Shown one piece after another: positions 1 to 64,000 of a stretch of 64,000 nt of DNA. The notes beneath the pieces were generated by a model. That model was given only the letters and a program-made list of their open reading frames with translations, did no database searches and had not been told where the DNA came from. The position numbers were made by a program, and so were the translations under genes. Origin of the DNA: Saccharofermentans sp. (lineage in GTDB: Bacteria > Bacillota > Clostridia > Saccharofermentanales > Saccharofermentanaceae); contig JAIKVV010000018.1 of the NCBI GenBank assembly GCA_024685385.1, forward strand, positions 12,422 through 76,421. Direction: 5' to 3'. Position 1 is the first letter of the stretch; each line of letters opens with the position of its first letter.

Positions 1-387
1 CGATGTAACGTTGGCTCCCATCTTATGAAGTTTGGAAGCAACCGGCATTGCGATGGCACAACCGACGCCGCCGCCTACCACGCAAACATTCTCGATTCCA
101 TCAAGTTCTGTAGCGGTTCCGAGAGGGCCGACAAAATCAACTATGGAATCACCGGGTTCCTTGGCATTGAGTTTCTGAGTTGTGGCGCCGACAACCTGGA
201 ATATGATCCTTACTGCTCCCCTGTCAGGATCTGCGCCTGCAATAGTCAGAGGGATCCTCTCGCCAAGATCATCAACTCTCAGGATGATGAACTGCCCGGG
301 CTCGGCTTTCCTTGCGACAAGAGGGGCTTCGATCTCAAGAGATGTGACCGTAGGGTTAAGTACCTGTTTGCTGATTATCTTATACAT
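1..387 (-). CDS. Ferredoxin-NADP(+) oxidoreductase-type FAD/NAD(P)-binding subunit (NfnA / sulfide dehydrogenase alpha / PyrK-like); the C-terminus lies beyond the window edge
   Basis: Not in the ORF track because it is open at the edge. My translation of the minus strand from ATG 387 gives MYKIISKQVLNPTVTSLEIEAPLVARKAEPGQFIILRVDDLGERIPLTIAG...NVCVVGGGVGCAIAMP. It has an RIPLT FAD motif and a GGGVG dinucleotide motif. A GGAGAGG RBS sits just upstream. Confidence 0.7.
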   Translation of the reverse strand, partial: MYKIISKQVLNPTVTSLEIEAPLVARKAEPGQFIILRVDDLGERIPLTIAGADPDRGAVRIIFQVVGATTQKLNAKEPGDSIVDFVGPLGTATELDGIENVCVVGGGVGCAIAMPVASKLHKMGANVTS

Positions 388-402
388 CTTTGCCTCTCCT
401 CA

Positions 403-1221
403 TCAGATCGAGAATCCTTCAAAGGATTCATGGAGTAATACTTCAAAATCCTCCTGAGCCATCTCTTCTCCTGTCTTCCAGGCGATGGAAGCTCCTCCCA
501 TCTCAGAAGACTTGGGGAAAAGGACATCAGTTCCGATCTTGTAATATTCTTCTTCGGTTATGGGCTTATTATCCGCATCCGTGCATTCGATGGTCTCTTT
601 CTTTCCGTCAACAGTTGTATGCATTGAACCTAACAAGACCAGTTCGACCCTCTTGGTATCAGGATTGAGAACCATGGTGTATAAAGATTCCATGCTCTCG
701 GCAGAACTTACTCTTACAACATCCGTTACGGCATACTGATAAACGCCGTCTATGACATAATAATTCATGGTTTCGACACCGATATCGGGAAGTGATGATC
801 CTTCCTGCTCCTCGCCGTCAAAATGGTATTCATCCAGTTTCATATCTGCATTGACTTCAAATATCTTGGCTGTGGTATACAGTCCGCTGCCCTGTATGGT
901 AGAAGCAATGATCTCAAGCCATCCGTTCTGATTGAGATCTGTTACCGCATAAAGATATTGAGGATCTCCATCAACAAGCCAAAGATCGTAATTATCGACG
1001 ATAATGTCCATCTGAATAGCCGTATCAAGGATCTCAGGTTCAGTCTCCTGTGATGCTTCCGTCGTCTCAGATGTCGTCGTAGTCGTAGCTTCAGTAGTTG
1101 TGGTAGTTGCATCCGTCGCGGAAGTTTCAGAAGAAGAATTCTCCGGTTCGCCGTTCTTGCAGGATGCAAGACTTAAGATCATCATTCCGGAAAGGAATAA
1201 TGCGATAATCCTCTTATTCAT
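403..1221 (-). CDS. Lipoprotein of unknown function
   Basis: 272-aa ORF. The N-terminus MNKRIIALFLSGMMILSLASC is a signal peptide plus lipobox. A Thr/Glu-rich linker (TTTTEATTTTTSETTE) follows, then a roughly 200-aa domain I cannot assign. Confidence 0.75.
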   Translation of the reverse strand: MNKRIIALFLSGMMILSLASCKNGEPENSSSETSATDATTTTTEATTTTTSETTEASQETEPEILDTAIQMDIIVDNYDLWLVDGDPQYLYAVTDLNQNGWLEIIASTIQGSGLYTTAKIFEVNADMKLDEYHFDGEEQEGSSLPDIGVETMNYYVIDGVYQYAVTDVVRVSSAESMESLYTMVLNPDTKRVELVLLGSMHTTVDGKKETIECTDADNKPITEEEYYKIGTDVLFPKSSEMGGASIAWKTGEEMAQEDFEVLLHESFEGFSI

Positions 1222-1267
1222 CTAAAAATCTCCCTTTTCTTGTTAATGATTTGTTTCATTGAAAAAT

Positions 1268-1295
1268 ATTATATACATATATTTTCAAAATTCAA
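1268..1295 (-). promoter_or_regulatory. Sigma-A-like promoter for the lipoprotein gene
   Basis: On the minus strand: TTGAAT (1295-1290), 16-nt spacer, TATAAT (1273-1268), about 45 nt upstream of ATG 1221. Confidence 0.4.
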
Positions 1296-1314
1296 AAACA
1301 AATCACGAAAAGGG

Positions 1315-2367
1315 TCAGACTGCCTTAACGTCCGGGTGATCTCCCCTGCCGGTAACTGCCTGATAGCCGATGGACTTAAGCCTTGCAGAGATGCATCTTG
1401 AACAAAGGGCGGCATCATCGGATATGCAGATCTTGCCGTCATATAACTGATACTTGCCGCGGTTTTCAACAGGTGAAAGATTGGGCATGATGACATTTGC
1501 ACCGGCCAGGATGCCTTTCTCCCGGCCTGATGCTTCAGCTGTTCCGAGAGCAGTTGTGGCAGGAAGCAGGACTTTAGGCAGCATGAGCCTTATCAGCGAC
1601 AATAATCTTAATGTCAGGGCTACATCTCCTGCAGGGCAGTCCGCAAAAGGAGTGTTCGCAGCAGGAAGGAAAGGGCCTATACCGATCATGTGAGGCTCGA
1701 ATCCTTTCATGAACATAAGGTCTTCCACTATATGGTCAAGTGTCTGTCCGGGTGTTCCCACCATGATCCCGCATCCGACCTGATAGCCGATTTCTTTCAG
1801 ATCATGAAGACACCTGATCCTGCTTGCCCATGACATCTTATCCGGATGGAGCAGGCCGTAGTGATCTTCATTGTATGTCTCGTGGCGCAGAAGATACCTG
1901 TCCGCACCGGCATCAAAATATGCTTTATATTCTTCACGGCTCTTCTCACCTATAGATAAAGTCACCGCGCAGTCGGGATGGCGCTCCTTGATCTTTGAGA
2001 CTATATAACAGATGTCTTCAGTTGAATATGTAAGATCTTCGCCGCTCTGCAGGACAAAAGTGCGGAATCCTATGTCATATCCCGAATCGGCACATCTTAT
2101 GATCTCATCAGCTGTCATGCGGTAGCGCTCACAATGCTTGTTTGATGCGCGGATGCCGCAATAATAGCAGTCGTTCTTACAATAATTGGAAAACTCGATT
2201 ATGCCGCGGATATAGACATCTTTGCCGAAAATGCTTTGAGCAACTTCCCTGGCTTTTTCCGCAAGGTATTCATCACAATACGCTGACGAGAGTATCTCCT
2301 TAAATTCATCAGCGGAAAGTGCCGTCGTCTCATAGAGTTTATCTATCAGCTTTTCGATATTCTCCAT
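1315..2367 (-). CDS. hydE: [FeFe]-hydrogenase H-cluster radical SAM maturase HydE
   Basis: 350 aa. The radical SAM motif CKNDCYYCG sits in the HydE-typical context IIEFSNYCxxxCxYCGIRxxN...RYRM. The gene starts 1 nt after the hydF stop. Confidence 0.85.
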   Translation of the reverse strand: MENIEKLIDKLYETTALSADEFKEILSSAYCDEYLAEKAREVAQSIFGKDVYIRGIIEFSNYCKNDCYYCGIRASNKHCERYRMTADEIIRCADSGYDIGFRTFVLQSGEDLTYSTEDICYIVSKIKERHPDCAVTLSIGEKSREEYKAYFDAGADRYLLRHETYNEDHYGLLHPDKMSWASRIRCLHDLKEIGYQVGCGIMVGTPGQTLDHIVEDLMFMKGFEPHMIGIGPFLPAANTPFADCPAGDVALTLRLLSLIRLMLPKVLLPATTALGTAEASGREKGILAGANVIMPNLSPVENRGKYQLYDGKICISDDAALCSRCISARLKSIGYQAVTGRGDHPDVKAV

Positions 2368-2368
2368 A

Positions 2369-3571
2369 TCATTCTCCGATCATCTCATAAAGATCAGGAA
2401 ACACCTTGATGCTCCTCTTTAATATCCCGTTCATATAAGCGATCGCAAGACCGTAGTTCGTGACAGGGCATCCCAGTGCCTTGGCTGTCTTGATCCTGCT
2501 CTTCATCTCACGGTCGTTGAGCATGCAGCCGCCGCAGTGAAGAACGAGTCTATAGGGGCTGAGGTCATCCGCAAAGGAAATGCCGGACGTTGTATCAAAG
2601 CTGATCTCTTTTCCCGTATATCTTCTGATCAGATTGGGAAGTTTTACGGTCCCAATGTCTTCACATTGTCTGTGATGACTGCAGCCTTCTGAAATAAGGA
2701 TTTTATCTCCGTCCTCTATCGAATCTAATGCTTTAAGGCCCTCAACGCAATCAGCAAGGATTCCCTTATGTCTTGCCATCAATATCGAAAAAGACGTCAA
2801 GAGGATATCATCCGGAACGATTTCCGAGACCCTCTTAAATGCCTGACTGTCCGTTATCACGAGCGCAGGCTTCTCCTTGAGCGACTTTATTGCTGCATCA
2901 AGCCCTTCGGGCTGAACGCAAAGGGTCGCGATATTGTATTCCAGAGCTTCCCTTATCACCTGCTGCTGAGGCAATATGAGCCTTCCCTTTGGAGCAGATG
3001 AATCGATGGGTATTACCAGTATGACTGTATCGCCCGCCCTGACCAGGTCAGAGATAAGAGGGCTTTCTTCAGGAATATCTTTTGCAAGGGATGCTATCTT
3101 TTCTTTAAGTTCATTGATGTTCGTCCCGTTAAGTGCGCTGACCGTTATGGAGTCAGAAGAAGCAGACTCAAATCCCTTTAGATCGGACTTGTTATAAGCG
3201 ATCACATAGGGAATGTCCCTTTCCTTAAAAAGCGATAACAATTCCTTATCGGTATTTCTCAAGCCTTCCGTTGAATCCACGACAAGAACGGCAACATCGA
3301 CTTTACGCAATATCTCACGGGTCCTTGCAACTCGCAGTTCCCCCAAAGATCCCGTGTCGTCGAATCCGGGAGTATCGATGATGACAACCGGGCCCATGGG
3401 CAGAAGTTCCATTGCCTTGCTGACAGGATCTGTGGTAGTGCCCTTGACATCGGACACAACGGCGAGCTGCTGGCCGGTAACAGCATTGACAAGACTTGAC
3501 TTCCCGCTGTTGCGGGCCCCGAAGAATCCTATATGGATCCTTTCTCCTGAAGGTACATCATTAAGGCTCAT
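2369..3571 (-). CDS. hydF: [FeFe]-hydrogenase H-cluster maturation GTPase HydF
   Basis: 400 aa. GTPase motifs GARNSGKSS (G1), DTPG (G3) and NKSD (G4). C-terminal Fe-S motif EGCSHH...LHCGGC. 4-nt overlap with the upstream gene. Confidence 0.85.
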   Translation of the reverse strand: MSLNDVPSGERIHIGFFGARNSGKSSLVNAVTGQQLAVVSDVKGTTTDPVSKAMELLPMGPVVIIDTPGFDDTGSLGELRVARTREILRKVDVAVLVVDSTEGLRNTDKELLSLFKERDIPYVIAYNKSDLKGFESASSDSITVSALNGTNINELKEKIASLAKDIPEESPLISDLVRAGDTVILVIPIDSSAPKGRLILPQQQVIREALEYNIATLCVQPEGLDAAIKSLKEKPALVITDSQAFKRVSEIVPDDILLTSFSILMARHKGILADCVEGLKALDSIEDGDKILISEGCSHHRQCEDIGTVKLPNLIRRYTGKEISFDTTSGISFADDLSPYRLVLHCGGCMLNDREMKSRIKTAKALGCPVTNYGLAIAYMNGILKRSIKVFPDLYEMIGE

Positions 3572-4728
3572 AACAAACCCTCCTTTATTGGATCGAATCC
3601 CGTAATATCCGGTATCTTCTTAAGATAAAGACGCCCGGACATTGCAAGATGCGGTAATTCGATAAACTTTATGTTCTCGGGACAGACATGCTTATATAAG
3701 GGGTCTGCGATCACGGTTTTTGCATCTTTAAAGGCTTCAATGAAATCATCTTCCCTATGACAATAAAGATCATTTCCGGAAGGAGCAAGAAGCGAACTGT
3801 CGCATACAGATACAACCCGGACATCAATATCGTTTCTTTTCTTTATCCCTGCCGCGATCGAGGATGCAGTTACAATTTCTCCCGCGATAATTCTATCTGT
3901 CCCGTTGCGATTGATCTCCTCATATGAAATACAAGGTTTTGATGTTTTAAAAGCATTCCTCAGTTCCCTGAAAACCGTATCAGCAAAACCTGCCGCAGGG
4001 AATCCTGCAACATAAGGGATACCGAAACTCTCATAAAGATACTTTGCGCAGGCGAGGCCCGTTGAGGAAATAACGAGATTTACATCAGTTGAAACAAGAT
4101 TGCCGCTGACCGCACCTTCTGACAGATCTCCCATGGCAAGTGAATACAAGACCTCAAAGCCGTTTGATTCCAGCATAGATACGACGGAAGCGATCGTCTC
4201 GGGATTTGCAAAGTCCAAAGGGGTTGCGCCGATGATGCCGGCTCTTATCTTCCCTGTTTTATTTGTCGTTTTCTTATCGATTCCCGAAGTCATTTGACGC
4301 ACATATGCTTCAAATGCTTTCGAAGCTCCGGATGCATAATCTCCCGTCGCGTTAGTTGACACATAAAAGCAAGGGATCCCGGTCCTTCCTGTGATCACTT
4401 TGGCAATGCCTTCAAAATCGGTACCGTTAAGAAATGGTATCGGAGAATTTGCCAAGGCGATAAATCTTGGAGATAAAGCATCAGCGGCATCAAGGATCGC
4501 ATTGATGAAGCGGTCGTCATTACCTGTTATGGCATCCATGTCATTAAGACCTGAAATATATATCAGACTGTCTTCATTGTACCAGCGGGTCTCATCGTGA
4601 GTGTTATATGTTGAATTACAGCCTGACGGATCATGGATCACGGTCATTCCGCCGAGTTCATAGAGAGCAGAAGCAGCGCCTGAAACGTCTCCTGTCAGGA
4701 CAGGCAGGATCCTGAATGTATTTCTCAT
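3568..4728 (-). CDS. Nitrogenase component-1-type oxidoreductase, NifK/NifN/BchB-like small partner (pair 2)
   Basis: I moved the start to ATG 4728 (MRNTF...), which gives an ATGA overlap with the upstream stop. Clear paralog of the 10843-11859 product, sharing SGAxxxLY, VIxDxxGC, DExRW, SGLxDMDAIxGxD and GxPCxxVSxN. The GC motif resembles the NifK/NifN HGxxGC motif. Confidence 0.7.
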   Translation of the reverse strand: MRNTFRILPVLTGDVSGAASALYELGGMTVIHDPSGCNSTYNTHDETRWYNEDSLIYISGLNDMDAITGNDDRFINAILDAADALSPRFIALANSPIPFLNGTDFEGIAKVITGRTGIPCFYVSTNATGDYASGASKAFEAYVRQMTSGIDKKTTNKTGKIRAGIIGATPLDFANPETIASVVSMLESNGFEVLYSLAMGDLSEGAVSGNLVSTDVNLVISSTGLACAKYLYESFGIPYVAGFPAAGFADTVFRELRNAFKTSKPCISYEEINRNGTDRIIAGEIVTASSIAAGIKKRNDIDVRVVSVCDSSLLAPSGNDLYCHREDDFIEAFKDAKTVIADPLYKHVCPENIKFIELPHLAMSGRLYLKKIPDITGFDPIKEGLL

Positions 4729-6023
4729 ATGCAGCTTACACACCCCAAACCCTTTCTCGGAACGATATCTTCCGTGTCGGATTCATTATCGTATGCATCC
4801 TTTATAAGTTCCGATAATCTTATCAATCCTTTGTATCCGTAAAGACCTTTAGCCTCGATAATATTTACGAAATGCTTCGTTCCGCAAAACCATGCAGCCT
4901 TCTGTCCGATCGCAAGATAATCACCGTCCAAACGTTCGGAAACCCTGCATCCCGGAGCGATCGTGGCTTCGATCAGAAGATCAGGATATTTTTCTTTCAA
5001 CAGTCCGAAAGCAGGCTCTTCTTCCAAAGAAACTGAATCAGCATATACTTTCTTTACGTTGATTCCGTGTTCAAGCAAGAGATAAGCAAGGCCGAAAGGT
5101 CTCGGATGCGCAGTATAATCGATCGCCACAGGCTTATCCTGAATATATGCTCTCAATTCATCAAGCGCATTATCAAGTCCGGTCTTGAGATCTGTCATAT
5201 CCGGCAATTCAATTCCAAGAGAAACTGCAAGCCTTCTCTCCCCTTCTTCTATCTCTTCTGGCAGCACAGCGAAAGGAAGATAGAGATAAGGTATGGAACA
5301 TCTCTCAGAAAATGACTTGACTCCGAGATCTCCGGTCGGATAGTTGCAGATATTTAAAGAAGCATTTCCAAGTTCCATATATTCTTCGAAAGTCTTCGTA
5401 TCGAAGATCTCCCGGGTCTCATATCCGGCCTTGTGTATCAGATCAAATATCTCTGAATCCTTAAACAAAGGCATATCAGAGCCTAAAATATTTACGGTCT
5501 TCTCATGCCGTTCTGAAGACGGAACAACTTCAAGCATCGCACGGCGCAAGGTCTGTTCAGGCGTTATATGAAGTTTTTGCATGATCGGATCCATGAAAGC
5601 CCTGATGAAAGTAACCCCGGGAAATTCCTTCTCAAGATTGGAATATACATATTCAAGATCGCAGTTTAAGAAGTGGTGAACGCATACCGGGAATACTATG
5701 ACAGCCGGAGGCAGTTCATCGAACTTCAAAAGGAGTTCCCTGATCCCCTCAAGAGTAACAGCCGTTATGTCTTCGGATACCATCTCATGTTCTTCCAGGA
5801 CAACTCCCGAAATGCGGTCCAGCATGTCCATTTCCGCAGCCGTCATTATTACGCCGCGCATGCAGTTATCGGCACAGATATAGACCTGGTGCGACCCGGG
5901 AAGTTGCATTCCGATATGCACGATGTTCCAGGTCCCGTGCACTGGCGCGTTGAATTCAAGTCCTGCCTTGAAAGGCGCAGGGAAACTTGCATCTTTTATC
6001 TTAACTGCTATGGTCTTATCCAT
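4725..6023 (-). CDS. Nitrogenase component-1-type oxidoreductase, NifD/NifE/BchN-like large partner (pair 2)
   Basis: 432 aa. Paralog of the 11856-13148 product: YICADNC aligns with VAPGCCG, and PPAVIVFPVCVHHFLNCD aligns with [18 protein letters not shown]. The protein ends ...RKGLGCVSCI. Confidence 0.65.
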   Translation of the reverse strand: MDKTIAVKIKDASFPAPFKAGLEFNAPVHGTWNIVHIGMQLPGSHQVYICADNCMRGVIMTAAEMDMLDRISGVVLEEHEMVSEDITAVTLEGIRELLLKFDELPPAVIVFPVCVHHFLNCDLEYVYSNLEKEFPGVTFIRAFMDPIMQKLHITPEQTLRRAMLEVVPSSERHEKTVNILGSDMPLFKDSEIFDLIHKAGYETREIFDTKTFEEYMELGNASLNICNYPTGDLGVKSFSERCSIPYLYLPFAVLPEEIEEGERRLAVSLGIELPDMTDLKTGLDNALDELRAYIQDKPVAIDYTAHPRPFGLAYLLLEHGINVKKVYADSVSLEEEPAFGLLKEKYPDLLIEATIAPGCRVSERLDGDYLAIGQKAAWFCGTKHFVNIIEAKGLYGYKGLIRLSELIKDAYDNESDTEDIVPRKGLGCVSCI

Positions 6024-6027
6024 CTTC

Positions 6028-6279
6028 TCAACCTACGACGTTTGAATATGTTGTCTTTACCGTTACACCTTCAAGACATCCGATCCTGCCGGACACTTCA
6101 CTCGTTATGTCCTGAGGCGCATCGATCGCGACCGTGATGATGCTTATATTTTTCGCGTGATAAGGAATACCCATTCTTCCGATTACGAAAGGAGCTGCTT
6201 CATGAAGGAGCTCGTTGATCTTTTCGACGGAATTCATGTCAGATACGATTATTGTAATAACGGCTACTCTTGTTTCCAT
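6028..6279 (-). CDS. TM1266-family putative iron-only hydrogenase system regulator (small ACT/NikR-C-like protein)
   Basis: 83 aa: METRVAVITIIVSD...GRMGIPYHAKNISIITVAIDAPQDITSEVSGRIGCLEGVTVKTTYS. This matches my recollection of the TM1266 family that sits beside hydE/hydG in Thermotoga. Confidence 0.6.
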   Translation of the reverse strand: METRVAVITIIVSDMNSVEKINELLHEAAPFVIGRMGIPYHAKNISIITVAIDAPQDITSEVSGRIGCLEGVTVKTTYSNVVG

Positions 6280-6293
6280 ACTTTCCTCCTTAA

Positions 6294-7298
6294 TCAGCAG
6301 ATCCTCGGCAGAAGTTCCTTTCCCGGAGGGGGCAGGAATGTCATGCCGCCGATGGATGTCTTCATGACTACTTTGCCTTTGTGATCGTCCGTAACCCTGC
6401 CGATTATCTTAGCGCCGGCAGTTTCTTCATAAGCGCTCAAGATCTCTATTGCCTTGTCTTCAAATTCAGAAGGCACGATGATCACAAGACGCCCCTCACA
6501 GGCAAGGTACAAAGGTTCAAGACCCAGAAGGCCTGTTACGCCGCGTACGGCAGGGTCCACCGGGATATCATCTGAAACGATCTCGATCCCCACATCAGAT
6601 GCATCGCAGATCTCATAAAGCACGGTTCCGACTCCGCCTCTCGTGGCATCTCTTATGACGTGAGTTTCAGGGATCTTTGAAACCACGGCAAGAGCGGGAT
6701 CTGCCAAAGGAGCGCAGTCAGATGTTACATCTGCTTCGATCCCGTACTCATCCCTTGCAAGCAGGATCGCACAGCCGTGTCTTCCGACGTCTCCCGTCAC
6801 GATAATCGAATCTCCGGGCTTTGCAAAAGCACCGGAAAGATTTACTTCATTTTCTATGACACCTACTCCTGCGGTCGTGATAAACAGGCCGTCCACCTGA
6901 CCTTTGCCTGCAACTTTCGTATCGCCTGCAACGATCTTGACGCCTGCCTTGCGGGCAGTCTCTCCCATGGCCTTAGCGATCTCTTCAAGGTCGGATACGG
7001 CAAAGCCTTCTTCGATTACATAGGAACATGTAAGATACAAAGGTCTTGCACCCATGCATGCGATGTCATTGACAGTGCCGCAGACCGAGAGTTTTCCGAT
7101 ATTGCCGCCGGGGAATTTCCAGGGAGATACGATGAATCCGTCTGTTGACATTGCGATCTTCCCTTCCGGGGCCGGCATTACGGCAGCATCGTCTGCGGTA
7201 AAATATTCATTATCGAGATTTTTCTTAAAGATACCGGCAATCAGTTCAGAAGTCTTATGTCCGCCTGAACCGTGGCTTAAAGTTATCTTATCTTCCAT
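6294..7298 (-). CDS. hypE: Hydrogenase maturation protein HypE (carbamoyl dehydratase)
   Basis: 334 aa with an AIR-synthase-like fold. Motif GGNIGKLSVCGTVNDIACMGA and the diagnostic C-terminal PRIC. Confidence 0.9.
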   Translation of the reverse strand: MEDKITLSHGSGGHKTSELIAGIFKKNLDNEYFTADDAAVMPAPEGKIAMSTDGFIVSPWKFPGGNIGKLSVCGTVNDIACMGARPLYLTCSYVIEEGFAVSDLEEIAKAMGETARKAGVKIVAGDTKVAGKGQVDGLFITTAGVGVIENEVNLSGAFAKPGDSIIVTGDVGRHGCAILLARDEYGIEADVTSDCAPLADPALAVVSKIPETHVIRDATRGGVGTVLYEICDASDVGIEIVSDDIPVDPAVRGVTGLLGLEPLYLACEGRLVIIVPSEFEDKAIEILSAYEETAGAKIIGRVTDDHKGKVVMKTSIGGMTFLPPPGKELLPRIC

Positions 7299-8337
7299 TA
7301 TCGATCAGTCCTCCATACAAGTAATATGCCGAGCAGGCACCCTCATCCGAGACCATGCAGGCGCCGACCGGATGGTCGGGAATGCAGGCTTTGCCGAACA
7401 TGGGGCATTCGAACGGCTTGATCTTTCCTTGCAGGACTTCACCGCACCTGCAGGGAGTCTTATATTCTTCCTTCATGTCGGGAATGGCAAACTTGACGCG
7501 CGCATCGAACTCACTGAATTCATCGCGGAGTTTCATGCCAGACATAGGGATCACACCGATTCCGCGCCAAAGCGCATCACAAGGCTCCATAAATTCATTA
7601 ACCAGTCTCATTGCGGCAGGAGCTCCTTCTTCCCTTACTACTCTGGGGTAGCAGTTTACAAGGAAAGGCTCTCCCTCCTGACATTTCTTAACCGCAACTG
7701 CAAGCGCTGTCAGAAGTTCAGGACCCGTAAAACCTGCAATGACGCCGCTCGTGCCTTTGGCGAGCATGGCTTTGCAGTCAGCTGTTCCCGTTATTGCATG
7801 AACATGCCCGGGATAAAGATAGCAGTCAGTGGAATCAGCCAGGACTTCATAGGCTCTGGGCATCGTCTTGTTAGCCGTCAATATCGAAAAGTTCTTTATC
7901 CCCTTTTCTTTTGCATATTTGACTGCGATAACATCTGATGGGGTCGTTGTTTCAAAACCTACAGACAGGAACACAACCTCCCTGTCTGGATTCTTCTCGG
8001 CGAAAAGAACGGCATCCTGAGGCGAATATACAACATTGATCTGTGCTCCCTGCCCGCGTTCTTTGATCATGGAAGACTTGATGCCGGGCACTTTTACAAG
8101 ATCGCCGAATGTCGTGATGACACATTCTTTTTCTCTTGCAAGCCAGCATGCCTCATCGATATAGTCCGCTGACGTAACGCACACAGGACATCCCGGGCCC
8201 GATATCAGTTCGATGTCATCAGATAACAGCTGTCTGATTCCGAGCTTGAATATCTCATGCGTATGGGTGCCGCATACTTCCATGATACGGATCTTGGGAC
8301 CCTTATAACTTTTAAGTACCGTTGCCGCTTCGTTCAT
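7288..8337 (-). CDS. hypD: Hydrogenase maturation protein HypD
   Basis: 349 aa. Motifs CGTHTHE (CGxHxH), GPGCPVC and GFETT, plus the C-terminal CRCGEV...CPMFGKAC cysteines. Confidence 0.9.
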   Translation of the reverse strand: MNEAATVLKSYKGPKIRIMEVCGTHTHEIFKLGIRQLLSDDIELISGPGCPVCVTSADYIDEACWLAREKECVITTFGDLVKVPGIKSSMIKERGQGAQINVVYSPQDAVLFAEKNPDREVVFLSVGFETTTPSDVIAVKYAKEKGIKNFSILTANKTMPRAYEVLADSTDCYLYPGHVHAITGTADCKAMLAKGTSGVIAGFTGPELLTALAVAVKKCQEGEPFLVNCYPRVVREEGAPAAMRLVNEFMEPCDALWRGIGVIPMSGMKLRDEFSEFDARVKFAIPDMKEEYKTPCRCGEVLQGKIKPFECPMFGKACIPDHPVGACMVSDEGACSAYYLYGGLIDNGR

Positions 8338-8546
8338 GACAGATACTCCTTCGCCAAAGTCTCTGATTCCGTAATGTCATCAGCCGTGATCCTTGCTATG
8401 GCAGCACCTGCATGGACCATAACGAACTCACCGGGTTCCAGGTCATCAAGGAGCGCTGCGGAAACTTCACGTCTTGCTCCGGATGAATCGACCAGGGCAA
8501 CATCACCCTTGACGCTTACTACTTTTGCAGATAATCCTACACACAT
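8334..8546 (-). CDS. hypC: Hydrogenase maturation chaperone HypC/HupF family
   Basis: 70 aa. N-terminal MCVG with the essential Cys2. 4-nt overlap with hypD. Confidence 0.85.
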   Translation of the reverse strand: MCVGLSAKVVSVKGDVALVDSSGARREVSAALLDDLEPGEFVMVHAGAAIARITADDITESETLAKEYLS

Positions 8547-8551
8547 ATTAT

Positions 8552-10846
8552 TTATCCTCCGATCTTTGATAACTTATTCATTCCATACAGGGCCTGTCCC
8601 AGAGCAACGCCGCCGTCATTAGGCGGAACTACAGAATGGATCAGGACTTTTTTGCCTTCTTTTTCGAGTCTCTTTTTAACTTCTGTCAGCAGAAGCTTAT
8701 TCTGGAAGCATCCGCCGCTTAAAGCAAATGTATCTATATCCCCTGCAGCATCCAGCGCGCATCTTGCCGCACCTTCGGCAAGCATTAAATGGAAGGTCAT
8801 GGCGAGTTTATCAGGATCTTCACCTTTGATCCTTTCATCAGTTATAAATCTTACGATCTCATCTGTTGCAACGATCTTTCTTCCGGATCCCGATCTTACA
8901 TATTCAATGTCAGGGATCACCGGTTCATTGATATTCCTTTCTGCGGCGAACTGCAGTTCCATTGCAGCATGTCCTTCAAATGTGGATGTCTTCCTGATCC
9001 CGAGGATGGCCGATACTGCATCGAAGAGCCTTCCCGTTGATGTCGACTTGACCGTATTGATCTTCTTTTCGATCATCTTGCTGATCGCCCTGAAAGCATT
9101 CAGATCACAAAGATCGAGCACTCTAATGACATCTTCGCTTCCATCTTTATAGATCGACCCTATCATCGAAAGAGCGATCCGGTAACCTTCACGTGAAGCG
9201 AGGTCACCTCCGCAGTGATCGAAAGGAGCGATGGATCCCGCTCTTTCAAACCCGTCGAGGCTGCATCTTAATATCTCGCCGCCCCAGATCGTGTCATCCT
9301 CACCGAAGCCCGTGCCGTCCAAAGCAATACCCATGACTTCGTCCGTATAGTCGTTCTCCGCCATGCAGGACAATATATGCGCATAATGGTGCTGAACCCT
9401 GATTATCTTTCTGCCGGATTCTTCCGCAAGAAGCGATGAGACATATCTTGGGTGAAGATCGCAGACGGCATATTCAGGATCCGTCTCGAGAAGTTTGTTC
9501 ATCTTGATAACTGACGACTTCAAGACTTCTGAAGACCTCATATCTTCCATGTCTCCGATGTAAGATGACGGATAGAAGAGATTGTCATGCGCTATGCAGA
9601 ATGTATTTTTTAGATCTGCTCCGTATGCGACAAGCTCACCTTTAAATTCTTTGCTCAGCATCATGGGCAGCGGAGCATATCCCCGGGAACGTCTGATCAT
9701 ATAGAGTTTCCCGTCGAGCGTATCCGTGACCGAATCATCGGTCCTGATATTGATGTCCCTGTCGTGGGATAGTATAAGATCACAAAATCCCGACAGCATG
9801 GAGAATGCTTCTTCATCCGTCGATGCTATGGGAGCGCCCGAGACATTGCCCGATGTCATAATGAGAACGGGACTTACCAATGTGTCATCCTTATAATCAA
9901 AGATCAAACAATGCAAAGGAGCATAAGGCAGCATAACGCCTATAGTGGGATTGCCGGGAGCAACCTTTTCGGACAGGAAAGGTACTCCTTCCCCCTCTTT
10001 CTTATCAAGAAGGACTATGGGCTTGTTATGGCCCGTAAGGATCTCTTCTTTGAAAGGATCCGTCTTGCAGTATCTTCTTACCGTATCGATATCTTTCATC
10101 ATCACGGCAAAAGGCTTATGGGGTCTTGATTTAAGCTGTCTTAATCTTTCGACGGCAGCATCGTTTGCCGCATCACAGCAAAGGTGGAATCCTCCTATGC
10201 CCTTTACAGCGATAACCTTGCCAAGAGCGACTGCTGATCTAGCCGTTCTTATGGCTTCCTCACCTTTAATGTCAGTTCCGGCGATGTAAACAGAAGGTCC
10301 GCAGTCATTGCAGCAGACCGGCTGGGCATCGTATCTTCTGGATGAAGGATCATAATATTCTTTCTCGCATACGGAGCACATGGGGAATTTCCTCATCGAT
10401 GTCCTGGGTCTGTCGTAAGGCAAAGAATCCAGGATCGTAAGGCGGGGACCGCAGGATGTGCAGTTAATGAAAGGATGGAGATACCTTCTGTCATTCTTGT
10501 CATAAAGTTCGGAAAGACATTCATCGCAAATTGCAATATCGGGAGATACGAAGATCTCTCCTTCAACCTTGCTGCTCTCTATGATCTCGAAAGTCTTATA
10601 TTTCTCATCAGGATCTTTTTCCTTGATATCCATCTTTAATACAGCGGAACGCTTGGGCGGCTCGTACTTTATCTTATCGATGAATTTTTTAACATCATCT
10701 TCTTCCCCCTGCGCCAAAATCTCAACGAAAGGTCCTTTGTTGCATACATATCCCGTGACAGCGCATGCTGATGCGTGTCTTGCAACGGTAGGTCTCATGC
10801 CTACTCCCTGGACTATGCCGTAAACCTTGATCCTGACGCTCTTCAT
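8552..10846 (-). CDS. hypF: Carbamoyltransferase HypF
   Basis: 764 aa. Acylphosphatase N-domain (VQGVGMRP), two CxxC-x18-CxxC zinc fingers (CDEC...CTSC and CSVC...CNDC), then YrdC-like and Kae1-like halves. Confidence 0.92.
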   Translation of the reverse strand: MKSVRIKVYGIVQGVGMRPTVARHASACAVTGYVCNKGPFVEILAQGEEDDVKKFIDKIKYEPPKRSAVLKMDIKEKDPDEKYKTFEIIESSKVEGEIFVSPDIAICDECLSELYDKNDRRYLHPFINCTSCGPRLTILDSLPYDRPRTSMRKFPMCSVCEKEYYDPSSRRYDAQPVCCNDCGPSVYIAGTDIKGEEAIRTARSAVALGKVIAVKGIGGFHLCCDAANDAAVERLRQLKSRPHKPFAVMMKDIDTVRRYCKTDPFKEEILTGHNKPIVLLDKKEGEGVPFLSEKVAPGNPTIGVMLPYAPLHCLIFDYKDDTLVSPVLIMTSGNVSGAPIASTDEEAFSMLSGFCDLILSHDRDINIRTDDSVTDTLDGKLYMIRRSRGYAPLPMMLSKEFKGELVAYGADLKNTFCIAHDNLFYPSSYIGDMEDMRSSEVLKSSVIKMNKLLETDPEYAVCDLHPRYVSSLLAEESGRKIIRVQHHYAHILSCMAENDYTDEVMGIALDGTGFGEDDTIWGGEILRCSLDGFERAGSIAPFDHCGGDLASREGYRIALSMIGSIYKDGSEDVIRVLDLCDLNAFRAISKMIEKKINTVKSTSTGRLFDAVSAILGIRKTSTFEGHAAMELQFAAERNINEPVIPDIEYVRSGSGRKIVATDEIVRFITDERIKGEDPDKLAMTFHLMLAEGAARCALDAAGDIDTFALSGGCFQNKLLLTEVKKRLEKEGKKVLIHSVVPPNDGGVALGQALYGMNKLSKIGG

Positions 10847-11859
10847 GAATCGTCACCCGCAGAAGATACCGCATAGTGCGGAAGGATCATGACTCTGCCT
10901 TTATAATCGGGGATCAAAGGCAGATAAGTTGCATCACAAACGAGGTTATCAAAACCGCCATTCATTACAAGATGTGTAAATTCATCTTCTTCCGTGAGGA
11001 TGAGATCTCCTTCCTGCTTGAGCTCATCATGAAGAGTAAAAAATGTTGCGGCAGTAACGTCTGATCCGGACTTATTCCTTATCGAATATCCCGCGACTTC
11101 ATCATGGACGACCAATGTCCTGCCTTCCGGTATAACAAGATCAAAGACTGCAGGATCTTCGATCTTATATTCTGTTCCAAACCTGCTGTTTAATTTCTTC
11201 ACGATGTCAATGCCGCATGATGAAACTGCGACATTAAGGATGTTGGACGATGCATCCATAACATCTTCCAAAGAAGCGCCGCAGCCGTACATACGGACAT
11301 TCCCGTAGCCTTGTTTCTTATAATATTCAAAGACCTTGTCGCGAGAAGACCTTCCCATATCAAGGGGAAGCGCGCCGAATATTCCGACTGTATTTTCATC
11401 GGATGGTCTTTCATCCTTTGCAAACTTTTCGAAAAGCCTCACATATGCATCAGATGCACCCCTGTCATAGAGACGCATGCCGTTTGAGGAAACAGCGACA
11501 CAAGGCTTCCCTGTCTTGCGTTCGATCATGTATGTGAGAGCATTATAGTCAGTAGCTATTACGGCCGGAACGGGAGTTCCTACGAGAGCCGTAAACTTAT
11601 ATTCTCCCGCCTCATGGGCTTTGACTATCTTCTTTACGAGAAGCTCATCTCTTCCCAGGATCGCATCCATGTCGCGGAGACCCGCAGAGAATATGCCGGC
11701 AGCAGTATCCTGCCATCTGGGCTCATCAAATCCGCATATGTTGCCGGTGCAGCCGCCTGCATCGATTATCACTATCAGAGCAGCGGAATCGTAAAGAACT
11801 CCGACGGCTCCGGACTGGTCAGGTGCAAATGGCGTCAATACTTTACGAAGACCTTTCAT
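10843..11859 (-). CDS. Nitrogenase component-1-type oxidoreductase, NifK/NifN/BchB-like small partner (pair 1)
   Basis: 338 aa. Motifs DAGGCTGNICGFDEPRW, SAGLRDMDAILGRD and GKPCVAVSSNG. Paralog of the 3568-4728 product. 4-nt overlaps at both ends. Confidence 0.7.
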   Translation of the reverse strand: MKGLRKVLTPFAPDQSGAVGVLYDSAALIVIIDAGGCTGNICGFDEPRWQDTAAGIFSAGLRDMDAILGRDELLVKKIVKAHEAGEYKFTALVGTPVPAVIATDYNALTYMIERKTGKPCVAVSSNGMRLYDRGASDAYVRLFEKFAKDERPSDENTVGIFGALPLDMGRSSRDKVFEYYKKQGYGNVRMYGCGASLEDVMDASSNILNVAVSSCGIDIVKKLNSRFGTEYKIEDPAVFDLVIPEGRTLVVHDEVAGYSIRNKSGSDVTAATFFTLHDELKQEGDLILTEEDEFTHLVMNGGFDNLVCDATYLPLIPDYKGRVMILPHYAVSSAGDDS

Positions 11860-13148
11860 GACAAAGCCTCCTCTATCGCATCGATGAGCTTGACTATTCC
11901 CTTGTAGCCATAAGGCTGAACATCCGAATTCCAGGGGATGTTCGGAACATCGGGACAGTAGTATGCGGCATCCTTGCCGAGAGTCAGATCAGGGGCATCT
12001 TCTGATGCCGAATAATTGATCATGGAAGGATCAAGATTACAAAAGAGCATAGTATCAGGAGATAACTCAGCCAGTTTCTTAACATAGACAAAGTAATCCG
12101 GAGAGAGAGTCGCATAGATCTCACCGACCTTCATACCGTATCTGGTGAGCGTCAGCGCAAGTTCAAAAGGATTGGCGTTGATGCATTCACCGATATTTAC
12201 TTTCCTGCCTTTGTATTTCTCCATGAAAGCCCTGATCTTATCTTCCGCCTCATCATAGAAGACCGTATCATCCATCCCGGTTCCCAGGATCTGTCCCAAA
12301 GCCTTATACTGCTTTGCAACCTGATCTATCCCGTAGACTCTTGTAAGCCCCGCATAAGGGATCTTCAAGTTGTTATACATGTCTTCTGCCGCAGGATTTG
12401 CTTCGTTATTGAGGACCAGGTTAAGATTTGCCTGACTCATCTTAAGAAATTCATCGTAACTATTACAAGTTCCGATCTGTCTTATATCATCAAATCCGAT
12501 GCTCTTTAAGAGTTCAAACATCTCGCAGTCAGGATCTACGGGAGCAAAGAAACCAAGGAGATTTATTGCATTCCCTTTCCTTACTGAGGGGGCAAGCAGA
12601 GAATATATCTGCTGCCTTACATCCACCATCGGAGGTCTCCTGCCTTCACGCGTTAATGCATACATATAGCAGGGCGCGACACGGACGCCTTCCACAAGTT
12701 CTTCGCACCTTGCGCAGACTCTTTTCATATCCGTCCCCAACAGCGCATCAACACAGGTTATGCATATCATTACGGCCCTGGGCCTTACTTCGCAGAATTC
12801 CACTATCTCCTTAACTGCCTCAGGGATCTTCTTAAGATGCCTTGAAGTAACAAGATCCGTTTCGTCCATCATCAGATAGAAGAACCTGCCGTTATACTCG
12901 GGATTTTTCGTTACATATCTGGTATTTCTTCCGCAGCAGCCGGGAGCCACTATCAGCATGACGGATTCGGGCACTGCAAGTCCTGCCCTCTTAACGCCGA
13001 ATCCTTCCGCGCCCGGGGAGTTATATGCAAGCGTTGCAGGCGAACTATAGACAAGGCCCTCATTTCCCTTCAACCCGGAAGGGATATTGTCCTTGCCCAA
13101 AGATGCTATATAGCCCGCTTTATAACTTACTGCTCCTGCCATTATCAC
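11856..13148 (-). CDS. Nitrogenase component-1-type oxidoreductase, NifD/NifE/BchN-like large partner (pair 1)
   Basis: 430 aa. VAPGCCGRN, and [13 protein letters not shown] which resembles the NifD/NifE CxxxxIGDD region. 4-nt overlap with the NifH-like gene stop. Confidence 0.65.
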
Positions 13149-13897
13149 CCTTCTCCTTTAAGGAGGTCTTCCGCAAGTTTCTTAAAGCAAAGGGAAGCTT
13201 CGCAATCAGGGGCACCTTCGATTACGGTCATGCCCTGATCTTCACAGATATTGATATCATCGCTTCTCGGGATCCTGCCTACGACCGGAACATTATGTTC
13301 CTCTGCAAAGGCCTCGACTTTCCGGTCCTCATCGGGGATATTCCTGTGGTTTAAGACAAGTCCTTCCACCCTTGCATAACTTCTCTCTTCAAAATTCTTT
13401 ACCGCCGTGATTATGTTGTTGGCTGCATAAAGGGCCATCTTCTCGCCCGATGTAACTATAAGGACCTTCTCGGCATAGCCCTGTCTTATGGGAGCCGCAA
13501 AACCGCCGCATACGACATCGCCCAGAACATCGTAGAGAACCACATCCGGCTTTACTTTATCGAAAAGAGCAAGCTCATCGATGAGATCGAAAGTCGCGAT
13601 TATGCCTCTGCCGGCACAGCCCAGGCCCGGTGTGGGGCCCCCGGTCTCGATGCATACGACTCCGCTGAATCCGACACGGGAAATATCTTCGTATGTATCT
13701 ATGTCAGCTTCGTCGCGGAGCATATCGATAACGGGCTTGACAGTATTGCCTCCCAAAAGGTTCGTAGTAGAGTCGGCTTTGGGGTCGCACCCTATCTGCA
13801 CGACTTTCTTCCCCATGGAAGCAAAAGCCGCGGCAAGATTTGCTGTTACGGTGGATTTACCGATCCCGCCTTTACCGTATATCGCAAGTTTGAGCAT
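13145..13897 (-). CDS. NifH/BchL/CfbC-family ATPase (nitrogenase iron protein-like reductase component)
   Basis: I moved the start to ATG 13897 ([16 protein letters not shown]), with an AAGGAG RBS 7 nt upstream. P-loop GKGGIGKS and switch I CDPKADST are present. Both [4Fe-4S] cysteines are present, in GCAGRG and DVVCGGF. Confidence 0.85.
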
Positions 13898-14006
13898 AAA
13901 AAATCTCCTTGATCCGCGCACGGCAAGGAGAATCCGTCTTAACAGGATATATCTGTCATTGACTATTCCCGCTCGGATGATTCCTTGCCGTCAGAGTCTG
14001 ATTGTT
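13898..14006 (-). promoter_or_regulatory. Structured 5' leader of the 12-gene operon with competing anti-SD pairings
   Basis: In the RNA sense, ACGGCAAGGAAUC (13991-13979) pairs with GAUUCUCCUUGCCGU (13935-13921) as 9 bp, a 2-nt bulge, then 4 bp. The same UCUCCUUG can instead pair with the SD region CAAGGAGA (13912-13905). Confidence 0.4.
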
Positions 14007-14012
14007 TTTTAA

Positions 14013-14040
14013 ATTATATATCATTATAGGATAAATGCAA
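14013..14040 (-). promoter_or_regulatory. Sigma-A-like promoter of the Nif-like/Hyp/Hyd operon
   Basis: On the minus strand: TTGCAT (14040-14035), 16-nt spacer, TATAAT (14018-14013). Confidence 0.5.
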
Positions 14041-14056
14041 CTTAAGCCGTCAGGCG

Positions 14057-14617
14057 TCAGAGTCTTATCCACATCTTGCAGTAAGCCTGTGTCCTTGCAG
14101 CAAAATTATTCCCCTCAAGGAGATTAGCAAGCTCTTCTTTCCCGTACCATTGGGCAGTGATCTCTTCTTCATCCGAAGTACTGGGCTTAAATATGCCTTT
14201 AGCCTTGCCCAGGATGCACATGCTCTTCTCATTCGTTATGCCTACGCCTGAATAACTGACGGGCCAGATCTCGTCTACTGATATGAGTTCAAGCCCTGTT
14301 TCCTCCTCAAGTTCACGCTTGGCAGCTTCTTCGGGGGTCTCTCCTTCATCGATGAGCCCTGCAGGGAAATTATAAGCAAAATCCCCTACCGCCATCCTGA
14401 ATTCCTTGTTGAGCAGGATCTTGGAACCGTCTTCACTTGTTACGATCAGGATGACCGCATCACATTTATTGGCTTTAATGTCTTCCAGCGATTTAAGGTC
14501 CTTATTGCGGCTCACCATCTCATAGACCTTGGTGTTTCCCAGGGCCGTCTCATATTCGGCATCGTATGAAGTGATGTATTTTCCTTCATGCGTCTTGCTT
14601 ATTCCCTTAAAGATCAT
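14057..14617 (-). CDS. NUDIX hydrolase (ADP-ribose pyrophosphatase-like)
   Basis: 186 aa with the Nudix box GLIDEGETPEEAAKRELEEETG. Confidence 0.85.
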   Translation of the reverse strand: MIFKGISKTHEGKYITSYDAEYETALGNTKVYEMVSRNKDLKSLEDIKANKCDAVILIVTSEDGSKILLNKEFRMAVGDFAYNFPAGLIDEGETPEEAAKRELEEETGLELISVDEIWPVSYSGVGITNEKSMCILGKAKGIFKPSTSDEEEITAQWYGKEELANLLEGNNFAARTQAYCKMWIRL

Positions 14618-14677
14618 TTTCCCGTTCCTTTTGCGTTTTGATACATATATTTTACACCAAGTTTACCGTTCTTCCCG

Positions 14678-14705
14678 TTAACAATTATCCAAGTTGGGTT
14701 ATAAT
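14678..14705 (+). promoter_or_regulatory. Sigma-A-like promoter for the zinc-ribbon gene
   Basis: TTAACA (14678-14683), 16-nt spacer, TATAAT (14700-14705). A GGGAGG RBS precedes ATG 14737. Confidence 0.5.
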
Positions 14706-14736
14706 TAGGCTACCAAGATAAAGGGAGGATAGAGTT

Positions 14737-15087
14737 ATGTCATTTCAGAGAGCATTGTGGCACAGCGGACTTACATATCAGCAGAGGTGTAAGAACTGCG
14801 GAACACAGATCAGGTATACTGATGAGAGCCTTGATTTCAGACCCTGGTATGCAGACGGCTTCGTAGTCTGCCCCAAGTGCAAGGCCAATATCCGTCACAG
14901 CGAGGCATTCGCCATCAATCCGGACGGAACCCCTTACAACAACGGAACAGGCCCCGTTATGGTTAATCAGGCTGCTCCCGTTCAGCAGGGCGTTGTTTCC
15001 GGCATGATGTATTGCAGCAACTGCGGCAAGCAGTATAATCCCGCAACGGATCATTTCTGTTCGGGCTGTGGCAACAAGCTGGGCTGA
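14737..15087 (+). CDS. Zinc-ribbon domain protein
   Basis: 116 aa. Cysteine pairs CKNCG...CPKC and CSNCG...CSGCG, joined by a Pro/Gln/Val-rich linker. Confidence 0.7.
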   Translation: MSFQRALWHSGLTYQQRCKNCGTQIRYTDESLDFRPWYADGFVVCPKCKANIRHSEAFAINPDGTPYNNGTGPVMVNQAAPVQQGVVSGMMYCSNCGKQYNPATDHFCSGCGNKLG

Positions 15088-15112
15088 CTTATCAGTAGTA
15101 AAGACCTTTTCG

Positions 15113-15144
15113 GGCTGCCTAGGATAAGGCAGCCTTTTCTTTTC
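15113..15144 (+). terminator. Rho-independent terminator
   Basis: GGCTGCCT (15113-15120), 6-nt loop, AGGCAGCC (15127-15134), then TTTTCTTTTC. Confidence 0.7.
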
Positions 15145-15187
15145 GAAAAAAAACCGCAGATCAATTGCTTGACATGCGGTCATCTGC

Positions 15188-15262
15188 TGGAGCCAAAGGT
15201 GGGAATCGAACCCACGACCTATTCATTACGAGTGAATTGCTCTACCCCTGAGCCACTTTGGC
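15188..15262 (-). tRNA. tRNA-Thr (anticodon CGU), CCA encoded
   Basis: The 75-nt cloverleaf was folded by hand. Acceptor GCCAAAG/CUUUGGC, D arm GCUC...GAGC, anticodon stem AUUCA/UGAAU with loop CUCGUAA, T arm GUGGG-UUCGAUU-CCCAC. Confidence 0.95.
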
Positions 15263-15277
15263 TTGAATAGCCTATAA

Positions 15278-15306
15278 AATATACAAGTCTTCAAATTTTC
15301 TGTCAA
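15278..15306 (-). promoter_or_regulatory. Sigma-A-like promoter for tRNA-Thr
   Basis: On the minus strand: TTGACA (15306-15301), 17-nt spacer, TATATT (15283-15278), about 16 nt before the tRNA 5' end. Confidence 0.5.
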
Positions 15307-15374
15307 GTATCAGCAAGTATTTTTAAGTCAAAATCCGTCTTAATGATATAATTGAATCTGAGGTGAAATATATT

Positions 15375-16769
15375 ATGTCAGGCGCACGCTTATCTTCCGC
15401 CATAAGGCTTATTGCATCTGTTACGGCAATATCCGCCGTGATGATGTTCTTCGCCGCCTGCAGACCGGACAAAACCTTAATTCCCGACATTCCTGTTCCA
15501 GATGATACATCCGTCACGGAATCTTCCGCAAGCGAACCTTCCGGCAAGGAAAAGACCGGGCCCGAACTGATCACTCTTAACGTGGCGCTTCCTTATCAGG
15601 AAAGCACCGTCAGATTTCTCGCCTCGATGTATTATGCCAAGAAAAACAAGCTATGGGACAGCTCATATAACGGCATGAACTTTGACCTGACATCTCTTGA
15701 TGCCGTTAATCCCGATTTCATAATCAACTCAACGCTTATCGCAGACGAAGGAATGACTTCCACGGCCCTCAGTTCCATGGAGGACAGCGGGATCAAGCCC
15801 GACCTTTACCTGGCAGCGGACATTAACGATGCAATAGGATCAGGCTTTGCAATGCCGGTCAATGAATTTATGGGAAATGACTCGGCATATGATAATGACA
15901 GGATCTATGCCAACTGTGCGATGCAGTGCATCAAGGACGGCAATTCATACGGCATTCCCCACACCATGTCGGCTGAACTGATCGTCGGAAACAGCGATTA
16001 CATCCCCTCTGAAGGACGTCCTCCGATAATCTATTCCTGTGACGATCTTTCAGAATATCTCGCAAAAATCAAGACCGAGTACACGGGTGTAATCCCTCTT
16101 ATGTCGGCAAGCGACCTCTTCCCTTACATAGGCAGCGCGTTAAATCACGGGATGAGAACATCTTACATGCTGAACGAGGAATATAAGTCTACTCCCTCCT
16201 CAGCAAATTATATTTTCGGAGACGAGAAAGAATATATCGCTTCCTTATATGAATCAGGCCTTTCTGCCGACAGGGATTCCAACGGAGCGTCGCCTGTATA
16301 TTCAAGACAGTGTGCATTATGGGTATCTTCTTCAGCATCTCTTAAGACATGGGAAGCCTACTATCCTTCAAAGATATATACCATCCTGCTTCCCTCCTAT
16401 AACGCAGATAACCAGTCGCCTGCAAATGTTCATGTATATCCTTTGTGTTTAAGGACCGGTTCTGCCAACGGCAAGCTTGCCTGTGATTTTGCATCTTTCA
16501 TCTCTTTCGATACGGATGCCCAGCTGCTCATACAAAGGCTCGAAAACCGTTCCGGCTTCTTCCCGGTAACAAGGAGCAGTGCCGTATGGGATGAGATCAA
16601 CAACGACGCCACATTCGGACAGACATCATATATATTAAGGCAGATCTTGGACAATGCGGAATTTGTTCCCGCAGACGATTGCGATCCTGTCTTCAGAGCC
16701 ACTAAGAACTACTTTAAGGATTTCGGAGCCAAGGACGATTATTCGCTGGAGGAACTTTATGGCAATTGA
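15375..16769 (+). CDS. Lipoprotein, extracellular solute-binding-protein-like (orphan)
   Basis: I moved the start to ATG 15375, 9 nt after a GAGGTG RBS. Signal peptide with lipobox FFAAC. The size and composition fit family-1 solute-binding proteins, but no permease or ATPase genes are adjacent. Confidence 0.5.
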   Translation: MSGARLSSAIRLIASVTAISAVMMFFAACRPDKTLIPDIPVPDDTSVTESSASEPSGKEKTGPELITLNVALPYQESTVRFLASMYYAKKNKLWDSSYNGMNFDLTSLDAVNPDFIINSTLIADEGMTSTALSSMEDSGIKPDLYLAADINDAIGSGFAMPVNEFMGNDSAYDNDRIYANCAMQCIKDGNSYGIPHTMSAELIVGNSDYIPSEGRPPIIYSCDDLSEYLAKIKTEYTGVIPLMSASDLFPYIGSALNHGMRTSYMLNEEYKSTPSSANYIFGDEKEYIASLYESGLSADRDSNGASPVYSRQCALWVSSSASLKTWEAYYPSKIYTILLPSYNADNQSPANVHVYPLCLRTGSANGKLACDFASFISFDTDAQLLIQRLENRSGFFPVTRSSAVWDEINNDATFGQTSYILRQILDNAEFVPADDCDPVFRATKNYFKDFGAKDDYSLEELYGN

Positions 16770-17829
16770 GATCAGAAGAGTTCACATAAGCGATGCCAGA
16801 GATCTTTCAAAGCTCGGGCTGATCAAAGGCAATATCACAAATGCCGAAAGCGAATTGCGTTCATTTTCGGAATCATCCGACTGCAAATATAAAGTAGCAT
16901 TATCCGATGGCAGGATAGTGTGTCTCATTAAGATCAGATACTCCTCCCTCGCGCCAAATGCCGATATAAGGCTCGATCTTATAAGCGAAAGCAAAGACCT
17001 TGCCGGAGAGATCTTAAGATCCGTTCTCAACAAATGCTTCATCAGGGAAAACATCCATAAGATAAGCATTATCCTTTACGGTGAAAACCTTTATCTTGAA
17101 AAGGTATTGCAGGAGGAAGGCTTCATCCAGGAAGCCGTCCTTAAGGATGAGATAGAGACCGCAAACGGTTTTGAAGATGCAGGACTCTTCTGTCTGCTCA
17201 GGCCGGAATACAGAGGATATAATTTCTGCTTTGTCCCCTTCCCTCTCGGAGTCGTAGTCGTAGGCGGCGGATCCGATATGATCGACAGGCTCAGCCTCCT
17301 ACATTACGGAGATACTGTCGAAGATCCCTTTGCAAGAGATGTTGCCCTGCATTCGGGCTTTTTGGATGATTCCGGAAGACTTCTTGCCAATAAAGATGAT
17401 CTTTATAAGCTGGATGAATCATCCGGTGAAAGCCTCCCGTCAGAAGTTTGGAAAGCATACAGGGAACTGACAGAATATTTTGAAAAGAAGAGGTCTTCTT
17501 TTACTGTCAAGGTCGATCTTAAGGATTCAACGCCCTTCCAGCGCAAGGTCTGGGAGGCGCTTACCAAGATCTCCTACGGCAACATGAGATCTTATGAGGA
17601 TATAGCCAAAGATGTCGCCGAATCCCCTTCCCAGGCAAGAAAGCTTACCCGCGCCGTCGGCGCAGCATGCTCCGATAATCCTTATCCCGTGATAATCCCC
17701 TGCCACAGGGTAATCGGAAAGGACGGCACATTGGTGGGCTATGCCGCAGGCCTTGATATCAAGGACTTCCTTCTGACACACGAGACTTTCTCTTATATAA
17801 TCCCGCTTAACGGTGATAATGATGTTTGA
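16759..17829 (+). CDS. GNAT (RimJ/RimL-like) N-acetyltransferase domain fused to methylated-DNA-protein-cysteine methyltransferase (Ogt/MGMT)
   Basis: I moved the start to ATG 16759 (MAIEIRRVHISD), overlapping the upstream stop by 11 nt. The N-terminal half reads ...NIHKISIILYGENLYLEKVLQEEGFIQEAVLKDE. The C-terminal half has the PCHRV active site and a helix-turn-helix (MRSYEDIA). Confidence 0.75.
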   Translation: MAIEIRRVHISDARDLSKLGLIKGNITNAESELRSFSESSDCKYKVALSDGRIVCLIKIRYSSLAPNADIRLDLISESKDLAGEILRSVLNKCFIRENIHKISIILYGENLYLEKVLQEEGFIQEAVLKDEIETANGFEDAGLFCLLRPEYRGYNFCFVPFPLGVVVVGGGSDMIDRLSLLHYGDTVEDPFARDVALHSGFLDDSGRLLANKDDLYKLDESSGESLPSEVWKAYRELTEYFEKKRSSFTVKVDLKDSTPFQRKVWEALTKISYGNMRSYEDIAKDVAESPSQARKLTRAVGAACSDNPYPVIIPCHRVIGKDGTLVGYAAGLDIKDFLLTHETFSYIIPLNGDNDV

Positions 17830-17847
17830 TATTTCGGAGGATATATA

Positions 17848-18456
17848 ATGGCAAAACACGATAAGATCGATCTGGGTGTATCCACATCCCTTAATCCGGT
17901 TCCGGTTGTGATGATATCTTCTTCATCCGATGAGGTTCCCCGCAACATATGTACTGTCGCATGGGCAGGAACTGTCAATTCAGAGCCTCCCATGGTATCC
18001 ATATCACTCAGAAAGAGCAGGCTCTCCCACGAAATGATCACATCATCCGGGGAGTTCGTCATCAACCTCGTAAACAAATCCCTCGCAAAATCCTGCGATT
18101 TCTGCGGAGTAAGATCCGGGCGCGATGTCGATAAGTTCTTAAAATGCGGACTCAATTCCTATCCTGCCAAGGGACTTACGAAAGCCGTTGCAATAACCGA
18201 GTCTCCCCTTTCTTTATCCTGCAAGGTCAAGGATGTTATAGAACTCGGGTCTCATGACATGTTCCTGGCGGAAGTCGTTGCCGTAACATGCGATTCCTAT
18301 CTCATGGATGAAAACGGCAAAGCATGTCTGGATAAAGCCGGATTAGTGGCATATAATCACGGCGAGTATTTTCTTCTGGGCGAAAAGATCGGATTCTTCG
18401 GTTATTCCGTGGCTGCCCCCGATGTGCTCGAAAGAAGACTGAAGGAGCATTCATAA
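17848..18456 (+). CDS. Flavin reductase family protein (FMN-binding split barrel)
   Basis: 202 aa. The pattern PVPVVMISS...NICTVAWAGTVNSEPPMVSISL...GEFVINL is typical of flavin reductase-like domains. Confidence 0.7.
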   Translation: MAKHDKIDLGVSTSLNPVPVVMISSSSDEVPRNICTVAWAGTVNSEPPMVSISLRKSRLSHEMITSSGEFVINLVNKSLAKSCDFCGVRSGRDVDKFLKCGLNSYPAKGLTKAVAITESPLSLSCKVKDVIELGSHDMFLAEVVAVTCDSYLMDENGKACLDKAGLVAYNHGEYFLLGEKIGFFGYSVAAPDVLERRLKEHS

Positions 18457-18457
18457 T

Positions 18458-19180
18458 ATGATCGTCTTATATATCCTGCTGTCGATACTTGCTTTGATAT
18501 TGCTCTTTTTCCTCTTTCTCTGGATCGTTTCCCTGCCTGTTGACATAAACAGGTTCTACGAAAAAGACAGCCGTTTCTACCGCAAGCTTCTTTACTTATG
18601 CACTGCAATAGCCGTCTTTTTCGTAAGGATAAAGATCACTGTAAAAGGCAAGGAACAGATACCTGAATCTTCTTATCTTTTGGTAGGCAACCACAGATCC
18701 AACTTCGATCCTCTCCTGACCTGGCATGTTTTCAAAAAATCAAAACTGTCTTTTATCTCCAAGCCCGAAAATTTCCATGTTCCGATCTTCGGCAAATACG
18801 TAAGGCGCATCTGCTTTATGGGTATCGACAGATCCAATCCCAGACAGTCGATGAGAGTAATAAATGCTGCGGCAGATCTCATAAGATGCGGAGAGGTCTC
18901 AGTAGGCGTCTATCCCGAGGGCAAGCGCAGTTTTGACGGAACACTGCTGCCCTTCCATAAAGGTGTTTTTAAGATCGCTCTCAAGGCCAACTGTCCCATC
19001 GTAGTCGTAGGCATCAACGGAACCGAAAAGATACACAAGAACGCCCCATTCAAAAAGACCGATGTTGATATCACCGTCCTGAAAGTCATTAATCCCGTTG
19101 GAAAGACTACAGTGGAACTGGATGATATGGTAAGGTCATTGCTTGCTCCTTACGATCTATCCCGGAAAGAAACAAAGTAA
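18458..19180 (+). CDS. plsC: 1-acyl-sn-glycerol-3-phosphate acyltransferase
   Basis: 240 aa. N-terminal transmembrane helix. Acyltransferase motifs NHRSNFDP (HxxxxD) and YPEGKRS. Confidence 0.8.
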   Translation: MIVLYILLSILALILLFFLFLWIVSLPVDINRFYEKDSRFYRKLLYLCTAIAVFFVRIKITVKGKEQIPESSYLLVGNHRSNFDPLLTWHVFKKSKLSFISKPENFHVPIFGKYVRRICFMGIDRSNPRQSMRVINAAADLIRCGEVSVGVYPEGKRSFDGTLLPFHKGVFKIALKANCPIVVVGINGTEKIHKNAPFKKTDVDITVLKVINPVGKTTVELDDMVRSLLAPYDLSRKETK

Positions 19181-19183
19181 AAA

Positions 19184-19208
19184 GGCTGCCCCGCAAAGCA
19201 AGGCAGCC
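19184..19208. terminator. Hairpin between convergent genes (probable bidirectional terminator)
   Basis: GGCTGCC (19184-19190) pairs with GGCAGCC (19202-19208). The T-tract is better on the minus-strand side. Confidence 0.45.
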
Positions 19209-19233
19209 CTCATATCCGTTATTATTCTAAAGA

Positions 19234-19734
19234 TCAGTGAGGCATCTTGTTAAAGAAATTTGCAAGAGGCTCGACTATGTCATGCAGGTTCTTTATTGAT
19301 TCGTTCAAGGTCTCAATATCGACATTCGAAAGATTATCGATCGCACTTGATGCATTCTCGGTATTTTCAACAACGAGCTTATTAACGTTGCCGACCATCT
19401 CATCGATGCCGTCGATACTGCCCTGAGCATCTCCCAACGCGGTCTTCATCTCCGTAAGTCCTGAGGAAAAGCTCGTTACAGCAGTATCTATCCCCGTGAT
19501 CGTGGTGTTGATGTTGTCTATCGTCATTACCACTTTGGGCAAGATGATACAAAGCCCCAATGAAACTATCAGCACGAATACTGCCAATATAAGAGCCAAG
19601 ATATTAGTCTTCGTCTCCGTCTTTTGCTGACTCCTTACGAGTTCAACCAGAAGATCATGTTCAGACATGCCCGAAAGGTCACCCTTCTTTGTCTTTTTCT
19701 CCTCAACTGCTGCCGTTTTTCCGTTTTCTTCCAT
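19234..19734 (-). CDS. Single-pass membrane protein with an extracytoplasmic coiled-coil-like region
   Basis: 166 aa. Charged N-terminus, one transmembrane helix (ILALILAVFVLIVSLGLCIIL), then an Asn/Thr/Ile-rich helical repeat region. AAAGGAGG RBS. Confidence 0.6.
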   Translation of the reverse strand: MEENGKTAAVEEKKTKKGDLSGMSEHDLLVELVRSQQKTETKTNILALILAVFVLIVSLGLCIILPKVVMTIDNINTTITGIDTAVTSFSSGLTEMKTALGDAQGSIDGIDEMVGNVNKLVVENTENASSAIDNLSNVDIETLNESIKNLHDIVEPLANFFNKMPH

Positions 19735-19755
19735 ATTAACCTCCTTTAAATTTGC

Positions 19756-19783
19756 GTAAGGGGCGCCTTTGAGCGCCCCTTAC
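19756..19783 (-). terminator. GC-rich hairpin after purH (probable pur operon terminator)
   Basis: GTAAGGGGCGC (19756-19766), 6-nt loop, GCGCCCCTTAC (19773-19783), located 26 nt after the purH stop. The T-tract is weak in the minus orientation. Confidence 0.5.
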
Positions 19784-19808
19784 GATCTTTTATTTTCTTC
19801 TGTTGATA

Positions 19809-20990
19809 TCAGTGATGGAACAGTCTGATGCCGTTGAATGCCATGGCAATGCCAAACTTGTCACAGGTCTCGATGACCTGATCGTCACGGACTGATCCGC
19901 CGGGTTCAACAACATAGCGGACGCCGCTCTTATAAGCACGCTCGATATTGTCGCCGAAGGGGAAGAATGCATCTGAACCAAGGGAAACATCAGTGTTCTT
20001 GGAGATCCATTCTTTCTTCTCTTCACGGGTAAGAGGAGCGGGGCACTCGGTGAAGAACTTCTGCCATGTGCCTTCTGCCAAAACATCCATATAATCGTCA
20101 GAGATATAGATATCGATGGTATTGTCTCTGTCAGGACGTCCGATATCCGCCTTGAAAGGAAGGTTCAATACCTTGGGATTCTGCCTCAGCCACCAGTTGT
20201 CGGCCTTGTTGCCTGCGATCCTGGTGCAGTGGATCCTTGACTGCTGTCCTGCGCCTATACCGATTGCCTGACCGTCCTTAACAAAGCAGACGGAATTGGA
20301 CTGGGTATATTTCAGAGTGATGAGAGCGATCATGAGATCGATCTTCTTATCATCGGGGATATCCTTCTTAGCCGTTACGACATTGGCAAGGCTCTCTGTG
20401 TTAACGACAAGGTTGTTCCTTCCCTGCTCGAATGTTACACCGAATACCTGCTTTGTCTCAATGGGATTGGGAACATAATCGGGATCCATCTTAAGGATGC
20501 AGTATGAGCCCTTTCTCTTGGACTTTAAGATCTCAAGAGCTTCGTCTGTATAACCGGGAGCGATGATGCCGTCTGATACTTCTCTCTTGAGCATGGTAGC
20601 CGTGATGGCATCACATGTATCGGAAAGAGAAACGAAATCACCGAAGGAGCTCATTCTGTCAGCGCCTCTTGCTCTTGCATAAGCGCAAGCAATGGGGGAA
20701 AGTTCTCCCAAGTCATCTACAAAGTAGATTGCCTTTTCTGTATCTGAAAGGGGCTTGCCTACTGCAGCGCCTGCCGGAGAAACATGCTTAAAGGATGTTG
20801 CGCTGGGAAGACCCGTTGCGCGCTTTAATTCGGATACGAGCTGCCAGCCGTTGAAAGCATCAAGAAGGTTGATGTAGCCGGGGCGGCCGTTCAGGACCTC
20901 AAAAGGGAGTTCCGTGCCGTCAGCCATGAAGACTCTGGACGGCTTCTGGTTGGGATTACAACCGTACTTCAATTCCATTTCGTTAGACAT
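19809..20990 (-). CDS. purH: Phosphoribosylaminoimidazolecarboxamide (AICAR) formyltransferase, transformylase-only PurH form
   Basis: 393 aa. It begins ...MELKYGCNPNQ and ends ...AFNGIRLFHH. It lacks the N-terminal MGS-like IMP cyclohydrolase domain. Confidence 0.85.
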   Translation of the reverse strand: MSNEMELKYGCNPNQKPSRVFMADGTELPFEVLNGRPGYINLLDAFNGWQLVSELKRATGLPSATSFKHVSPAGAAVGKPLSDTEKAIYFVDDLGELSPIACAYARARGADRMSSFGDFVSLSDTCDAITATMLKREVSDGIIAPGYTDEALEILKSKRKGSYCILKMDPDYVPNPIETKQVFGVTFEQGRNNLVVNTESLANVVTAKKDIPDDKKIDLMIALITLKYTQSNSVCFVKDGQAIGIGAGQQSRIHCTRIAGNKADNWWLRQNPKVLNLPFKADIGRPDRDNTIDIYISDDYMDVLAEGTWQKFFTECPAPLTREEKKEWISKNTDVSLGSDAFFPFGDNIERAYKSGVRYVVEPGGSVRDDQVIETCDKFGIAMAFNGIRLFHH

Positions 20991-21014
20991 TTTTATATGA
21001 CCCTCCTAAAAATA

Positions 21015-21728
21015 TTAAACGTTTTTGTTGACGATCCTGGTCTCTGCCTCGCCCGTTGCGATATCGATGAAACGGACAAAGAGAGAAACCTTGTTATCCT
21101 CATTAAGAGCATTCCAGAGATTATCCGTAAAAGCATCGATATCACCGTCGATGGAAACCTTTACGGGCTCGCCTTCAAAGCTGGGAAGAGGATTTCCGTT
21201 GCCGATGTAGGTGTGGATGATCCTGCCGTCACCTGCCAGAGGATTAGTGTATGTGAAAGTATGTCTTTCGCAGGAATCGGGATTGCCGTCAGCGCTCTTT
21301 AAGATGGACATGGCATAGTTGAATGTATTATTTTCGATATGAAGGATGCCGGAGATCCTGGGCGTATAGTTGGGAGCATCATCTTCGAACTCACGGGTTC
21401 TTAAAGCCTGCTCGAATGTCTGCTGCTTATCCATCTGCTCGTAGATCGTATCTGTCTGGTCACCATTGGTAACAATGGTCTTGTTCCCGAGAACCCTTAC
21501 AGGCGAATAGATGATGAGATGGGGATCTGTAAGCTTTGAGGGATCGAAAGCCTCTGTCTTGATACCGTCAGCCGTGGGAACAAAGACACGGTTTCTGGAG
21601 TTAACGGATCTTCCCATGATGAAGTAACCCGTTACGGCATACTTTCCGCATGCGCTCTTTCCGATTACGATACCGCGGCCCGGGTACTCGTTGCTCTTGA
21701 CATAATCAAAGAGATTCTTCTTTTCCAT
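21015..21728 (-). CDS. purO: IMP cyclohydrolase (PurO-type)
   Basis: 237 aa. N-terminal YPGRGIVIG. It sits between purN and the cyclohydrolase-less purH. Confidence 0.7.
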   Translation of the reverse strand: MEKKNLFDYVKSNEYPGRGIVIGKSACGKYAVTGYFIMGRSVNSRNRVFVPTADGIKTEAFDPSKLTDPHLIIYSPVRVLGNKTIVTNGDQTDTIYEQMDKQQTFEQALRTREFEDDAPNYTPRISGILHIENNTFNYAMSILKSADGNPDSCERHTFTYTNPLAGDGRIIHTYIGNGNPLPSFEGEPVKVSIDGDIDAFTDNLWNALNEDNKVSLFVRFIDIATGEAETRIVNKNV

Positions 21729-21744
21729 AGTGACATCCTCCTAT

Positions 21745-22374
21745 TTAATCTTTTACGTAGGCAATATTATTTTCGATCGTAACCTTACCGTCAGCTATAA
21801 GCCTTATGGCTTCAGGCAGGATTACCTGCTCGCATTCCTTCATTATCCTCTGCTGTAAGATCTCAGGCGTATCATCAGACAGGACGTTAACAGTCTTCTG
21901 CAGGATGATGGGACCCGAATCGTATTCTTCGTTAACAAAATGCACAGTTGCGCCGGATACCTTGACACCCCTTGCAAGAGCAGCGACATGAGGTCTTATG
22001 CCGTACATGCCTTCACCGCAAAATGACGGGATCAATGCCGGATGGATATTGATTATCCTGTTTGAAAACTTCTTAACCGTGAGAGGGCCTAACAAGGACA
22101 GGTATCCAGCAAGGACGATAAGTTCGCATCCTGCATCGGAAACTGCATCCAGGACAGACTGATCCCACTCTTCGAAAGAAGGATAATCCTTGGCTCTCAT
22201 GACGACAGCGGGGATCCCGTTATCTGCAGCTCTTGTCAGAGCATATGCATCAGGAGAAGACGACAAAACAAGACCTATTTCTATGTCAGAAAGATAGCCT
22301 TCCTTAATCCTGTCGATTATTGCCTGAAGATTGGTTCCGCCGCCGGATACAAAGACTGCGATTCTCATTTTCAT
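21745..22374 (-). CDS. purN: Phosphoribosylglycinamide formyltransferase
   Basis: 209 aa. Motifs VFVSGGGTNLQAIID, NIHPALIP and D...G.TVH. Confidence 0.85.
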   Translation of the reverse strand: MKMRIAVFVSGGGTNLQAIIDRIKEGYLSDIEIGLVLSSSPDAYALTRAADNGIPAVVMRAKDYPSFEEWDQSVLDAVSDAGCELIVLAGYLSLLGPLTVKKFSNRIINIHPALIPSFCGEGMYGIRPHVAALARGVKVSGATVHFVNEEYDSGPIILQKTVNVLSDDTPEILQQRIMKECEQVILPEAIRLIADGKVTIENNIAYVKD

Positions 22375-22380
22375 CTTCCT

Positions 22381-23790
22381 TTACTGATACTTGACTTCGT
22401 GAACGGAATCATCATTCTCTTCGGGAAGGCCTGCAATGAAATTGCCGTCAAAGCATGCAGAGCAAACTCCGCAGCTGATGCCTTCAAGTGATGCCTTGAG
22501 AGACTCGAGGCTGATATAACCCAAAGAATCCGCGCCGATCATCTTGCAGATATCATCAACGGACATGAAGCTTGCGGGGAGTTCCTCGCCCTTGGAAGCA
22601 TTGACACCATAGCAGCAAGGGAATCTTACCGGAGGTGAAGCGAGACGCAGGTGAACTTCCTTGGCGCCGTTCTCTCTCAGGAATGTAATGATGTGCTTTG
22701 TAGTGGTTCCTCTTACGAGAGAGTCATCTACGATACAAACTCTCTTGCCGGAAACGGCTGTCTTAAGAACGGAGAACTTCATCCTTACTGCAAGTTCTCT
22801 TTGCTGCTGTGTGCTCTTGATGAATGTTCTTCCGACATAGCGGTTCTTAAGGAGTCCTGCGCCGTAAGGAACACCCATTCCCTCTGCATAACCGATCGCA
22901 GCAGGATTACCGGAGTCAGGAGCACCGATAACGATGTCGCAATCACAGGGCTGCTCCTTTGCAAGACGTCTGCCGACTCTTACTCTCGACTCGAAAACAT
23001 TCATGTTGTCGATAACACTGTCAGGTCTTGCAACATATACATACTCGAAAACACAGACTTTGCCGTCTTTGTGATTACCATTGCAGCCGCCGAAATATGT
23101 GGATTTTACTCCGTCTTTGCTGATGGAGACGATCTCACCGGGATCAACGTCTCTTATGAATTCGGCATCCAGAGCATCAAGAGCGCAGGATTCGGAAGAC
23201 AGGATATACATATCATCCTTCTTACCGAGTACCAGAGGTCTCAGGCCGAAGGGATCCCTTACGCCGATGATCTTGTCTTCGGTCATGAAAGTCATTGCAT
23301 AAACGCCTTTGATCTCCTCACAGGTCTTGGCGATAGCCTCTTCACAGGTCTCAGTCCTTACCCTGTTGCGGGAGAACAAAGAAAGAATGATCTCCGAATC
23401 AGTATTTGTCTGGAAGATGGCACCGACGTTCTTAAGTTCATCTCTCAAAGAATTCTCATTGTGGATGACAGAATCAACTACAAGAGCGATATTGCCGACG
23501 CGGGACTTGATATGGATAGGCTGGATGGCATCGTTGCCGGAATCCTTGGGAGATCCGCCTCTTGCGTGTCCAACGGCTGCACAGCCTTCAAGAGCCGAAA
23601 GGGTAATGTCGTCAAAAACGTCAGTTACCAGACCGTTGCCCTTGTGGACAATAAATGCTCCACGGTCGTTGATCGCTATGCCTGCGGACTCCTGTCCCCT
23701 GTGCTGAAGGGAAAAGATACCGTAGTATGCGGTCTTTGCGACCTCATCCAATTTGCCTTTTGTGTCGATACATCCGAAAATACCGCTCAT
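22381..23790 (-). CDS. purF: Amidophosphoribosyltransferase (PurF), with a divergent glutaminase domain
   Basis: 469 aa. PRTase motif VCIVDDSLVRGTT. Fe-S cysteines at CVFEYVY, PCCYG and CSACF. The N-terminus is MSGIFGC rather than the expected CG(I/V)(F/V)G. Confidence 0.85.
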   Translation of the reverse strand: MSGIFGCIDTKGKLDEVAKTAYYGIFSLQHRGQESAGIAINDRGAFIVHKGNGLVTDVFDDITLSALEGCAAVGHARGGSPKDSGNDAIQPIHIKSRVGNIALVVDSVIHNENSLRDELKNVGAIFQTNTDSEIILSLFSRNRVRTETCEEAIAKTCEEIKGVYAMTFMTEDKIIGVRDPFGLRPLVLGKKDDMYILSSESCALDALDAEFIRDVDPGEIVSISKDGVKSTYFGGCNGNHKDGKVCVFEYVYVARPDSVIDNMNVFESRVRVGRRLAKEQPCDCDIVIGAPDSGNPAAIGYAEGMGVPYGAGLLKNRYVGRTFIKSTQQQRELAVRMKFSVLKTAVSGKRVCIVDDSLVRGTTTKHIITFLRENGAKEVHLRLASPPVRFPCCYGVNASKGEELPASFMSVDDICKMIGADSLGYISLESLKASLEGISCGVCSACFDGNFIAGLPEENDDSVHEVKYQ

Positions 23791-23812
23791 GTTTCACCTC
23801 ATATTTTAAATT

Positions 23813-24322
23813 TTATGAATTCATATTTTTGATCTTGTCCTGAAGATTAGCGTCACGCTTGTCAACTGATTCGGCAAGGCTCTGCTTGTAGTCGGCAAGT
23901 TTTGCAGCCAGGACTTCATCAGACAAAGCCAGGATCTGGCAAGCCAGGATGGCAGCATTGGCAGCACCGTCGATCGCGACTGTCGCAACAGGTATGCCCG
24001 TAGGCATCTGGACTGTTGCATAAAGAGCATCCACACCTGCAAGCGCGCCGCCCTTACAGGGAACGCCTATAACGGGAAGCGTGGTATTGGCTGCGAGAAC
24101 ACCTGCAAGATGAGCAGCAAGTCCCGCTGCAGCAATGATGACCTGAACACCGTTGCCCTTGGCATTCTTTGCAAGGCTTATCGCCCTTTCGGGAGTCCTG
24201 TGTGCCGAAGCTACTCTTGCTTCATAGGACACATCGAACTTCTCGAGCATCTTAAAACAGTTTTCCATTACGGGGAAATCCGAATCCGAACCCATTACTA
24301 CCAATACCTTAGTGTTACTCAT
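23813..24322 (-). CDS. purE: 5-(carboxyamino)imidazole ribonucleotide mutase
   Basis: 169 aa. Motifs VVMGSDSDFPVM, ASAHRTPE and GVPC. Confidence 0.9.
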   Translation of the reverse strand: MSNTKVLVVMGSDSDFPVMENCFKMLEKFDVSYEARVASAHRTPERAISLAKNAKGNGVQVIIAAAGLAAHLAGVLAANTTLPVIGVPCKGGALAGVDALYATVQMPTGIPVATVAIDGAANAAILACQILALSDEVLAAKLADYKQSLAESVDKRDANLQDKIKNMNS

Positions 24323-24346
24323 AACGTTACTGCCTTTCCGTTTTAA

Positions 24347-25471
24347 TCACTCATCTTCAGTCGACCATTCAAGGCGCTTCAAGCACCTGTAATAGTCCTC
24401 AGAACCCCATTCGTAAGGCTTCGGACAGAAGTCGTTGCCGGGGCGCGTCGATGTCTGAGCATAGGGAATAACCTTCAGTCTATAGTCTACGCAATTCCCC
24501 CCTGTCTCGTCTATAAGAAATTTGCATTGAATTATCACAGAATCAGGGTCGCTCAATCTGTTATTTCCACCAAAACAGAAATTTGACAAACTGTAGATTA
24601 TGTAGCGGCCGTTGTAACACTCGATGGGCTGGAGCCTGTGGGGATGGGATCCCACGACTATGTCGGCCCCGTGATCTATGAGAGAACGCCCGAGATCCTT
24701 CTGGGCGTAGTTGGGTTCATAGGTAGCTTCAACGCCCCAGTGACAGGAAGCGATGATTATGTTGCAGCCTAAACCCTTGAGCTGATCGATCAACGCATAA
24801 CCCTGGGATGCGGTTCCGTTGTTTGACAATCCGAACATTCCGATAAGCACCCCGTTGACTTCATATGTGGCTACATAATTCTGGTCGGACCAGATGATGC
24901 CGTACTTATCGAGATTCGCCCTGGTATCGGAGAGTCCTTCCATGAGATAGTCCTTGGTATGGTTGTTTGCTATATTGACGGCTTCTATGTTAGCTCTCTT
25001 GAGCATCTCGAGGTTTTCGGGCTTCATGGCAAAGCAGAACTGCTTGATCGCATGAGACTTTCTCTCGGTAACGGCATTCTCGAGATTCGCAAGCGTCAGG
25101 TCGTCAGCTGCAAAGATATCCTTGCAGTTCTTAAAGCAATAATCCTGATCTGAACCTACAACTGCATCAAAACATACGGAATTATGAACATTAACATCCT
25201 GGGTAAGTGTAAGATCGCCTACAAAAGAGACCGTTACTTCTTTGGTCGGGACTTCGATGTCGGTTAAAGATGCAGATGTGCTCTCTGAACTGTCGGGAAC
25301 GGTTGCTAAGGATGAAGCAGCCTCCGAAAGTTCATCCTCGTTTACGCTTGCCTCGGGACTTATATCCCTTGTAGTATTCTGTGTGACATTATCGCTCGCG
25401 CAGGATGCTGCGAGCATCGGTATGGACAAACAAATGATCAAAGCGATGGCTTTGTAGCGGAACCGACTCAA
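24347..25471 (-). CDS. CapA/PGA_cap-family metallophosphatase-like lipoprotein
   Basis: I propose a TTG start at 25471, 9 nt after an AGAGGTG RBS. This gives (M)SRFRYKAIALIICLSIPMLAASC, a signal peptide plus lipobox. Family motifs VSFVGDLTL and HWGVE...GADIVVGSHPH are present. Confidence 0.7.
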   Translation of the reverse strand: MSRFRYKAIALIICLSIPMLAASCASDNVTQNTTRDISPEASVNEDELSEAASSLATVPDSSESTSASLTDIEVPTKEVTVSFVGDLTLTQDVNVHNSVCFDAVVGSDQDYCFKNCKDIFAADDLTLANLENAVTERKSHAIKQFCFAMKPENLEMLKRANIEAVNIANNHTKDYLMEGLSDTRANLDKYGIIWSDQNYVATYEVNGVLIGMFGLSNNGTASQGYALIDQLKGLGCNIIIASCHWGVEATYEPNYAQKDLGRSLIDHGADIVVGSHPHRLQPIECYNGRYIIYSLSNFCFGGNNRLSDPDSVIIQCKFLIDETGGNCVDYRLKVIPYAQTSTRPGNDFCPKPYEWGSEDYYRCLKRLEWSTEDE

Positions 25472-25504
25472 TTCAACTGTCACCTCTTGTTTTATCTGGA
25501 ATTT

Positions 25505-25531
25505 ATTATAACAATAAAATATTATAATCAA
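25505..25531 (-). promoter_or_regulatory. Extended -10 promoter candidate for the capA-like gene (and possibly the pur genes)
   Basis: On the minus strand: TTGATT (25531-25526), 15-nt spacer containing TGT, TATAAT (25510-25505). Confidence 0.35.
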
Positions 25532-25546
25532 GCCACAGTTATCGCC

Positions 25547-25581
25547 GAAAAACAAAAAATTGCCCCGCTTTTGCGGGGCAA
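25547..25581 (-). terminator. Rho-independent terminator after trpB2
   Basis: TTGCCCCGC (25573-25581 in the minus sense), UUUU loop, GCGGGGCAA, then a T-tract (plus-strand A-run 25547-25559). Confidence 0.75.
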
Positions 25582-25607
25582 TAGTATTTGGATCAATATC
25601 CTTCAGA

Positions 25608-26972
25608 TCAGATCTTGGGGCACTGTGCCAGAGACTTTGCTATCTCTTCATCAGTCGGAACATAATCTTCCATTGTTCCGTCGTTATACTGCTGATAAGC
25701 AACAAGATCGAAGTAACCTGTTCCGGTAAGGCCGAAGACGATGTTCTTCTCTTCACCGGTCTCCTTGCACTTAAGAGCTTCATCGATCGCAACGCGGATG
25801 GCATGTGAACTCTCAGGAGCGGGAAGGATTCCTTCGACTCTTGCAAATGTCTCTGCTGCTTCGAATACATCTGTCTGCTTGACCGAACGCGCGGTAATGA
25901 GCTTATCATCGTAGAGCTGGGAGATAATAGGGCTCATGCCGTGATATCTTAAGCCGCCTGCGTGGTTAGGAGCGGGGATATAGCCACTGCCCAGAGTGTA
26001 CATCTTAGCCAGAGGACAAACCTTACCTGTATCGCAGAAGTCATATACATAGCTGCCTCTTGTAAGAGACGGGCAGGATGCGGGCTCAACGGCGATGATC
26101 TCATAATCAGCCTCACCTCTGAGCATCTGTCCGACGAAGGGCGAGATAAGACCGCCGAGATTGGATCCGCCGCCTGCGCAGCCGATGATCATGTCTGCCT
26201 TGACTCCGACCTTATCAAGAGCTGCCTTTGTCTCAAGTCCGATAACGGACTGGTGGAGCAATACCTGATTAAGGACGGAACCCAAAACATAACGGTAGCC
26301 TTCCTGGGAAGTTGCAGCCTCAACGGCCTCAGAAATGGCGCATCCGAGGCTTCCTGTAGTTCCGGGGAACTGCTCATTGATGGCTCTTCCGATATTCGTA
26401 TCCATTGAAGGAGAAGGAGTTACCTTGGCTCCGTATGTTCTCATGACCTCACGTCTGAAAGGCTTCTGCTCGTAAGAGACTTTGACCATGAAGACCTGAA
26501 GATCCAGACCGAAGTAAGCGCAAGCCATGGAAAGGGCCGTGCCCCACTGACCTGCACCGGTCTCCGTCGTAACGCCCTTGAGGCCCTGCTTCTTTGCATA
26601 ATATGCCTGGGCAATGGCCGAATTGAGCTTATGGGATCCGGATGTATTGTTTCCTTCAAACTTATAATAGATATGAGCAGGTGTATCAAGGAACTTTTCA
26701 AGACAGTAAGCCCTTACCAGAGGGGAAGGTCTGTACATCTTATAGAAATCCTGGATCTCCTGAGGTATATCGATATAAGGAGTCTCGTTATCTAATTCCT
26801 GACGGCAAAGCTCCTCGCAGAACACGGGAAAGAGATCTTCTGCCTTCATTGCCTCGCCTGTGCCCGGATTGACGAGCGGTGCGGGTTTGTTCTTCATATC
26901 AGCGCGGACGTTGTACCACTTGGAAGGGATCTCATTCTCCGCAAGATATATCTTGTAGGGGATTTCCGACAT
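25608..26972 (-). CDS. TrpB-like PLP-dependent enzyme (tryptophan synthase beta chain type 2)
   Basis: I moved the start to ATG 26972 (MSEIPYKIYL...), 9 nt after an AAAGGAGA RBS. The N-terminus IPSKWYN... and a length of about 454 aa are typical of TrpB2. No trpA is nearby. Confidence 0.8.
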   Translation of the reverse strand: MSEIPYKIYLAENEIPSKWYNVRADMKNKPAPLVNPGTGEAMKAEDLFPVFCEELCRQELDNETPYIDIPQEIQDFYKMYRPSPLVRAYCLEKFLDTPAHIYYKFEGNNTSGSHKLNSAIAQAYYAKKQGLKGVTTETGAGQWGTALSMACAYFGLDLQVFMVKVSYEQKPFRREVMRTYGAKVTPSPSMDTNIGRAINEQFPGTTGSLGCAISEAVEAATSQEGYRYVLGSVLNQVLLHQSVIGLETKAALDKVGVKADMIIGCAGGGSNLGGLISPFVGQMLRGEADYEIIAVEPASCPSLTRGSYVYDFCDTGKVCPLAKMYTLGSGYIPAPNHAGGLRYHGMSPIISQLYDDKLITARSVKQTDVFEAAETFARVEGILPAPESSHAIRVAIDEALKCKETGEEKNIVFGLTGTGYFDLVAYQQYNDGTMEDYVPTDEEIAKSLAQCPKI

Positions 26973-27095
26973 AAAATCATGTCTCCTTTCGAAAATCATT
27001 TATTCTTCTTATAGAAAAATCAATTAATTATAAACCACAGACAGCCTTTTGTGATAAACTTTTCGGGTATCAGATACTAAACACAAGGAACATTA

Positions 27096-29274
<2,179 letters not shown>

Positions 29275-29299
29275 TATTCTTGTTTGTTCTTTTCAGGGG

Positions 29300-29510
29300 T
29301 TTTTTCACCAAACACTGTGTAATCGAATGTTTAGTGAAATAATTCCCTGATGTTTTTCACCAAACGAATAAACAATTGATATTTGGTGAAAAACATCAAG
29401 CCAAATCAACAGATTATTTCACCAAACAGTCCATACCAAGACGGGTGGTGAAAATTTCGGCTTGTTTTTTTCACCAGATACCCCGAAAAAAAGCAGTTAG
29501 TGAAAAAACA
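29300..29510. repeat. Array of four 37-bp inverted-repeat units (11-nt half-site TTTCAC[CT]AAAC, 15-nt variable spacer, inverted half-site)
   Basis: Forward half-sites start at 29303, 29355, 29417 and 29469. Inverted half-sites start at 29329, 29381, 29443 and 29495, always 26 nt later. Unit 2 extends to a perfect 16-nt inverted repeat, GATGTTTTTCACCAAA (29349-29364) / TTTGGTGAAAAACATC (29382-29397). Confidence 0.85.
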
Positions 29511-29516
29511 CCCGGA

Positions 29517-30056
29517 TTACACCTTTATGCACACCGCAGACAGATTCCCGCAGAGGAGTTCCGTCTTATCGGATACCCGTCTTACCATGTAATCCATCCA
29601 TTCATTGCAGTCTGAGGAAATGAGGGCATCCGCGAGCATCCCTTCGTTAGTCAGGTTGGAATAGAAATTCTTAACGGAACATACGATCATGTCACCTTCC
29701 TTAAGGCCGTATATGCCGTTTGGCAGGGTCATCATCTCACCGTTATTCGCGATACAGGCAAGGACCTGTCCTCTTCTCAGGGAATCGACCTTGAGAGAAT
29801 CATCTATCCTTAAGACCAGATATTCTATGTCTTCGGGTATCTTCTCATCCAAAGCAGCGCATATCGTTTCGAGCTGATCTCCTTCTTTGGAGTCCTTTAA
29901 GACCTCGCTCAGGACGAATGCGCAGCTTAAAGTGTTGATATATTCTTCTTTTCCGCAAAACACTGCTGCCGTAAAGAAGGGCAATTCGGACACGAAGACT
30001 TCATCGTAGTAGTTTTCGGCATTTCCTTTATGTTTAAAGCAAGCATAATCGATCAT
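29517..30056 (-). CDS. PP2C-like protein lacking metal-binding aspartates (probable pseudophosphatase)
   Basis: 179 aa. It aligns by eye to the PP2C core: KHKGNAENYYDE matches KG..NED, AAVFCG aligns where (A)DGMGG is expected, GDMIVCSVKNF where SDG is expected, and LSAVCIKV matches DN.T.i.v. The DG/SDG aspartates are absent. Confidence 0.5.
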   Translation of the reverse strand: MIDYACFKHKGNAENYYDEVFVSELPFFTAAVFCGKEEYINTLSCAFVLSEVLKDSKEGDQLETICAALDEKIPEDIEYLVLRIDDSLKVDSLRRGQVLACIANNGEMMTLPNGIYGLKEGDMIVCSVKNFYSNLTNEGMLADALISSDCNEWMDYMVRRVSDKTELLCGNLSAVCIKV

Positions 30057-30066
30057 GGCGGCACCC

Positions 30067-30963
30067 TCAGAACAGACTGCTGTCCATCTTGATAACGATG
30101 GCAGTGTAATTATCCTGTCTCTTTCTCTTGGCGCTCCTGATGCGGAGCTTAAGCTTTTCGGCGATCGCCGTAGCTGCGCCGTCTGTATAACGGGGAACTG
30201 TTACGACGGGAATGGCATCGGTAACGCCGTCGGAACAGATGATGATCACATCATCTTCCATGAGCCTTATCGGTGAAGAAGTCCTTATGACCTTGGAATT
30301 GAGGTTTCCGACAAAATCCATAAGACCTTTGGAACTCTTGTTGATATAGGCTTCATGCGTGTTTTCTCCCGCTGAAGCATATTTCTTGACCAGATAAGAG
30401 ATGTAATTCTGCTTCGGGTTTAAGACCGTGGCAGTGCCTTTTCGGACAAGGATTATGTTGGAATCCCCCAAACTGTAGAAATTCATGGCATTGGCATAAA
30501 CATGGATCATGGCAAGCGTTGCGCCGCCTCCGAGCCTGTATTTTTCATATACTTCGTCAGAGATCTTACGGATCTTGGCAGCATTGGCTTCGGTGTCTTC
30601 AAAACTGTAAGGATATTCTTCAGCCAGTCTCTCAGTCACGTATCTTGAGATGACCTGACCGTCGGCAAGACCGCCCATACCGTCGGACACGGCAAATATC
30701 GTGCCGTTAGTTGCGGAATCCGCTATCGGGGATATGTAAAGAGAATCCTCCTGATTCTTTCTCTTGCCCTTGCCTTTGAAATAAGCGGCATCGCAATAGA
30801 GGAGATAACCGCCGCCGCTGCTCGTAACCTTACGGATCTTCCTCACCTTAAGGATATACATTATGAAAAAATAGAGTGTAACAAGGAAAGCCGTGCCTAT
30901 CACGGTCATGCCGATAAAGAACCATAACCTGGCGCTTTCAACCAGATAAGACAGATCAACCAT
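30067..30963 (-). CDS. Membrane-anchored PP2C-family Ser/Thr protein phosphatase
   Basis: 298 aa. N-terminal transmembrane helix. Motifs RKNQEDS, FAVSDGMGG, LGDSN, ICSDGVTD and QDNYTAIVI. Confidence 0.8.
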   Translation of the reverse strand: MVDLSYLVESARLWFFIGMTVIGTAFLVTLYFFIMYILKVRKIRKVTSSGGGYLLYCDAAYFKGKGKRKNQEDSLYISPIADSATNGTIFAVSDGMGGLADGQVISRYVTERLAEEYPYSFEDTEANAAKIRKISDEVYEKYRLGGGATLAMIHVYANAMNFYSLGDSNIILVRKGTATVLNPKQNYISYLVKKYASAGENTHEAYINKSSKGLMDFVGNLNSKVIRTSSPIRLMEDDVIIICSDGVTDAIPVVTVPRYTDGAATAIAEKLKLRIRSAKRKRQDNYTAIVIKMDSSLF

Positions 30964-31004
30964 GGCAAGATCTCCGTTTCAAAGCAAAGTCCCTCTCCTG
31001 ATAT

Positions 31005-32342
31005 TTACGATACCTTAAGTTTTTCCAAAACCCCTGCAAACTCAGCCATCTCTTCGATCGAGCGGTCGGCTATGGCCTGGCATTTCATCTTTTTGCCGTC
31101 TTTCCCCTTGAACTTGCCCGGCATGGGATTGACTATTCCGAAGTTGGCATTCATGGGAACAAAATGCTTGATCGAAGGATCAGACACATAGGCAGCCATG
31201 GCTCCCATTACGGTGTTCGAGCCGGGTTTAAATGGTATTTCCATGTCTAATGCCTTAAGAGCCGCATAATAGCCTGCAAGGAAACCTGAGGCTGTTGATT
31301 CGATATATCCTTCGACACCGGTCATCTGGCCTGCGAAGAAGAGATTCTCCCTGCCCTTGAACCTGTAAGTGTCTTCAAGATGAAGAGGCGAATTAAGATA
31401 GGTATTCCTGTGCATGACACCCATCCTGTAATACTCGGCATTCTCAAGGCCCGGGATCATGCCGAATACGCGCTTCTGCTCATCCCATTTAAGCCTTGTC
31501 TGGAATCCTACCAGATTGTACATGGTCTTTGCTCTGTCATCCTGACGGAGCTGCAGGCAGGCATAGGGTTCTTTTCCCGTACGAGGATCGATGAGCCCTA
31601 CAGGCTTTAAAGGTCCGAATCTCATAGTATCTTCTCCCCTTGAAGCCATTGTCTCGATGGGCATGCATCCCTCGAAAACTATCTCCCTGTCAAAATCCTT
31701 TACGGCAGCTCTTTCGGCTCCGATCAGTTCACGGTAGAAAGCAAGATATTCGTCTTTATCCATGGGGCAGTTGATGTAATCGTCTCCGCCCTTGCTGTAT
31801 CTTGATGCGCGGAAAGCCTTGCTCATGTCTATGGATGAACCCATGACGATCGGGGCTGCGGCATCGAAGAAATGAAGAGTATCATCTCCGCATAATCTTC
31901 CGATATCATCATAAAGTTCCCCGTCAGTAAGAGGACCTGTCGCGATAACGGTGATCTCGTCATCAGAGGGGATCTTTGTTATCTCTTCATTTATAACGGT
32001 GATCTTGTCCGAAGATCTGATCCAATCGGTAATAAAGCCTGAAAATTCCTCCCTGTCGACTGCCAGGGCTCCGCCTGCGGGGACTCTTGCCTTATCGGCG
32101 GCTTCCATGATAAGAGATCCCGTGATCCTCAATTCCTTTTTAAGAAGACCGACTGCGTTGGTAACGGCATCGGCTCTCAACGAATTGCTGCATACAAGTT
32201 CTGCAAATGATTCTGAATGGTGCGCGGGAGAATACTTTACGGGTTTCATCTCGTAAAGCTTAACATCTACTCCCATCAGGGCAGCTATATGCGCCGCCTC
32301 CGATCCTGCCAGGCCTGCTCCTATAACGTTTATGACAGGCAT
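31005..32342 (-). CDS. trmFO: Methylenetetrahydrofolate--tRNA-(uracil-5-)-methyltransferase TrmFO
   Basis: I moved the start to ATG 32342 (MPVINVIGAGLAGSEAA), 9 nt after an AAGGAAG RBS that lies inside the end of topA. It sits in the conserved position after topA. Confidence 0.9.
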   Translation of the reverse strand: MPVINVIGAGLAGSEAAHIAALMGVDVKLYEMKPVKYSPAHHSESFAELVCSNSLRADAVTNAVGLLKKELRITGSLIMEAADKARVPAGGALAVDREEFSGFITDWIRSSDKITVINEEITKIPSDDEITVIATGPLTDGELYDDIGRLCGDDTLHFFDAAAPIVMGSSIDMSKAFRASRYSKGGDDYINCPMDKDEYLAFYRELIGAERAAVKDFDREIVFEGCMPIETMASRGEDTMRFGPLKPVGLIDPRTGKEPYACLQLRQDDRAKTMYNLVGFQTRLKWDEQKRVFGMIPGLENAEYYRMGVMHRNTYLNSPLHLEDTYRFKGRENLFFAGQMTGVEGYIESTASGFLAGYYAALKALDMEIPFKPGSNTVMGAMAAYVSDPSIKHFVPMNANFGIVNPMPGKFKGKDGKKMKCQAIADRSIEEMAEFAGVLEKLKVS

Positions 32343-32346
32343 ATTA

Positions 32347-34515
32347 TCATTCTTCCTTGTCATCGGAAGACTTCTTTGATGAAGAAGTCTGGCGCTGGGT
32401 ATTGGTCGTACACTCCTTATTGGAACATCTGGGGTAGACTTTCTTGCCGTACCTCTTCCATACCATGTAAGCGCCGCAGACCGAACATGTCCTGCCGTCT
32501 ACAGGCAGATCCCAGGAGATGAAATCACAATCCGGATCCTTGCCCTTCTTGTCACATGTATAGAAAGTCTTGTTCCTGTATTTCTTTGATTTATGGGTAA
32601 GAAGGCCCGAGCCGCAGTAAGGGCATGTACCCTTAGCCTTAACCTCGACATTCTTCGTATATTTGCATGTAGGGAAATTGGAACATGCTATGAACTGGCC
32701 GTACTTGCCGTCTTTCATGACTAGATCTGCACCGCACAAAGGACACTCCTCGCCGGTCTTTACGGGTTCGATTACGACCTTCTCTACAGTATCCATGGCA
32801 TTTTCGACCTGCTCATGGAAAGAAGGATAGAATTCATTGACTACATTAGTCCATTCCTTCTTACCGGATTCTATGTCGTCAAGGTCCTCTTCCATGCCGG
32901 CAGTAAACTTGACATCTACGATCTCGGAGAAATTCTCGTTAAGAAGATTCGTTACGATCCTTCCGAGCTCCGTGATCTTGAGGAACTTGCCGTCCTTGGT
33001 CACGTAATTCTTTTCGAGTATCGTGCCGACAGTAGGAGCATATGTGGAAGGACGGCCGATGCCGTATTCTTCCATTGCCTTGATGAGGGTAGCTTCCGTG
33101 TAATGCGCAGGCGGCTGGGTAAACTTCTGAGTGCCGTCAAGGCCCAGATTCTTCATGGTCTGGCCTTCATCCACAGGAGGAAGAGTAACATTGGCGGGCT
33201 TATCATCATTATCGTCAGCGACAAGATCTTCCTTGATATCCGAATAGAGAGCCAGGAAGCCCTTGAACTTTATTGTCTCTCCCGTTGTCCTGAAAACGTC
33301 GGCGCCGCAGGATACTTCGATATTGACCGTATCTATGGCTGCTGCTGCCATCTGCGTAGCAAGGAATCTGTCCCAGATCAGCTTATAGAGTCTGTACTGG
33401 TCGGAAGAAAGGGAATTCTTGATGCTCTTGGGCGAAAGGTCGAAATGAGTGGGACGGATCGCTTCGTGGGCATCCTGGGCCTGGTTCTTATTCTTGAACT
33501 GCCTGTTGTACTTACAGAGGTACTCCTCACCGTATTCACTGAAGATAAGGCTCCTTGCAGCTGCAACGGCCTCATCGGAAACTCTGACGGAGTCGGTCCT
33601 GATATAGGATACGAGAGCCGTATGGCCCATCCCTGCGATCTCGATGCCCTCATAGAGCTGCTGGGCAACAGACATCGTCTTACGGGATGTAAAGGAAAGC
33701 CTTCTCGAAGCTTCCTGCTGCAATGTGGATGTTGTAAACGGAGGCATGGGATTACGCTCCCTGTTTCCCTTCTTAACGCCGGTTACCAGGAAATCGCCCT
33801 TACCGATCCTGTCTTTGATCTGATCAACGTCTTCCTTGCAGGAAAGCTTGACCTTCTTGATCCTGCCGTCCTCATTGATCCCGTGATAGGTAACCTTGAA
33901 TGCCTCATTGTCGCGGTCAGGCGTAACAAGAGCCGTTAATGTCCAATATTCTTCAGGATTAAAAGCTTCTATCTCATTATCCCTGTCCATTACGATCTTC
34001 GATGCAACGGACTGCACACGTCCGGCGGAAAGTTTCTTCTTAACCTTCTTCCAGAGGAGCGGGGACAGTTCATATCCTACGAGCCTGTCGAGAACACGCC
34101 TTGCCTGCTGGGCATCAACAAGATCAAGGTCTATCGCTCTAGGGTTCTCTATTGCTTCCTGAACTGCTTTCTTGGTGATCTCGTTGAAGGTGATCCTGCA
34201 GGATGAATTGGAATCTATCTTAAGGACCTGAGCCAGATGCCATGCTATTGCTTCTCCCTCGCGGTCAGGGTCCGTTGCGATATATACAAAATCGGATTCG
34301 GCTGCCTTATCCTTAAGCTCCTTGATGACTTTCGCCTTGCCGGCCATGGGAATGTAGATGACCTTATAATTGTTGTTGACATCAACACCCTTCTGATTCG
34401 GCGGAAGATCCCTGATATGGCCTACGGACGCTACGATATCGTAATCCTTTCCCAGATATCTTCCGATCGTCTTTGCCTTTGCGGGGGACTCTACAATAAC
34501 TAATTTCTTACCCAT
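32347..34515 (-). CDS. topA: DNA topoisomerase I
   Basis: 722 aa. Toprim N-terminus LVIVESPAKAKTI, active-site Tyr in SYIRTDS, and multiple C-terminal CxxC zinc ribbons. Confidence 0.95.
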   Translation of the reverse strand: MGKKLVIVESPAKAKTIGRYLGKDYDIVASVGHIRDLPPNQKGVDVNNNYKVIYIPMAGKAKVIKELKDKAAESDFVYIATDPDREGEAIAWHLAQVLKIDSNSSCRITFNEITKKAVQEAIENPRAIDLDLVDAQQARRVLDRLVGYELSPLLWKKVKKKLSAGRVQSVASKIVMDRDNEIEAFNPEEYWTLTALVTPDRDNEAFKVTYHGINEDGRIKKVKLSCKEDVDQIKDRIGKGDFLVTGVKKGNRERNPMPPFTTSTLQQEASRRLSFTSRKTMSVAQQLYEGIEIAGMGHTALVSYIRTDSVRVSDEAVAAARSLIFSEYGEEYLCKYNRQFKNKNQAQDAHEAIRPTHFDLSPKSIKNSLSSDQYRLYKLIWDRFLATQMAAAAIDTVNIEVSCGADVFRTTGETIKFKGFLALYSDIKEDLVADDNDDKPANVTLPPVDEGQTMKNLGLDGTQKFTQPPAHYTEATLIKAMEEYGIGRPSTYAPTVGTILEKNYVTKDGKFLKITELGRIVTNLLNENFSEIVDVKFTAGMEEDLDDIESGKKEWTNVVNEFYPSFHEQVENAMDTVEKVVIEPVKTGEECPLCGADLVMKDGKYGQFIACSNFPTCKYTKNVEVKAKGTCPYCGSGLLTHKSKKYRNKTFYTCDKKGKDPDCDFISWDLPVDGRTCSVCGAYMVWKRYGKKVYPRCSNKECTTNTQRQTSSSKKSSDDKEE

Positions 34516-34570
34516 ACAATACCTTTCCTTAACAAGTCATTTCACAATAATAATACTTTTTATTACATCA

Positions 34571-35773
34571 TTATACGATTGTCAAGACATATTTCCCGTC
34601 GGCAAGAGTCAGTTCACCTGCCCCCTCAAGAGCGATCAAAAGACGTGTTACGGCCGGCACAGACAGGCCGAACAGGGCGCAGAGCTCATCCTGGGAACGG
34701 CCTTTAAGAGACAGTTCATCCTTTATAAGATTTTTCCATTCATTATCTGACATGAGTTCCGGAGTCTCCCTGGCTTTTTTTCTAAGATCGGTCACGGAAA
34801 CCCTTGCATGCGGCATCAGTTCCTTCAAGTCGATCCCCTTCATCTTCTTGTTCAAGAGCGCAGTAATTACGGCATCTTCTACCATATTTACATTGATAAG
34901 AGGCATCGCGCCGTCTGCAAGGAGCAGATTGCCGCCCTTGCATTCCTCCGAAAAGATATTATTCGGCAGCACGAAAACATCCTTTCCCTGGCCGGCGGCA
35001 AAAGATGCGGTGTGCAAAGTTCCGGATATCTCCCCTGCCTGCATGATGAGGCAGACATCACCGATCCCTGCTATCAGCCTGTTGCGGGAAGGAAAATATT
35101 GTCTTACGGCTCTCATTCCGGGCGGCATCTCGGATACTACGAGGCCTTTTTGGCAGATCCTATCGTATATGTCCCTGTTTGAATCGGGATAGACATCATC
35201 AACACCTCCCGCAAGAAAGGCTATTGTTCCTCCGGGATTATCAACTGACGCCTCATGAGCTGCCCTGTCAGTCCCTGCGGCCATGCCTGATGCTATGACA
35301 ACGTTTTTCGAGGACAGACTGTCTGAGAACCTGTTCGTGGCATAGACGGCATATCTTGATGCATCTCTTGAGCCAACAACGGATACACAGCCGCATTTGT
35401 CGCACTTGGCAAACATGCCCCTTACGCCCTTGGCGAAAACGACATCCGGCATGCCCCTTACGCACTTCCAGTTATAAGGATAATCAGGATCTTCCCTTGA
35501 TACGGTGAAGATATTGCCCTTTACTGCCCTTTCGATATAATCGTCACAAAGCCTGCGGATGTCATCCGATCTTTTCTTTAATTCACGGATAAGTTCTTTT
35601 GCTTCACGTGATCCTTTATCCTTTGCATTGGTTTCGATCAGATCCATATCAGCAAAATCCCTGTGGGACTGACAGATCCCTTCCTTATGGAGGTCATCGA
35701 GCTTTTTCCTGGATATCTTCAGCATCTGGCGCATCGCAGTATAATAACAGTCTTCGAAATTGATATTGTTCAT
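34571..35773 (-). CDS. dprA: DNA-processing protein DprA
   Basis: 400 aa. Rossmann-like core with SGMAAGTDRAAHEA. C-terminal winged-helix-like tail. 4-nt overlap with comM. Confidence 0.85.
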   Translation of the reverse strand: MNNINFEDCYYTAMRQMLKISRKKLDDLHKEGICQSHRDFADMDLIETNAKDKGSREAKELIRELKKRSDDIRRLCDDYIERAVKGNIFTVSREDPDYPYNWKCVRGMPDVVFAKGVRGMFAKCDKCGCVSVVGSRDASRYAVYATNRFSDSLSSKNVVIASGMAAGTDRAAHEASVDNPGGTIAFLAGGVDDVYPDSNRDIYDRICQKGLVVSEMPPGMRAVRQYFPSRNRLIAGIGDVCLIMQAGEISGTLHTASFAAGQGKDVFVLPNNIFSEECKGGNLLLADGAMPLINVNMVEDAVITALLNKKMKGIDLKELMPHARVSVTDLRKKARETPELMSDNEWKNLIKDELSLKGRSQDELCALFGLSVPAVTRLLIALEGAGELTLADGKYVLTIV

Positions 35774-37308
35774 AAGCAGCTCTCCATTCTCCTGAACATA
35801 ACGGCTTCATCCACATCTTCTTCGGAAATGTCGTCCCGCCCTTCAAGGTCCGCGATGGTCCTTGCGACCCTGATGATGCCGAGATAACCTCTTGCAGACA
35901 CGAGTCCCTTATCCGACAAAGACTCCAAATGATCTATTGCTTTTGCGGGAAGGCGCATGATGTCGGCATAATTAGCGCATATGACATTGGAATTATATGT
36001 ATCTTTGCCGAATGACTTATATCTTTCCTTCTGCATCTGCCTTGCCAGAGAAACGGCTTTGGCAGCCTGTGGTGATTCTTTTTCAGTTTTCTCATCCTCC
36101 AGGATCGACCGCTTGGCCGTCTTATCGATCGATGTCATCTCGCATATGAGATCCATCCTGTCAAGAAAAGGTCCTGACAGCCTTGAGAGGTATTTTTTCC
36201 TGGCATTCTTTGTGCATCTGCACTTTGATCCGCCTTCGAAAGCATATCCGCATTTACAGGGATTTCCGGCGGCAACGAAGACATAATTGGCCGGGAAACG
36301 ATATCTCCTCCCGTCTGAATAGATCGTTACCGACCTGTTTTCGAGCGGCAGCCTCAGCATATCAAGGACAGGCCTTTGAAATTCGGTTATCTCATCCGCG
36401 AAAAGAACGCCGTGATTGGCAAGAGCCAATTCTCCGGGCGTAAGTTTCCTTGAGTTGCCTATGAGTCCCGTTACGGTAATGTTCTGATCTATATAACGGT
36501 ATGGTCTTGTTATCAGGCCTGATTTATCACCGCATTCCAGGAGTTCATTGACTGAAAAGATATCGGATGCCTCATCTCTTTCCAAAGGAGGCATTATGCC
36601 TGATATGATCTTTCCCGCCATGGTCTTGCCGCAGCCCGGACTTCCGAGAAGAAGGACCGTATGGTTGCCCGCGGCGGCGATTATAAGTGCGCGCTTGGCT
36701 TTCTGCTGACCTTTAAGTTCGGAAAGGTCGATCTCGCTTGCAGGAGCCTGCAGGAATTCTTCTTTCCTGTAATCGACCGGTTCGTAGACGCCATATAGGA
36801 AGATCTCTCTCAGGTCTGATAACGTTTCCACCGTCATTGCCCTTATCCCGGCACATTCAGCCGACTTTACGGATCCTGAGGGGATTATGACGATATCGGG
36901 CTTATCTTCCGATATGCTGCATAATCTGACGGCACATGCAGGAGTCGCCTTAACTTTGCCGGTCAAAGACAATTCCCCTTCAAGGTAGACTTTGCAATCC
37001 GGCTGGCTCAGCTGCCCTGAAGCAAAAAGTATGCCGCAGGCTATTGCAAGATCGAATGAGGTGCCTGATTTCTTGATGTATGCGGGACTTATCCCGACCG
37101 TTATATGTCCTCTGGGCATGGAAAATCCGGACGTGATAAGAGCCGATCTTATCCTTCCGTAAGATTCCTTGATCGATGCATCGCAAAGACCGATTATGTC
37201 GAAAGTCGGGATCCCGGGGGTTACCGAGACTTCTATTTCCGAAAGCGTTGCGCTTATTCCTTCAACGAATGAAGAATAAACTTTTGATAGTTTTAATGTT
37301 GCCGCCAT
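35770..37308 (-). CDS. comM: YifB/ComM family Mg-chelatase-like AAA+ ATPase
   Basis: 512 aa. Lon-protease-like N-domain, Walker A GSPGCGKT, Walker B-like LFADE, and a C-terminal chelatase domain. Confidence 0.85.
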   Translation of the reverse strand: MAATLKLSKVYSSFVEGISATLSEIEVSVTPGIPTFDIIGLCDASIKESYGRIRSALITSGFSMPRGHITVGISPAYIKKSGTSFDLAIACGILFASGQLSQPDCKVYLEGELSLTGKVKATPACAVRLCSISEDKPDIVIIPSGSVKSAECAGIRAMTVETLSDLREIFLYGVYEPVDYRKEEFLQAPASEIDLSELKGQQKAKRALIIAAAGNHTVLLLGSPGCGKTMAGKIISGIMPPLERDEASDIFSVNELLECGDKSGLITRPYRYIDQNITVTGLIGNSRKLTPGELALANHGVLFADEITEFQRPVLDMLRLPLENRSVTIYSDGRRYRFPANYVFVAAGNPCKCGYAFEGGSKCRCTKNARKKYLSRLSGPFLDRMDLICEMTSIDKTAKRSILEDEKTEKESPQAAKAVSLARQMQKERYKSFGKDTYNSNVICANYADIMRLPAKAIDHLESLSDKGLVSARGYLGIIRVARTIADLEGRDDISEEDVDEAVMFRRMESCL

Positions 37309-37352
37309 GATCCGTCACCTCCTTTGTAAGGAGATGATAGACCTTTTTCGAA

Positions 37353-37400
37353 GGCAAAAAACTACGAAAATCTCACAAAAAACTACAAAGTCTCAATTTT
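37353..37400 (-). promoter_or_regulatory. A-phased TCTCA repeat element upstream of comM-dprA
   Basis: Plus strand reads GGCAAAAAACTACGAAAATCTCACAAAAAACTACAAAGTCTCAATTTTT. It contains two copies, about 20 nt each, of AAAAAACTAC[GA]AA..TCTCA. It shares the 14-mer AAAATCTCACAAAA (37367-37380) with the comEA upstream region. Confidence 0.4.
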
Positions 37401-37407
37401 TCTTAAA

Positions 37408-38265
37408 TCATCCTGCAAGGCCTGCACTTCTTACCGAATATGATGTAACATTAAGGATTGTTTCACCGTCTATCTGCAAGGCGACCGGCCTGTCAAATTC
37501 GACCGTTACTTCCTTGCCGCGCCTGATCTCGACCATGTTCTTATACTTGACATGTTCTCCCTTGAAAATCTTCGGGAAAGCTATGAGCGTTCTTATCTTG
37601 CCCTTGCCGTACATTACCATGCAGGACACCTCATCGTTATTGAGCCTGTCCTGGTCAGGCGTCGGATACATGCCTCCGCCGTAGCAGCGCCCGTTCATAG
37701 TGGGAGCGATCCAGGTCTTGTCGTATTCTTTCGTAACTCCGTCAACAGTAACCTTGGCATGTGTCGGCTTATAGTGGAAAAGAAGCCCCTTGATCGCGAT
37801 GCCGGTATAATCGATCTTCTTTTCACCGGCTTCCCTCATCTTGTCGCCTACTTCACAGCAGTAACCGTCAATGCCGTATCCTATGCCGTTTATGAACCTG
37901 TAATCCTTGCCGTTTACGCTAACAACGGGAAGATGCTTAAGATATTTTGTTATCTCGACCAATTCATCCGCGGGCTTGCCGATATCATTAAGAAAGTCAT
38001 TTCCCGTTCCGGCAGCATAAAGATATACCTGATTGGGATAATCTATGTCATAACACTCGTTGACAAAATGATTCAAAGTTCCGTCTCCTCCGACGATAAC
38101 GACCTTGTCATCAGGATCTATGGAATCAAAGAAAGCCTTGGGATCTTCGATCCCTAACACATTAGTAAGGACCTGATCTTCCTTGGGGACCGGAATGGAA
38201 TCAAGTTTTTCCTCACCGCGGTTGTTGTTCGCCTTGGGGTTATACAATATCTGATATATACTCAT
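37408..38265 (-). CDS. Diacylglycerol/lipid kinase family protein (YegS/DagK-like)
   Basis: I moved the start to ATG 38265 (MSIYQILYNPKA), 8 nt after a GGGAGG RBS. Motifs VVIVGGDGTLNHFVNE and GTGNDF. Confidence 0.8.
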   Translation of the reverse strand: MSIYQILYNPKANNNRGEEKLDSIPVPKEDQVLTNVLGIEDPKAFFDSIDPDDKVVIVGGDGTLNHFVNECYDIDYPNQVYLYAAGTGNDFLNDIGKPADELVEITKYLKHLPVVSVNGKDYRFINGIGYGIDGYCCEVGDKMREAGEKKIDYTGIAIKGLLFHYKPTHAKVTVDGVTKEYDKTWIAPTMNGRCYGGGMYPTPDQDRLNNDEVSCMVMYGKGKIRTLIAFPKIFKGEHVKYKNMVEIRRGKEVTVEFDRPVALQIDGETILNVTSYSVRSAGLAG

Positions 38266-38333
38266 GTGACCGCCTCCCTGGTACTTTATCCTCAAGTTGA
38301 TTTTAACATAATGCATACTTTATTAATGTTTAT

Positions 38334-38362
38334 TTGAGAATCTTTATTCATTGATATATAAT
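38334..38362 (+). promoter_or_regulatory. Sigma-A-like promoter for ychF
   Basis: TTGAGA (38334-38339), 17-nt spacer, TATAAT (38357-38362). Confidence 0.5.
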
Positions 38363-38400
38363 AGCCCGCGAAAAGATAATTATCCGGAGGAGCAAATAAG

Positions 38401-39492
38401 ATGAAATTAGGTATAGTCGGTCTGCCGAATGTAGGAAAGAGCACATTATTCAATGCAATCACCAAGGCAGGCGCCGAATCGGCAAACTATCCTTTCTGTA
38501 CAATTGAACCCAATGTGGGCGTTGTAGCAGTTCCCGACGAGCGTCTCGATAAGCTCGCAGAGATGTATAACCCCCAGAAATACACTCCTGCCGTTGTTGA
38601 ATTCGTTGACATAGCAGGTCTCGTAAAGGGCGCTTCCAAAGGCGAAGGCCTCGGCAATAAGTTCCTCTCTAACATCAGGGAATGCGATGCAATCGTTCAT
38701 GTAGTAAGATGCTTTGACGATCCGGATGTTGTTCACGTTAACGGCAAAGCCGATCCCAAGACGGACATCGAGACAATAGAACTCGAACTGATCCTTTCCG
38801 ACATGGAGATCATGGAAAAGAGGATCGAGCGCACACAGAAGATGATGAAAGGCGGCGACAAGAGCTATCAGGCCGCTTTGGACCTTTATCAGAAGATCTA
38901 TAAATGCCTCGAGGGAGAAAAACCCGCAAGATCGCTTGAATTCGACGACGAAGAAACAGAGCTCACAAGAGATCTTCAGCTTATATCAATGAAGCCTGTT
39001 CTCTACTGCGCTAATATCGCGGAAGATGACATCAAGAATCCTGATATCCCTTATGTAAATGTCGTAAAGGAGATCGCAGAAAAGCAGAACAGCGAAGTAG
39101 TCGTGATCTCTGCCAAGATCGAAGATGAATTAGGACAGTTGGATCCCGAAGACCGCGAGATGTTCCTTGATGATCTGGGCATTGACAGCGCAGGTCTCGA
39201 TAAGATGATCAAGGCTTCCTACAAGCTCTTAGGTCTCATCTCCTATCTTACCGCAGGTCCCCAGGAAGTCCGCGCATGGACCATCAAGAACGGGACCAAA
39301 GCTCCCCAGGCGGCAGGCAAGATCCATTCCGATTTCGAACGCGGCTTCATCCGCGCCGAAGTCGTATCCTATGATGACCTTATCGCATGCGGAACATACA
39401 ATGCTGCAAAAGAGAAGGGTCTTGTAAGATCCGAAGGCAAGGAATATGTCATGAAGGACGGAGATGTTGTTCTCTTCAGGTTCAACGTCTGA
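38401..39492 (+). CDS. ychF: Redox-regulated ribosome-binding ATPase YchF
   Basis: 363 aa. Motifs [16 protein letters not shown] and FCTIEPN, with a C-terminal TGS-like domain ending [11 protein letters not shown]. Confidence 0.95.
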
Positions 39493-40191
39493 TCAGTCCA
39501 GCGTTACTTCCCCGTTGCCACTGATATCGATCTTATCTCCCATATAAGTCGGTTTGATCCCGAAGATGCACTGAAAGAAGTCTTTAGACATCGCAAGGAC
39601 TTCTCTCGGGTAATATTTGGGATTGATGATGTAATTGCTCGCGCCCGCATCGATGCCGTAACATTCAATTCCGTATGAAGACGCATTATAAAGCGACCTG
39701 TAGAGATGGTATTTCTGCGTTACGACCAGAGCCTTCCTGATACCGAATATCTTGGATGCCCTGTACATGGTCTCATAGGTCGAAAAGCCTGCATGATCAA
39801 GGAAGATATCCTCCGAAGGAACGCCCATTTCAAGGGCATAATCCCTCATGACTCCCACCTCGTTATAATCATCCTGTCCGTGATCTCCGCTCATGAGTAT
39901 CTTCGGAGCAGCGCCGGATCTGTAAAGTTCAACTGCAGTATCAAGCCTGTCAGCGAGCATGGGGCTAGGCCCTCCGTTCCAGGCTGCACAGCCCAATACG
40001 ATTATGGCATCGTAAGATCCGTCCTTAATGGCAGAACCTGAAAAATCTTTACGGGAATAGACTCTCCCGCATGTCGAAAAGAATACGAACAGACTTGATA
40101 TCAAACCAGTAAGTATCAATACAGCTGCCAAACGGAAACAGAAGATCAGGAAACTCTTAAATCTCGTCCTGCTCTTTATTCTCTTTATCAT
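39493..40191 (-). CDS. SanA/YdcF (DUF218) family protein
   Basis: The DUF218 core reads DAIIVLGCA...ILMSGDHG..YNE...M. The start is uncertain. I prefer ATG 40191 (MIKRIKSRTRF, then a transmembrane helix) over ATG 40239. Either start overlaps the upstream ORF. Confidence 0.65.
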   Translation of the reverse strand: MIKRIKSRTRFKSFLIFCFRLAAVLILTGLISSLFVFFSTCGRVYSRKDFSGSAIKDGSYDAIIVLGCAAWNGGPSPMLADRLDTAVELYRSGAAPKILMSGDHGQDDYNEVGVMRDYALEMGVPSEDIFLDHAGFSTYETMYRASKIFGIRKALVVTQKYHLYRSLYNASSYGIECYGIDAGASNYIINPKYYPREVLAMSKDFFQCIFGIKPTYMGDKIDISGNGEVTLD

Positions 40192-40579
40192 CTTCGTCTT
40201 CCCTGTCCTCTTTATCGTCAGGGCCGTAGAATGCTTCATCTTCGGCCTTAACCTGTTCTGCGGATCTCATCTTGCCCGCCTGCGCCTGTTCTTTTAACTC
40301 CTGTATGGTCTTAATCGACTTTACGAGCACGAACATGACCACAAGAAATATGAACAGGATCATTATCTCAGAGATCACGGCAAATAAAACGGGTATTTTC
40401 TTGGCAATTAAGATTACCGCCGTAATGAATGCCGTACCGGAAAGATAAATGGCGGATGAAGCTATAAGGAAACTCCTGTACTTTTTAAGGTCACCCGTAA
40501 ATCTGCAGAAAATGCAAAACAGGAGTGCCGCAAGAGCAAAAGCATTAAATGCAAAAGCAAGTATGTGGGAAGGCGTCAT
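40157..40579 (-). CDS. Small multi-pass membrane protein with an acidic C-terminal tail
   Basis: 140 aa. Three or four hydrophobic helices, then EDEAFYGPDDKEDREDEDDKENKEQDEI. 4-nt overlap with the coaE stop. Confidence 0.5.
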   Translation of the reverse strand: MTPSHILAFAFNAFALAALLFCIFCRFTGDLKKYRSFLIASSAIYLSGTAFITAVILIAKKIPVLFAVISEIMILFIFLVVMFVLVKSIKTIQELKEQAQAGKMRSAEQVKAEDEAFYGPDDKEDREDEDDKENKEQDEI

Positions 40580-41181
40580 ACCCTGATACCTCTTTCAACA
40601 AGCTGGGTCTTAATGAGCTCATCCACCCTGGCATATGTCTGCTCCAATCTGCCGGAGTTATCTATCACGAAATCTGCAAGATCGGAATATTCTTCATCCG
40701 AAAGTTGCATGGCTATGCGCCTTTGTGCTTCTTCGTAACTTAAACCCCTGTCAAGAAGCCTTGATATCCTCGTAGCCGTATCACATGTTACGACCCAGAC
40801 CTGATCAGACATATCGACAAATCTTTGTACCGGGATCGGAACATCAAGGATAAGGCACTTTGTGTTCTTGGAAGTCTCTTCTTCGATCTTCTTTTCCATC
40901 TCGAAGAAAACGTGCTTATGCACTATGGACGAGAGCAGATCCAGCTTCATCCTGTCGTGAAAGACTATATCGGACATGTATTTGCGGTTCATCGCTCCGT
41001 CAATGTCAACCGATGAAGGACCGAAGACCTCTGCTACTTCTTCCACGGCGCTTCCGCCTGCAGCAGTCACTTCGCCTGAGATCCTGTCAGCATCAAGAAC
41101 AACAAGACCCTTATCTTCAAGATAACGGCTGACAGTCGTCTTTCCGCTTCCTATTCCTCCCGTAACACCTACGATAAACAT
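40576..41181 (-). CDS. coaE: Dephospho-CoA kinase
   Basis: 201 aa. N-terminal VGVTGGIGSGKTTV P-loop. Conserved position after polA. Confidence 0.9.
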   Translation of the reverse strand: MFIVGVTGGIGSGKTTVSRYLEDKGLVVLDADRISGEVTAAGGSAVEEVAEVFGPSSVDIDGAMNRKYMSDIVFHDRMKLDLLSSIVHKHVFFEMEKKIEEETSKNTKCLILDVPIPVQRFVDMSDQVWVVTCDTATRISRLLDRGLSYEEAQRRIAMQLSDEEYSDLADFVIDNSGRLEQTYARVDELIKTQLVERGIRV

Positions 41182-41202
41182 CTTGCCGGAACTCCTTTAT
41201 CC

Positions 41203-43932
41203 TTATTTTGCCTCAAGCCAGTCTTTGCCGGTATGGACTTCAGCCACCAGAGGAACCTTCAGTGAAGCCGAACCCTCCATCTCCTCTTTCAGGAGTTTTG
41301 CACATTCATCGGCAATATCAGGCGCACATTCAATGATCAGTTCGTCATGCACCTGCATAACGAGCTTTGCATCGGGGAATCTTTCTTCCAAAGCCGATTT
41401 GACCCTGTTCATTGCGATCTTGATTATATCGGCAGCCGTACCCTGTATGGGCGTGTTCATGGCAACCCTTAAACCGAAATTCCTGACATTTCTGTTCTGG
41501 CTCTTAAGTTCGTTCAAGAATCTCTTGCGGCCGAACATCGTTTCAGCGTAGCCCTTCTCTTCAGCCTGCTTCTTAAGGCCGTCAAGATAATTGGTAATCC
41601 CGGGAAACTGCTTTCCGTACTGTTTTATTATCTCGGATGCTTCGGCCATGCTGATCTTAAGGTCCGTTGCAAGTCCGTAATCGGAGATGCCGTATATGAT
41701 GCTGAAGTTTACCGTCTTGGCTGATGCTCTCATCCTGTGGGTAACTTCATCTTCAGTTACGCCGAATATCCTTGTGGCAGTCATCTTATGGATATCTTCA
41801 CCCTTAAGGAAAGCGTCGATCATGTATTCATCACCCGAAAGAGCTGCCAATAACCTTAATTCGATCTGCGAATAGTCGGCATCAACGAGCACCTTGCCTT
41901 CTTCTGCAGTAAAAGCTGCCCTTAATCTCGAGCCTTCATCGGTTCTTACGGGGATATTCTGAAGGTTGGGCTCAGTGGAAGAAAGCCTTCCTGTATTGGT
42001 CAACGCCTGAGTAAATGTCGTATGTATCCTTCCGTCAGAAGAGATGTATCTTACGAGGCCTGCGGCATAAGTGGAATCAAGTTTTGAAAGTTCCCTGTAA
42101 TCGATTATAGGATCTATTACGGGACTGTATTTTCTCAATCTGTTAAGCTCGTCACTGTCAGTGGAATAAACGCCGGTCTTGCCCTTCTTGCCGTGCGGAA
42201 GATTAAGCTTATCCTCACTGAACAAAATATCGGAAAGCTGCTTTGGTGATCCTATGTTGAATTCTTCGCCCGTCATCTCATAAATGGAATCGCGGAGCTT
42301 ATCCAGGCGCTGCCGGTATTCCGCATGAAGGTCATCCAAGATCTCCTTTGAAACATGCATGCCGTTGCGCTCGATCTTATCGAGTGTGACTACAAGAGGA
42401 AACTCGATCCCGTAAAGGAGCTTTTCGGCGCCTTCCTTTGCGATCTTATCCTTAAGACAGTAATAACAGGCAAGATTGGAAAGCTGGCGTCTTATCAGGG
42501 ACTTGATCTCATCCTTGATGTTCTCGTCATCATCTTCGAAAAGAGACATCTGGCCTTCTTTAGCCGAATATGCTTCCCATTTGCAGGGGCGTCTTGTAGA
42601 GGATTCATAAAGCCTTATGAAATCAGCTTTTCCCTCGGTGAGGTTAAGGACAGAACCTGCAACATATGTATCGAAAATGCTTGCGATTCCGGAAAGAGCT
42701 TCGGGAAGGATCTTTGATCTTTCCTTATATTCAAATGCGACCGGAATAAAAGGCTCTGTCAATTTACAGACTTCGATGAGCCTTTCGGGAGAAAGACATA
42801 TGGTCACGCCTTCGTTCCACAATGTCAGTATGCATAACTTGTGGTTTCCGCGTGAACAGAAGTCCAGACCTACAGAGCCGTCAGGACTCTTAGTCTCGGA
42901 TTCTATAAGATCTTTAACGGCCATAACATCCATGTCGTCAACGGGAGGCATCCCGCTGATCCCGGATAAGAGTTCATCAAGTCTTTCGAAAACAAACGCG
43001 TTGTCTGCATCATCTTCCGGGGCTTGTGCCAGCGCAGATTCAGACAGGGTCATGGATTCGAGCTTAAGTTTCTTGATAAGGCTTCTTAAAGCCAGATTGG
43101 ACAAACGGTCGAACAAAGCCTGCTTATCTTTTATCTCTTCAAATTTAGTATCAGACAGGCTTATATCAACAGGAGCAAACCTGTCGATAGTAACGAGCTT
43201 CATATTGAGAGCAAGCTGCTCTTCTGCCTGTCCTATGTTATTCTTCAGGGCCTGCGAAAGCTCATCCTTATGTTCTATGACTCCTTCAACGCTGCCGTAA
43301 TCGGCAATGAGCTTAAATGCCGTCTTGGGACCAACCTTCTCGACTCCCTTGATATTATCCGAACTGTCTCCCATGAGAGCTTTGACATATATGAACCTGT
43401 CCGGCGTTATGCCGTTCTCTTCGAAAAAGAGATCCTTATCGTAAAGCACTCTCGGAGGCTTGCCCTTGCCGGACTGAGGCAGAATTACCTTCGTCTTATC
43501 CGATATCAGCTGGAAGTCATCGTGATCGCCGCTTAAGATAAAGACTTCATCCCCTTCCTCCTCGGCCATCCTGGAGAGGGTTCCGATGAGGTCGTCAGCC
43601 TCATAACCTGCCAGCTCATAATGAGAAATGCCCATGTGATCGAGCAGTTCTTTTATTACCGGCATCTGAACAGCCATGTCATCAGGCATGCCTTTGCGGT
43701 TCGCTTTATACTCCACGCTCATCTTGTGCCTGAAGGTAGGCTCTCTCCTGTCGAAAAGGACACAGACCGAATCAGGTTGATATTCATCCGCAACGCTCAG
43801 GAGCGAATTAAAGAATCCGTTGACCGCGCCCGTGGGTGTACCGTCGGGAGCCGTCATCGGAGCTCTTCCGATTACGGCATAGTATGCTCTGTTTACTATC
43901 GAGTTACCGTCAACCAGAAGAAGTCTTCCCAT
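41203..43932 (-). CDS. polA: DNA polymerase I
   Basis: 909 aa. 5'-nuclease N-terminus (LLLVDGNSIVNRAYYA). Polymerase motifs DYSQIELR, RxxAKxxNFxxxYG and QVHDEL. Confidence 0.95.
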   Translation of the reverse strand: MGRLLLVDGNSIVNRAYYAVIGRAPMTAPDGTPTGAVNGFFNSLLSVADEYQPDSVCVLFDRREPTFRHKMSVEYKANRKGMPDDMAVQMPVIKELLDHMGISHYELAGYEADDLIGTLSRMAEEEGDEVFILSGDHDDFQLISDKTKVILPQSGKGKPPRVLYDKDLFFEENGITPDRFIYVKALMGDSSDNIKGVEKVGPKTAFKLIADYGSVEGVIEHKDELSQALKNNIGQAEEQLALNMKLVTIDRFAPVDISLSDTKFEEIKDKQALFDRLSNLALRSLIKKLKLESMTLSESALAQAPEDDADNAFVFERLDELLSGISGMPPVDDMDVMAVKDLIESETKSPDGSVGLDFCSRGNHKLCILTLWNEGVTICLSPERLIEVCKLTEPFIPVAFEYKERSKILPEALSGIASIFDTYVAGSVLNLTEGKADFIRLYESSTRRPCKWEAYSAKEGQMSLFEDDDENIKDEIKSLIRRQLSNLACYYCLKDKIAKEGAEKLLYGIEFPLVVTLDKIERNGMHVSKEILDDLHAEYRQRLDKLRDSIYEMTGEEFNIGSPKQLSDILFSEDKLNLPHGKKGKTGVYSTDSDELNRLRKYSPVIDPIIDYRELSKLDSTYAAGLVRYISSDGRIHTTFTQALTNTGRLSSTEPNLQNIPVRTDEGSRLRAAFTAEEGKVLVDADYSQIELRLLAALSGDEYMIDAFLKGEDIHKMTATRIFGVTEDEVTHRMRASAKTVNFSIIYGISDYGLATDLKISMAEASEIIKQYGKQFPGITNYLDGLKKQAEEKGYAETMFGRKRFLNELKSQNRNVRNFGLRVAMNTPIQGTAADIIKIAMNRVKSALEERFPDAKLVMQVHDELIIECAPDIADECAKLLKEEMEGSASLKVPLVAEVHTGKDWLEAK

Positions 43933-46900
43933 CAGTCTTTGTCCTCCGGTAAATCCTTGTTTTCTTCTTCGATCTGCCTGTTCCTGACTTCGTGGGCAGT
44001 GCTGATCATGAGCTTGATCCTGTTAAGCTGGTTGGCTTCGGAAGCACCGGGATCATAATCAATCGGGATTATGTTGGACATGGGATACTGGCGCCTTAAT
44101 TCCTTGATCATGCCCTTACCCGTAACATGGTTGGGGAGGCAGGCAAAAGGCTGCGCGCAGATGATGTTCGGCACGCCGTCCTGGATGAGCTCTATCATCT
44201 CGGCGGTAAGAAACCAGCCCTCACCGCAGAAGTTGCCGCAGCTTAAGACGGAAGAAGATTTCTTTGCAAGTTCTTCTATCCTCTCCGTCAGCATGAACTT
44301 GCCGCCGGTAGCTGCAAAAGCCTTGTTGATCGGATGTCTCAGGGTCTCGAGGAAATTGATGATCTGTTTGTTAATGCGGGCGCTCTTACGGCTCCTTCCG
44401 AGATTGTCTGCGGCCCAGATGGGGTTGTAGCAGCAATATAAGAAGAAATCGAGAACTCCGGGAAGGACACCTTCACATCCTTCCTGTTCGATAACGTCGA
44501 TCGCATTATTATTCGCATCAGGGTGGAACTTGACTAAGATCTCTCCTACGAGTCCTACTCTGGGTTTCCTCGGGATGTCCTGCAGAGGGAGCTGATCGAA
44601 CTTTTCGACGGCCAGTTTAACGAACTGCTTATATTTCCTTACGACGGGAGGATTCTTAAGATCGACTCCGATGGTCGCGAGGACTTTATCGATCTCCTTC
44701 CTCTCTTCTTCGGATCTTGTGTAGTAGGAGCCCGGCATGATGTGATCATAATGCTCGCTGATATCCTCATTATCACCGGAAGGATTGATCATGCGTCTTC
44801 CGATGCCGTTGAAATAAGAATAAAGGGCATTGGCAGCACCGGGAACCGTCTCATAAGGTCTGGTGCGCAAAAGGAGTGTCGTAAGCATGTCACCCATAGC
44901 AAATGACCTTACGGCATTAAGCACGAAAGGCAATGTTGGACTGAAGCCTTCATTCTTTTCGAACTGCTGTACGGAAAGCGCTATAACGGGAATCTGGGGA
45001 TAGCCTGCTTCCTTCAATGCTTTTCGGAGGAAAGCAACATAGTTTGTCGCCCTGCATCCGCCGCCCGTCTGGGTGATAGTCACTGTCGTATTATCGGGAT
45101 CTATCTCGCCTCTTAAGATCGCATTCATCATCTGGCCGACAACGATTACAGTCGGGAAACAAGCATCGTTGTTTACGAACTTCAGTCCGCATTCGATGTC
45201 TTCTCTCGTAGCCTGCTTCAAGACCTTGAGCCTGTAGCCCGCCTTGTGGAAGGTGGCTTCAAGGAACTCGAAATCTATGGGGGCCATCTGAGGAGCCAGG
45301 ATAGTATGGTTCTTACGGTGGATCTTCTTGAATTCCCTTCTGTTAAGGACATAATTCCCTTCGTCCGCCGGAACAGTATCAACAGAAATGTCCTTGGAGC
45401 CTGAAGATGCATCTCTTTCATTCATGGCAACGACAAGCGATCTCATCCTGATCCTCGCCGCACCGAGATTTGATACTTCATCGATCTTAAGCAAGGTATA
45501 GAGCTTGCCTGAAGATTCCAGGATCTCCTGAACCTGATCAGATGTGACTGCATCAAGTCCGCAGCCGAAGCTCGTTAACTGTACGAGTTCAAGTTCGGGA
45601 TGGGAGATGACGAAAGCCGCAGCTTCATAAAGTCTCGTGTGGTACATCCACTGGTCAACAACTCTGATGGGGCGCTTGAGAACGCCGGGTTTTGCAACGG
45701 AATCCTCGGTAAGGACAGCCAATCCGAGAGCATTTATCATCTCAGGGATGCCGTGGTTGATCTCGGGATCGACATGGTAAGGCCTTCCTGCCAAAACAAC
45801 GCCCTTAAGACCGCGCTTCTTCATCAGTTCGAGGGTCTTCTTGCCTTCAACGGAAATGTCCTTCTTGTATTTATGGTACTCCTTGGCGCCTTCCTCACAT
45901 GCTGCCCTGGCTTCTTCAAGCGTGACATTGCAATAAGAGAAGCACTTTACGAGATTGTTGGCAACGCTATCCAGATTATCAAGAGGCGTGAAAGGATTAA
46001 GATACCTGATCTTCTTATCCCTGAGGTTCTCGACATTGTTCTTGATTACTTCGGGATATGAACATACGATCGGACAATTATAGTGGTTGTTGGAATTGCT
46101 GTTTTCAACGCCCTCATATGGAACATCGGGATAGAATATCGTATCTATGCCGCGTGCAATGAGGTTTTCGATGTGGCCGTGCACGAGCTTTGCAGGATAG
46201 CAAACGCTCTCTGAAGGGATCGTCTCCATTCCCTTCTCGAAAAGAGCATGCGACGATCTTGCGGATATCAGAACGCGGAAGCCGAGTTTCGTAAGAACGG
46301 TAAACCAAAAAGGATAGTTCTCATACTGATTCAAAGCTCTCGGTATTCCGATGACGCCCCTCTTGGCTTCTTCTTCCTTAAGAGGCTTATAGTGGCTGAA
46401 AGTTCTCTCATACTTGTATTTAAAGAGATTGGGAAGTCTCTCTTCATCGCTCTTTACGGATGCTTCACCGGAGAGAACGATGTCTTCTCCCCTCTCACAT
46501 CTGTTACCGGATACGAACTTCCTGCCGTTGGAAAAAGTTGCAACAGTAAGCCTGCAGTGATTCGTACAACCCGGGCACTGGGTATTCTCCGTCTCCATGC
46601 TGAAAGCATCGAGTTCTTCGGGACCCAGTACGGATGAACGGTAATCAGCTGAAGCAGGAACTCTCTCCTTTGCTATGAGTGCTGCGCCGAACGCGCCCAT
46701 GAGTCCTGCTACGTTAGGCCGGATAACATCTCTTCCCGAAACAAGTTCGAAGCATCTTAATATCGCATCGTTAAGGAAAGTACCGCCCTGAACAACGATA
46801 TTCTTGCCGAGCTGTTCGGTATCTCTTATCTTAATGACTTTATAGAGCGCGTTTCTTACTACGGAATAAGAAAGTCCTGCAGAGATATCTCCTACCGAAG

Positions 46901-48395
46901 CTCCCTCTTTTTGTGCCTGCTTAACCTTGGAATTCATGAATACGGTACATCTCGTTCCGAGATCGACAGGCTTTTTTGCTGCAAGAGCTTCTCTTGCAAA
47001 CTGTTTGGAATCCATTCCGAGTGTCTGGGCAAAAGTCTGTATGAAGGATCCGCAGCCTGAAGAACATGCTTCGTTCAGCATGATGGAATCAATGACTCCG
47101 TTCCTGATCTTCATGCACTTCATGTCCTGACCGCCGATGTCGATGATGAAATCAACATCCGGGCAGAAGAACTTGGCCGACTTGAAGTGAGCCATCGTCT
47201 CTATCTCACCGATATCAACACCGAGGGAGGCCTTTATGATGCTCTCACCGTAACCGGTTACGCAGGAATTGACTATATAGCAATCCTCAGGCATCTTCTC
47301 ATAGATGTCGCGGAGGATATTGACCGCGCTCATTACGGGGTTGCCCTTGTTGCCTGCATAATATGTATAGACAAGATCGCCTTTCTCATTTATGACAACT
47401 GCCTTGGTCGTCGTTGAACCTGCATCGACGCCGAGGAAAAGGGGACCTTTCTGATCCTTTATGTCAAGTACGGGGATCTTATCCTTTTCGTGCCTCAGAT
47501 CGAACCTGGCTTTATCTTCTTCATCCTTGAAGATGGGGTCGATCCTGATGATATCAGGCACAAAGCCTTCTTTATTCTTAAACTTTTCGAGAAGTTCGGA
47601 AAGGATGACGCCTTCATCTTCATCATCACAGCTTAATGCAGCACCCAAAGCAACATAGATCTGGGCATCTTCAGGCATCCAGAAAGATTTTGCCTTGTCT
47701 GCCAATGTTCTTTCAAAGGCATTGCGGAGCTCGGAATTGAAATACAAAGGTCCGCCCAGGAAAGCAACGTTGCCCTTGATCGGGCGGCCGCATGCCAGTC
47801 CTGCGATAGTCTGGTTAACAACAGACTGATATATCGAAGCCGCAAGGTCTTCCTTTGCAGCGCCTTCATTGATGAGGGGCTGCAGGTCGCTCTTGGCGAA
47901 TACGCCGCAGCGGCTTGCTATCGTATAAAGCGAACGGTAATCCTTGGCAAAGTTATTAAGACCGTCAGCATCAGTCTGGAGAAGTGATGCCATCTGATCT
48001 ATGAACGCGCCCGTGCCGCCGGCGCAGGTTCCGTTCATCCTCTGTTCCAAAACGGGATGCATATATGTGATCTTGGCATCCTCGCCGCCTAATTCTATTA
48101 TGACGTCCGTTTCCGGATGATATTTCCTTATGGCGCAGGTCTCAGCCATTACTTCCTGCGTGAACTTCAGTCCGAGCCAGTTAGCGACCGAAAGGCCCCC
48201 GGAACCTGTTATAACAACGGATACCCTTATTCCGGGGTATTTGGCATTAAGCTCGTCAAAAAGTTCGTTCAACAGACCCGAAACATCAGAATGATGGCGT
48301 CTGTATTCGCGGTGAATGATTTCATCTCCATCGAGAAGGACCACCTTGATAGTGGTCGATCCGATATCAAGTCCCATCCTGTACCTGGTGCTCAT
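43932..48395 (-). CDS. Acyl-CoA dehydratase activase-related fusion protein: two BcrAD/BadFG ATPase domains plus a 2-hydroxyacyl-CoA-dehydratase-like/DUF2229 region (PlsA/PlsR-type architecture)
   Basis: 1487 aa. ASKHA phosphate-1 motifs GLDIGSTTIKVV (N-terminus) and GVDAGSTTTKAV (around aa 325). Cys-rich central and C-terminal dehydratase-like parts. 1-nt overlaps with both neighbours (TAATG at 48395, TGATG at 43932). Confidence 0.8.
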   Translation of the reverse strand: MSTRYRMGLDIGSTTIKVVLLDGDEIIHREYRRHHSDVSGLLNELFDELNAKYPGIRVSVVITGSGGLSVANWLGLKFTQEVMAETCAIRKYHPETDVIIELGGEDAKITYMHPVLEQRMNGTCAGGTGAFIDQMASLLQTDADGLNNFAKDYRSLYTIASRCGVFAKSDLQPLINEGAAKEDLAASIYQSVVNQTIAGLACGRPIKGNVAFLGGPLYFNSELRNAFERTLADKAKSFWMPEDAQIYVALGAALSCDDEDEGVILSELLEKFKNKEGFVPDIIRIDPIFKDEEDKARFDLRHEKDKIPVLDIKDQKGPLFLGVDAGSTTTKAVVINEKGDLVYTYYAGNKGNPVMSAVNILRDIYEKMPEDCYIVNSCVTGYGESIIKASLGVDIGEIETMAHFKSAKFFCPDVDFIIDIGGQDMKCMKIRNGVIDSIMLNEACSSGCGSFIQTFAQTLGMDSKQFAREALAAKKPVDLGTRCTVFMNSKVKQAQKEGASVGDISAGLSYSVVRNALYKVIKIRDTEQLGKNIVVQGGTFLNDAILRCFELVSGRDVIRPNVAGLMGAFGAALIAKERVPASADYRSSVLGPEELDAFSMETENTQCPGCTNHCRLTVATFSNGRKFVSGNRCERGEDIVLSGEASVKSDEERLPNLFKYKYERTFSHYKPLKEEEAKRGVIGIPRALNQYENYPFWFTVLTKLGFRVLISARSSHALFEKGMETIPSESVCYPAKLVHGHIENLIARGIDTIFYPDVPYEGVENSNSNNHYNCPIVCSYPEVIKNNVENLRDKKIRYLNPFTPLDNLDSVANNLVKCFSYCNVTLEEARAACEEGAKEYHKYKKDISVEGKKTLELMKKRGLKGVVLAGRPYHVDPEINHGIPEMINALGLAVLTEDSVAKPGVLKRPIRVVDQWMYHTRLYEAAAFVISHPELELVQLTSFGCGLDAVTSDQVQEILESSGKLYTLLKIDEVSNLGAARIRMRSLVVAMNERDASSGSKDISVDTVPADEGNYVLNRREFKKIHRKNHTILAPQMAPIDFEFLEATFHKAGYRLKVLKQATREDIECGLKFVNNDACFPTVIVVGQMMNAILRGEIDPDNTTVTITQTGGGCRATNYVAFLRKALKEAGYPQIPVIALSVQQFEKNEGFSPTLPFVLNAVRSFAMGDMLTTLLLRTRPYETVPGAANALYSYFNGIGRRMINPSGDNEDISEHYDHIMPGSYYTRSEEERKEIDKVLATIGVDLKNPPVVRKYKQFVKLAVEKFDQLPLQDIPRKPRVGLVGEILVKFHPDANNNAIDVIEQEGCEGVLPGVLDFFLYCCYNPIWAADNLGRSRKSARINKQIINFLETLRHPINKAFAATGGKFMLTERIEELAKKSSSVLSCGNFCGEGWFLTAEMIELIQDGVPNIICAQPFACLPNHVTGKGMIKELRRQYPMSNIIPIDYDPGASEANQLNRIKLMISTAHEVRNRQIEEENKDLPEDKD

Positions 48396-49183
48396 TAATC
48401 TTTTCCTCCATTACTCCGGGGCATCGGCTTTGCAACTGTGACAGGCGCGCCCTTGGGCTGAAGTTTGCTGTCCTGCCTTGCATTGTCCTTGCCGTCTTCT
48501 TTAACGGTCTTCTTGCGTGCCGGGCTCTTTCTCTTTACTGCAGGGATCTTACCGAACACTTCAAGACTCTTCTTCTTCAAGTCTTCTACCCAGGCAGTCT
48601 GCTCTTTGCGCAAGGATTCCTTAAAGTCGACATTATTCCCGGCAAGGATCTGTCTGAATTCTTCAGTCAGGGCAACTCTCAGCAGTTCATCGGGGATCCC
48701 CTCGGCAAGATCGAAGGGCTTCCCGAATCTGTCAAAAGAGACCAGACTCAAAGATTCGAAGATCCTTTTAATATTTTCATGATAGATCTCCTCACTGCAC
48801 CTGATATGCAGAGTAAGCGCAAGACCTGCAAAGTTCAGGTTAACGTAAGGCAGGTTGCGCGTGTAGATCAAGTGGAGACATATAAGCTTCATATACGATT
48901 CAAGGCTCATGCATTCAACATCGCACACAAAAGGTATCTGACCCGGCAATGCAATGTCACAGATATCCGATTTGTCATTTTCGAATCCGTTGGCCCAGAG
49001 GGAATAAAGTTCCCTGTAGACTTCCATCTTGAATCTCTCAAAGTCGCTTGCCAAAGGCTTGGCAAGAACTCTCTCGCCAAGGTTAAAGACATACTGCATA
49101 TATGACACCTCAAGATGAGGCGGGACAGAGAAATATTTGATGTAGGCCGCAATGTCACGGGCATTGAAAATGTATCTTCTCAT
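48395..49183 (-). CDS. Hypothetical protein with a Lys-rich C-terminal tail
   Basis: I prefer the start at ATG 49183 (MRRYIFNARD), 5 nt after GGAG. The longer track ORF would contain the candidate promoter. I recognise no motif. The tail reads KKKSLEVFGKIPAVKRKSPARKKTVKEDGK. Confidence 0.55.
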   Translation of the reverse strand: MRRYIFNARDIAAYIKYFSVPPHLEVSYMQYVFNLGERVLAKPLASDFERFKMEVYRELYSLWANGFENDKSDICDIALPGQIPFVCDVECMSLESYMKLICLHLIYTRNLPYVNLNFAGLALTLHIRCSEEIYHENIKRIFESLSLVSFDRFGKPFDLAEGIPDELLRVALTEEFRQILAGNNVDFKESLRKEQTAWVEDLKKKSLEVFGKIPAVKRKSPARKKTVKEDGKDNARQDSKLQPKGAPVTVAKPMPRSNGGKD

Positions 49184-49232
49184 ATATACTCCAGGCGTGC
49201 GAACATGACTACCGCACGATAATCCAAAGTAG

Positions 49233-49241
49233 ATTATATCA
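49233..49241 (-). promoter_or_regulatory. Extended -10 element (TGATATAAT) upstream of the 48395-49183 gene
   Basis: The minus strand reads TGATATAAT at 49241-49233. I found no good -35 element. Confidence 0.3.
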
Positions 49242-49366
49242 TTCATGGAGAGTATTTTCTTAATTAAATATAAAAACGGTATTTTCACGGTATCTTAGGC
49301 ACAAAAGGCTGATAAAGTGTACAATAATCCTTGAAATAAACCCGAAAACGAAAGAAGGATACTTAA

Positions 49367-50656
49367 ATGCTGTCCCAATACGAGAAAGATTTTCTGAAAA
49401 CACTGATTTCCATAAAAAGTGTCGGCGGAAACGCTGAACCCGGCGCGCCTTACGGCAGAGAACCAAAGCGTGCGCTGGATTATTTCCTGAAGGAAGCAGG
49501 AACCAAAGGCTTCATCACAGGCACGATCAACGATAAAGCCGGCTGGATCGAGATCGGATCCGGCAAGCTCCTCGGTATCGTCTGCCATCTGGATGTAGTT
49601 CCTGAAGGCAGCGGCTGGAATACGGATCCGTTCACTTTGACAGAAGAAGACGGTATCTTAAGAGGACGCGGCATCGTAGATGACAAGGGACCCGCAGCTG
49701 CAAGCTTTTTCGCCCTTAACAGGTTAAAGGATCAGGGTCTTCTTCCCGACTGCAGGATAAGGCTTATCCTCGGAACAGATGAAGAAAGAAGCTGCGATTG
49801 CGTTGAAGAATACGCAAGACATTGCGAGATCCCCGAATTTGCGATCACCCCTGATGCGGAATTCCCGGTTATCTTTGCCGAGAAAGGCATTCTCCAGATA
49901 ATGATCGAAGGATCTGACTGTGACAGGGCTTTTTTTGCCGAAGCAGGCTCGGCTCCCAACATGGTACCCGCTAAAGCTATAATCAGGAACGATAAAGGAT
50001 TAAATATCGAAGCCGACGGAATACCGGCCCATGCATCAAAGCCTGAATTGGGCAAGAATGCGATCTTCGAAGCAATCATGAAGATGCCTGCCGCCGATCT
50101 GGAAAGATCCCTCCTGCTTAAATTCCTGTCATCTTATCTCCCTGATTTTGATGCGGAAGACTTTACAGGATGTCATATCATAGACCTTTCAGGCAAAGTT
50201 ACATGCAATCCGGCGATCCTGTCCATAGATAACGGATATGAATCCCTGATCGCAGACATAAGATACCCTGCCACATATCCCCTTGATAAGATCATGGACC
50301 ATATCGGCAGCAAGGCCTCGGCATATGGTCTTAAGGTTTCTGTTTGCAACCATATGAAACCCCTCATAAAGGATAAGGACGATAAGCGCGTTTCCCTGCT
50401 GACAGATGTCTGGAAAGAGAATATGCAGCTATATGACGGATTCAAGGAAGAATACCGCAAGATCTATTCTGAACCCGTAGCAATCGGCGGGGGCACCTAC
50501 GCAAGGCATATATCGAACACGATCGCATTCGGGCTTCAGTCTCCCTGGTCTAAAGATCAGTGCCACCAGGCAAACGAATCAAGAAGTATCAAGGACTTTG
50601 AAACAGACATCAAGGTCCTGTCGGAAGCGATAATAAAATTGGGGCAGTCATTGTGA
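49367..50656 (+). CDS. M20-family dipeptidase (PepV/Sapep-like)
   Basis: 429 aa. Motifs HLDVVPEG..GW..DPF and GRGIVDDKGP; overall PepV-like length. Confidence 0.8.
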   Translation: MLSQYEKDFLKTLISIKSVGGNAEPGAPYGREPKRALDYFLKEAGTKGFITGTINDKAGWIEIGSGKLLGIVCHLDVVPEGSGWNTDPFTLTEEDGILRGRGIVDDKGPAAASFFALNRLKDQGLLPDCRIRLILGTDEERSCDCVEEYARHCEIPEFAITPDAEFPVIFAEKGILQIMIEGSDCDRAFFAEAGSAPNMVPAKAIIRNDKGLNIEADGIPAHASKPELGKNAIFEAIMKMPAADLERSLLLKFLSSYLPDFDAEDFTGCHIIDLSGKVTCNPAILSIDNGYESLIADIRYPATYPLDKIMDHIGSKASAYGLKVSVCNHMKPLIKDKDDKRVSLLTDVWKENMQLYDGFKEEYRKIYSEPVAIGGGTYARHISNTIAFGLQSPWSKDQCHQANESRSIKDFETDIKVLSEAIIKLGQSL

Positions 50657-50665
50657 CCGCCCCAA
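50639..50665 (-). terminator. Possible terminator for the NlpC/P60 gene, overlapping the dipeptidase 3' end
   Basis: TTGGGGC (50639-50645) pairs with GCCCCAA (50659-50665) across a 13-nt loop. In the minus orientation it is followed by TTTTATTAT. Confidence 0.35.
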
Positions 50666-50690
50666 AATGAGTATCATTTTTCAAAAGTAA

Positions 50691-52022
50691 TCAAACAAGT
50701 CTTCTGATCGTGGCTATGCCGCTCATTCCGGACAAGGAAGATGCCCTGACGCAGCCGCGGGTCTCGGAAGCATGAACTACAACTCCGCCGCCAACATAGA
50801 TGCCTACATGGTCGATCCTGCCGTCTCTGTTGTAATCGAAGCAGACTATGTCAGCCGTCTTGATATTCTCTATGGATATTTCCTTGCCCATCTGAGATTG
50901 TGAATGAGCACTGTGAGGAAGATCCAGACCATACCATTTTCCGAAACAATATTTTGTCAGACCCGAGCAGTCAACCTTATCGATGGCACAGGCGGCAAAT
51001 ACGTATTTAACGCCGATAAAGCTCTTAACATAGTCAGCAAAATTAGAATAATCGCTCTTGTTTCCGCCTGTAACTTTAGTTGAATTTCCGTTGCCTTGAT
51101 CAGAAGGTTTATCCGTAGGAGTAGCCTGAGGTTTATCCTCGCTTGTAAGATCAGCCCTGAGATAATAGCCTTCATTTGTCTTATACCAGCCATTGGAAGT
51201 CTTGGCAACAACCTTCACTTCTTCACCCTTGGAAAGGAGCCTGACTCTGTCATATTCAGTACCGGGACCCTTTCTTAAATTAACGGCATCAGTGGTATAA
51301 ACCGTCTTCTTGCACTTGTCTTCGCTTACGCCATTTTGGTTGCCTGAACCGGCCTTGGTAGGTTCTGCAACTTTGGTTGCAGTGGGTGTCGGGGTAGCAG
51401 TTGCAGTTGCAACAGGCTTTGTATTACCCTTGTTTTTGGGTGTAGGAGAAGCAGTTGCTTTTGCATCTTTAGTTGCTTTTGTCGGTGTAGGGCTTGTTGT
51501 CGGCGTAGGCGTGCCGTCTGAAGGTTCGTCTGACAGTGCCGACTTCTTCATGTAGCCCCTCTCACCTTCCGATGTCTTAACATAAGCAATTTCTTCATCA
51601 GATGATATTACGATGACTACATCATTTGCCTTAAGTCTTTCCAGTTCTTCAGACAGCTCATAGTCCGAATAAAGGACTGCTTTCTTCTTATCAACCAGAT
51701 ATCTGTTCCCATCGTAAGTGAGACTTTCAACTTCAGCCGATTCCTTGATGTTCTCAAGAACAAAATCAACATCATCGGCTACATATGTGTAATCATCTAT
51801 ATTGAATCTCTGAACCTGGTTTTCGATCGCAACATAGCCTAAGCGGGAAGATGATCTTTCGGCCTGGTAACCGGCAGGGATCTGCAGGCTGACTGAATCA
51901 GTCGCGCCGCAATTACTGACGACAAGAGTCGATACCGTAATGGCACAACCCAAGACAAGTGTTACGATCTTAACAGGTCTTGAATATCTGATGATCTTAT
52001 CGAGACTGTCATTGCCTTGCAT
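50691..52022 (-). CDS. Secreted SH3b-domain NlpC/P60 cell-wall peptidase
   Basis: 443 aa. N-terminal transmembrane or signal segment, a Thr/Pro-rich linker (TPTPTTSPTPTKAT...), SH3-like segments, and a C-terminal NlpC/P60 core (DCSGLTKYCF...IDHVGIYVGGGVVVHA). Confidence 0.8.
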   Translation of the reverse strand: MQGNDSLDKIIRYSRPVKIVTLVLGCAITVSTLVVSNCGATDSVSLQIPAGYQAERSSSRLGYVAIENQVQRFNIDDYTYVADDVDFVLENIKESAEVESLTYDGNRYLVDKKKAVLYSDYELSEELERLKANDVVIVISSDEEIAYVKTSEGERGYMKKSALSDEPSDGTPTPTTSPTPTKATKDAKATASPTPKNKGNTKPVATATATPTPTATKVAEPTKAGSGNQNGVSEDKCKKTVYTTDAVNLRKGPGTEYDRVRLLSKGEEVKVVAKTSNGWYKTNEGYYLRADLTSEDKPQATPTDKPSDQGNGNSTKVTGGNKSDYSNFADYVKSFIGVKYVFAACAIDKVDCSGLTKYCFGKWYGLDLPHSAHSQSQMGKEISIENIKTADIVCFDYNRDGRIDHVGIYVGGGVVVHASETRGCVRASSLSGMSGIATIRRLV

Positions 52023-52118
52023 AAATCAATCCTCTCCTTTCATGGCTATTATCTCCTAGATTTTACCATGCAGAGAGGGCTATAAACCCGTTTTGAAGCA
52101 CTTTGTAACCGAATGGTC

Positions 52119-53876
52119 TTATTTCTTCATACTTCTTCTAGAATAAGAAGTAGTCTCAAAAGAATCGTATAGTTCGCTTATTTCTTTCCTCATGGACAGG
52201 AAAATCCTGCCAAGTCTCGGGTCAAAATGAGAACCCAGATCCTTCTTTATGATGTCGAAAGCCTCATCATATGTCATATGTGCTTTGTAATATCTTGCGC
52301 TTGCCAGAGCATCAAATACATCGGGAAGAGCCATAATGCGGGCCTCAAACGGTATCTCTTCACCGGACAGATGATCCGGATAACCGCTTCCGTCATATTT
52401 CTCGTGGTGATAGTGCGCTATGTTGGTCGCGATCTTAACATATTCCCTGTCATCGACATCGGCAAGGACGGATCTCAAGAGTTTGGCGCCTTCCGCCGCA
52501 TGTGTCTTCATCTCGGCATATTCTTCATCATTAAGGCTTTCAGGCTTCTTTAAGATCCTGTCATCAACCATTATCTTGCCGAGATCATGGAGAGGTGCTG
52601 CATTGATCACATTGTCCCAATAATATTCAGGATAGTTATATCCGGGATTCTTGCGGAGATTGTCAACAAACAATGCCATGCAGGCAGATGTTCTGTTGAT
52701 GTGACCGCCTGTTGAGTTGTCACGGCTCTCGATCATGGCTGCCATTCCGAGGATGATCGATGTCTGCATATTCTTGGCCTTTGCAATGGCATTATCTGCT
52801 TCCCTCTTGTATCTCATGCCGCTGAAGTTGAGCTTTTCGATAACATCATGCTGGGTAGTGTTGTCCGTTATCTCGATAAGGTAACCTATTACGCTCTTCC
52901 TGAAGTTTGAATGGAGGAAACTCATCTCGACATGAAGGAATTTTCGAAGTTCGGAAATACCGTCATTCATCGCAAGATCACGCTCATACTTGCTTCCATA
53001 GTGCTCTTCACCCTTCTTGGCATTTTCGATGAGCCAGCTGAACAGGACTTGCGAAGCATAGGTTGAAGGATTGAACGGACTGTCGATCTTAACATTTGCA
53101 AGTTCCGGGAAGAAATCGAGCGCCGGCTTATTGCATCCGATGAACCTCAGATCTTTGTCAAATACTATGTATGCATAATTGCTCAATTCCTGGATCTTTT
53201 CACCGACGGAAAGGGATACATCATAGAAGCCCAGATTCTCCGATACGACAACGAGCATTCCCGCTGCAATGAGGTATATGAAAGGAAGTATAAACGACTT
53301 CAGATTAAGCAGATATTCAAGCCCGTATCCCAAAACGCCGAAGAAGAGCACGACTACATAAGGGAACATGGCCTTGGTGGAAACGGCTTTCTTGGACTTG
53401 CGCGAACTGAAGAAGAAAACAAGGCAAAGGATCAGTTCAATGGCAAGGATAACGAGCCTGACGGGATAGAGTATTCCGTGTTTTGCTGAAATATATGCCG
53501 AAATGCCGTAGCGGAGTTCAATATCCTGATAATAGAATCCGGTAAATTCGGTGGTCGCTATAAGGACATATATGACGACATTGATGAATGAGATGAAATA
53601 TATGAACCACTTGGGGATCTTGATCTTGGAGAATGCAGCCAGCATGAACATCAATATCATGGGGATGAACACGCCGCCGGCATAGGAGACGGTATTTGCA
53701 AAGAGAGCGGATTCAACATTGCTTGTCGTGGAAAGCATGAAAAAGCCGAGATTGCTGAATGTGAGGACAACAGAGAGCAAAACCTGATGAACATTACTAT
53801 GGCGCGATATAATAACAAGCGCGAACGTGCAAGCCAGGCTCAATATGAAATTGACACACAATACAATCGTAGACAT
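52119..53876 (-). CDS. 7TM-sensor HD-GYP domain phosphodiesterase
   Basis: 585 aa. About 7 N-terminal transmembrane helices (HisKA_7TM-like). The C-terminal HD-GYP domain has HDLGK and HHEKYDGSGYP. Confidence 0.8.
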   Translation of the reverse strand: MSTIVLCVNFILSLACTFALVIISRHSNVHQVLLSVVLTFSNLGFFMLSTTSNVESALFANTVSYAGGVFIPMILMFMLAAFSKIKIPKWFIYFISFINVVIYVLIATTEFTGFYYQDIELRYGISAYISAKHGILYPVRLVILAIELILCLVFFFSSRKSKKAVSTKAMFPYVVVLFFGVLGYGLEYLLNLKSFILPFIYLIAAGMLVVVSENLGFYDVSLSVGEKIQELSNYAYIVFDKDLRFIGCNKPALDFFPELANVKIDSPFNPSTYASQVLFSWLIENAKKGEEHYGSKYERDLAMNDGISELRKFLHVEMSFLHSNFRKSVIGYLIEITDNTTQHDVIEKLNFSGMRYKREADNAIAKAKNMQTSIILGMAAMIESRDNSTGGHINRTSACMALFVDNLRKNPGYNYPEYYWDNVINAAPLHDLGKIMVDDRILKKPESLNDEEYAEMKTHAAEGAKLLRSVLADVDDREYVKIATNIAHYHHEKYDGSGYPDHLSGEEIPFEARIMALPDVFDALASARYYKAHMTYDEAFDIIKKDLGSHFDPRLGRIFLSMRKEISELYDSFETTSYSRRSMKK

Positions 53877-54007
53877 ATTGCCTCTCCTTTGCCCTACTAT
53901 GTATTTTAACTCATATAGAACGAAAAGACTATCAGTGATTTAAGTGTTACAATAACTAAAAGAAAGCGTCCCTTATTAGGTCATTCACACAGGAACGAGG
54001 TTATAAA

Positions 54008-55000
54008 ATGACAAGAGATGATGTTCTCGGCATCCTTGGCAGCAATGATGATTATGTTTCAGGACAAATGATCAGCGAACAGCTGGGCTTAAGCCGCGCT
54101 GCAGTCAATCTTGCAGTAAGGAGCCTTCGCGACGAAGGCTACGAGATCGAATCCAAGACCCGGCTCGGGTACAGGCTGCTTTCTTCCCCCGACGCTCTGT
54201 CTTACGGGGAACTGGCCCAATACATAGACCGGGATCGCTTAAAGACCGTTACGGTCCTTGATCACGTTGACTCCACGAACAATAAGCTTAAAACCATGGA
54301 ACATGAAGGCGCTCCATCCGGAAGCATAGTCATCGCCGATTACCAGGAATCGGGCAAAGGCCGCAGAGGCCGTTCCTTTGTTTCCCCAAAAGGCTCCGGG
54401 ATCTATCTTTCATACCTTCTCAGACCTGAATGCACAGCCGATGAAATCTCCCAACTTACGGCATTCACGGCCGTTGCCGTCTCAAGAAGCCTTGAAAAAG
54501 CCTGCGGGATCGAACCGCAGATCAAATGGGTAAACGATATCCTGGTGAACGGAAGAAAGCTCGTAGGAATACTTACCGAGCTGTCAGTCGAAAGCGAAAG
54601 CGGCTCGATCACCGGATGCGTTATCGGCATCGGCATCAATGTCAATCTGGATCTTGAAGACTTCCCGCAGGATCTGAGGTCAAAGGCAACCTCTTTGTCC
54701 CTTGTCAAAAACGGACCCGTTAAACGGGCTCCGGTCATCAAAGAACTGATATCCGAACTGGATAAACTTGAGGATAACTTCCCTGCAGCAAAAGAGGAAT
54801 ATCTCGATTACTACAGAATGCACTGCCCCATCCCGGGCAAAAAGATAAATGTCTATAAGATCATAGGCAAGGACCCGGTCACGGCCGAAGCCCTTGAGAT
54901 AACTGACGATTTTTCCCTCAAGGTCAGTTATGAAAACGGTACGGTCGAAGATCTCCGTTCAGGCGAAGTCACGATCAGGGGAACCGAAGGTTATATCTGA
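54008..55000 (+). CDS. birA: Bifunctional biotin--[acetyl-CoA-carboxylase] ligase / transcriptional repressor BirA
   Basis: 330 aa. N-terminal winged HTH, GKGRRGRSF biotin-binding loop, KWVNDI. Confidence 0.9.
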   Translation: MTRDDVLGILGSNDDYVSGQMISEQLGLSRAAVNLAVRSLRDEGYEIESKTRLGYRLLSSPDALSYGELAQYIDRDRLKTVTVLDHVDSTNNKLKTMEHEGAPSGSIVIADYQESGKGRRGRSFVSPKGSGIYLSYLLRPECTADEISQLTAFTAVAVSRSLEKACGIEPQIKWVNDILVNGRKLVGILTELSVESESGSITGCVIGIGINVNLDLEDFPQDLRSKATSLSLVKNGPVKRAPVIKELISELDKLEDNFPAAKEEYLDYYRMHCPIPGKKINVYKIIGKDPVTAEALEITDDFSLKVSYENGTVEDLRSGEVTIRGTEGYI

Positions 55001-55006
55001 GTCACA

Positions 55007-55699
55007 CTATTTGCACACGATCAGATCCTTGATCATGTTGTATTTGGCTTGTCCGATGCCTGATACGTTGCAGATGTCTTTAACCGACTTGAAAGGATGC
55101 TCTTCCCTGTAACTGATGATCTGGGATGCCAGCACCTCGCCTATTCCGGGCAATGTCATCAATTCTTCTTTGCCGGCAGTATTGATATTGACTGTTCCCC
55201 GGGCTGCCGAAGGATCTCCGCCGGTATTATCCCAGGAATTTTTGCCTGCAATTCTTATGATGCCGCTGTCATCGGAATATCCAGAGAGGCATTCTTCTTC
55301 AGTCGGGATATAGACTGACATATTGGACGAGATTATATATACAAGGTTTATCCTGTCTGAGGCGGCAGCTGCTGTCATTCCCCCTGCCCTTCTGATCACG
55401 TCATCCAAGATCACACCCGGAACGAATCTGTAGACACCCGGAGAATTAACCTGACCGCATATATACACATCGATAGCCTCAGGTTCAGTTGTTTCGTCCG
55501 TACCTGAAGTCTCCGGAACTGCTGTTTCTGTCTCCAAACTTTTCCCGGACGCGGATATTCCGGATGCTGCTGAAGACTTCACGAAGCCTGACATATCCCC
55601 GTCGAAAAACATCTTATAGAGGAATGCTGCCGCCGTCACCAAAACAAAAGCCGTAAGATATATCATCATCTTACGGCGGTCTTTCTTCTTGATAGCCAT
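55007..55699 (-). CDS. comEA: ComEA-family DNA-binding competence protein
   Basis: 230 aa. N-terminal transmembrane helix, SLBB-like VYICGQVNSPGVY, and a C-terminal tandem helix-hairpin-helix (NINTAGKEELMTLPGIGEVLA...VSGIGQAKY). Confidence 0.85.
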   Translation of the reverse strand: MAIKKKDRRKMMIYLTAFVLVTAAAFLYKMFFDGDMSGFVKSSAASGISASGKSLETETAVPETSGTDETTEPEAIDVYICGQVNSPGVYRFVPGVILDDVIRRAGGMTAAAASDRINLVYIISSNMSVYIPTEEECLSGYSDDSGIIRIAGKNSWDNTGGDPSAARGTVNINTAGKEELMTLPGIGEVLASQIISYREEHPFKSVKDICNVSGIGQAKYNMIKDLIVCK

Positions 55700-55755
55700 A
55701 CCCTGATCCTCCCTCTTACTTGATGTGTTACAAGTGTATCAGAGAAAAGGGGGCA

Positions 55756-55787
55756 AAAATCTCACAAAATCTCACAAAATCTCACAA
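55756..55787. repeat. Three perfect tandem copies of the 10-mer AAAATCTCAC, upstream of comEA
   Basis: The copies occupy 55756-55765, 55766-55775 and 55776-55785, followed by AATTTTT. They lie 57-88 nt upstream of the comEA ATG. In the comEA sense the sequence reads TTGTGAGATTTTGTGAGATTTTGTGAGATTTTTGCC. Confidence 0.85.
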
Positions 55788-55817
55788 TTTTTCCGTTTTC
55801 GGAAAAAGGCGGAAAAC

Positions 55818-56159
55818 TCAAGCTTCCAGGGGCTTTTTGGTGCTCCAGAGGTTCTCGAGGTTGTAGGTTGCTCTTTCTTCCGGATGGAAAACATTGACTA
55901 CGACATCCTTATAGTCGATAAGGATCCAGCGGTCACCGCTCCTGCCTTCGACATGGTCAGGATAGAGTCCTTCTTCCTCCTTAAGGATATATTGAACTTC
56001 CTCGGCAAGCGACTTGATATGCGTGGTCGAATTACCGCTGACGATTACGAAATAATCGGCAAGGGTCGTCTTATCCTCGACGTTGATCACTTCGATATCC
56101 ACACCCTTCTTGCTCTCGAGGATGGAAACTGCCTTATCTGCAAGTTCTCTGCTTGTCAT
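55818..56159 (-). CDS. rsfS: Ribosome silencing factor RsfS
   Basis: 113 aa. Motifs ADYFVIVSGNS and WILIDYKDVVVNVF. Confidence 0.9.
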   Translation of the reverse strand: MTSRELADKAVSILESKKGVDIEVINVEDKTTLADYFVIVSGNSTTHIKSLAEEVQYILKEEEGLYPDHVEGRSGDRWILIDYKDVVVNVFHPEERATYNLENLWSTKKPLEA

Positions 56160-56209
56160 ATATCTTGCTGACTCCTTTTCGAAAAGTTATATTTTCATAC
56201 TACCATAAA

Positions 56210-57439
56210 TCATTTCATTCCCAAAGACTTCATGAAATCTTCTGTCAGGGGATGAAGCGGACGGTTCTTCCTTTTGAATTTATCGACAACGGATTCCAGG
56301 CAGAGCCTTGCCGCGCCGTCAAGATCAGTGGGAGCTATCTTGCGCATCAGACTAAGATCCGTATAGGTCCTCGAAGGTTCTATCTTATCGGCAAGGAAAA
56401 CGATCTCATCAAGAAGCGTCATATTGCCCCTACCGGTCGTATGATATGTAATTGCATCCAGTATCTCAGGATCTTCCTCTCCGAATACTTTGCCATAAAA
56501 GACTGCGCCTGCAGGAGAATGAAGGAGTTTTTCCTCGGTGAAAAGGTCACCGCATCTTTCCTTTGCCATGATCATCTGATCTTCAAGAGGAAGCTCCTTT
56601 GCGCAATCGTGAACCGCGCCTGCGATCAGGGCTTTATCAACATCCGCGCAATGACACTTGGCAAGATATGCCGCAAGAAGGCCTGTATTTAAAGTATGCA
56701 AGAGCCTCTTTCGGCCAAGTTCTGAAAACATCCATATTCCGGCATCAGTAAATCTTACACAGGCTTCCTCAGATGCATCGTAAAGGATCTTTAAGGCTTC
56801 ATAAAGATTATGCTCAGTTATGAAGTCTATTGCCGCATCAGGGACCTTTTCAAGATTGCCGCCGTTTCTTATGTCAGTCGAACTTATCTCCACGCCGTCG
56901 ATATCGAAAAGAGTGATCCTTACATCTGCACCGGTCTTGTCGTGAGTCTCTTTTACGACCTTTTCAACATCACAGTCATCACCGGGACGGAGAGCCACAA
57001 GAAAACCGATCTTTGAAATGAGTGACTTTGCATTATGCCAGGACCACAAGGTCTCAAGGCAGTCGCTCCCGGCGATCCAAAAGAATCTATGGTCTTCTTT
57101 GGCAATACCTGAATCTATTCCCTGCTCTTCAAGGAAAGATGAGATGTAAGATTCATCAGTGATCTTATCGACAACGGTATCAGTATAACTTACGCCCTTG
57201 ATCCCGAACTCGATGTCGGAAAGATATACTTTTTCAGGGAAAAGATCGTCTATGACGTCTTTCACCATGTAATATCTGTAAGGAGCGCATGTCAGGGCTT
57301 TGCCGGGCTTAAAAGGATTCCTTGCAGAGGGGATCACTATGACCATGTCCACTGCGCCTGAATCAAGAGCGCCCCTGATCATGGCAACATGCCCCTTATG
57401 TATCGGATCAAATGCTCCCCCGTAAAGTCCTATCTTCAT
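56210..57439 (-). CDS. nadD: Nicotinate-nucleotide adenylyltransferase NadD fused to a YqeK-type HD phosphohydrolase
   Basis: 409 aa. The N-terminal half has GLYGGAFDPIHKGH. The C-terminal half has an HD-domain pattern (RLLHTLNTG...AVHDCAKE...YHTTG), as in YqeK. Confidence 0.85.
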   Translation of the reverse strand: MKIGLYGGAFDPIHKGHVAMIRGALDSGAVDMVIVIPSARNPFKPGKALTCAPYRYYMVKDVIDDLFPEKVYLSDIEFGIKGVSYTDTVVDKITDESYISSFLEEQGIDSGIAKEDHRFFWIAGSDCLETLWSWHNAKSLISKIGFLVALRPGDDCDVEKVVKETHDKTGADVRITLFDIDGVEISSTDIRNGGNLEKVPDAAIDFITEHNLYEALKILYDASEEACVRFTDAGIWMFSELGRKRLLHTLNTGLLAAYLAKCHCADVDKALIAGAVHDCAKELPLEDQMIMAKERCGDLFTEEKLLHSPAGAVFYGKVFGEEDPEILDAITYHTTGRGNMTLLDEIVFLADKIEPSRTYTDLSLMRKIAPTDLDGAARLCLESVVDKFKRKNRPLHPLTEDFMKSLGMK

Positions 57440-57443
57440 GAGA

Positions 57444-58727
57444 TCAAGCCTTGATGTGTCCTATGTTGCCCAAAGTCCTGCCGATATCGGTCCTGTAGTG
57501 GGCATCAGTGAAGGAGATCTTCTTAACGCCTTCATATGCGCCGTCGATCGCTTCATCAAGCGTATCGCCTTCATCGTAAACACAAAGAACACGTCCGCCG
57601 GAAGTCACGATGTCACCGTCAGCATCAAGAGCCGTGCCGGCCTGGAATACGATCTTGCCGCATGTATCGATGCCGCTGATCTTATAGCCCTTCTGATAGG
57701 ACTTGGGATATCCGCCTGATGCCATAACGACAACGCAGGAACACTTATTCTTCCACTTGATATCTATGTCAGCGAGTTTTCCGTCGATGACGGCATCGAT
57801 GATATCCATGAAGTCCGTCTCGAGCAGAGGAAGGATCGCCTGAACCTCGGGATCGCCGAAACGGCAGTTGTACTCAACGACCTTTGCGCCCTCGGGAGTA
57901 AGCATCAATCCGAAATAGATAACGCCCTTGAAAGGTCTTCCTTCAGCCTTCAAAGCTTCGATAGTAGGCTGGATGATCTTGTTCTTTATGGATTCGATGT
58001 CATCCTCATCAAGGTCAGCGCCCGGAGTTACTGCGCCCATACCGCCCGTATTGAGACCTTCATCGTGATCATAAACTCTCTTATGGTCGCGGGAAGATAT
58101 CATGGGAACTGCTATGTTGCCGTCAGAGAATGCAAGGATAGTAAGCTCGGGACCGGTCATGCATTCTTCGATAACGATCGTATTGCCGGCGTCACCGAAA
58201 GCCTTATCGCCCATCATGGACTTGACTGCATCTTTTGCTTCTTCCAGGGTCTGTGCGATTATTACTCCCTTGCCGAGCGCAAGACCGTCACACTTGATAA
58301 CGATAGGCATGGGCTGGGTATCAAGATATTCCAGAGCCTTCTCTTCATCATCGAAAAGTTCATATCTGGCTGTAGGAATATTGTATTTACGCATCAGTTC
58401 CTTGGAGAAAGCCTTGGATGATTCGACTATGGCTGCCGCTGCAGAAGGTCCGAATGCACGGATACCTGCTTCTTCCAGTTTATCAACAAGACCCAAGGCC
58501 AGAGGATCTTCAGGTGCGACAAAGACAAGATCAAACGCTTCAGTTTTTGCATACTCGACCATCTTATCGACTTCGGTAGCCTTGATCGGCACACAAGTCG
58601 CAATAGATGCGATACCGCCATTACCCGGTGCGCAATACAGTTCATCAACCTTGGCTGATTGTGATAATTTCCAGCAGATAACGTGCTCTCTTCCGCCGCT
58701 TCCTACTACAAGTACTTTCATGGTCAA
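57444..58727 (-). CDS. purD: Phosphoribosylamine--glycine ligase
   Basis: 427 aa. MKVLVVGSGGREH N-terminus and an ATP-grasp core. Confidence 0.92.
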   Translation of the reverse strand: MTMKVLVVGSGGREHVICWKLSQSAKVDELYCAPGNGGIASIATCVPIKATEVDKMVEYAKTEAFDLVFVAPEDPLALGLVDKLEEAGIRAFGPSAAAAIVESSKAFSKELMRKYNIPTARYELFDDEEKALEYLDTQPMPIVIKCDGLALGKGVIIAQTLEEAKDAVKSMMGDKAFGDAGNTIVIEECMTGPELTILAFSDGNIAVPMISSRDHKRVYDHDEGLNTGGMGAVTPGADLDEDDIESIKNKIIQPTIEALKAEGRPFKGVIYFGLMLTPEGAKVVEYNCRFGDPEVQAILPLLETDFMDIIDAVIDGKLADIDIKWKNKCSCVVVMASGGYPKSYQKGYKISGIDTCGKIVFQAGTALDADGDIVTSGGRVLCVYDEGDTLDEAIDGAYEGVKKISFTDAHYRTDIGRTLGNIGHIKA

Positions 58728-58801
58728 AAGTCTCCTTAATTCAAGTCATAAAAACGAGATTATTTTACACCAACTTGAGATAAAACTGCAGATGAATTCG
58801 T

Positions 58802-58841
58802 AAACAAAATAAATAAAAGGGCTGTCCCGAAAGGACAGCCC
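58802..58841 (-). terminator. Rho-independent terminator after the aquaporin gene
   Basis: GGGCTGTCC (58819-58827) pairs with GGACAGCCC (58833-58841) across a 5-nt loop. In the minus sense it is followed by TTTTATTTATTTTGTTT. Confidence 0.8.
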
Positions 58842-58865
58842 GGATAGTCGTTTGATAAGGCCTGA

Positions 58866-59549
58866 TTACTTCTTCTTGAGAGCCTTGTAGCAAACTGCTG
58901 CGAGAGCGCCGCCTGCCAGAGGTCCGACGATGAAGACCCAGAGAACTGCGATCGCATCAATGCCTGCAAAGAGAGCAGGTCCGATGGAACGGGCAGGGTT
59001 AACGGATGTGCCTGTAAGTCCGATGCCGAGGATGTGTACCATTACCAGTGAGAAACCGATGATGATGCCGGCGAAAGAACCGTGCTTGAAATCAGCATCG
59101 GTAACGCCGAGGATCACGAGTACAAAGATGAAAGTAAGGATGATCTCAACGAGAAGGCCGGCAAGGAAATTGCCGTTTACGCCTGCAAGACCGTTGGATC
59201 CTACTCCGCCTGTCTTATCCTCAACTCCGCCCAATGCGAATATAGCCTTGAGGACGCCGGCACCTGCGATAGCGCCGATGATCTGGGCACATACATAGCC
59301 CCAGAAATCCTTCATGCTCATGCCACCTGTAAGGAGCACGCCCAAAGATACGGCAGGATTGATATGGCAGCCTGAGATATTCCCCACACAGTATGCCATG
59401 CCAACGATAACGAGACCGAAAGCAAATGCCGTAAGAATGTAACCGCAGCCTGCCTTGGCATCACAGCCGACGAGCATAGCGGTACCGCAACCTATAAGGA
59501 CCAGAGTGAATGTTCCGATACACTCGGCCAGCAGTTTCTTGAAGTCCAT
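58866..59549 (-). CDS. aqpZ: MIP-family channel (aquaporin Z-like)
   Basis: 227 aa, six transmembrane helices, two NPA boxes (HINPAVS and SVNPARS), and an N-terminus (AECIGTFTLVLIGCG) resembling AqpZ. Confidence 0.8.
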   Translation of the reverse strand: MDFKKLLAECIGTFTLVLIGCGTAMLVGCDAKAGCGYILTAFAFGLVIVGMAYCVGNISGCHINPAVSLGVLLTGGMSMKDFWGYVCAQIIGAIAGAGVLKAIFALGGVEDKTGGVGSNGLAGVNGNFLAGLLVEIILTFIFVLVILGVTDADFKHGSFAGIIIGFSLVMVHILGIGLTGTSVNPARSIGPALFAGIDAIAVLWVFIVGPLAGGALAAVCYKALKKK

Positions 59550-59682
59550 AAGAATACCCTCTTTTCGAAAAGATTTCTGTTGAAACTAACAGTTATCTCC
59601 ATATTACACCAAAGGTGCAATCCCGAAATTACACGTTAATGACAATAATGTTATCTCTTATTTGGGCAGATTACCTTTGTTT

Positions 59683-61470
59683 TCAGCCGGAGATATATCC
59701 GACGTTCTGAAGGACATGATTCTTGACGCACCATTTCCCGAACTTTTTAAAGACATCCATGCCGTAAAGGTCCTTGATCACATCCGCAAACTTTTTAACG
59801 GATGCCTTATCGTATTCCGAAGTGTTAACTGTCAGTTTGTCTGCCCTTATCCTGTCGTTGAACTTGCTGTAAAACCCGTCTCCGTATTTCTCATGCAGAT
59901 ATTTAAACAGATTGGATCCATATGCGTATTCTGCTCCCCGGTGGGCTGAAGAAAGATCATGGTAATCCTCTATAAAGATCTTTTCGGCGTTATCTGCATT
60001 AACGGCTTTCGGAACGGGATTGTCATCCCAGTTATGGTCCTCTTTAGAGGTCTTGATCGAGGGGTATCTGTCGGCAAGAGAAAAGATAACAGCCTCTTCG
60101 GTATAATCCGCTATTCCCTCGCTCAGTATGTCCGTAAGATTATTGTTTCTTAGAGTTATGATATGTGTTATCTCATGGGCAAGAGTCACATAATCAACGC
60201 ATTCGTCACGGAATTCGCTTCTTTCCTTAAAATACGGAACGGTATCCCAGATCTCATTTGAATAAAGGCTCCAAATGTAAAACGAAACGTAATCTGTGTA
60301 TGCACCTGATATATAGCCTTCGCCCTCTTTATCCACCAAGAGAAATATCGGCAGTTTCGTACCGATATCCCATCCTTTCCAGGGATGGGGCGCAATGCCG
60401 TTATCATCAGGCGCATCATATATACGGATCGTTCCGATCTTTTGGTATTCAGCCGGATCCTCGGGACTGGAAGAGATACGCAGCTGTGTTTCTATCTCAT
60501 CAACGATCGCATCAAGATTGGTCTTGAAATCGCCGGGAAGCTTGATGCCCTTTTCAAGGAACAGGACATATTTATCTGATTCAAGATAACAATAATCTTC
60601 CGCAACGTAGCTGTGATCAGCAACGCCGTCAAGCACGACTTCTTCGTAAGGCGTATGGTTCTTGTTGATGGTGCTGCTATGATCACCTTTCGCGGTCAAC
60701 ACGCTCGGAGCTTCGAGCCCCATCTTGCCGCAGATATATTCCTCGAATTCATTGACCTTCTCCGGTACCCTTTCAAAATACATGTAGATCACAGTCTTAC
60801 CCGACAGGTAGAATCCCATCTCATTCACCCGCTGAACATAAAGAACGTCATCATTGACTTCGTCGTGATAGGGCTCATGCTGATATACATAACTTAAGGC
60901 ATGATCTTCTTCTCTTACGAAATCCGAAGGATTGCTGAAGTTCCGCTTGCTGACCAGGGATGAATATATATTCTGAGCCCTCTCTTCACTGTCAAATGTG
61001 ACCAGAAGGATGTTGCTTACAGGAAGATCATAAGGAGAAGTTAAGAAAACCTCAGGGTCCTTGCAGCCGGGGTTGCGGTAGAAAACAGCCACAGCCTCGG
61101 TCACGTCATTCTTTGTCGTCTTCTCATGCATGAACCAGTCGTAGAAAAGTTCCTGCGCTTCACCGCCGCTCGCATAACAGCTGCATTTATTCTCAGAAAG
61201 ACCGCCGCCGTTTCTTTCTTTAAGATCAGAAAGATCTTTACAACTCTCAACGTCTCCATATTCGAGAGCATAGCGGTCAAGCGCTGTTGCCAGAGTATCG
61301 GTCATGGGTGCGCGGGAAGCTTCAGAAGAAGCAGCTGTTGAAGCCGAAGTATCAGAAGAGATTTCTGTCTCCCCGGAGCTGCCGCAAGCGGCAAGACCCA
61401 TCACAAAGGATAAGGCGGTCAGGATGCATAACGGCTTGATCAGCCGGCTGCGGTCAAACAGATCTGTCAT
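59683..61470 (-). CDS. Lipoprotein with an HExxH zinc-metallopeptidase motif
   Basis: 595 aa. Signal peptide and lipobox (MGLAAC). A single HEITH motif (TLAHEITHIITL). I recognise no other family signature. Confidence 0.6.
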   Translation of the reverse strand: MTDLFDRSRLIKPLCILTALSFVMGLAACGSSGETEISSDTSASTAASSEASRAPMTDTLATALDRYALEYGDVESCKDLSDLKERNGGGLSENKCSCYASGGEAQELFYDWFMHEKTTKNDVTEAVAVFYRNPGCKDPEVFLTSPYDLPVSNILLVTFDSEERAQNIYSSLVSKRNFSNPSDFVREEDHALSYVYQHEPYHDEVNDDVLYVQRVNEMGFYLSGKTVIYMYFERVPEKVNEFEEYICGKMGLEAPSVLTAKGDHSSTINKNHTPYEEVVLDGVADHSYVAEDYCYLESDKYVLFLEKGIKLPGDFKTNLDAIVDEIETQLRISSSPEDPAEYQKIGTIRIYDAPDDNGIAPHPWKGWDIGTKLPIFLLVDKEGEGYISGAYTDYVSFYIWSLYSNEIWDTVPYFKERSEFRDECVDYVTLAHEITHIITLRNNNLTDILSEGIADYTEEAVIFSLADRYPSIKTSKEDHNWDDNPVPKAVNADNAEKIFIEDYHDLSSAHRGAEYAYGSNLFKYLHEKYGDGFYSKFNDRIRADKLTVNTSEYDKASVKKFADVIKDLYGMDVFKKFGKWCVKNHVLQNVGYISG

Positions 61471-61504
61471 AACTTATCCCCCGTAAGATATTATCGCGCG
61501 GATA

Positions 61505-62677
61505 TCAGTAGCTGTACTCTTCCCCGTTATGTCTGATCATGACTTCATTGGAATCCGTGCCTGTACTCTCTGTACGGCCGATGATACGGGCTTCGATATT
61601 AAATGAGTTTGCGATAGCGATTATGCCTGATGCTGCTTCTTCGGAATCAACATAGAACTCGATCCTGTGGCCGCAGTTGAAGACCTGGAACATCTCCTTC
61701 ATGGGGATATCGCCGGAATCGTAGATGGCCTTGAAGATCGGGGGCAGCTCGAAAAGGTTATCCTTAATGTATCTGATGCCCTTGCCGAAGTCTTTGCACT
61801 TACCCTGTCCGCCGCCTGTGCAGTGGATGATGCCGTCAACATTCGCACGGTACTCATCAAGGACCTTGGCGATAACGGGAAGGAATGTCCTCGTAGGTGA
61901 CAGGATCGCTTCACCGACGGTCTGTTCGGACCCCGGAAGCTTATCGGTAAGACGGAACTTGCCGCAATATACCTTGTCTTCGGGAACAGTCTCGGAATAG
62001 GATTCCTTATAGTTTTCATAGTAGTACTTGGAGAGCAGAAGGTGCCTTGCAGCCGTAAGACCGTTGGAAGAGATTCCCGAATTGTAGGATGTCTCGTATG
62101 AAGCCTGACCGAAAGAAGCAAGACCTACGATGATGTCACCGGCCTTGATGTTTGCGGCATTGATGATATCCGATCTTTTTGCTCTTGCAACGATCGTTGA
62201 GTCAACGATGAGAGTCCTTACGAGGTCTCCCACATCAGCTGTCTCACCGCCGCACATAGTGATGTTGATGCCGAGGTCAGCAAGCTTTGCGACCATCTCG
62301 TCGTAACCTTCGATTATCTTGGCGATAGCCTTGCCGTCAACACGGTGCGCATTACGTCCGATGGTATTGGACAATGACATATTCTTGTAAGCGCCGACAC
62401 ATGCAAGGTCGTCGGTATTCATGACCAGCGAATCCTGGGCAAGGCCCTTGAACCAGTCGTAATTACCTGTCTCCTTAAACATGAGGTATGCTACGGAAGA
62501 TTTTGTTCCCGCACCGTCAGCATGGATAGCCGTGCAATATTCAGGATCACCTGCAACGTCTGCTATGAGTTTTGCAAAGGCTCCGGGAAAGACTCCCTTA
62601 TCCTGATTCTTTACTGCTGCTTTTACTTCATCCTTTGTAGGTGAAACACCTCTGGAAAGATACGATTCTGCTGACAT
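61505..62677 (-). CDS. purM: Phosphoribosylformylglycinamidine cyclo-ligase (AIR synthase), long Bacteroides/Clostridia-type PurM
   Basis: I moved the start to ATG 62677 (MSAESYLSRGVSPTKDEV), 7 nt after an AGGAGG RBS. AIR-synthase fold motifs are present (IHADGAGTKS, MCGGETAD). The track ORF's first 31 codons run into rnpB. Confidence 0.75.
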   Translation of the reverse strand: MSAESYLSRGVSPTKDEVKAAVKNQDKGVFPGAFAKLIADVAGDPEYCTAIHADGAGTKSSVAYLMFKETGNYDWFKGLAQDSLVMNTDDLACVGAYKNMSLSNTIGRNAHRVDGKAIAKIIEGYDEMVAKLADLGINITMCGGETADVGDLVRTLIVDSTIVARAKRSDIINAANIKAGDIIVGLASFGQASYETSYNSGISSNGLTAARHLLLSKYYYENYKESYSETVPEDKVYCGKFRLTDKLPGSEQTVGEAILSPTRTFLPVIAKVLDEYRANVDGIIHCTGGGQGKCKDFGKGIRYIKDNLFELPPIFKAIYDSGDIPMKEMFQVFNCGHRIEFYVDSEEAASGIIAIANSFNIEARIIGRTESTGTDSNEVMIRHNGEEYSY

Positions 62678-62698
62678 AAAGCCACCTCCTAAGATTAA

Positions 62699-63068
62699 AT
62701 TCCGGGCAGGACGATAAGCCGGGTTCTGTTTATGACGATCATCTGTCTGGTAACGGTGTTGCCACCGCACTCAAGCCGTCTCCTCAAGGCCCGCGGACCA
62801 CGGTTAAAGCCTTTCCACGACGTTGCTCCGGGTGGGGTTTACAAGGCCGGTATGTCTCCATACCGCCGGTGAGCTCTTACCTCGCCTTTTCATCCTTACC
62901 CTTATGTCCCGAAGGACACAAGGGCGGTTTTCTTTTCTGTTGCACTTTCCTTAAAGTTGCCTTCACCGGGCGTTACCCGGCACCCTGTCCTGTGGAGCCC
63001 GGACTTTCCTCGGGATACCGCCTTTCGGCATAAGGTACCCGCGATCGTCTCATGGCCTACCCGAAATC
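62699..63068 (-). ncRNA. rnpB: RNase P RNA, bacterial type A
   Basis: The minus strand contains GAGGAAAGTCCGGGCTCCACAGGACAGGGTGCCGGGTAACGCCCGGT, ...GGTAAGAGCTCACC..., ...GTAAACCCCACCCGGAGCAA... and ...ACAGAACCCGGCTTATCG. P1 pairing of TTTCGGGTAGG with CCTGCCCGGAA sets the ends to within about 5 nt. Confidence 0.9.
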
Positions 63069-63074
63069 AGTCTT

Positions 63075-63083
63075 ATTCTAACA
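63075..63083 (-). promoter_or_regulatory. Extended -10 element (TGTTAGAAT) for rnpB
   Basis: The minus strand reads TGTTAGAAT at 63083-63075, about 7 nt before the inferred rnpB 5' end. Confidence 0.4.
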
Positions 63084-63128
63084 TACTATTCATGTCGGGA
63101 CTTTATAAATTATGCCCAAAAACAGTCG

Positions 63129-64000
63129 TCAATAAATACCTGCAAGTCCTGCATCTTTATCAGCAGTATTGAGGTTATAAAGGATCAGGCAGTCAGTGAC
63201 GCCTTCCTGCTCTATCACTGAGGATGCGCCATACATGTAATATCTGGTATCAAGAACGATTATCTTCTCGTAGTTTTCCGTAAGGAAAGGAACAAAACAA
63301 TTTGCATAGCTGTCCTTGATCACGAGCAGGGTCTTCCCTTTTGCATCAGGAAGAGGGTCGTTTTGCGTGATCGTTATCCTGTCGTTTATATTATCGAGGA
63401 AATATGAATACTTATCCCTCTGACTTAAATATTCCGCGTTATATAAGCTCGACTCCGTGTGCCCCTGATATTCGACAGTAACGGAAACAGGCTCTTTCGC
63501 CGCGTAGATCTTATCGGGCACGGCAAAAGGATCCGAAACTTTTGCATCGACCGTTCCAAGGAATGAATCGGATACTTCTTCGATCTTATAGTCCTTTATG
63601 TCAGGGACTTTGAATCCTTCTTCCCTGCAAAGTTCGCTGTATGCCGCAAAGGCACCGTATGTAGTCCAATGGTGATCCGTCCTGTAGAATACCTGCCACT
63701 TTGTTGCCGCTTCATCCAATGCGGAAAGACAATCGATAAAATCAATGTCAGGATCAAGACTGTTCCTGATATTATTGTAATCTTCCCTTTGGCTTCCGCC
63801 ATATGCGCCGTAAGGGAGTTTGTCGGACAAGACCGAAACTGCTGTCGGCGGAGTCATCATCATGAAGCGGACAGACGGATTCTTGCCTTTAAGTTCATTT
63901 ACGGCATTTACCAGTTTGCTGTAATTCTTATCCTTTGCTGGTTCTTCAATATAATACCCGTCACCGCAAAGATATACGCCGTTGACCTTGTTCTTTCCCA
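63129..64000 (-). CDS. DHHW-family protein (AlgX/DltD-like SGNH-fold), N-terminus beyond the window
   Basis: YRTDHHWT motif. The reading frame stays open upstream of the track's ATG 63863 to the window edge (...NGVYLCGDGYYIEEPAKDKNY...). Confidence 0.75.
   Translation of the reverse strand, partial: GKNKVNGVYLCGDGYYIEEPAKDKNYSKLVNAVNELKGKNPSVRFMMMTPPTAVSVLSDKLPYGAYGGSQREDYNNIRNSLDPDIDFIDCLSALDEAATKWQVFYRTDHHWTTYGAFAAYSELCREEGFKVPDIKDYKIEEVSDSFLGTVDAKVSDPFAVPDKIYAAKEPVSVTVEYQGHTESSLYNAEYLSQRDKYSYFLDNINDRITITQNDPLPDAKGKTLLVIKDSYANCFVPFLTENYEKIIVLDTRYYMYGASSVIEQEGVTDCLILYNLNTADKDAGLAGIY

What the first reader, a model, noticed from the sequence alone, without database searches (positions are those of the whole stretch)
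1315..3571. HydF-HydE pair with no HydG, coupled by a 4-nt overlap to a Nif-like gene
Seen: hydF overlaps the stop of the upstream NifK/N-like gene by 4 nt, and hydE starts 1 nt after hydF. No ThiH-like radical SAM (HydG) ORF exists anywhere in the 64 kb. Established: HydG supplies the Fe(CO)2(CN)-cysteine synthon that HydE processes and HydF carries. Inference: either HydG is encoded elsewhere, or the co-operonic HypFCDE module supplies the CN/CO-ligated iron. In the second case HydE (radical SAM) and HydF (GTPase scaffold) would play roles analogous to NifB and a cluster carrier for the Nif-like scaffold.
Basis: partly seen in the sequence, partly recalled or inferred. Interest (0 to 1): 0.6.

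Follow-up and report, generated by a model that had tools for sequence, protein, structure and literature searches.

The report
Hydrogenase maturases HydF/HydE without HydG
These two ordinary [FeFe]-hydrogenase helper genes end an operon of nitrogenase-like and HypFCDE genes that is found only in bacteria lacking the supposedly essential helper HydG, so the operon probably makes the CO/cyanide-bearing iron of the enzyme's active site by an undescribed route.

Summary
hydF (2369-3571) and hydE (1315-2367) lie on the minus strand. Both score far above their curated cut-offs. hydF overlaps the upstream nitrogenase-like gene by ATGA, and hydE follows after one base. They close a 12-gene operon: NifH-like, NifD/K-like pair 1, HypF-C-D-E, TM1266, NifD/K-like pair 2, HydF, HydE.

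The genome (95% complete) holds one [FeFe]-hydrogenase and single copies of hydE and hydF. I found no HydG, ThiH, [NiFe]-hydrogenase, HypA or HypB.

This is systematic. None of 80 operon-carrying genomes has HydG. Of 50 tested, 47 have HydA and 49 have one HydF. In unbiased samples, HydF-positive genomes have either HydG (189 and 69) or the operon (8 and 16). None has both, and 5 and 2 have neither. A congener carries the canonical TM1266-hydE-hydG-hydF cluster.

HydE and HydF keep all catalytic motifs and show no operon-specific residues. Blautia luti, a carrier species, has measured hydrogenase activity.

Best reading: the Nif-like/Hyp module replaces HydG upstream of normal HydE/HydF. The chemistry is inferred. 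"HydG elsewhere" is rejected. This scan reached the same reading on other genomes. A 2012 paper noted only the gene adjacency.

The parts
1315..2367 (-). hydE, radical-SAM H-cluster maturase (350 aa)
   Evidence: TIGR03956 at 540 bits against a cut-off of 255. Radical-SAM cysteines C63, C67 and C70 are conserved. Aligns over residues 17-335 with solved Thermotoga HydE, E 9e-88. Single copy in the genome.
2369..3571 (-). hydF, GTPase scaffold of H-cluster assembly (400 aa)
   Evidence: TIGR03918 at 545 bits against a cut-off of 326. Pfam finds the GTPase, HydF_dimer and HydF_tetramer domains. P-loop G18..G23-K24-S25 and cluster motif C297-x-H299 ... C346-G-x-C349 are conserved. Single copy in the genome.
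3568..4743 (-). NifK/N-like subunit of nitrogenase-like pair 2 (391 aa; an alternative start at 4728 gives 386 aa)
   Evidence: PF00148 at 77 bits. Only remote profile matches to solved NifD, NifE and BchB, E 1e-14 to 1e-10. One invariant Cys (C42) in the motif HDPSGCNSTYNTHDE. ATGA overlap with hydF.
4725..6023 (-). NifD/E-like subunit of nitrogenase-like pair 2 (432 aa)
   Evidence: PF00148 at 50 bits. C50, C54, C114 and H116 are conserved, as is a C-terminal GCxxC[ILV] tail. Barely detectable similarity to solved NifE or BchN, E 0.004.
6028..6279 (-). TM1266-family small protein (83 aa), the marker gene of [FeFe]-hydrogenase maturation clusters
   Evidence: TIGR03959 at 100 bits and PF21699. 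The same gene heads the canonical TM1266-hydE-hydG-hydF cluster of congener G195.
6294..7298 (-). hypE (334 aa)
   Evidence: AIRS and AIRS_C domains. The C-terminal Cys334, which is the cyanation site, is conserved in all 67 homologues compared.
7288..8337 (-). hypD (349 aa)
   Evidence: PF01924 at 427 bits. Fifteen Cys/His positions are conserved across 66 homologues.
8334..8546 (-). hypC (70 aa)
   Evidence: The translation starts MCVGLS and holds the VHAG histidine. Homologues lie in 64 of 80 related loci.
8552..10846 (-). hypF (764 aa)
   Evidence: Acylphosphatase, two zf-HYPF fingers, Sua5/YrdC and Kae1-like domains.
10843..11859 (-). NifK/N-like subunit of nitrogenase-like pair 1 (338 aa)
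   Evidence: PF00148 at 54 bits. C37 and C42 are conserved.
11856..13148 (-). NifD/E-like subunit of nitrogenase-like pair 1 (430 aa)
   Evidence: PF00148 at 106 bits. Eight conserved Cys/His positions.
13145..13921 (-). NifH-like ATPase/reductase (258 aa), first gene of the operon
   Evidence: TIGR01287 at 303 bits, below its cut-off of 394; similar score to CfbC. The cluster cysteines C102 and C138 are conserved.

Best explanation
hydF and hydE are ordinary, functional [FeFe]-hydrogenase maturases and the genome's only copies. They serve its single HydA. The canonical third maturase is HydG, a tyrosine lyase that makes the Fe(CO)2(CN)-cysteine building block. Here HydG is replaced by the ten genes upstream in the same operon.

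Proposed path, all inferred. HypF and HypE make cyanide from carbamoyl phosphate and load it on iron held by HypC-HypD. The NifH-like ATPase drives low-potential electrons into the two NifD/K-like pairs. These supply or fix the carbonyls (for example by reducing CO2) and act as a NifEN-like scaffold for an Fe(CO)x(CN) unit. HydE then processes that unit. HydF assembles and delivers the 2Fe subcluster to HydA as usual.

Shown: gene identities, operon structure, the either/or distribution with HydG, the absence of a [NiFe] client for the Hyp proteins, and the unaltered HydE/HydF sequences. Inferred: every chemical step of the upstream module and the order of hand-over.
For: 1. Identity: HydF scores 545 bits and HydE 540 bits, both far above cut-off. 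HydE aligns with solved Thermotoga HydE at E 9e-88.
2. Own genome: HydA is present with intact MPC and ExMxCxxGC motifs. HydE and HydF are single copy. No HydG, no [NiFe] large subunit, no HypA or HypB over cut-off.
3. Operon genomes: HydG over cut-off in 0 of 80. The sub-threshold hits are ThiH, 526 bits on the ThiH model. HydA is present in 47 of 50. HydF is present in 49 of 50, one copy each. A [NiFe]-type large subunit is present in 1 of 51.
4. Unbiased samples. In 300 genomes of the class, 202 are HydF-positive: 189 with HydG, 8 with the operon, 5 with neither, 0 with both. In 151 Lachnospiraceae, 87 are HydF-positive: 69 with HydG, 16 with the operon, 2 with neither, 0 with both.
5. Within the window's own genus, five genomes have the operon and no HydG. 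Two have HydG and no operon. One of those two (G195) carries TM1266-hydE-hydG-hydF.
6. Synteny: 51 of 53 related loci with enough upstream DNA carry HypF, HypD, HypE and NifD2. hydF or hydE directly follows the NifK-like gene in 38 of 75.
7. No neofunctionalisation: 82 HydF and 57 HydE positions are at least 95% conserved in both operon-type and canonical proteins. No columns discriminate the groups in HydF, and only one weak column does in HydE.
8. On the HydF tree, well-supported branches force at least 4 switches between the two states, so the link to HydG loss arose repeatedly.
9. Blautia luti is a carrier species (L079/G043: no HydG, two HydA, one HydF). It produces and consumes H2 and shows H2:methyl viologen activity. 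Its only reported hydrogenases are hydABC and hydM (PMC12773636).
Against: No biochemical step of the module was tested, and none is testable here. HypCD is known to build Fe(CN)2(CO), whereas the H-cluster needs Fe(CO)2(CN) units, so the stoichiometry does not follow from known Hyp chemistry. A few HydF-positive genomes have neither HydG nor the operon (5 of 202 and 2 of 87). Either draft genomes lose HydG at about 2-3%, or a third route exists. Three of 50 operon genomes showed no HydA; they are draft assemblies. The B. luti activity was measured in a strain that may differ from the genome searched. The hyd loci of the window and of its HydG-bearing congeners share no flanking genes, so in-place replacement is not shown. 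Many of the genomes are related, so the counts overstate independence.
Confidence: 0.7

Rival explanations
1. The operon builds a different, still unknown iron-carbonyl/cyanide cofactor for one of the nitrogenase-like pairs. Pair 1 would be the enzyme and pair 2 its NifEN-like scaffold. HydE and HydF are recruited into that pathway, as the first reader proposed (HydE as a NifB analogue, HydF as carrier). HydA maturation would then be a side benefit or would use another source of ligands.
For: Two paralogous D/K-like pairs plus a NifH-like protein mirror the NifDK + NifEN + NifH layout. The D-like subunit of pair 1 carries more conserved Cys/His (8) than that of pair 2. Operon-linked HydE proteins form their own well-supported clade of 22 across several bacterial families, as if travelling with the operon. 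Dos Santos et al. 2012 left catalytic versus biosynthetic roles open (PMC3464626).
Against: The operon is confined to genomes that keep HydA (47 of 50) and lack HydG (0 of 80). A stand-alone new enzyme would not predict this. HydE and HydF are the only copies, so they must also serve HydA, and they show no operon-specific residues. HydA in these genomes still needs CO/CN-iron from somewhere, so a HydG substitute is required in any case.
Confidence: 0.17
2. HydG is present but missed, through an assembly gap, binning loss or a divergent form. The operon would then be unrelated to the missing gene.
For: The window's genome is a 113-contig draft, 95% complete. About 2-3% of HydF-positive genomes without the operon also show no HydG.
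Against: HydG was found in 0 of 80 operon genomes, including cultured isolates and a 3.3-Mb scaffold that carries hydA, hydF and the operon together (G041). Background frequencies are 64% and 47%. The model finds HydG at 470-960 bits wherever it exists, and ThiH at 170-210 bits, so sensitivity is not the limit.
Confidence: 0.03
3. The H-cluster ligands come from free CO and cyanide in the cell or gut, captured by HydE/HydF without any dedicated supplier. The Nif-like/Hyp operon would do something else.
For: An in vitro report cited in PMC9431212 found that HydF co-expressed with HydE alone activates HydA at about 1% of normal. Added CO or CN- doubled this.
Against: One per cent activation is far from physiological. 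This reading does not explain why hypFCDE, which has no [NiFe] client, is locked into an operon with TM1266, hydF and hydE. It also does not explain why that operon is never found together with HydG.
Confidence: 0.05

Closest known systems
Canonical [FeFe]-hydrogenase maturation system HydE/HydF/HydG, often clustered as TM1266-hydE-hydG-hydF
   Same: TM1266, HydE and HydF are orthologous and unaltered. The genes are clustered, and the client enzyme HydA is present. A member of the same genus (G195) carries the canonical cluster.
   Different: HydG is absent from all 80 carriers tested. In its stead stand a NifH-like ATPase, two NifD/K-like pairs and HypFCDE. The ligands therefore cannot come from HydG-type tyrosine cleavage; no ThiH or HydG paralogue is present in the window's genome.
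HypCDEF, the Fe(CN)2(CO) assembly line of [NiFe]-hydrogenase maturation
   Same: All four proteins are present with their catalytic signatures: HypE C-terminal Cys, HypC N-terminal Cys, the HypD Cys/His set, and the HypF domains.
   Different: There is no [NiFe]-hydrogenase large subunit in 50 of 51 genomes, and no HypA or HypB in this genome. HypC mostly reads MCVGLS/A, where I recall a proline in canonical HypC (the canonical motif is from memory). The genes are embedded between nitrogenase-like genes.
NifH + NifEN, the FeMo-cofactor assembly scaffold of nitrogenase, and other nitrogenase-like systems (BchLNB/ChlLNB, CfbCD, Mar)
   Same: A NifH-like ATPase with both cluster cysteines. D/K-like heteromer genes with three conserved Cys on the D-like subunit and one on the K-like subunit, the pattern expected for an interface [4Fe-4S] cluster.
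   Different: Sequence similarity is very remote (E 1e-14 for the K-like and 0.004 for the D-like profile against solved structures). No NCBIfam equivalog cut-off is reached. No NifB, no tetrapyrrole genes. The gene partners are hydrogenase maturases.
[quoted passage not shown] 2012, BMC Genomics 13:162)
   Same: It is evidently the same gene family and the same adjacency. The authors suggested a role in assembling a hydrogenase active-site cluster.
   Different: The paper gives one sentence on co-location. It does not mention HydG, its absence, or the either/or distribution. It names no client enzyme.

Membership tests
HydF (TIGR03918) | Full-length match above the curated cut-off, with GTPase, dimerisation and tetramerisation domains | tested here: met
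   545 bits against a cut-off of 326, model positions 2-391 of 392. PF01926, PF18128 and PF18133 all match.
HydF (TIGR03918) | P-loop GTPase motifs and the C-terminal CxH...HCxxC cluster-binding motif | tested here: met
   G18, G23-K24-S25, D66-T67-x-G69, N127-K128-x-D130, C297, H299, H345, C346 and C349 are invariant or at least 95% conserved.
HydE (TIGR03956) | Full-length match above the curated cut-off, and the CX3CX2C radical-SAM motif | tested here: met
   540 bits against a cut-off of 255. C63, C67 and C70 are conserved. Aligned with solved Thermotoga HydE over residues 17-335.
Canonical HydEFG maturation system | Presence of HydG (TIGR03955, a radical-SAM tyrosine lyase with a C-terminal cluster domain) | tested here: not met
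   No match over cut-off in the own genome or in 79 other operon genomes. The sub-threshold hits are ThiH.
Canonical HydEFG maturation system | A client [FeFe]-hydrogenase with H-cluster binding motifs | tested here: met
   One HydA at G000:C48, PF02906 at 324 bits, with MPCTAKKFE and EIMGCPGGC. Motif 1 reads TSCSP rather than TSCCP.
[NiFe]-hydrogenase Hyp maturation system | A [NiFe]-hydrogenase large subunit as client | tested here: not met
   PF00374 and PF00346 give no match in the own genome. One of 51 operon genomes has a match, an Ech-like 361-aa frame in G040.
[NiFe]-hydrogenase Hyp maturation system | The nickel-insertion proteins HypA and HypB | tested here: not met
   The best hits, at 22.8 and 22.3 bits, are below the cut-offs of 28.9 and 121.
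Nitrogenase proper (NifHDK) | NifD, NifK and NifH equivalog scores, and the FeMo-cofactor ligands | tested here: not met
   No NifD, NifK, NifE or NifN model comes near its cut-off: best 58 bits against 505. NifH scores 303 against 394. Ligand positions were not mapped residue by residue.

The most novel reading that the evidence does not exclude
An ATP-driven, nitrogenase-like reductase system works with HypCDEF to build the Fe(CO)2(CN) organometallic unit of the H-cluster without tyrosine and without HydG. For example, it could reduce CO2 to iron-bound CO on a NifEN-like scaffold. This would be a second, independent biosynthetic origin of the [FeFe]-hydrogenase active site. It would also be a new catalytic role for the nitrogenase superfamily, and it would operate in abundant human-gut and rumen Clostridia.
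Probability: 0.35. Interest if true: 0.92.

Novelty: new variant of a known kind. Interest (0 to 1): 0.8.

Why it matters
HydE, HydF and HydG are taught as the universal and sufficient set for making the H-cluster. A large group of bacteria with [FeFe]-hydrogenases consistently lacks HydG. At least 586 species hold the marker gene, among them Blautia, Dorea and Coprococcus of the human gut and Saccharofermentans-like rumen bacteria. Hydrogenase activity has been measured in one carrier species, Blautia luti. These bacteria carry a hybrid of [NiFe]-type and nitrogenase-type assembly proteins instead. If the module substitutes for HydG, four things follow.
- It reveals a second route to iron-carbonyl-cyanide chemistry.
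- It gives the orphan hypFCDE genes and a whole clade of nitrogenase-like proteins a function.
- It may bear on the unsolved origin of CO in anaerobic hydrogenase maturation.
- It offers new parts for heterologous hydrogenase production.
It also matters for annotation. Pipelines that infer hydrogenase capacity from HydEFG completeness would miscall these organisms.

Tried and rejected
- Complex prediction with NifD2-like + NifK2-like + HydF residues 268-400 returned no answer (score 0.01 against a mark of 0.32). It says nothing either way.
- Flank synteny. I looked for shared flanking genes between the window and the hyd loci of the HydG-bearing congeners G195 and G295, to test in-place replacement. 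tblastn found none.
- Low-scoring marker hits. Five genomes of the class sample (G173, G231, G286, G266, G316) at first looked like operon-plus-HydG or operon-without-Hyd cases. Their loci hold a different NifHDK-like trio (25-37% identity) with no Hyp or Hyd genes, so they were set aside.
- Threshold artefact. Six Lachnospiraceae genomes seemed to have HydF with neither HydG nor the operon. Four of them do carry the marker, just under my 1e-100 threshold or as split matches.
- Out-of-frame HypC query. My first HypC query was one base out of frame, so the sparse HypC calls in that table are an artefact. With the right frame (8334-8546), 64 of 80 loci have HypC.
- Literature. Searches for a described HydG-independent route or for Nif-like proteins in H-cluster assembly found only the 2012 adjacency remark.
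- Single clade. Operon-type HydF is not one clade; well-supported branches force at least 4 changes. For HydE one origin is not excluded. The canonical proteins in both trees were picked because hydG lies next to hydF, so the trees are not an unbiased sample.
Full report
**What is in the sequence.**
All the genes are on the minus strand. ORF 2369-3571 (400 aa) matches the HydF equivalog TIGR03918 at 545 bits (cut-off 326). It has the GTPase, HydF_dimer and HydF_tetramer domains. ORF 1315-2367 (350 aa) matches the HydE equivalog TIGR03956 at 540 bits (cut-off 255). It aligns over residues 17-335 with solved Thermotoga maritima HydE, E 9e-88.

The hydF ATG overlaps the TGA of the upstream PF00148 (nitrogenase component 1) gene in an ATGA. 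One base separates the hydF stop from the hydE ATG.

The two genes end a 12-gene operon:
- NifH-like, 13145-13921
- NifD/K-like pair 1, 11856-13148 and 10843-11859
- hypF, 8552-10846
- hypC, 8334-8546
- hypD, 7288-8337
- hypE, 6294-7298
- TM1266-family gene, 6028-6279
- NifD/K-like pair 2, 4725-6023 and 3568-4743
- hydF, then hydE

**The rest of the genome.**
The assembly has 2.37 Mb in 113 contigs. It is 95% complete with 2% contamination.
- One [FeFe]-hydrogenase on another contig, with the MPC and ExMxCxxGC H-cluster motifs.
- Exactly one hydF and one hydE.
- No HydG: the model hits only hydE, and tblastn with a real HydG does the same.
- No [NiFe]-hydrogenase large subunit of either Pfam type.
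- No HypA or HypB above cut-off.

So two 'incomplete' maturation sets sit in one operon. HydE/HydF lack HydG, and HypFCDE lack a [NiFe] client.

**Is the missing HydG an accident?**
The NifK-like protein next to hydF has relatives in at least 586 species genomes. The best 80 are all Clostridia of gut and rumen: Saccharofermentans-like MAGs, Blautia, Dorea, Coprococcus comes, Faecalicatena, Pseudoramibacter and others.

The gene order NifH-D1-K1-HypF-(C)-D-E-TM1266-(NifH2)-D2-K2 is kept. HypF, HypD, HypE and NifD2 lie upstream in 51 of 53 loci with enough upstream DNA. hydF or hydE follows directly in 38 of 75 loci.

Counts in the whole genomes behind these loci:
- HydG above cut-off: 0 of 79, which makes 0 of 80 with the window's genome.
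- The weaker hits (170-210 bits, about 410 aa) are ThiH (526 bits on the ThiH model).
- HydA: 47 of 50.
- HydF: 49 of 50, always one copy.
- A [NiFe]-type large subunit: 1 of 51.

**Unbiased samples.**

| Sample | HydF-positive | with HydG | with the operon | neither | both |
|---|---|---|---|---|---|
| 300 genomes of the class, at least 90% complete | 202 | 189 | 8 | 5 | 0 |
| 151 Lachnospiraceae genomes | 87 | 69 | 16 | 2 | 0 |

HydG is present in 191 of those 300 genomes overall. Five lower-scoring marker hits in that sample belong to an unrelated NifHDK-like trio without Hyp or Hyd neighbours.

In the window's own genus, five genomes have the operon and no HydG. Two have HydG and no operon. 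One of those two (G195) carries the textbook cluster TM1266-hydE-hydG-hydF.

The genomes are related, so these counts are not independent trials. On the HydF tree, well-supported branches force at least four switches between the two states.

**Are HydE and HydF altered?**
No.
- Across 54 operon-type and 44 canonical HydF sequences, 82 positions are at least 95% conserved in both groups. They include the P-loop and the CxH...CGxC cluster motif. No column separates the groups.
- Across 28 and 34 HydE sequences, 57 positions are shared, including CX3CX2C. One weak column differs.
- HydF of operon genomes is interleaved with canonical HydF.
- HydE genes physically linked to the operon form a well-supported clade of 22 that crosses bacterial families. 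This suggests they spread with the operon.

These are ordinary maturases, and being the only copies they must serve HydA.

**Outside evidence.**
Blautia luti is one of the carrier species. Its species genome shows no HydG, two HydA and one HydF. The organism produces and consumes H2 and has H2:methyl viologen oxidoreductase activity. Its only reported hydrogenases are hydABC and hydM (PMC12773636). The strain may differ from the genome I searched.

Dos Santos et al. 2012 noted in one sentence that NifHEN-like proteins of Coprococcus catus and other Firmicutes lie next to hydrogenase maturation proteins and may help assemble an active-site cluster (PMC3464626). I found no paper that links this to the absence of HydG. 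Earlier agents of this scan reached the same reading on other genomes. I re-derived the counts independently here.

**How it most likely works.**
Established knowledge: HydG makes the Fe(CO)2(CN)-cysteine unit, HydE processes it, and HydF assembles and delivers the 2Fe subcluster. HypF and HypE make cyanide from carbamoyl phosphate and pass it to iron on HypC-HypD.

Inference: in these bacteria the Hyp proteins provide the cyanide-bearing iron. The NifH-like ATPase, with its two D/K-like partners, provides low-potential electrons and a scaffold to add or fix the carbonyls, giving a unit that HydE accepts.

Conserved residues fit a working system:
- both NifH cluster cysteines
- three Cys on NifD2 plus one on NifK2, the pattern of an interface [4Fe-4S] cluster
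- a conserved C-terminal GCxxC tail on NifD2
- the HypE C-terminal Cys

None of the chemistry was tested. Known HypCD chemistry gives Fe(CN)2(CO), not Fe(CO)2(CN), so something new must happen. A complex prediction for HydF with pair 2 gave no answer.

**Rivals.**
- A separate new cofactor for one Nif-like pair remains possible. It does not remove the need for a HydG substitute, and it does not predict the either/or pattern.
- A hidden HydG is very unlikely at 0 of 80.
- Scavenging of free CO or cyanide reaches about 1% activation in vitro (cited in PMC9431212) and leaves the operon unexplained.

**Verdict.**
The system is a new variant of [FeFe]-hydrogenase maturation with strong comparative support and an untested mechanism.

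Noticed in passing
G000:C48:57191-58999 (locus L002), outside the window: The genome's only HydA reads TSCSPGW where group A [FeFe]-hydrogenases read TSCCP, a Ser at the proton-relay Cys position. The MPC and ExMxCxxGC motifs and two ferredoxin-type CxxCxxCxxxC motifs are intact. From memory this is the group B type.
   Followed up: partly
window 4725-4745 (C-terminus of the NifD2-like protein): The NifD2-like proteins end in a conserved RKG[LW]GCxxC[ILV] tail. C428 is present in 99% of 76 homologues. It could be a mobile metal-carrying arm.
   Followed up: partly
window 8334-8546 (hypC): HypC of this operon family starts MCVGLS/A in 55 of 64 loci and MCVGLP in only 6. I recall a proline at that position in canonical HypC, so the chaperone may be specialised.
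   Followed up: partly
L064:8634-9746: In the MAG SUG1319 the NifK2 homologue has an in-frame stop inside the otherwise invariant STYNTHDE motif. This is either a pseudogene or a sequencing error.
   Followed up: no
L019, L028, L032, L036 and many other Lachnospiraceae loci, between TM1266 and NifD2: Many Lachnospiraceae versions carry a second NifH-like gene (about 50% identical to the first) in front of pair 2. The window has only one NifH-like gene for both pairs.
   Followed up: no
L181:5782-9705 (G444:C7): HydF lies at the end of a 1307-aa stop-free frame whose first 900 residues have no Pfam match. Long ORFs on the opposite strand overlap it, so the extension is probably spurious.
   Followed up: partly
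G356, G357, G411, G412, G426, G453, G476 (Lachnospiraceae sample): Some HydF matches cover only model positions 130-392 in frames of about 450 aa. The N-terminal GTPase domain is therefore diverged or replaced. This occurs in both HydG-bearing and operon-bearing genomes.
   Followed up: no
G106, G123, G177, G202, G336 (class sample); G404, G498 (Lachnospiraceae sample): These genomes have HydF but neither HydG nor the operon marker. HypD was sought only in the five class-sample genomes, and four of them lack it. This is either assembly loss or a further HydG-independent situation.
   Followed up: partly

Follow-up and report, generated by a model that had tools for sequence, protein, structure and literature searches.

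A nitrogenase-like trio heading a Hyp/Hyd maturase operon: a possible, previously undescribed way of making an iron carbonyl/cyanide cofactor

Cofactor routes and nitrogenase-like systems

We know of only three routes to the iron carbonyl/cyanide cofactors of hydrogenases (Hyp, Hyd and Hcg) and, to our knowledge, complex Fe-S cofactors are built on a nitrogenase-type scaffold by a single route, NifB with NifEN. HypCDEF makes Fe(CN)2(CO), whereas the [2Fe]H unit requires CO in excess of CN; in H-cluster maturation, Fe(CO)2(CN) normally comes from HydG. The TM1266 family takes its definition from genomes carrying HydEFG, and in every case known to us HydF is the dedicated carrier to HydA. In vitro, HydE and HydF activate HydA partially without HydG, and exogenous CO/CN- raises the activation (PMC9431212).

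Among the nitrogenase relatives, MAR carries ligands for a P-cluster and for an L-like cluster (MarD Cys270/His429), and the NifB-like MarB is encoded next to it. The Group VI NFL systems have a NifH that is sister to group V and B12/HemN-type radical SAM neighbours, and are found in Elusimicrobia, Gracilibacteria and Myxococcales. Genetic context has so far been of little help in this superfamily, according to a 2026 review of nitrogenase-like systems, which leaves out the system described here. The sole prior literature on it is one sentence (Dos Santos 2012) that makes the same guess on function as we do. The operon physically unites parts of Hyp, Hyd and Nif, and adds to the nitrogenase-like superfamily a lineage with a clear genetic context.

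The operon and its conservation

The window (the whole 64-kb stretch of DNA that was analysed) carries a translationally coupled 12-gene operon, running from 13897 to 1315 in the order NifH-D1-K1-HypF-HypC-HypD-HypE-TM1266-D2-K2-HydF-HydE, with successive genes spaced by -11 to +14 nt (Table 1). The first three genes had been picked out in a preliminary description, whose coordinates, partner lengths and quoted motifs all agree with the translations; all three ORFs are on the minus strand. The trio does not stand alone, however: that description had missed the Hyp/Hyd maturase operon of which it is the head, together with a second D/K pair.

Table 1. Features of the operon and its upstream neighbour.
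Feature	Position	Strand	Length (aa)	Assignment and remarks
NUDIX hydrolase	14057..14617	-		PF00293; directly upstream of the trio, membership of the system uncertain
NifH-like ATPase	13145..13897	-	250	'NifH-A' type; length from ATG at Met9
D1	11856..13148	-	430	NifE/NifD-like large subunit
K1	10843..11859	-	338	NifN/NifK-like small subunit
HypF	8552..10846	-	764	carbamoyltransferase; all five HypF Pfam domains
HypC	8334..8546	-	70	PF01455 and TIGR00074, both above cut-off
HypD	7288..8337	-	349	PF01924, 427 bits
HypE	6294..7298	-	334	AIRS and AIRS_C domains
TM1266	6028..6279	-	83	TM1266-family ACT-like protein; TIGR03959, 100.5 bits (cut-off 60.8); PF21699
D2	4725..6023	-	432	second NifE/D-like large subunit, D1 paralogue; Oxidored_nitro
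K2	3568..4743	-	391	second NifN/K-like small subunit, K1 paralogue; Oxidored_nitro, E=1e-21; start likely Met6 at 4728
HydF	2369..3571	-	400	GTPase scaffold; TIGR03918, 545 bits (cut-off 326)
HydE	1315..2367	-	350	radical SAM maturase; TIGR03956, 540 bits (cut-off 255)

The Pfam matches (Fer4_NifH for the NifH-like protein, E=5e-87, 292 bits; Oxidored_nitro for D1, E=2e-30, and K1, E=1e-14) place the trio far beyond chance. The NifH-like ORF, which can be extended upstream to a GTG at 13921, has an intact P-loop, switch I and switch II and both cluster cysteines (C102, C138), as had been claimed for all but switch II. Catalytic motifs are intact in all Hyp proteins, HydE and HydF: four CxxC zinc-finger motifs and HHYAH in HypF (which overlaps K1 by 4 nt), an N-terminal Met-Cys in HypC, CGTHTH, GPGCPVC and GFETT in HypD, a C-terminal PRIC in HypE, the cluster motifs CSH and HCGGC in HydF, and CKNDCYYC in HydE. 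HydF scores 340 bits against the Thermotoga HydF structures and HydE 298 bits against T. maritima HydE (PDB 3cix), each with ∼ 50% identity to the crystallized protein. Both are ordinary equivalog-level orthologues.

At least 145 bacterial species of the gut and rumen share the operon. Its hosts are Clostridia, Coriobacteriia and Erysipelotrichaceae; gene order is kept across all three, with overlapping stop/start codons, and the same order surrounds D1 homologues at 57-59% identity. HypFCDE and D1 lie in order upstream of D2 at 53 of the 56 species loci with sufficient upstream sequence. K2 is present in all 67 loci scored, HydF is adjacent in 45 (67%) and HydE in 29 (43%). The D1/K1 pair is invariably joined to HypF-C-D-E; D2/K2 is joined to TM1266, HydF and HydE. 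Single-ORF D1-K1 fusions in 18 species loci show that this pair is one physical unit; NifH-D2 and D2-K2 fusions also exist.

The constant order and overlapping codons argue against a trio that acts as an independent small-molecule reductase (of a sulfur compound, for example, cf. MAR/ISR) and is merely co-transcribed through shared anaerobic/iron regulation. Clostridia commonly carry uncharacterized Group IV NFL systems, and sulfur metabolism is the role of many NFL systems; however, the trio has neither sulfur-metabolism genes nor NifB/MarB next to it, and the MAR ligand set is absent. We consider this explanation very improbable.

Comparison with the nitrogenase family

On curated family scores the trio lies outside every characterized nitrogenase-family clade and is not a nitrogenase. 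The NifH-like protein reaches 302.9 bits with the NCBIfam nifH model (TIGR01287, cut-off 394.35), 300.2 with that of CfbC (NF033200, cut-off 402), 207 with BchL (cut-off 345) and 199 with BchX (cut-off 331). For D1 and K1 the scores are 30-58 bits, on models whose cut-offs lie near 500 (58 and 31 bits, respectively, for NifE, cut-off 505), and K2 scores 30.7 bits for BchB (cut-off 490) and 24 bits for NifN (cut-off 327). No functionally defined clade is thus entered, in line with the preliminary assignment to an uncharacterized nitrogenase-like type that does not fix N2.

DPOR/COR can be set aside on the BchL, BchX and BchB scores. CfbCD is excluded by the CfbC score, by a heteromeric and sometimes fused D+K pair rather than a single CfbD-type subunit, by the clostridial, coriobacterial and erysipelotrichaceal hosts and by the absence of cfb genes. 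MAR is rejected as well, the MarD Cys270/His429 positions not being conserved and no NifB-like MarB gene being present; by fold, the MAR structures (MarDK; 9fmg/9d9u) and BchNB are matched no more closely than NifDK/EN. The neighbours and hosts of Group VI NFL (Elusimicrobia type) differ from those of the operon, and by profile score the NifH-like protein is nearer to NifH and CfbC (∼ 300 bits) than to BchL (207 bits). Like CfbCD, DPOR/COR, MAR and ISR, the trio couples an ATP-dependent NifH-type reductase to a component-1-fold partner, and the FeMo-co ligands are missing as in CfbD, DPOR and ISR. Unlike these enzymes, it is not set among tetrapyrrole, sulfur or NifB/MarB genes.

That the trio is a true nitrogenase of compact form has a vanishingly small probability. 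The NifH-like protein is closer to C. pasteurianum NifH (235 bits) than to BchL (167 bits), but it falls below the NifH equivalog cut-off, neither NifE nor NifN is matched at equivalog level, and no NifB lies nearby, whether in the 64-kb window or at the loci. Both FeMo-co ligands are replaced: the equivalent of alpha-Cys275 (NifE Cys250) is N247 in D1 and Asp/Asn across the family, and that of alpha-His442 is Gly, the 'PYHG' His position reading directly as 'PYGY' in D1 and 'LYGY' in D2. Three of the six P-cluster cysteines checked (alpha 62, 88, 154; beta 70, 95, 153) are kept, with D1 C72 at alpha-88, D1 C132 at alpha-154 and K1 C37 at beta-95. The beta-153 position is Thr/Pro, and no Cys precedes C71 in D1 or C37 in K1.

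NifE is the best PDB sequence match and the closest solved relative of D1, whose profile aligns with A. vinelandii NifE (PDB 3pdi_A) over nearly the full length; the AF2 model of D1 (pLDDT 83) has the nitrogenase component-1 fold (TM 0.57-0.71). Like NifEN with NifH, the system has a heteromeric, sometimes fused D/K-type pair with a NifH partner, a paralogous second pair and a radical SAM enzyme at an earlier step of the pathway. A NifEN/DPOR-type inter-subunit cluster site, formed by the NifE 'GPIAC' and 'ATCV' and NifN 'HGxQGC' cysteines, may also be present: of the four NifEN [4Fe-4S] positions (NifE C37, C62, C124; NifN C44) three are kept, as D1 C72 and C132 and K1 C37. In contrast to NifEN, identity is only 16-18%, the subunits are shorter, equivalents of NifE Cys37 and of the L-cluster ligand Cys250 are missing in D1, and the partners are HypCDEF, HydE and HydF, not NifB and NifX. 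Extra adjacent cysteines (D1 C71 and C129, K1 C42) could substitute for the absent first NifE Cys.

Conservation was counted over 42-83 homologues. D1 retains C71, C72, C129, C132, C145 and C160 in ≥ 95% of them, H104 in 97% and C228 in 86%; a 17-residue motif, C145 and C160 are family-specific. The motifs quoted for the supposedly cysteine-poor partners are present, but D1 with its 13 cysteines does not fit that label. The conserved cysteines of K1 are C37 and C42. Just 10% of homologues retain the KPCVAVSS Cys, which had been quoted as well; it is not a ligand candidate.

D1 and D2 align over their full length (hhalign E=1e-40), as K1 and K2 do with each other (E=1e-51), whereas either pair reaches only E=1e-5 to 1e-17 with any solved relative. 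This paralogy mirrors the NifDK/NifEN duplication. D2 (AF2 pLDDT 88) conserves C50, C54, C114, H29, H36 and H116 and ends in a conserved GLGC tail, and K2 conserves C42, H37, H49 and H365. There are two NifH clades, each preceding its own D/K pair; in two-copy loci the D1-preceding NifH is 68-72% identical to the window protein and the D2-preceding one ∼ 50%. In the window NifH-A is the sole copy, and presumably it works with both pairs.

Outside the Hyd-linked clade, the nearest D2/K2 relatives (25-30% identity, E ∼1e-47) are in Peripla_BP_2-FecCD-ABC-NifH-D-K clusters, which share the NifH-D-K order and two bridging Cys with the operon. This is the context for an explanation in which the D/K proteins reduce an imported metal chelate or tetrapyrrole (cf. 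DPOR, COR, CfbCD), releasing or remodelling iron, and lie beside the Hyp/Hyd genes only because the iron or chelate is fed to cofactor synthesis. It is consistent with reduced variants that have TM1266-HydE-NifH-D2-K2 inside a FecCD/ABC/Peripla_BP_2 importer operon, and ABC-transporter-linked nitrogenase-like genes were recorded earlier (Dos Santos 2012). Neither the window nor 53 of the 56 full loci contains an importer, however, and D1K1 is tied to HypFCDE rather than to transporters. The importer-linked clusters themselves are without Hyp, HydF and D1/K1, and their D2 relatives lack the H36, H116/H117, C121 and C-terminal Cys tail that the Hyd-linked clade has gained. We regard chelate reduction as quite unlikely.

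A proposed function and its alternatives

The locus resembles the HypCDEF branch of [NiFe]-hydrogenase maturation in having all four proteins complete and with intact catalytic motifs, and Fe(CN)2CO synthesis from carbamoyl phosphate is therefore expected. Unlike that pathway, no locus has a HypA/HypB-like ORF (motif scan) or the maturation endopeptidase, and a [NiFe] large-subunit motif occurs neither in the window nor at the loci. The Fe(CN)2CO unit thus does not go to any Ni site that these loci encode; it is likely to be passed to a nitrogenase-like protein or into the Hyd pathway. HydE, HydF and the TM1266 family protein recall HydE/HydF/HydG maturation, but HydG is absent from the window and from ∼ 80 loci (phmmer), HydE is the sole radical SAM ORF of the window and the loci, and HydA is a neighbour at just three loci (L009, L031 and L034), directly upstream.

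Of the two roles suggested in the preliminary description, reductase or assembly module, this context strongly favours the latter. We tentatively propose, from sequence and gene context, that the operon encodes a nitrogenase-like system of two modules for metallocofactor assembly, with the trio as module A. The system would be NifEN-like and ATP-driven, and its product a CO/CN-ligated iron cofactor, most plausibly a [2Fe]H-type subcluster whose synthesis does not need HydG. The NifH-like dimer would hydrolyse ATP and pass low-potential electrons to (D1K1)2, a NifEN-like scaffold/reductase acting on the Fe(CN)2CO unit that HypCDEF would form from carbamoyl phosphate. D1K1 might also supply or add CO by ATP-driven reduction. 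Its product would go to D2K2, HydE (radical-SAM chemistry) and HydF (carrier), which would complete a carbonyl/cyanide-ligated iron-sulfur cofactor; the Hyp and D1K1 half would then replace HydG as the source of Fe-CO/CN.

Several observations run against the assembly reading. Only 43% of loci have HydE alongside and only 67% HydF, the TM1266 family comes from genomes with HydEFG, and the Hyp product does not match the CO > CN need of the [2Fe]H unit. Two D/K pairs plus HydF seem too many scaffolds for pure maturation, nearly all known nitrogenase-like systems besides NifEN are catalytic reductases, and the nearest D2/K2 relatives belong to Fe-chelate ABC importer clusters without Hyp or HydF.

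One D/K pair could instead be a terminal enzyme and the other its scaffold (cf. NifDK/NifEN), with a new CO/CN-ligated iron cofactor from HypCDEF, HydE and HydF and with NifH/ATP driving H2/H+ chemistry or another small-molecule reduction. Two full-length paralogous pairs, strongly conserved pocket and ligand residues specific to the family in D1 (17-residue motif, C145, C160) and in D2 (H36, H116, C-terminal Cys tail), a self-contained cluster with no acceptor gene nearby in most loci, and the catalytic nature of other nitrogenase-like systems are consistent with such an arrangement. However, the classical cofactor positions have no Cys, no conserved substrate-related genes lie nearby, and HydE and HydF are ordinary orthologues, HydF being a dedicated carrier to HydA in the cases we know. 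We hold a terminal enzyme to be rather unlikely. Also rather unlikely is that the D/K proteins, beyond any scaffold role, form a new organometallic enzyme class, combining the nitrogenase fold, an Fe-CO/CN cofactor from hybrid Hyp/Hyd machinery and a NifH-type ATPase, as a fourth hydrogenase-like catalyst or an ATP-driven CO2/CO/H+ reductase widespread in rumen/gut fermenters.

If the operon makes a [2Fe] subcluster without HydG, it would provide a tyrosine-independent means of [FeFe]-hydrogenase maturation, which is potentially useful for heterologous H2 production, and would bear on the question of where CO comes from in anaerobic Hyp chemistry; should the cofactor instead reside on the D/K proteins, they would be a new enzyme class. 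Either way, the hosts include abundant rumen/gut Clostridia whose H2 feeds methanogens.

The NUDIX gene next to the trio is found between HypD and HypE, inside the operon, in two loci (L004 and L005) and is sporadic elsewhere.

Placement of the trio among nitrogenase-family proteins

The NifH-like protein and its partners D1 and K1 (the first NifE/D-like and NifN/K-like pair) are encoded by three overlapping minus-strand ORFs (Table), at the positions given in the preliminary description, and all motifs quoted there are found in the translations. Residue conservation was measured on 42-83 homologues from other genomes. In the NifH-like protein, C102 and C138, which correspond to Cys97 and Cys132, are retained. 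In D1, residues C71, C72, C129, C132, C145, C160 and H104 are conserved; in K1, the only conserved cysteines are C37 and C42. The 'KPCVAVSS' cysteine, previously counted among the few of K1, occurs in only 10% of homologues and is thus not conserved. Since D1 has no cysteine N-terminal to C71 and K1 none before C37, only three of the six P-cluster positions are filled.

For placement among groups I-VI, curated NCBIfam cut-offs and scores against PDB entries served as proxies for a reference phylogeny. With the NifH equivalog model the NifH-like protein reaches 303 bits (cut-off 394), with CfbC 300 (402), with BchL 207 (345) and with BchX 199 (331). Scores of D1 and K1 with the NifE, NifD and NifN models are just 30-58 bits, where the cut-offs lie at about 330-870. 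Among solved structures, the top match of D1 is the NifE scaffold (E = 3e-8 for the single sequence, 1e-12 for the family profile). The profile aligns residues 74-426 with Azotobacter vinelandii NifE 77-446, and in both alignments the NifE cluster cysteines of 'GPIAC' and 'ATCV' are matched by C72 and C132 of D1. The NifE cofactor cysteine (NifD α-Cys275) aligns to Asn247 of D1, where the family has Asp or Asn, and direct reading shows 'PYGY' at the α-His442 position ('PYHG').

AlphaFold models of D1 (pLDDT 83) and of D2 (pLDDT 88), its counterpart in a second, paralogous pair, show the nitrogenase component-1 fold. Both resemble NifK, NifE, NifN, NifD, Vnf/Anf, MarDK and BchNB about equally (TM 0.55-0.71, 10-18% identity); as fold searches with these models preferred no member of the family, structure does not narrow the function. 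Judged from its sequence, the trio is not a nitrogenase and lies outside every characterised nitrogenase-like family. The scores below the family cut-offs and the changed FeMo-co ligand positions support the original proposal of a low-potential reductase or assembly module that does not fix N2, and make a true nitrogenase extremely unlikely. One point of background needs correction: Mar enzymes had been described as using an inter-subunit [4Fe-4S] cluster, and the 2026 Chemical Reviews survey gives MAR P- and L-like clusters.

A 12-gene operon with Hyp and Hyd maturases

The trio opens a minus-strand string of 12 genes, in the order NifH-D1-K1-HypF-HypC-HypD-HypE-TM1266-D2-K2-HydF-HydE (13897 to 1315), in which neighbouring genes are -11 to +14 nt apart. 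This context is the main finding, and it makes the trio more interesting. All four Hyp proteins hit their family models and have intact catalytic motifs. HydF (545 bits, cut-off 326) and HydE (540 bits, cut-off 255) are assigned at the equivalog level of NCBIfam, and each is about 50% identical to its crystallised Thermotoga counterpart. D2 (432 aa) and K2 (391 aa) form a second Oxidored_nitro pair in Pfam. Profile-profile comparison establishes full-length paralogy (D1/D2 E = 1e-40, K1/K2 E = 1e-51), and the paralogues resemble one another much more than they do any solved relative. This duplication shares its logic with NifDK and NifEN. D2 ends in a flexible tail modelled with low confidence ('...VPRKGLGCVSCI'), in which K424, G427 and C428 do not vary within the Hyd-linked clade. 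This tail recalls the swinging C-terminal cysteine of HypE ('PRIC') and, by this analogy, could serve as a carrier arm. No Rfam element was found upstream of the operon. Promoter and terminator scans gave signals no higher than shuffled expectation, so the operon boundaries are not drawn from them.

Coordinates of features in the window and at homologous loci from other genomes (L numbers)
Feature	Location	Positions	Strand	Remarks
NifH-like protein	window	13145-13897	minus	from ATG at Met9; ORF reaches GTG at 13921; Pfam Fer4_NifH, 292 bits
D1, 430 aa	window	11856-13148	minus	Pfam Oxidored_nitro, E = 2e-30
K1, 338 aa	window	10843-11859	minus	Pfam Oxidored_nitro, E = 1e-14
D2 C-terminus	window	4725-4760		
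NUDIX hydrolase	window	14057-14617	minus	directly upstream of NifH-like gene; likewise in L006
116-aa ORF	window	14737-15087	plus	four CxxC pairs, zinc-ribbon-like
tRNA gene	window	15191-15262	minus	Rfam, 72.5 bits; between NUDIX region and next genes
Two purine-biosynthesis gene groups	window	19809-25555; 57444-62770		
TrpB-like PLP enzyme	window	25608-26999		
topA and trmFO	window	31005-34515		
Two very large ORFs, 909 and 1487 aa	window	41203-48395	minus	
Reduced form	L068; L075	5450-13026; 7991-15546		also L072, L074
Distant D2 tier	L086 and L087	6157-12810		about 27% identity; Peripla_BP_2-FecCD-ABC-NifH-D-K, no maturase genes
HydA	L009; L031; L034	17-1546; 119-1126; 12-923		immediately upstream of cluster
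Second NUDIX gene	L004; L005	15929-16438; 12873-13382		between HypD and HypE; another lineage
ThiC	L001-L003; L017	about 20609-21335; 12334-13641		directly downstream, opposite strand; also 11 other loci

Database relatives number in the thousands for D1 and likewise for D2, and are labelled just 'oxidoreductase', 'nitrogenase component 1' or 'hypothetical'; the D2 family alone comprises 794 clusters at 50% identity. When each species was represented by one genome, at least 145 genomes had a D2 relative, the closest (85% identity) in a Clostridiales MAG from yak rumen. The hosts are Clostridia of rumen and gut (Lachnospiraceae, Agathobacter, Eubacterium uniforme ATCC 35992, Sarcina sp. DSM 11001, Saccharofermentans, Mageeibacillus, Oscillospiraceae, Intestinibacter, Blautia), Coriobacteriia (Olsenella, Atopobiaceae) and Erysipelotrichaceae; Coprococcus catus GD/7 is a further cluster-bearing example. 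HypFCDE and D1 lie upstream of D2 in 53 of the 56 loci with enough flank; K2 is present in all 67 loci, with HydF adjacent in 45/67 and HydE in 29/67. D1 and K1 are fused into a single ORF, carrying both cysteine motifs, in 18 loci, and NifH-D2 and D2-K2 fusions also occur. Mere co-regulation of the trio with the maturases is an unlikely account of this arrangement.

Motif and phmmer scans detected no HydG-like radical SAM gene and no [NiFe] subunit in the window or at any locus (10 kb per side), and no HydA in the window. At the loci, HydA is likewise missing except in three, one of which (L009) was confirmed by Pfam Fe_hyd_lg_C and Fe_hyd_SSU. None of the loci has a HypA- or HypB-like ORF.

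Two modules and their importer-linked relatives

Seven loci carry two NifH genes of separate clades, one preceding D1 (NifH-A) and the other D2 (NifH-B). The NifH-like protein of the window shares 68-72% identity with the D1-linked copies and about 50% with the D2-linked ones. Intestinibacter and Blautia have a reduced form that consists only of TM1266-HydE-NifH(B-type)-D2-K2, inside a FecCD/ABC ATPase/Peripla_BP_2 importer operon; no Hyp genes, D1/K1 or HydF were found near it at its four loci. In L068, TM1266 domain and ABC ATPase share a single extended ORF call. A distant D2 tier (25-30% identity) comprises importer-NifH-D-K clusters without Hyd genes. It keeps the bridging cysteines C54 and C114 and lacks H36, H116/H117, C121 and the C-terminal 'GLGC' tail, all of which are present in the Hyd-linked D2 clade, reduced variants included. 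The two NifH clades, the reduced form and the importer-linked tier therefore suggest two modules, [NifH-A, D1K1, HypFCDE] and [TM1266, NifH-B, D2K2, HydF, HydE], with NifH-B lost from the window. The importer-linked relatives also suggest a chelate or tetrapyrrole reductase, a role that we consider rather improbable for this system.

The sole earlier mention of the system that we found is one sentence in Dos Santos et al. (2012), whose uncharacterised ABC-transporter-linked nitrogenase-like group is probably the L086/L087 tier. Full-text searches found no later literature on it: the equol-cluster paper deals with ordinary hydEFG, and the 2026 Mar preprint and the Elusimicrobia Group VI paper with other systems. 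The survey of nitrogenase-like systems in Chemical Reviews (July 2026) nowhere mentions Hyp, HydE or hydrogenase maturation, and regards genetic context as useful only for the sulfur-linked and tetrapyrrole-linked groups. The operon combines Nif-like, Hyp and Hyd assembly components in a hybrid that is widespread and essentially unstudied.

Possible function and genomic neighbourhood

The sequences directly support a NifH-type ATP-dependent electron donor and two D/K heteromers, each predicted to hold a NifEN/DPOR-type cluster between its subunits. HypCDEF is complete and should synthesize Fe(CN)2CO, and HydE and HydF look normal. As neither HypA/B nor a [NiFe] subunit is present, we argue that the Hyp product is not destined for a Ni site encoded here. 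Published evidence indicates that HydE together with HydF is able to load a [2Fe]-type precursor if diatomics are supplied from another source (PMC9431212); with HydG missing beside them here, a HydG-independent Fe-CO/CN supply is plausible. We tentatively favour an assembly line for a carbonyl/cyanide iron cofactor, in which D1K1 and NifH would act on the iron unit made by Hyp, possibly adding CO through ATP-driven reduction, and D2K2, HydE and HydF would complete and deliver the cofactor. The main rival, that one D/K pair is instead the terminal enzyme holding a new cofactor, appears doubtful.

The purine genes, TrpB-like enzyme, topA and trmFO of the window are ordinary chromosomal context, with no hydrogenase structural gene among them. 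Within the purine groups, purD is assigned at equivalog level, one ORF has a partial, below-cut-off purM match, and a PurH-like ORF was recognized solely from reading its translation. The NUDIX hydrolase was rejected as a core member because of its sporadic occurrence; the NUDIX gene of L004 and L005 is a different one. The recurrent flankers (ThiC, ABC ATPase, PFK, lyxose isomerase, fumarase) were likewise rejected, as lineage-specific housekeeping genes. CO and formate are products of ThiC chemistry; the position of ThiC next to the cluster, seen in a Saccharofermentans-like lineage, is probably a coincidence of that one lineage. The zinc-ribbon-like ORF lies divergently upstream of the operon.
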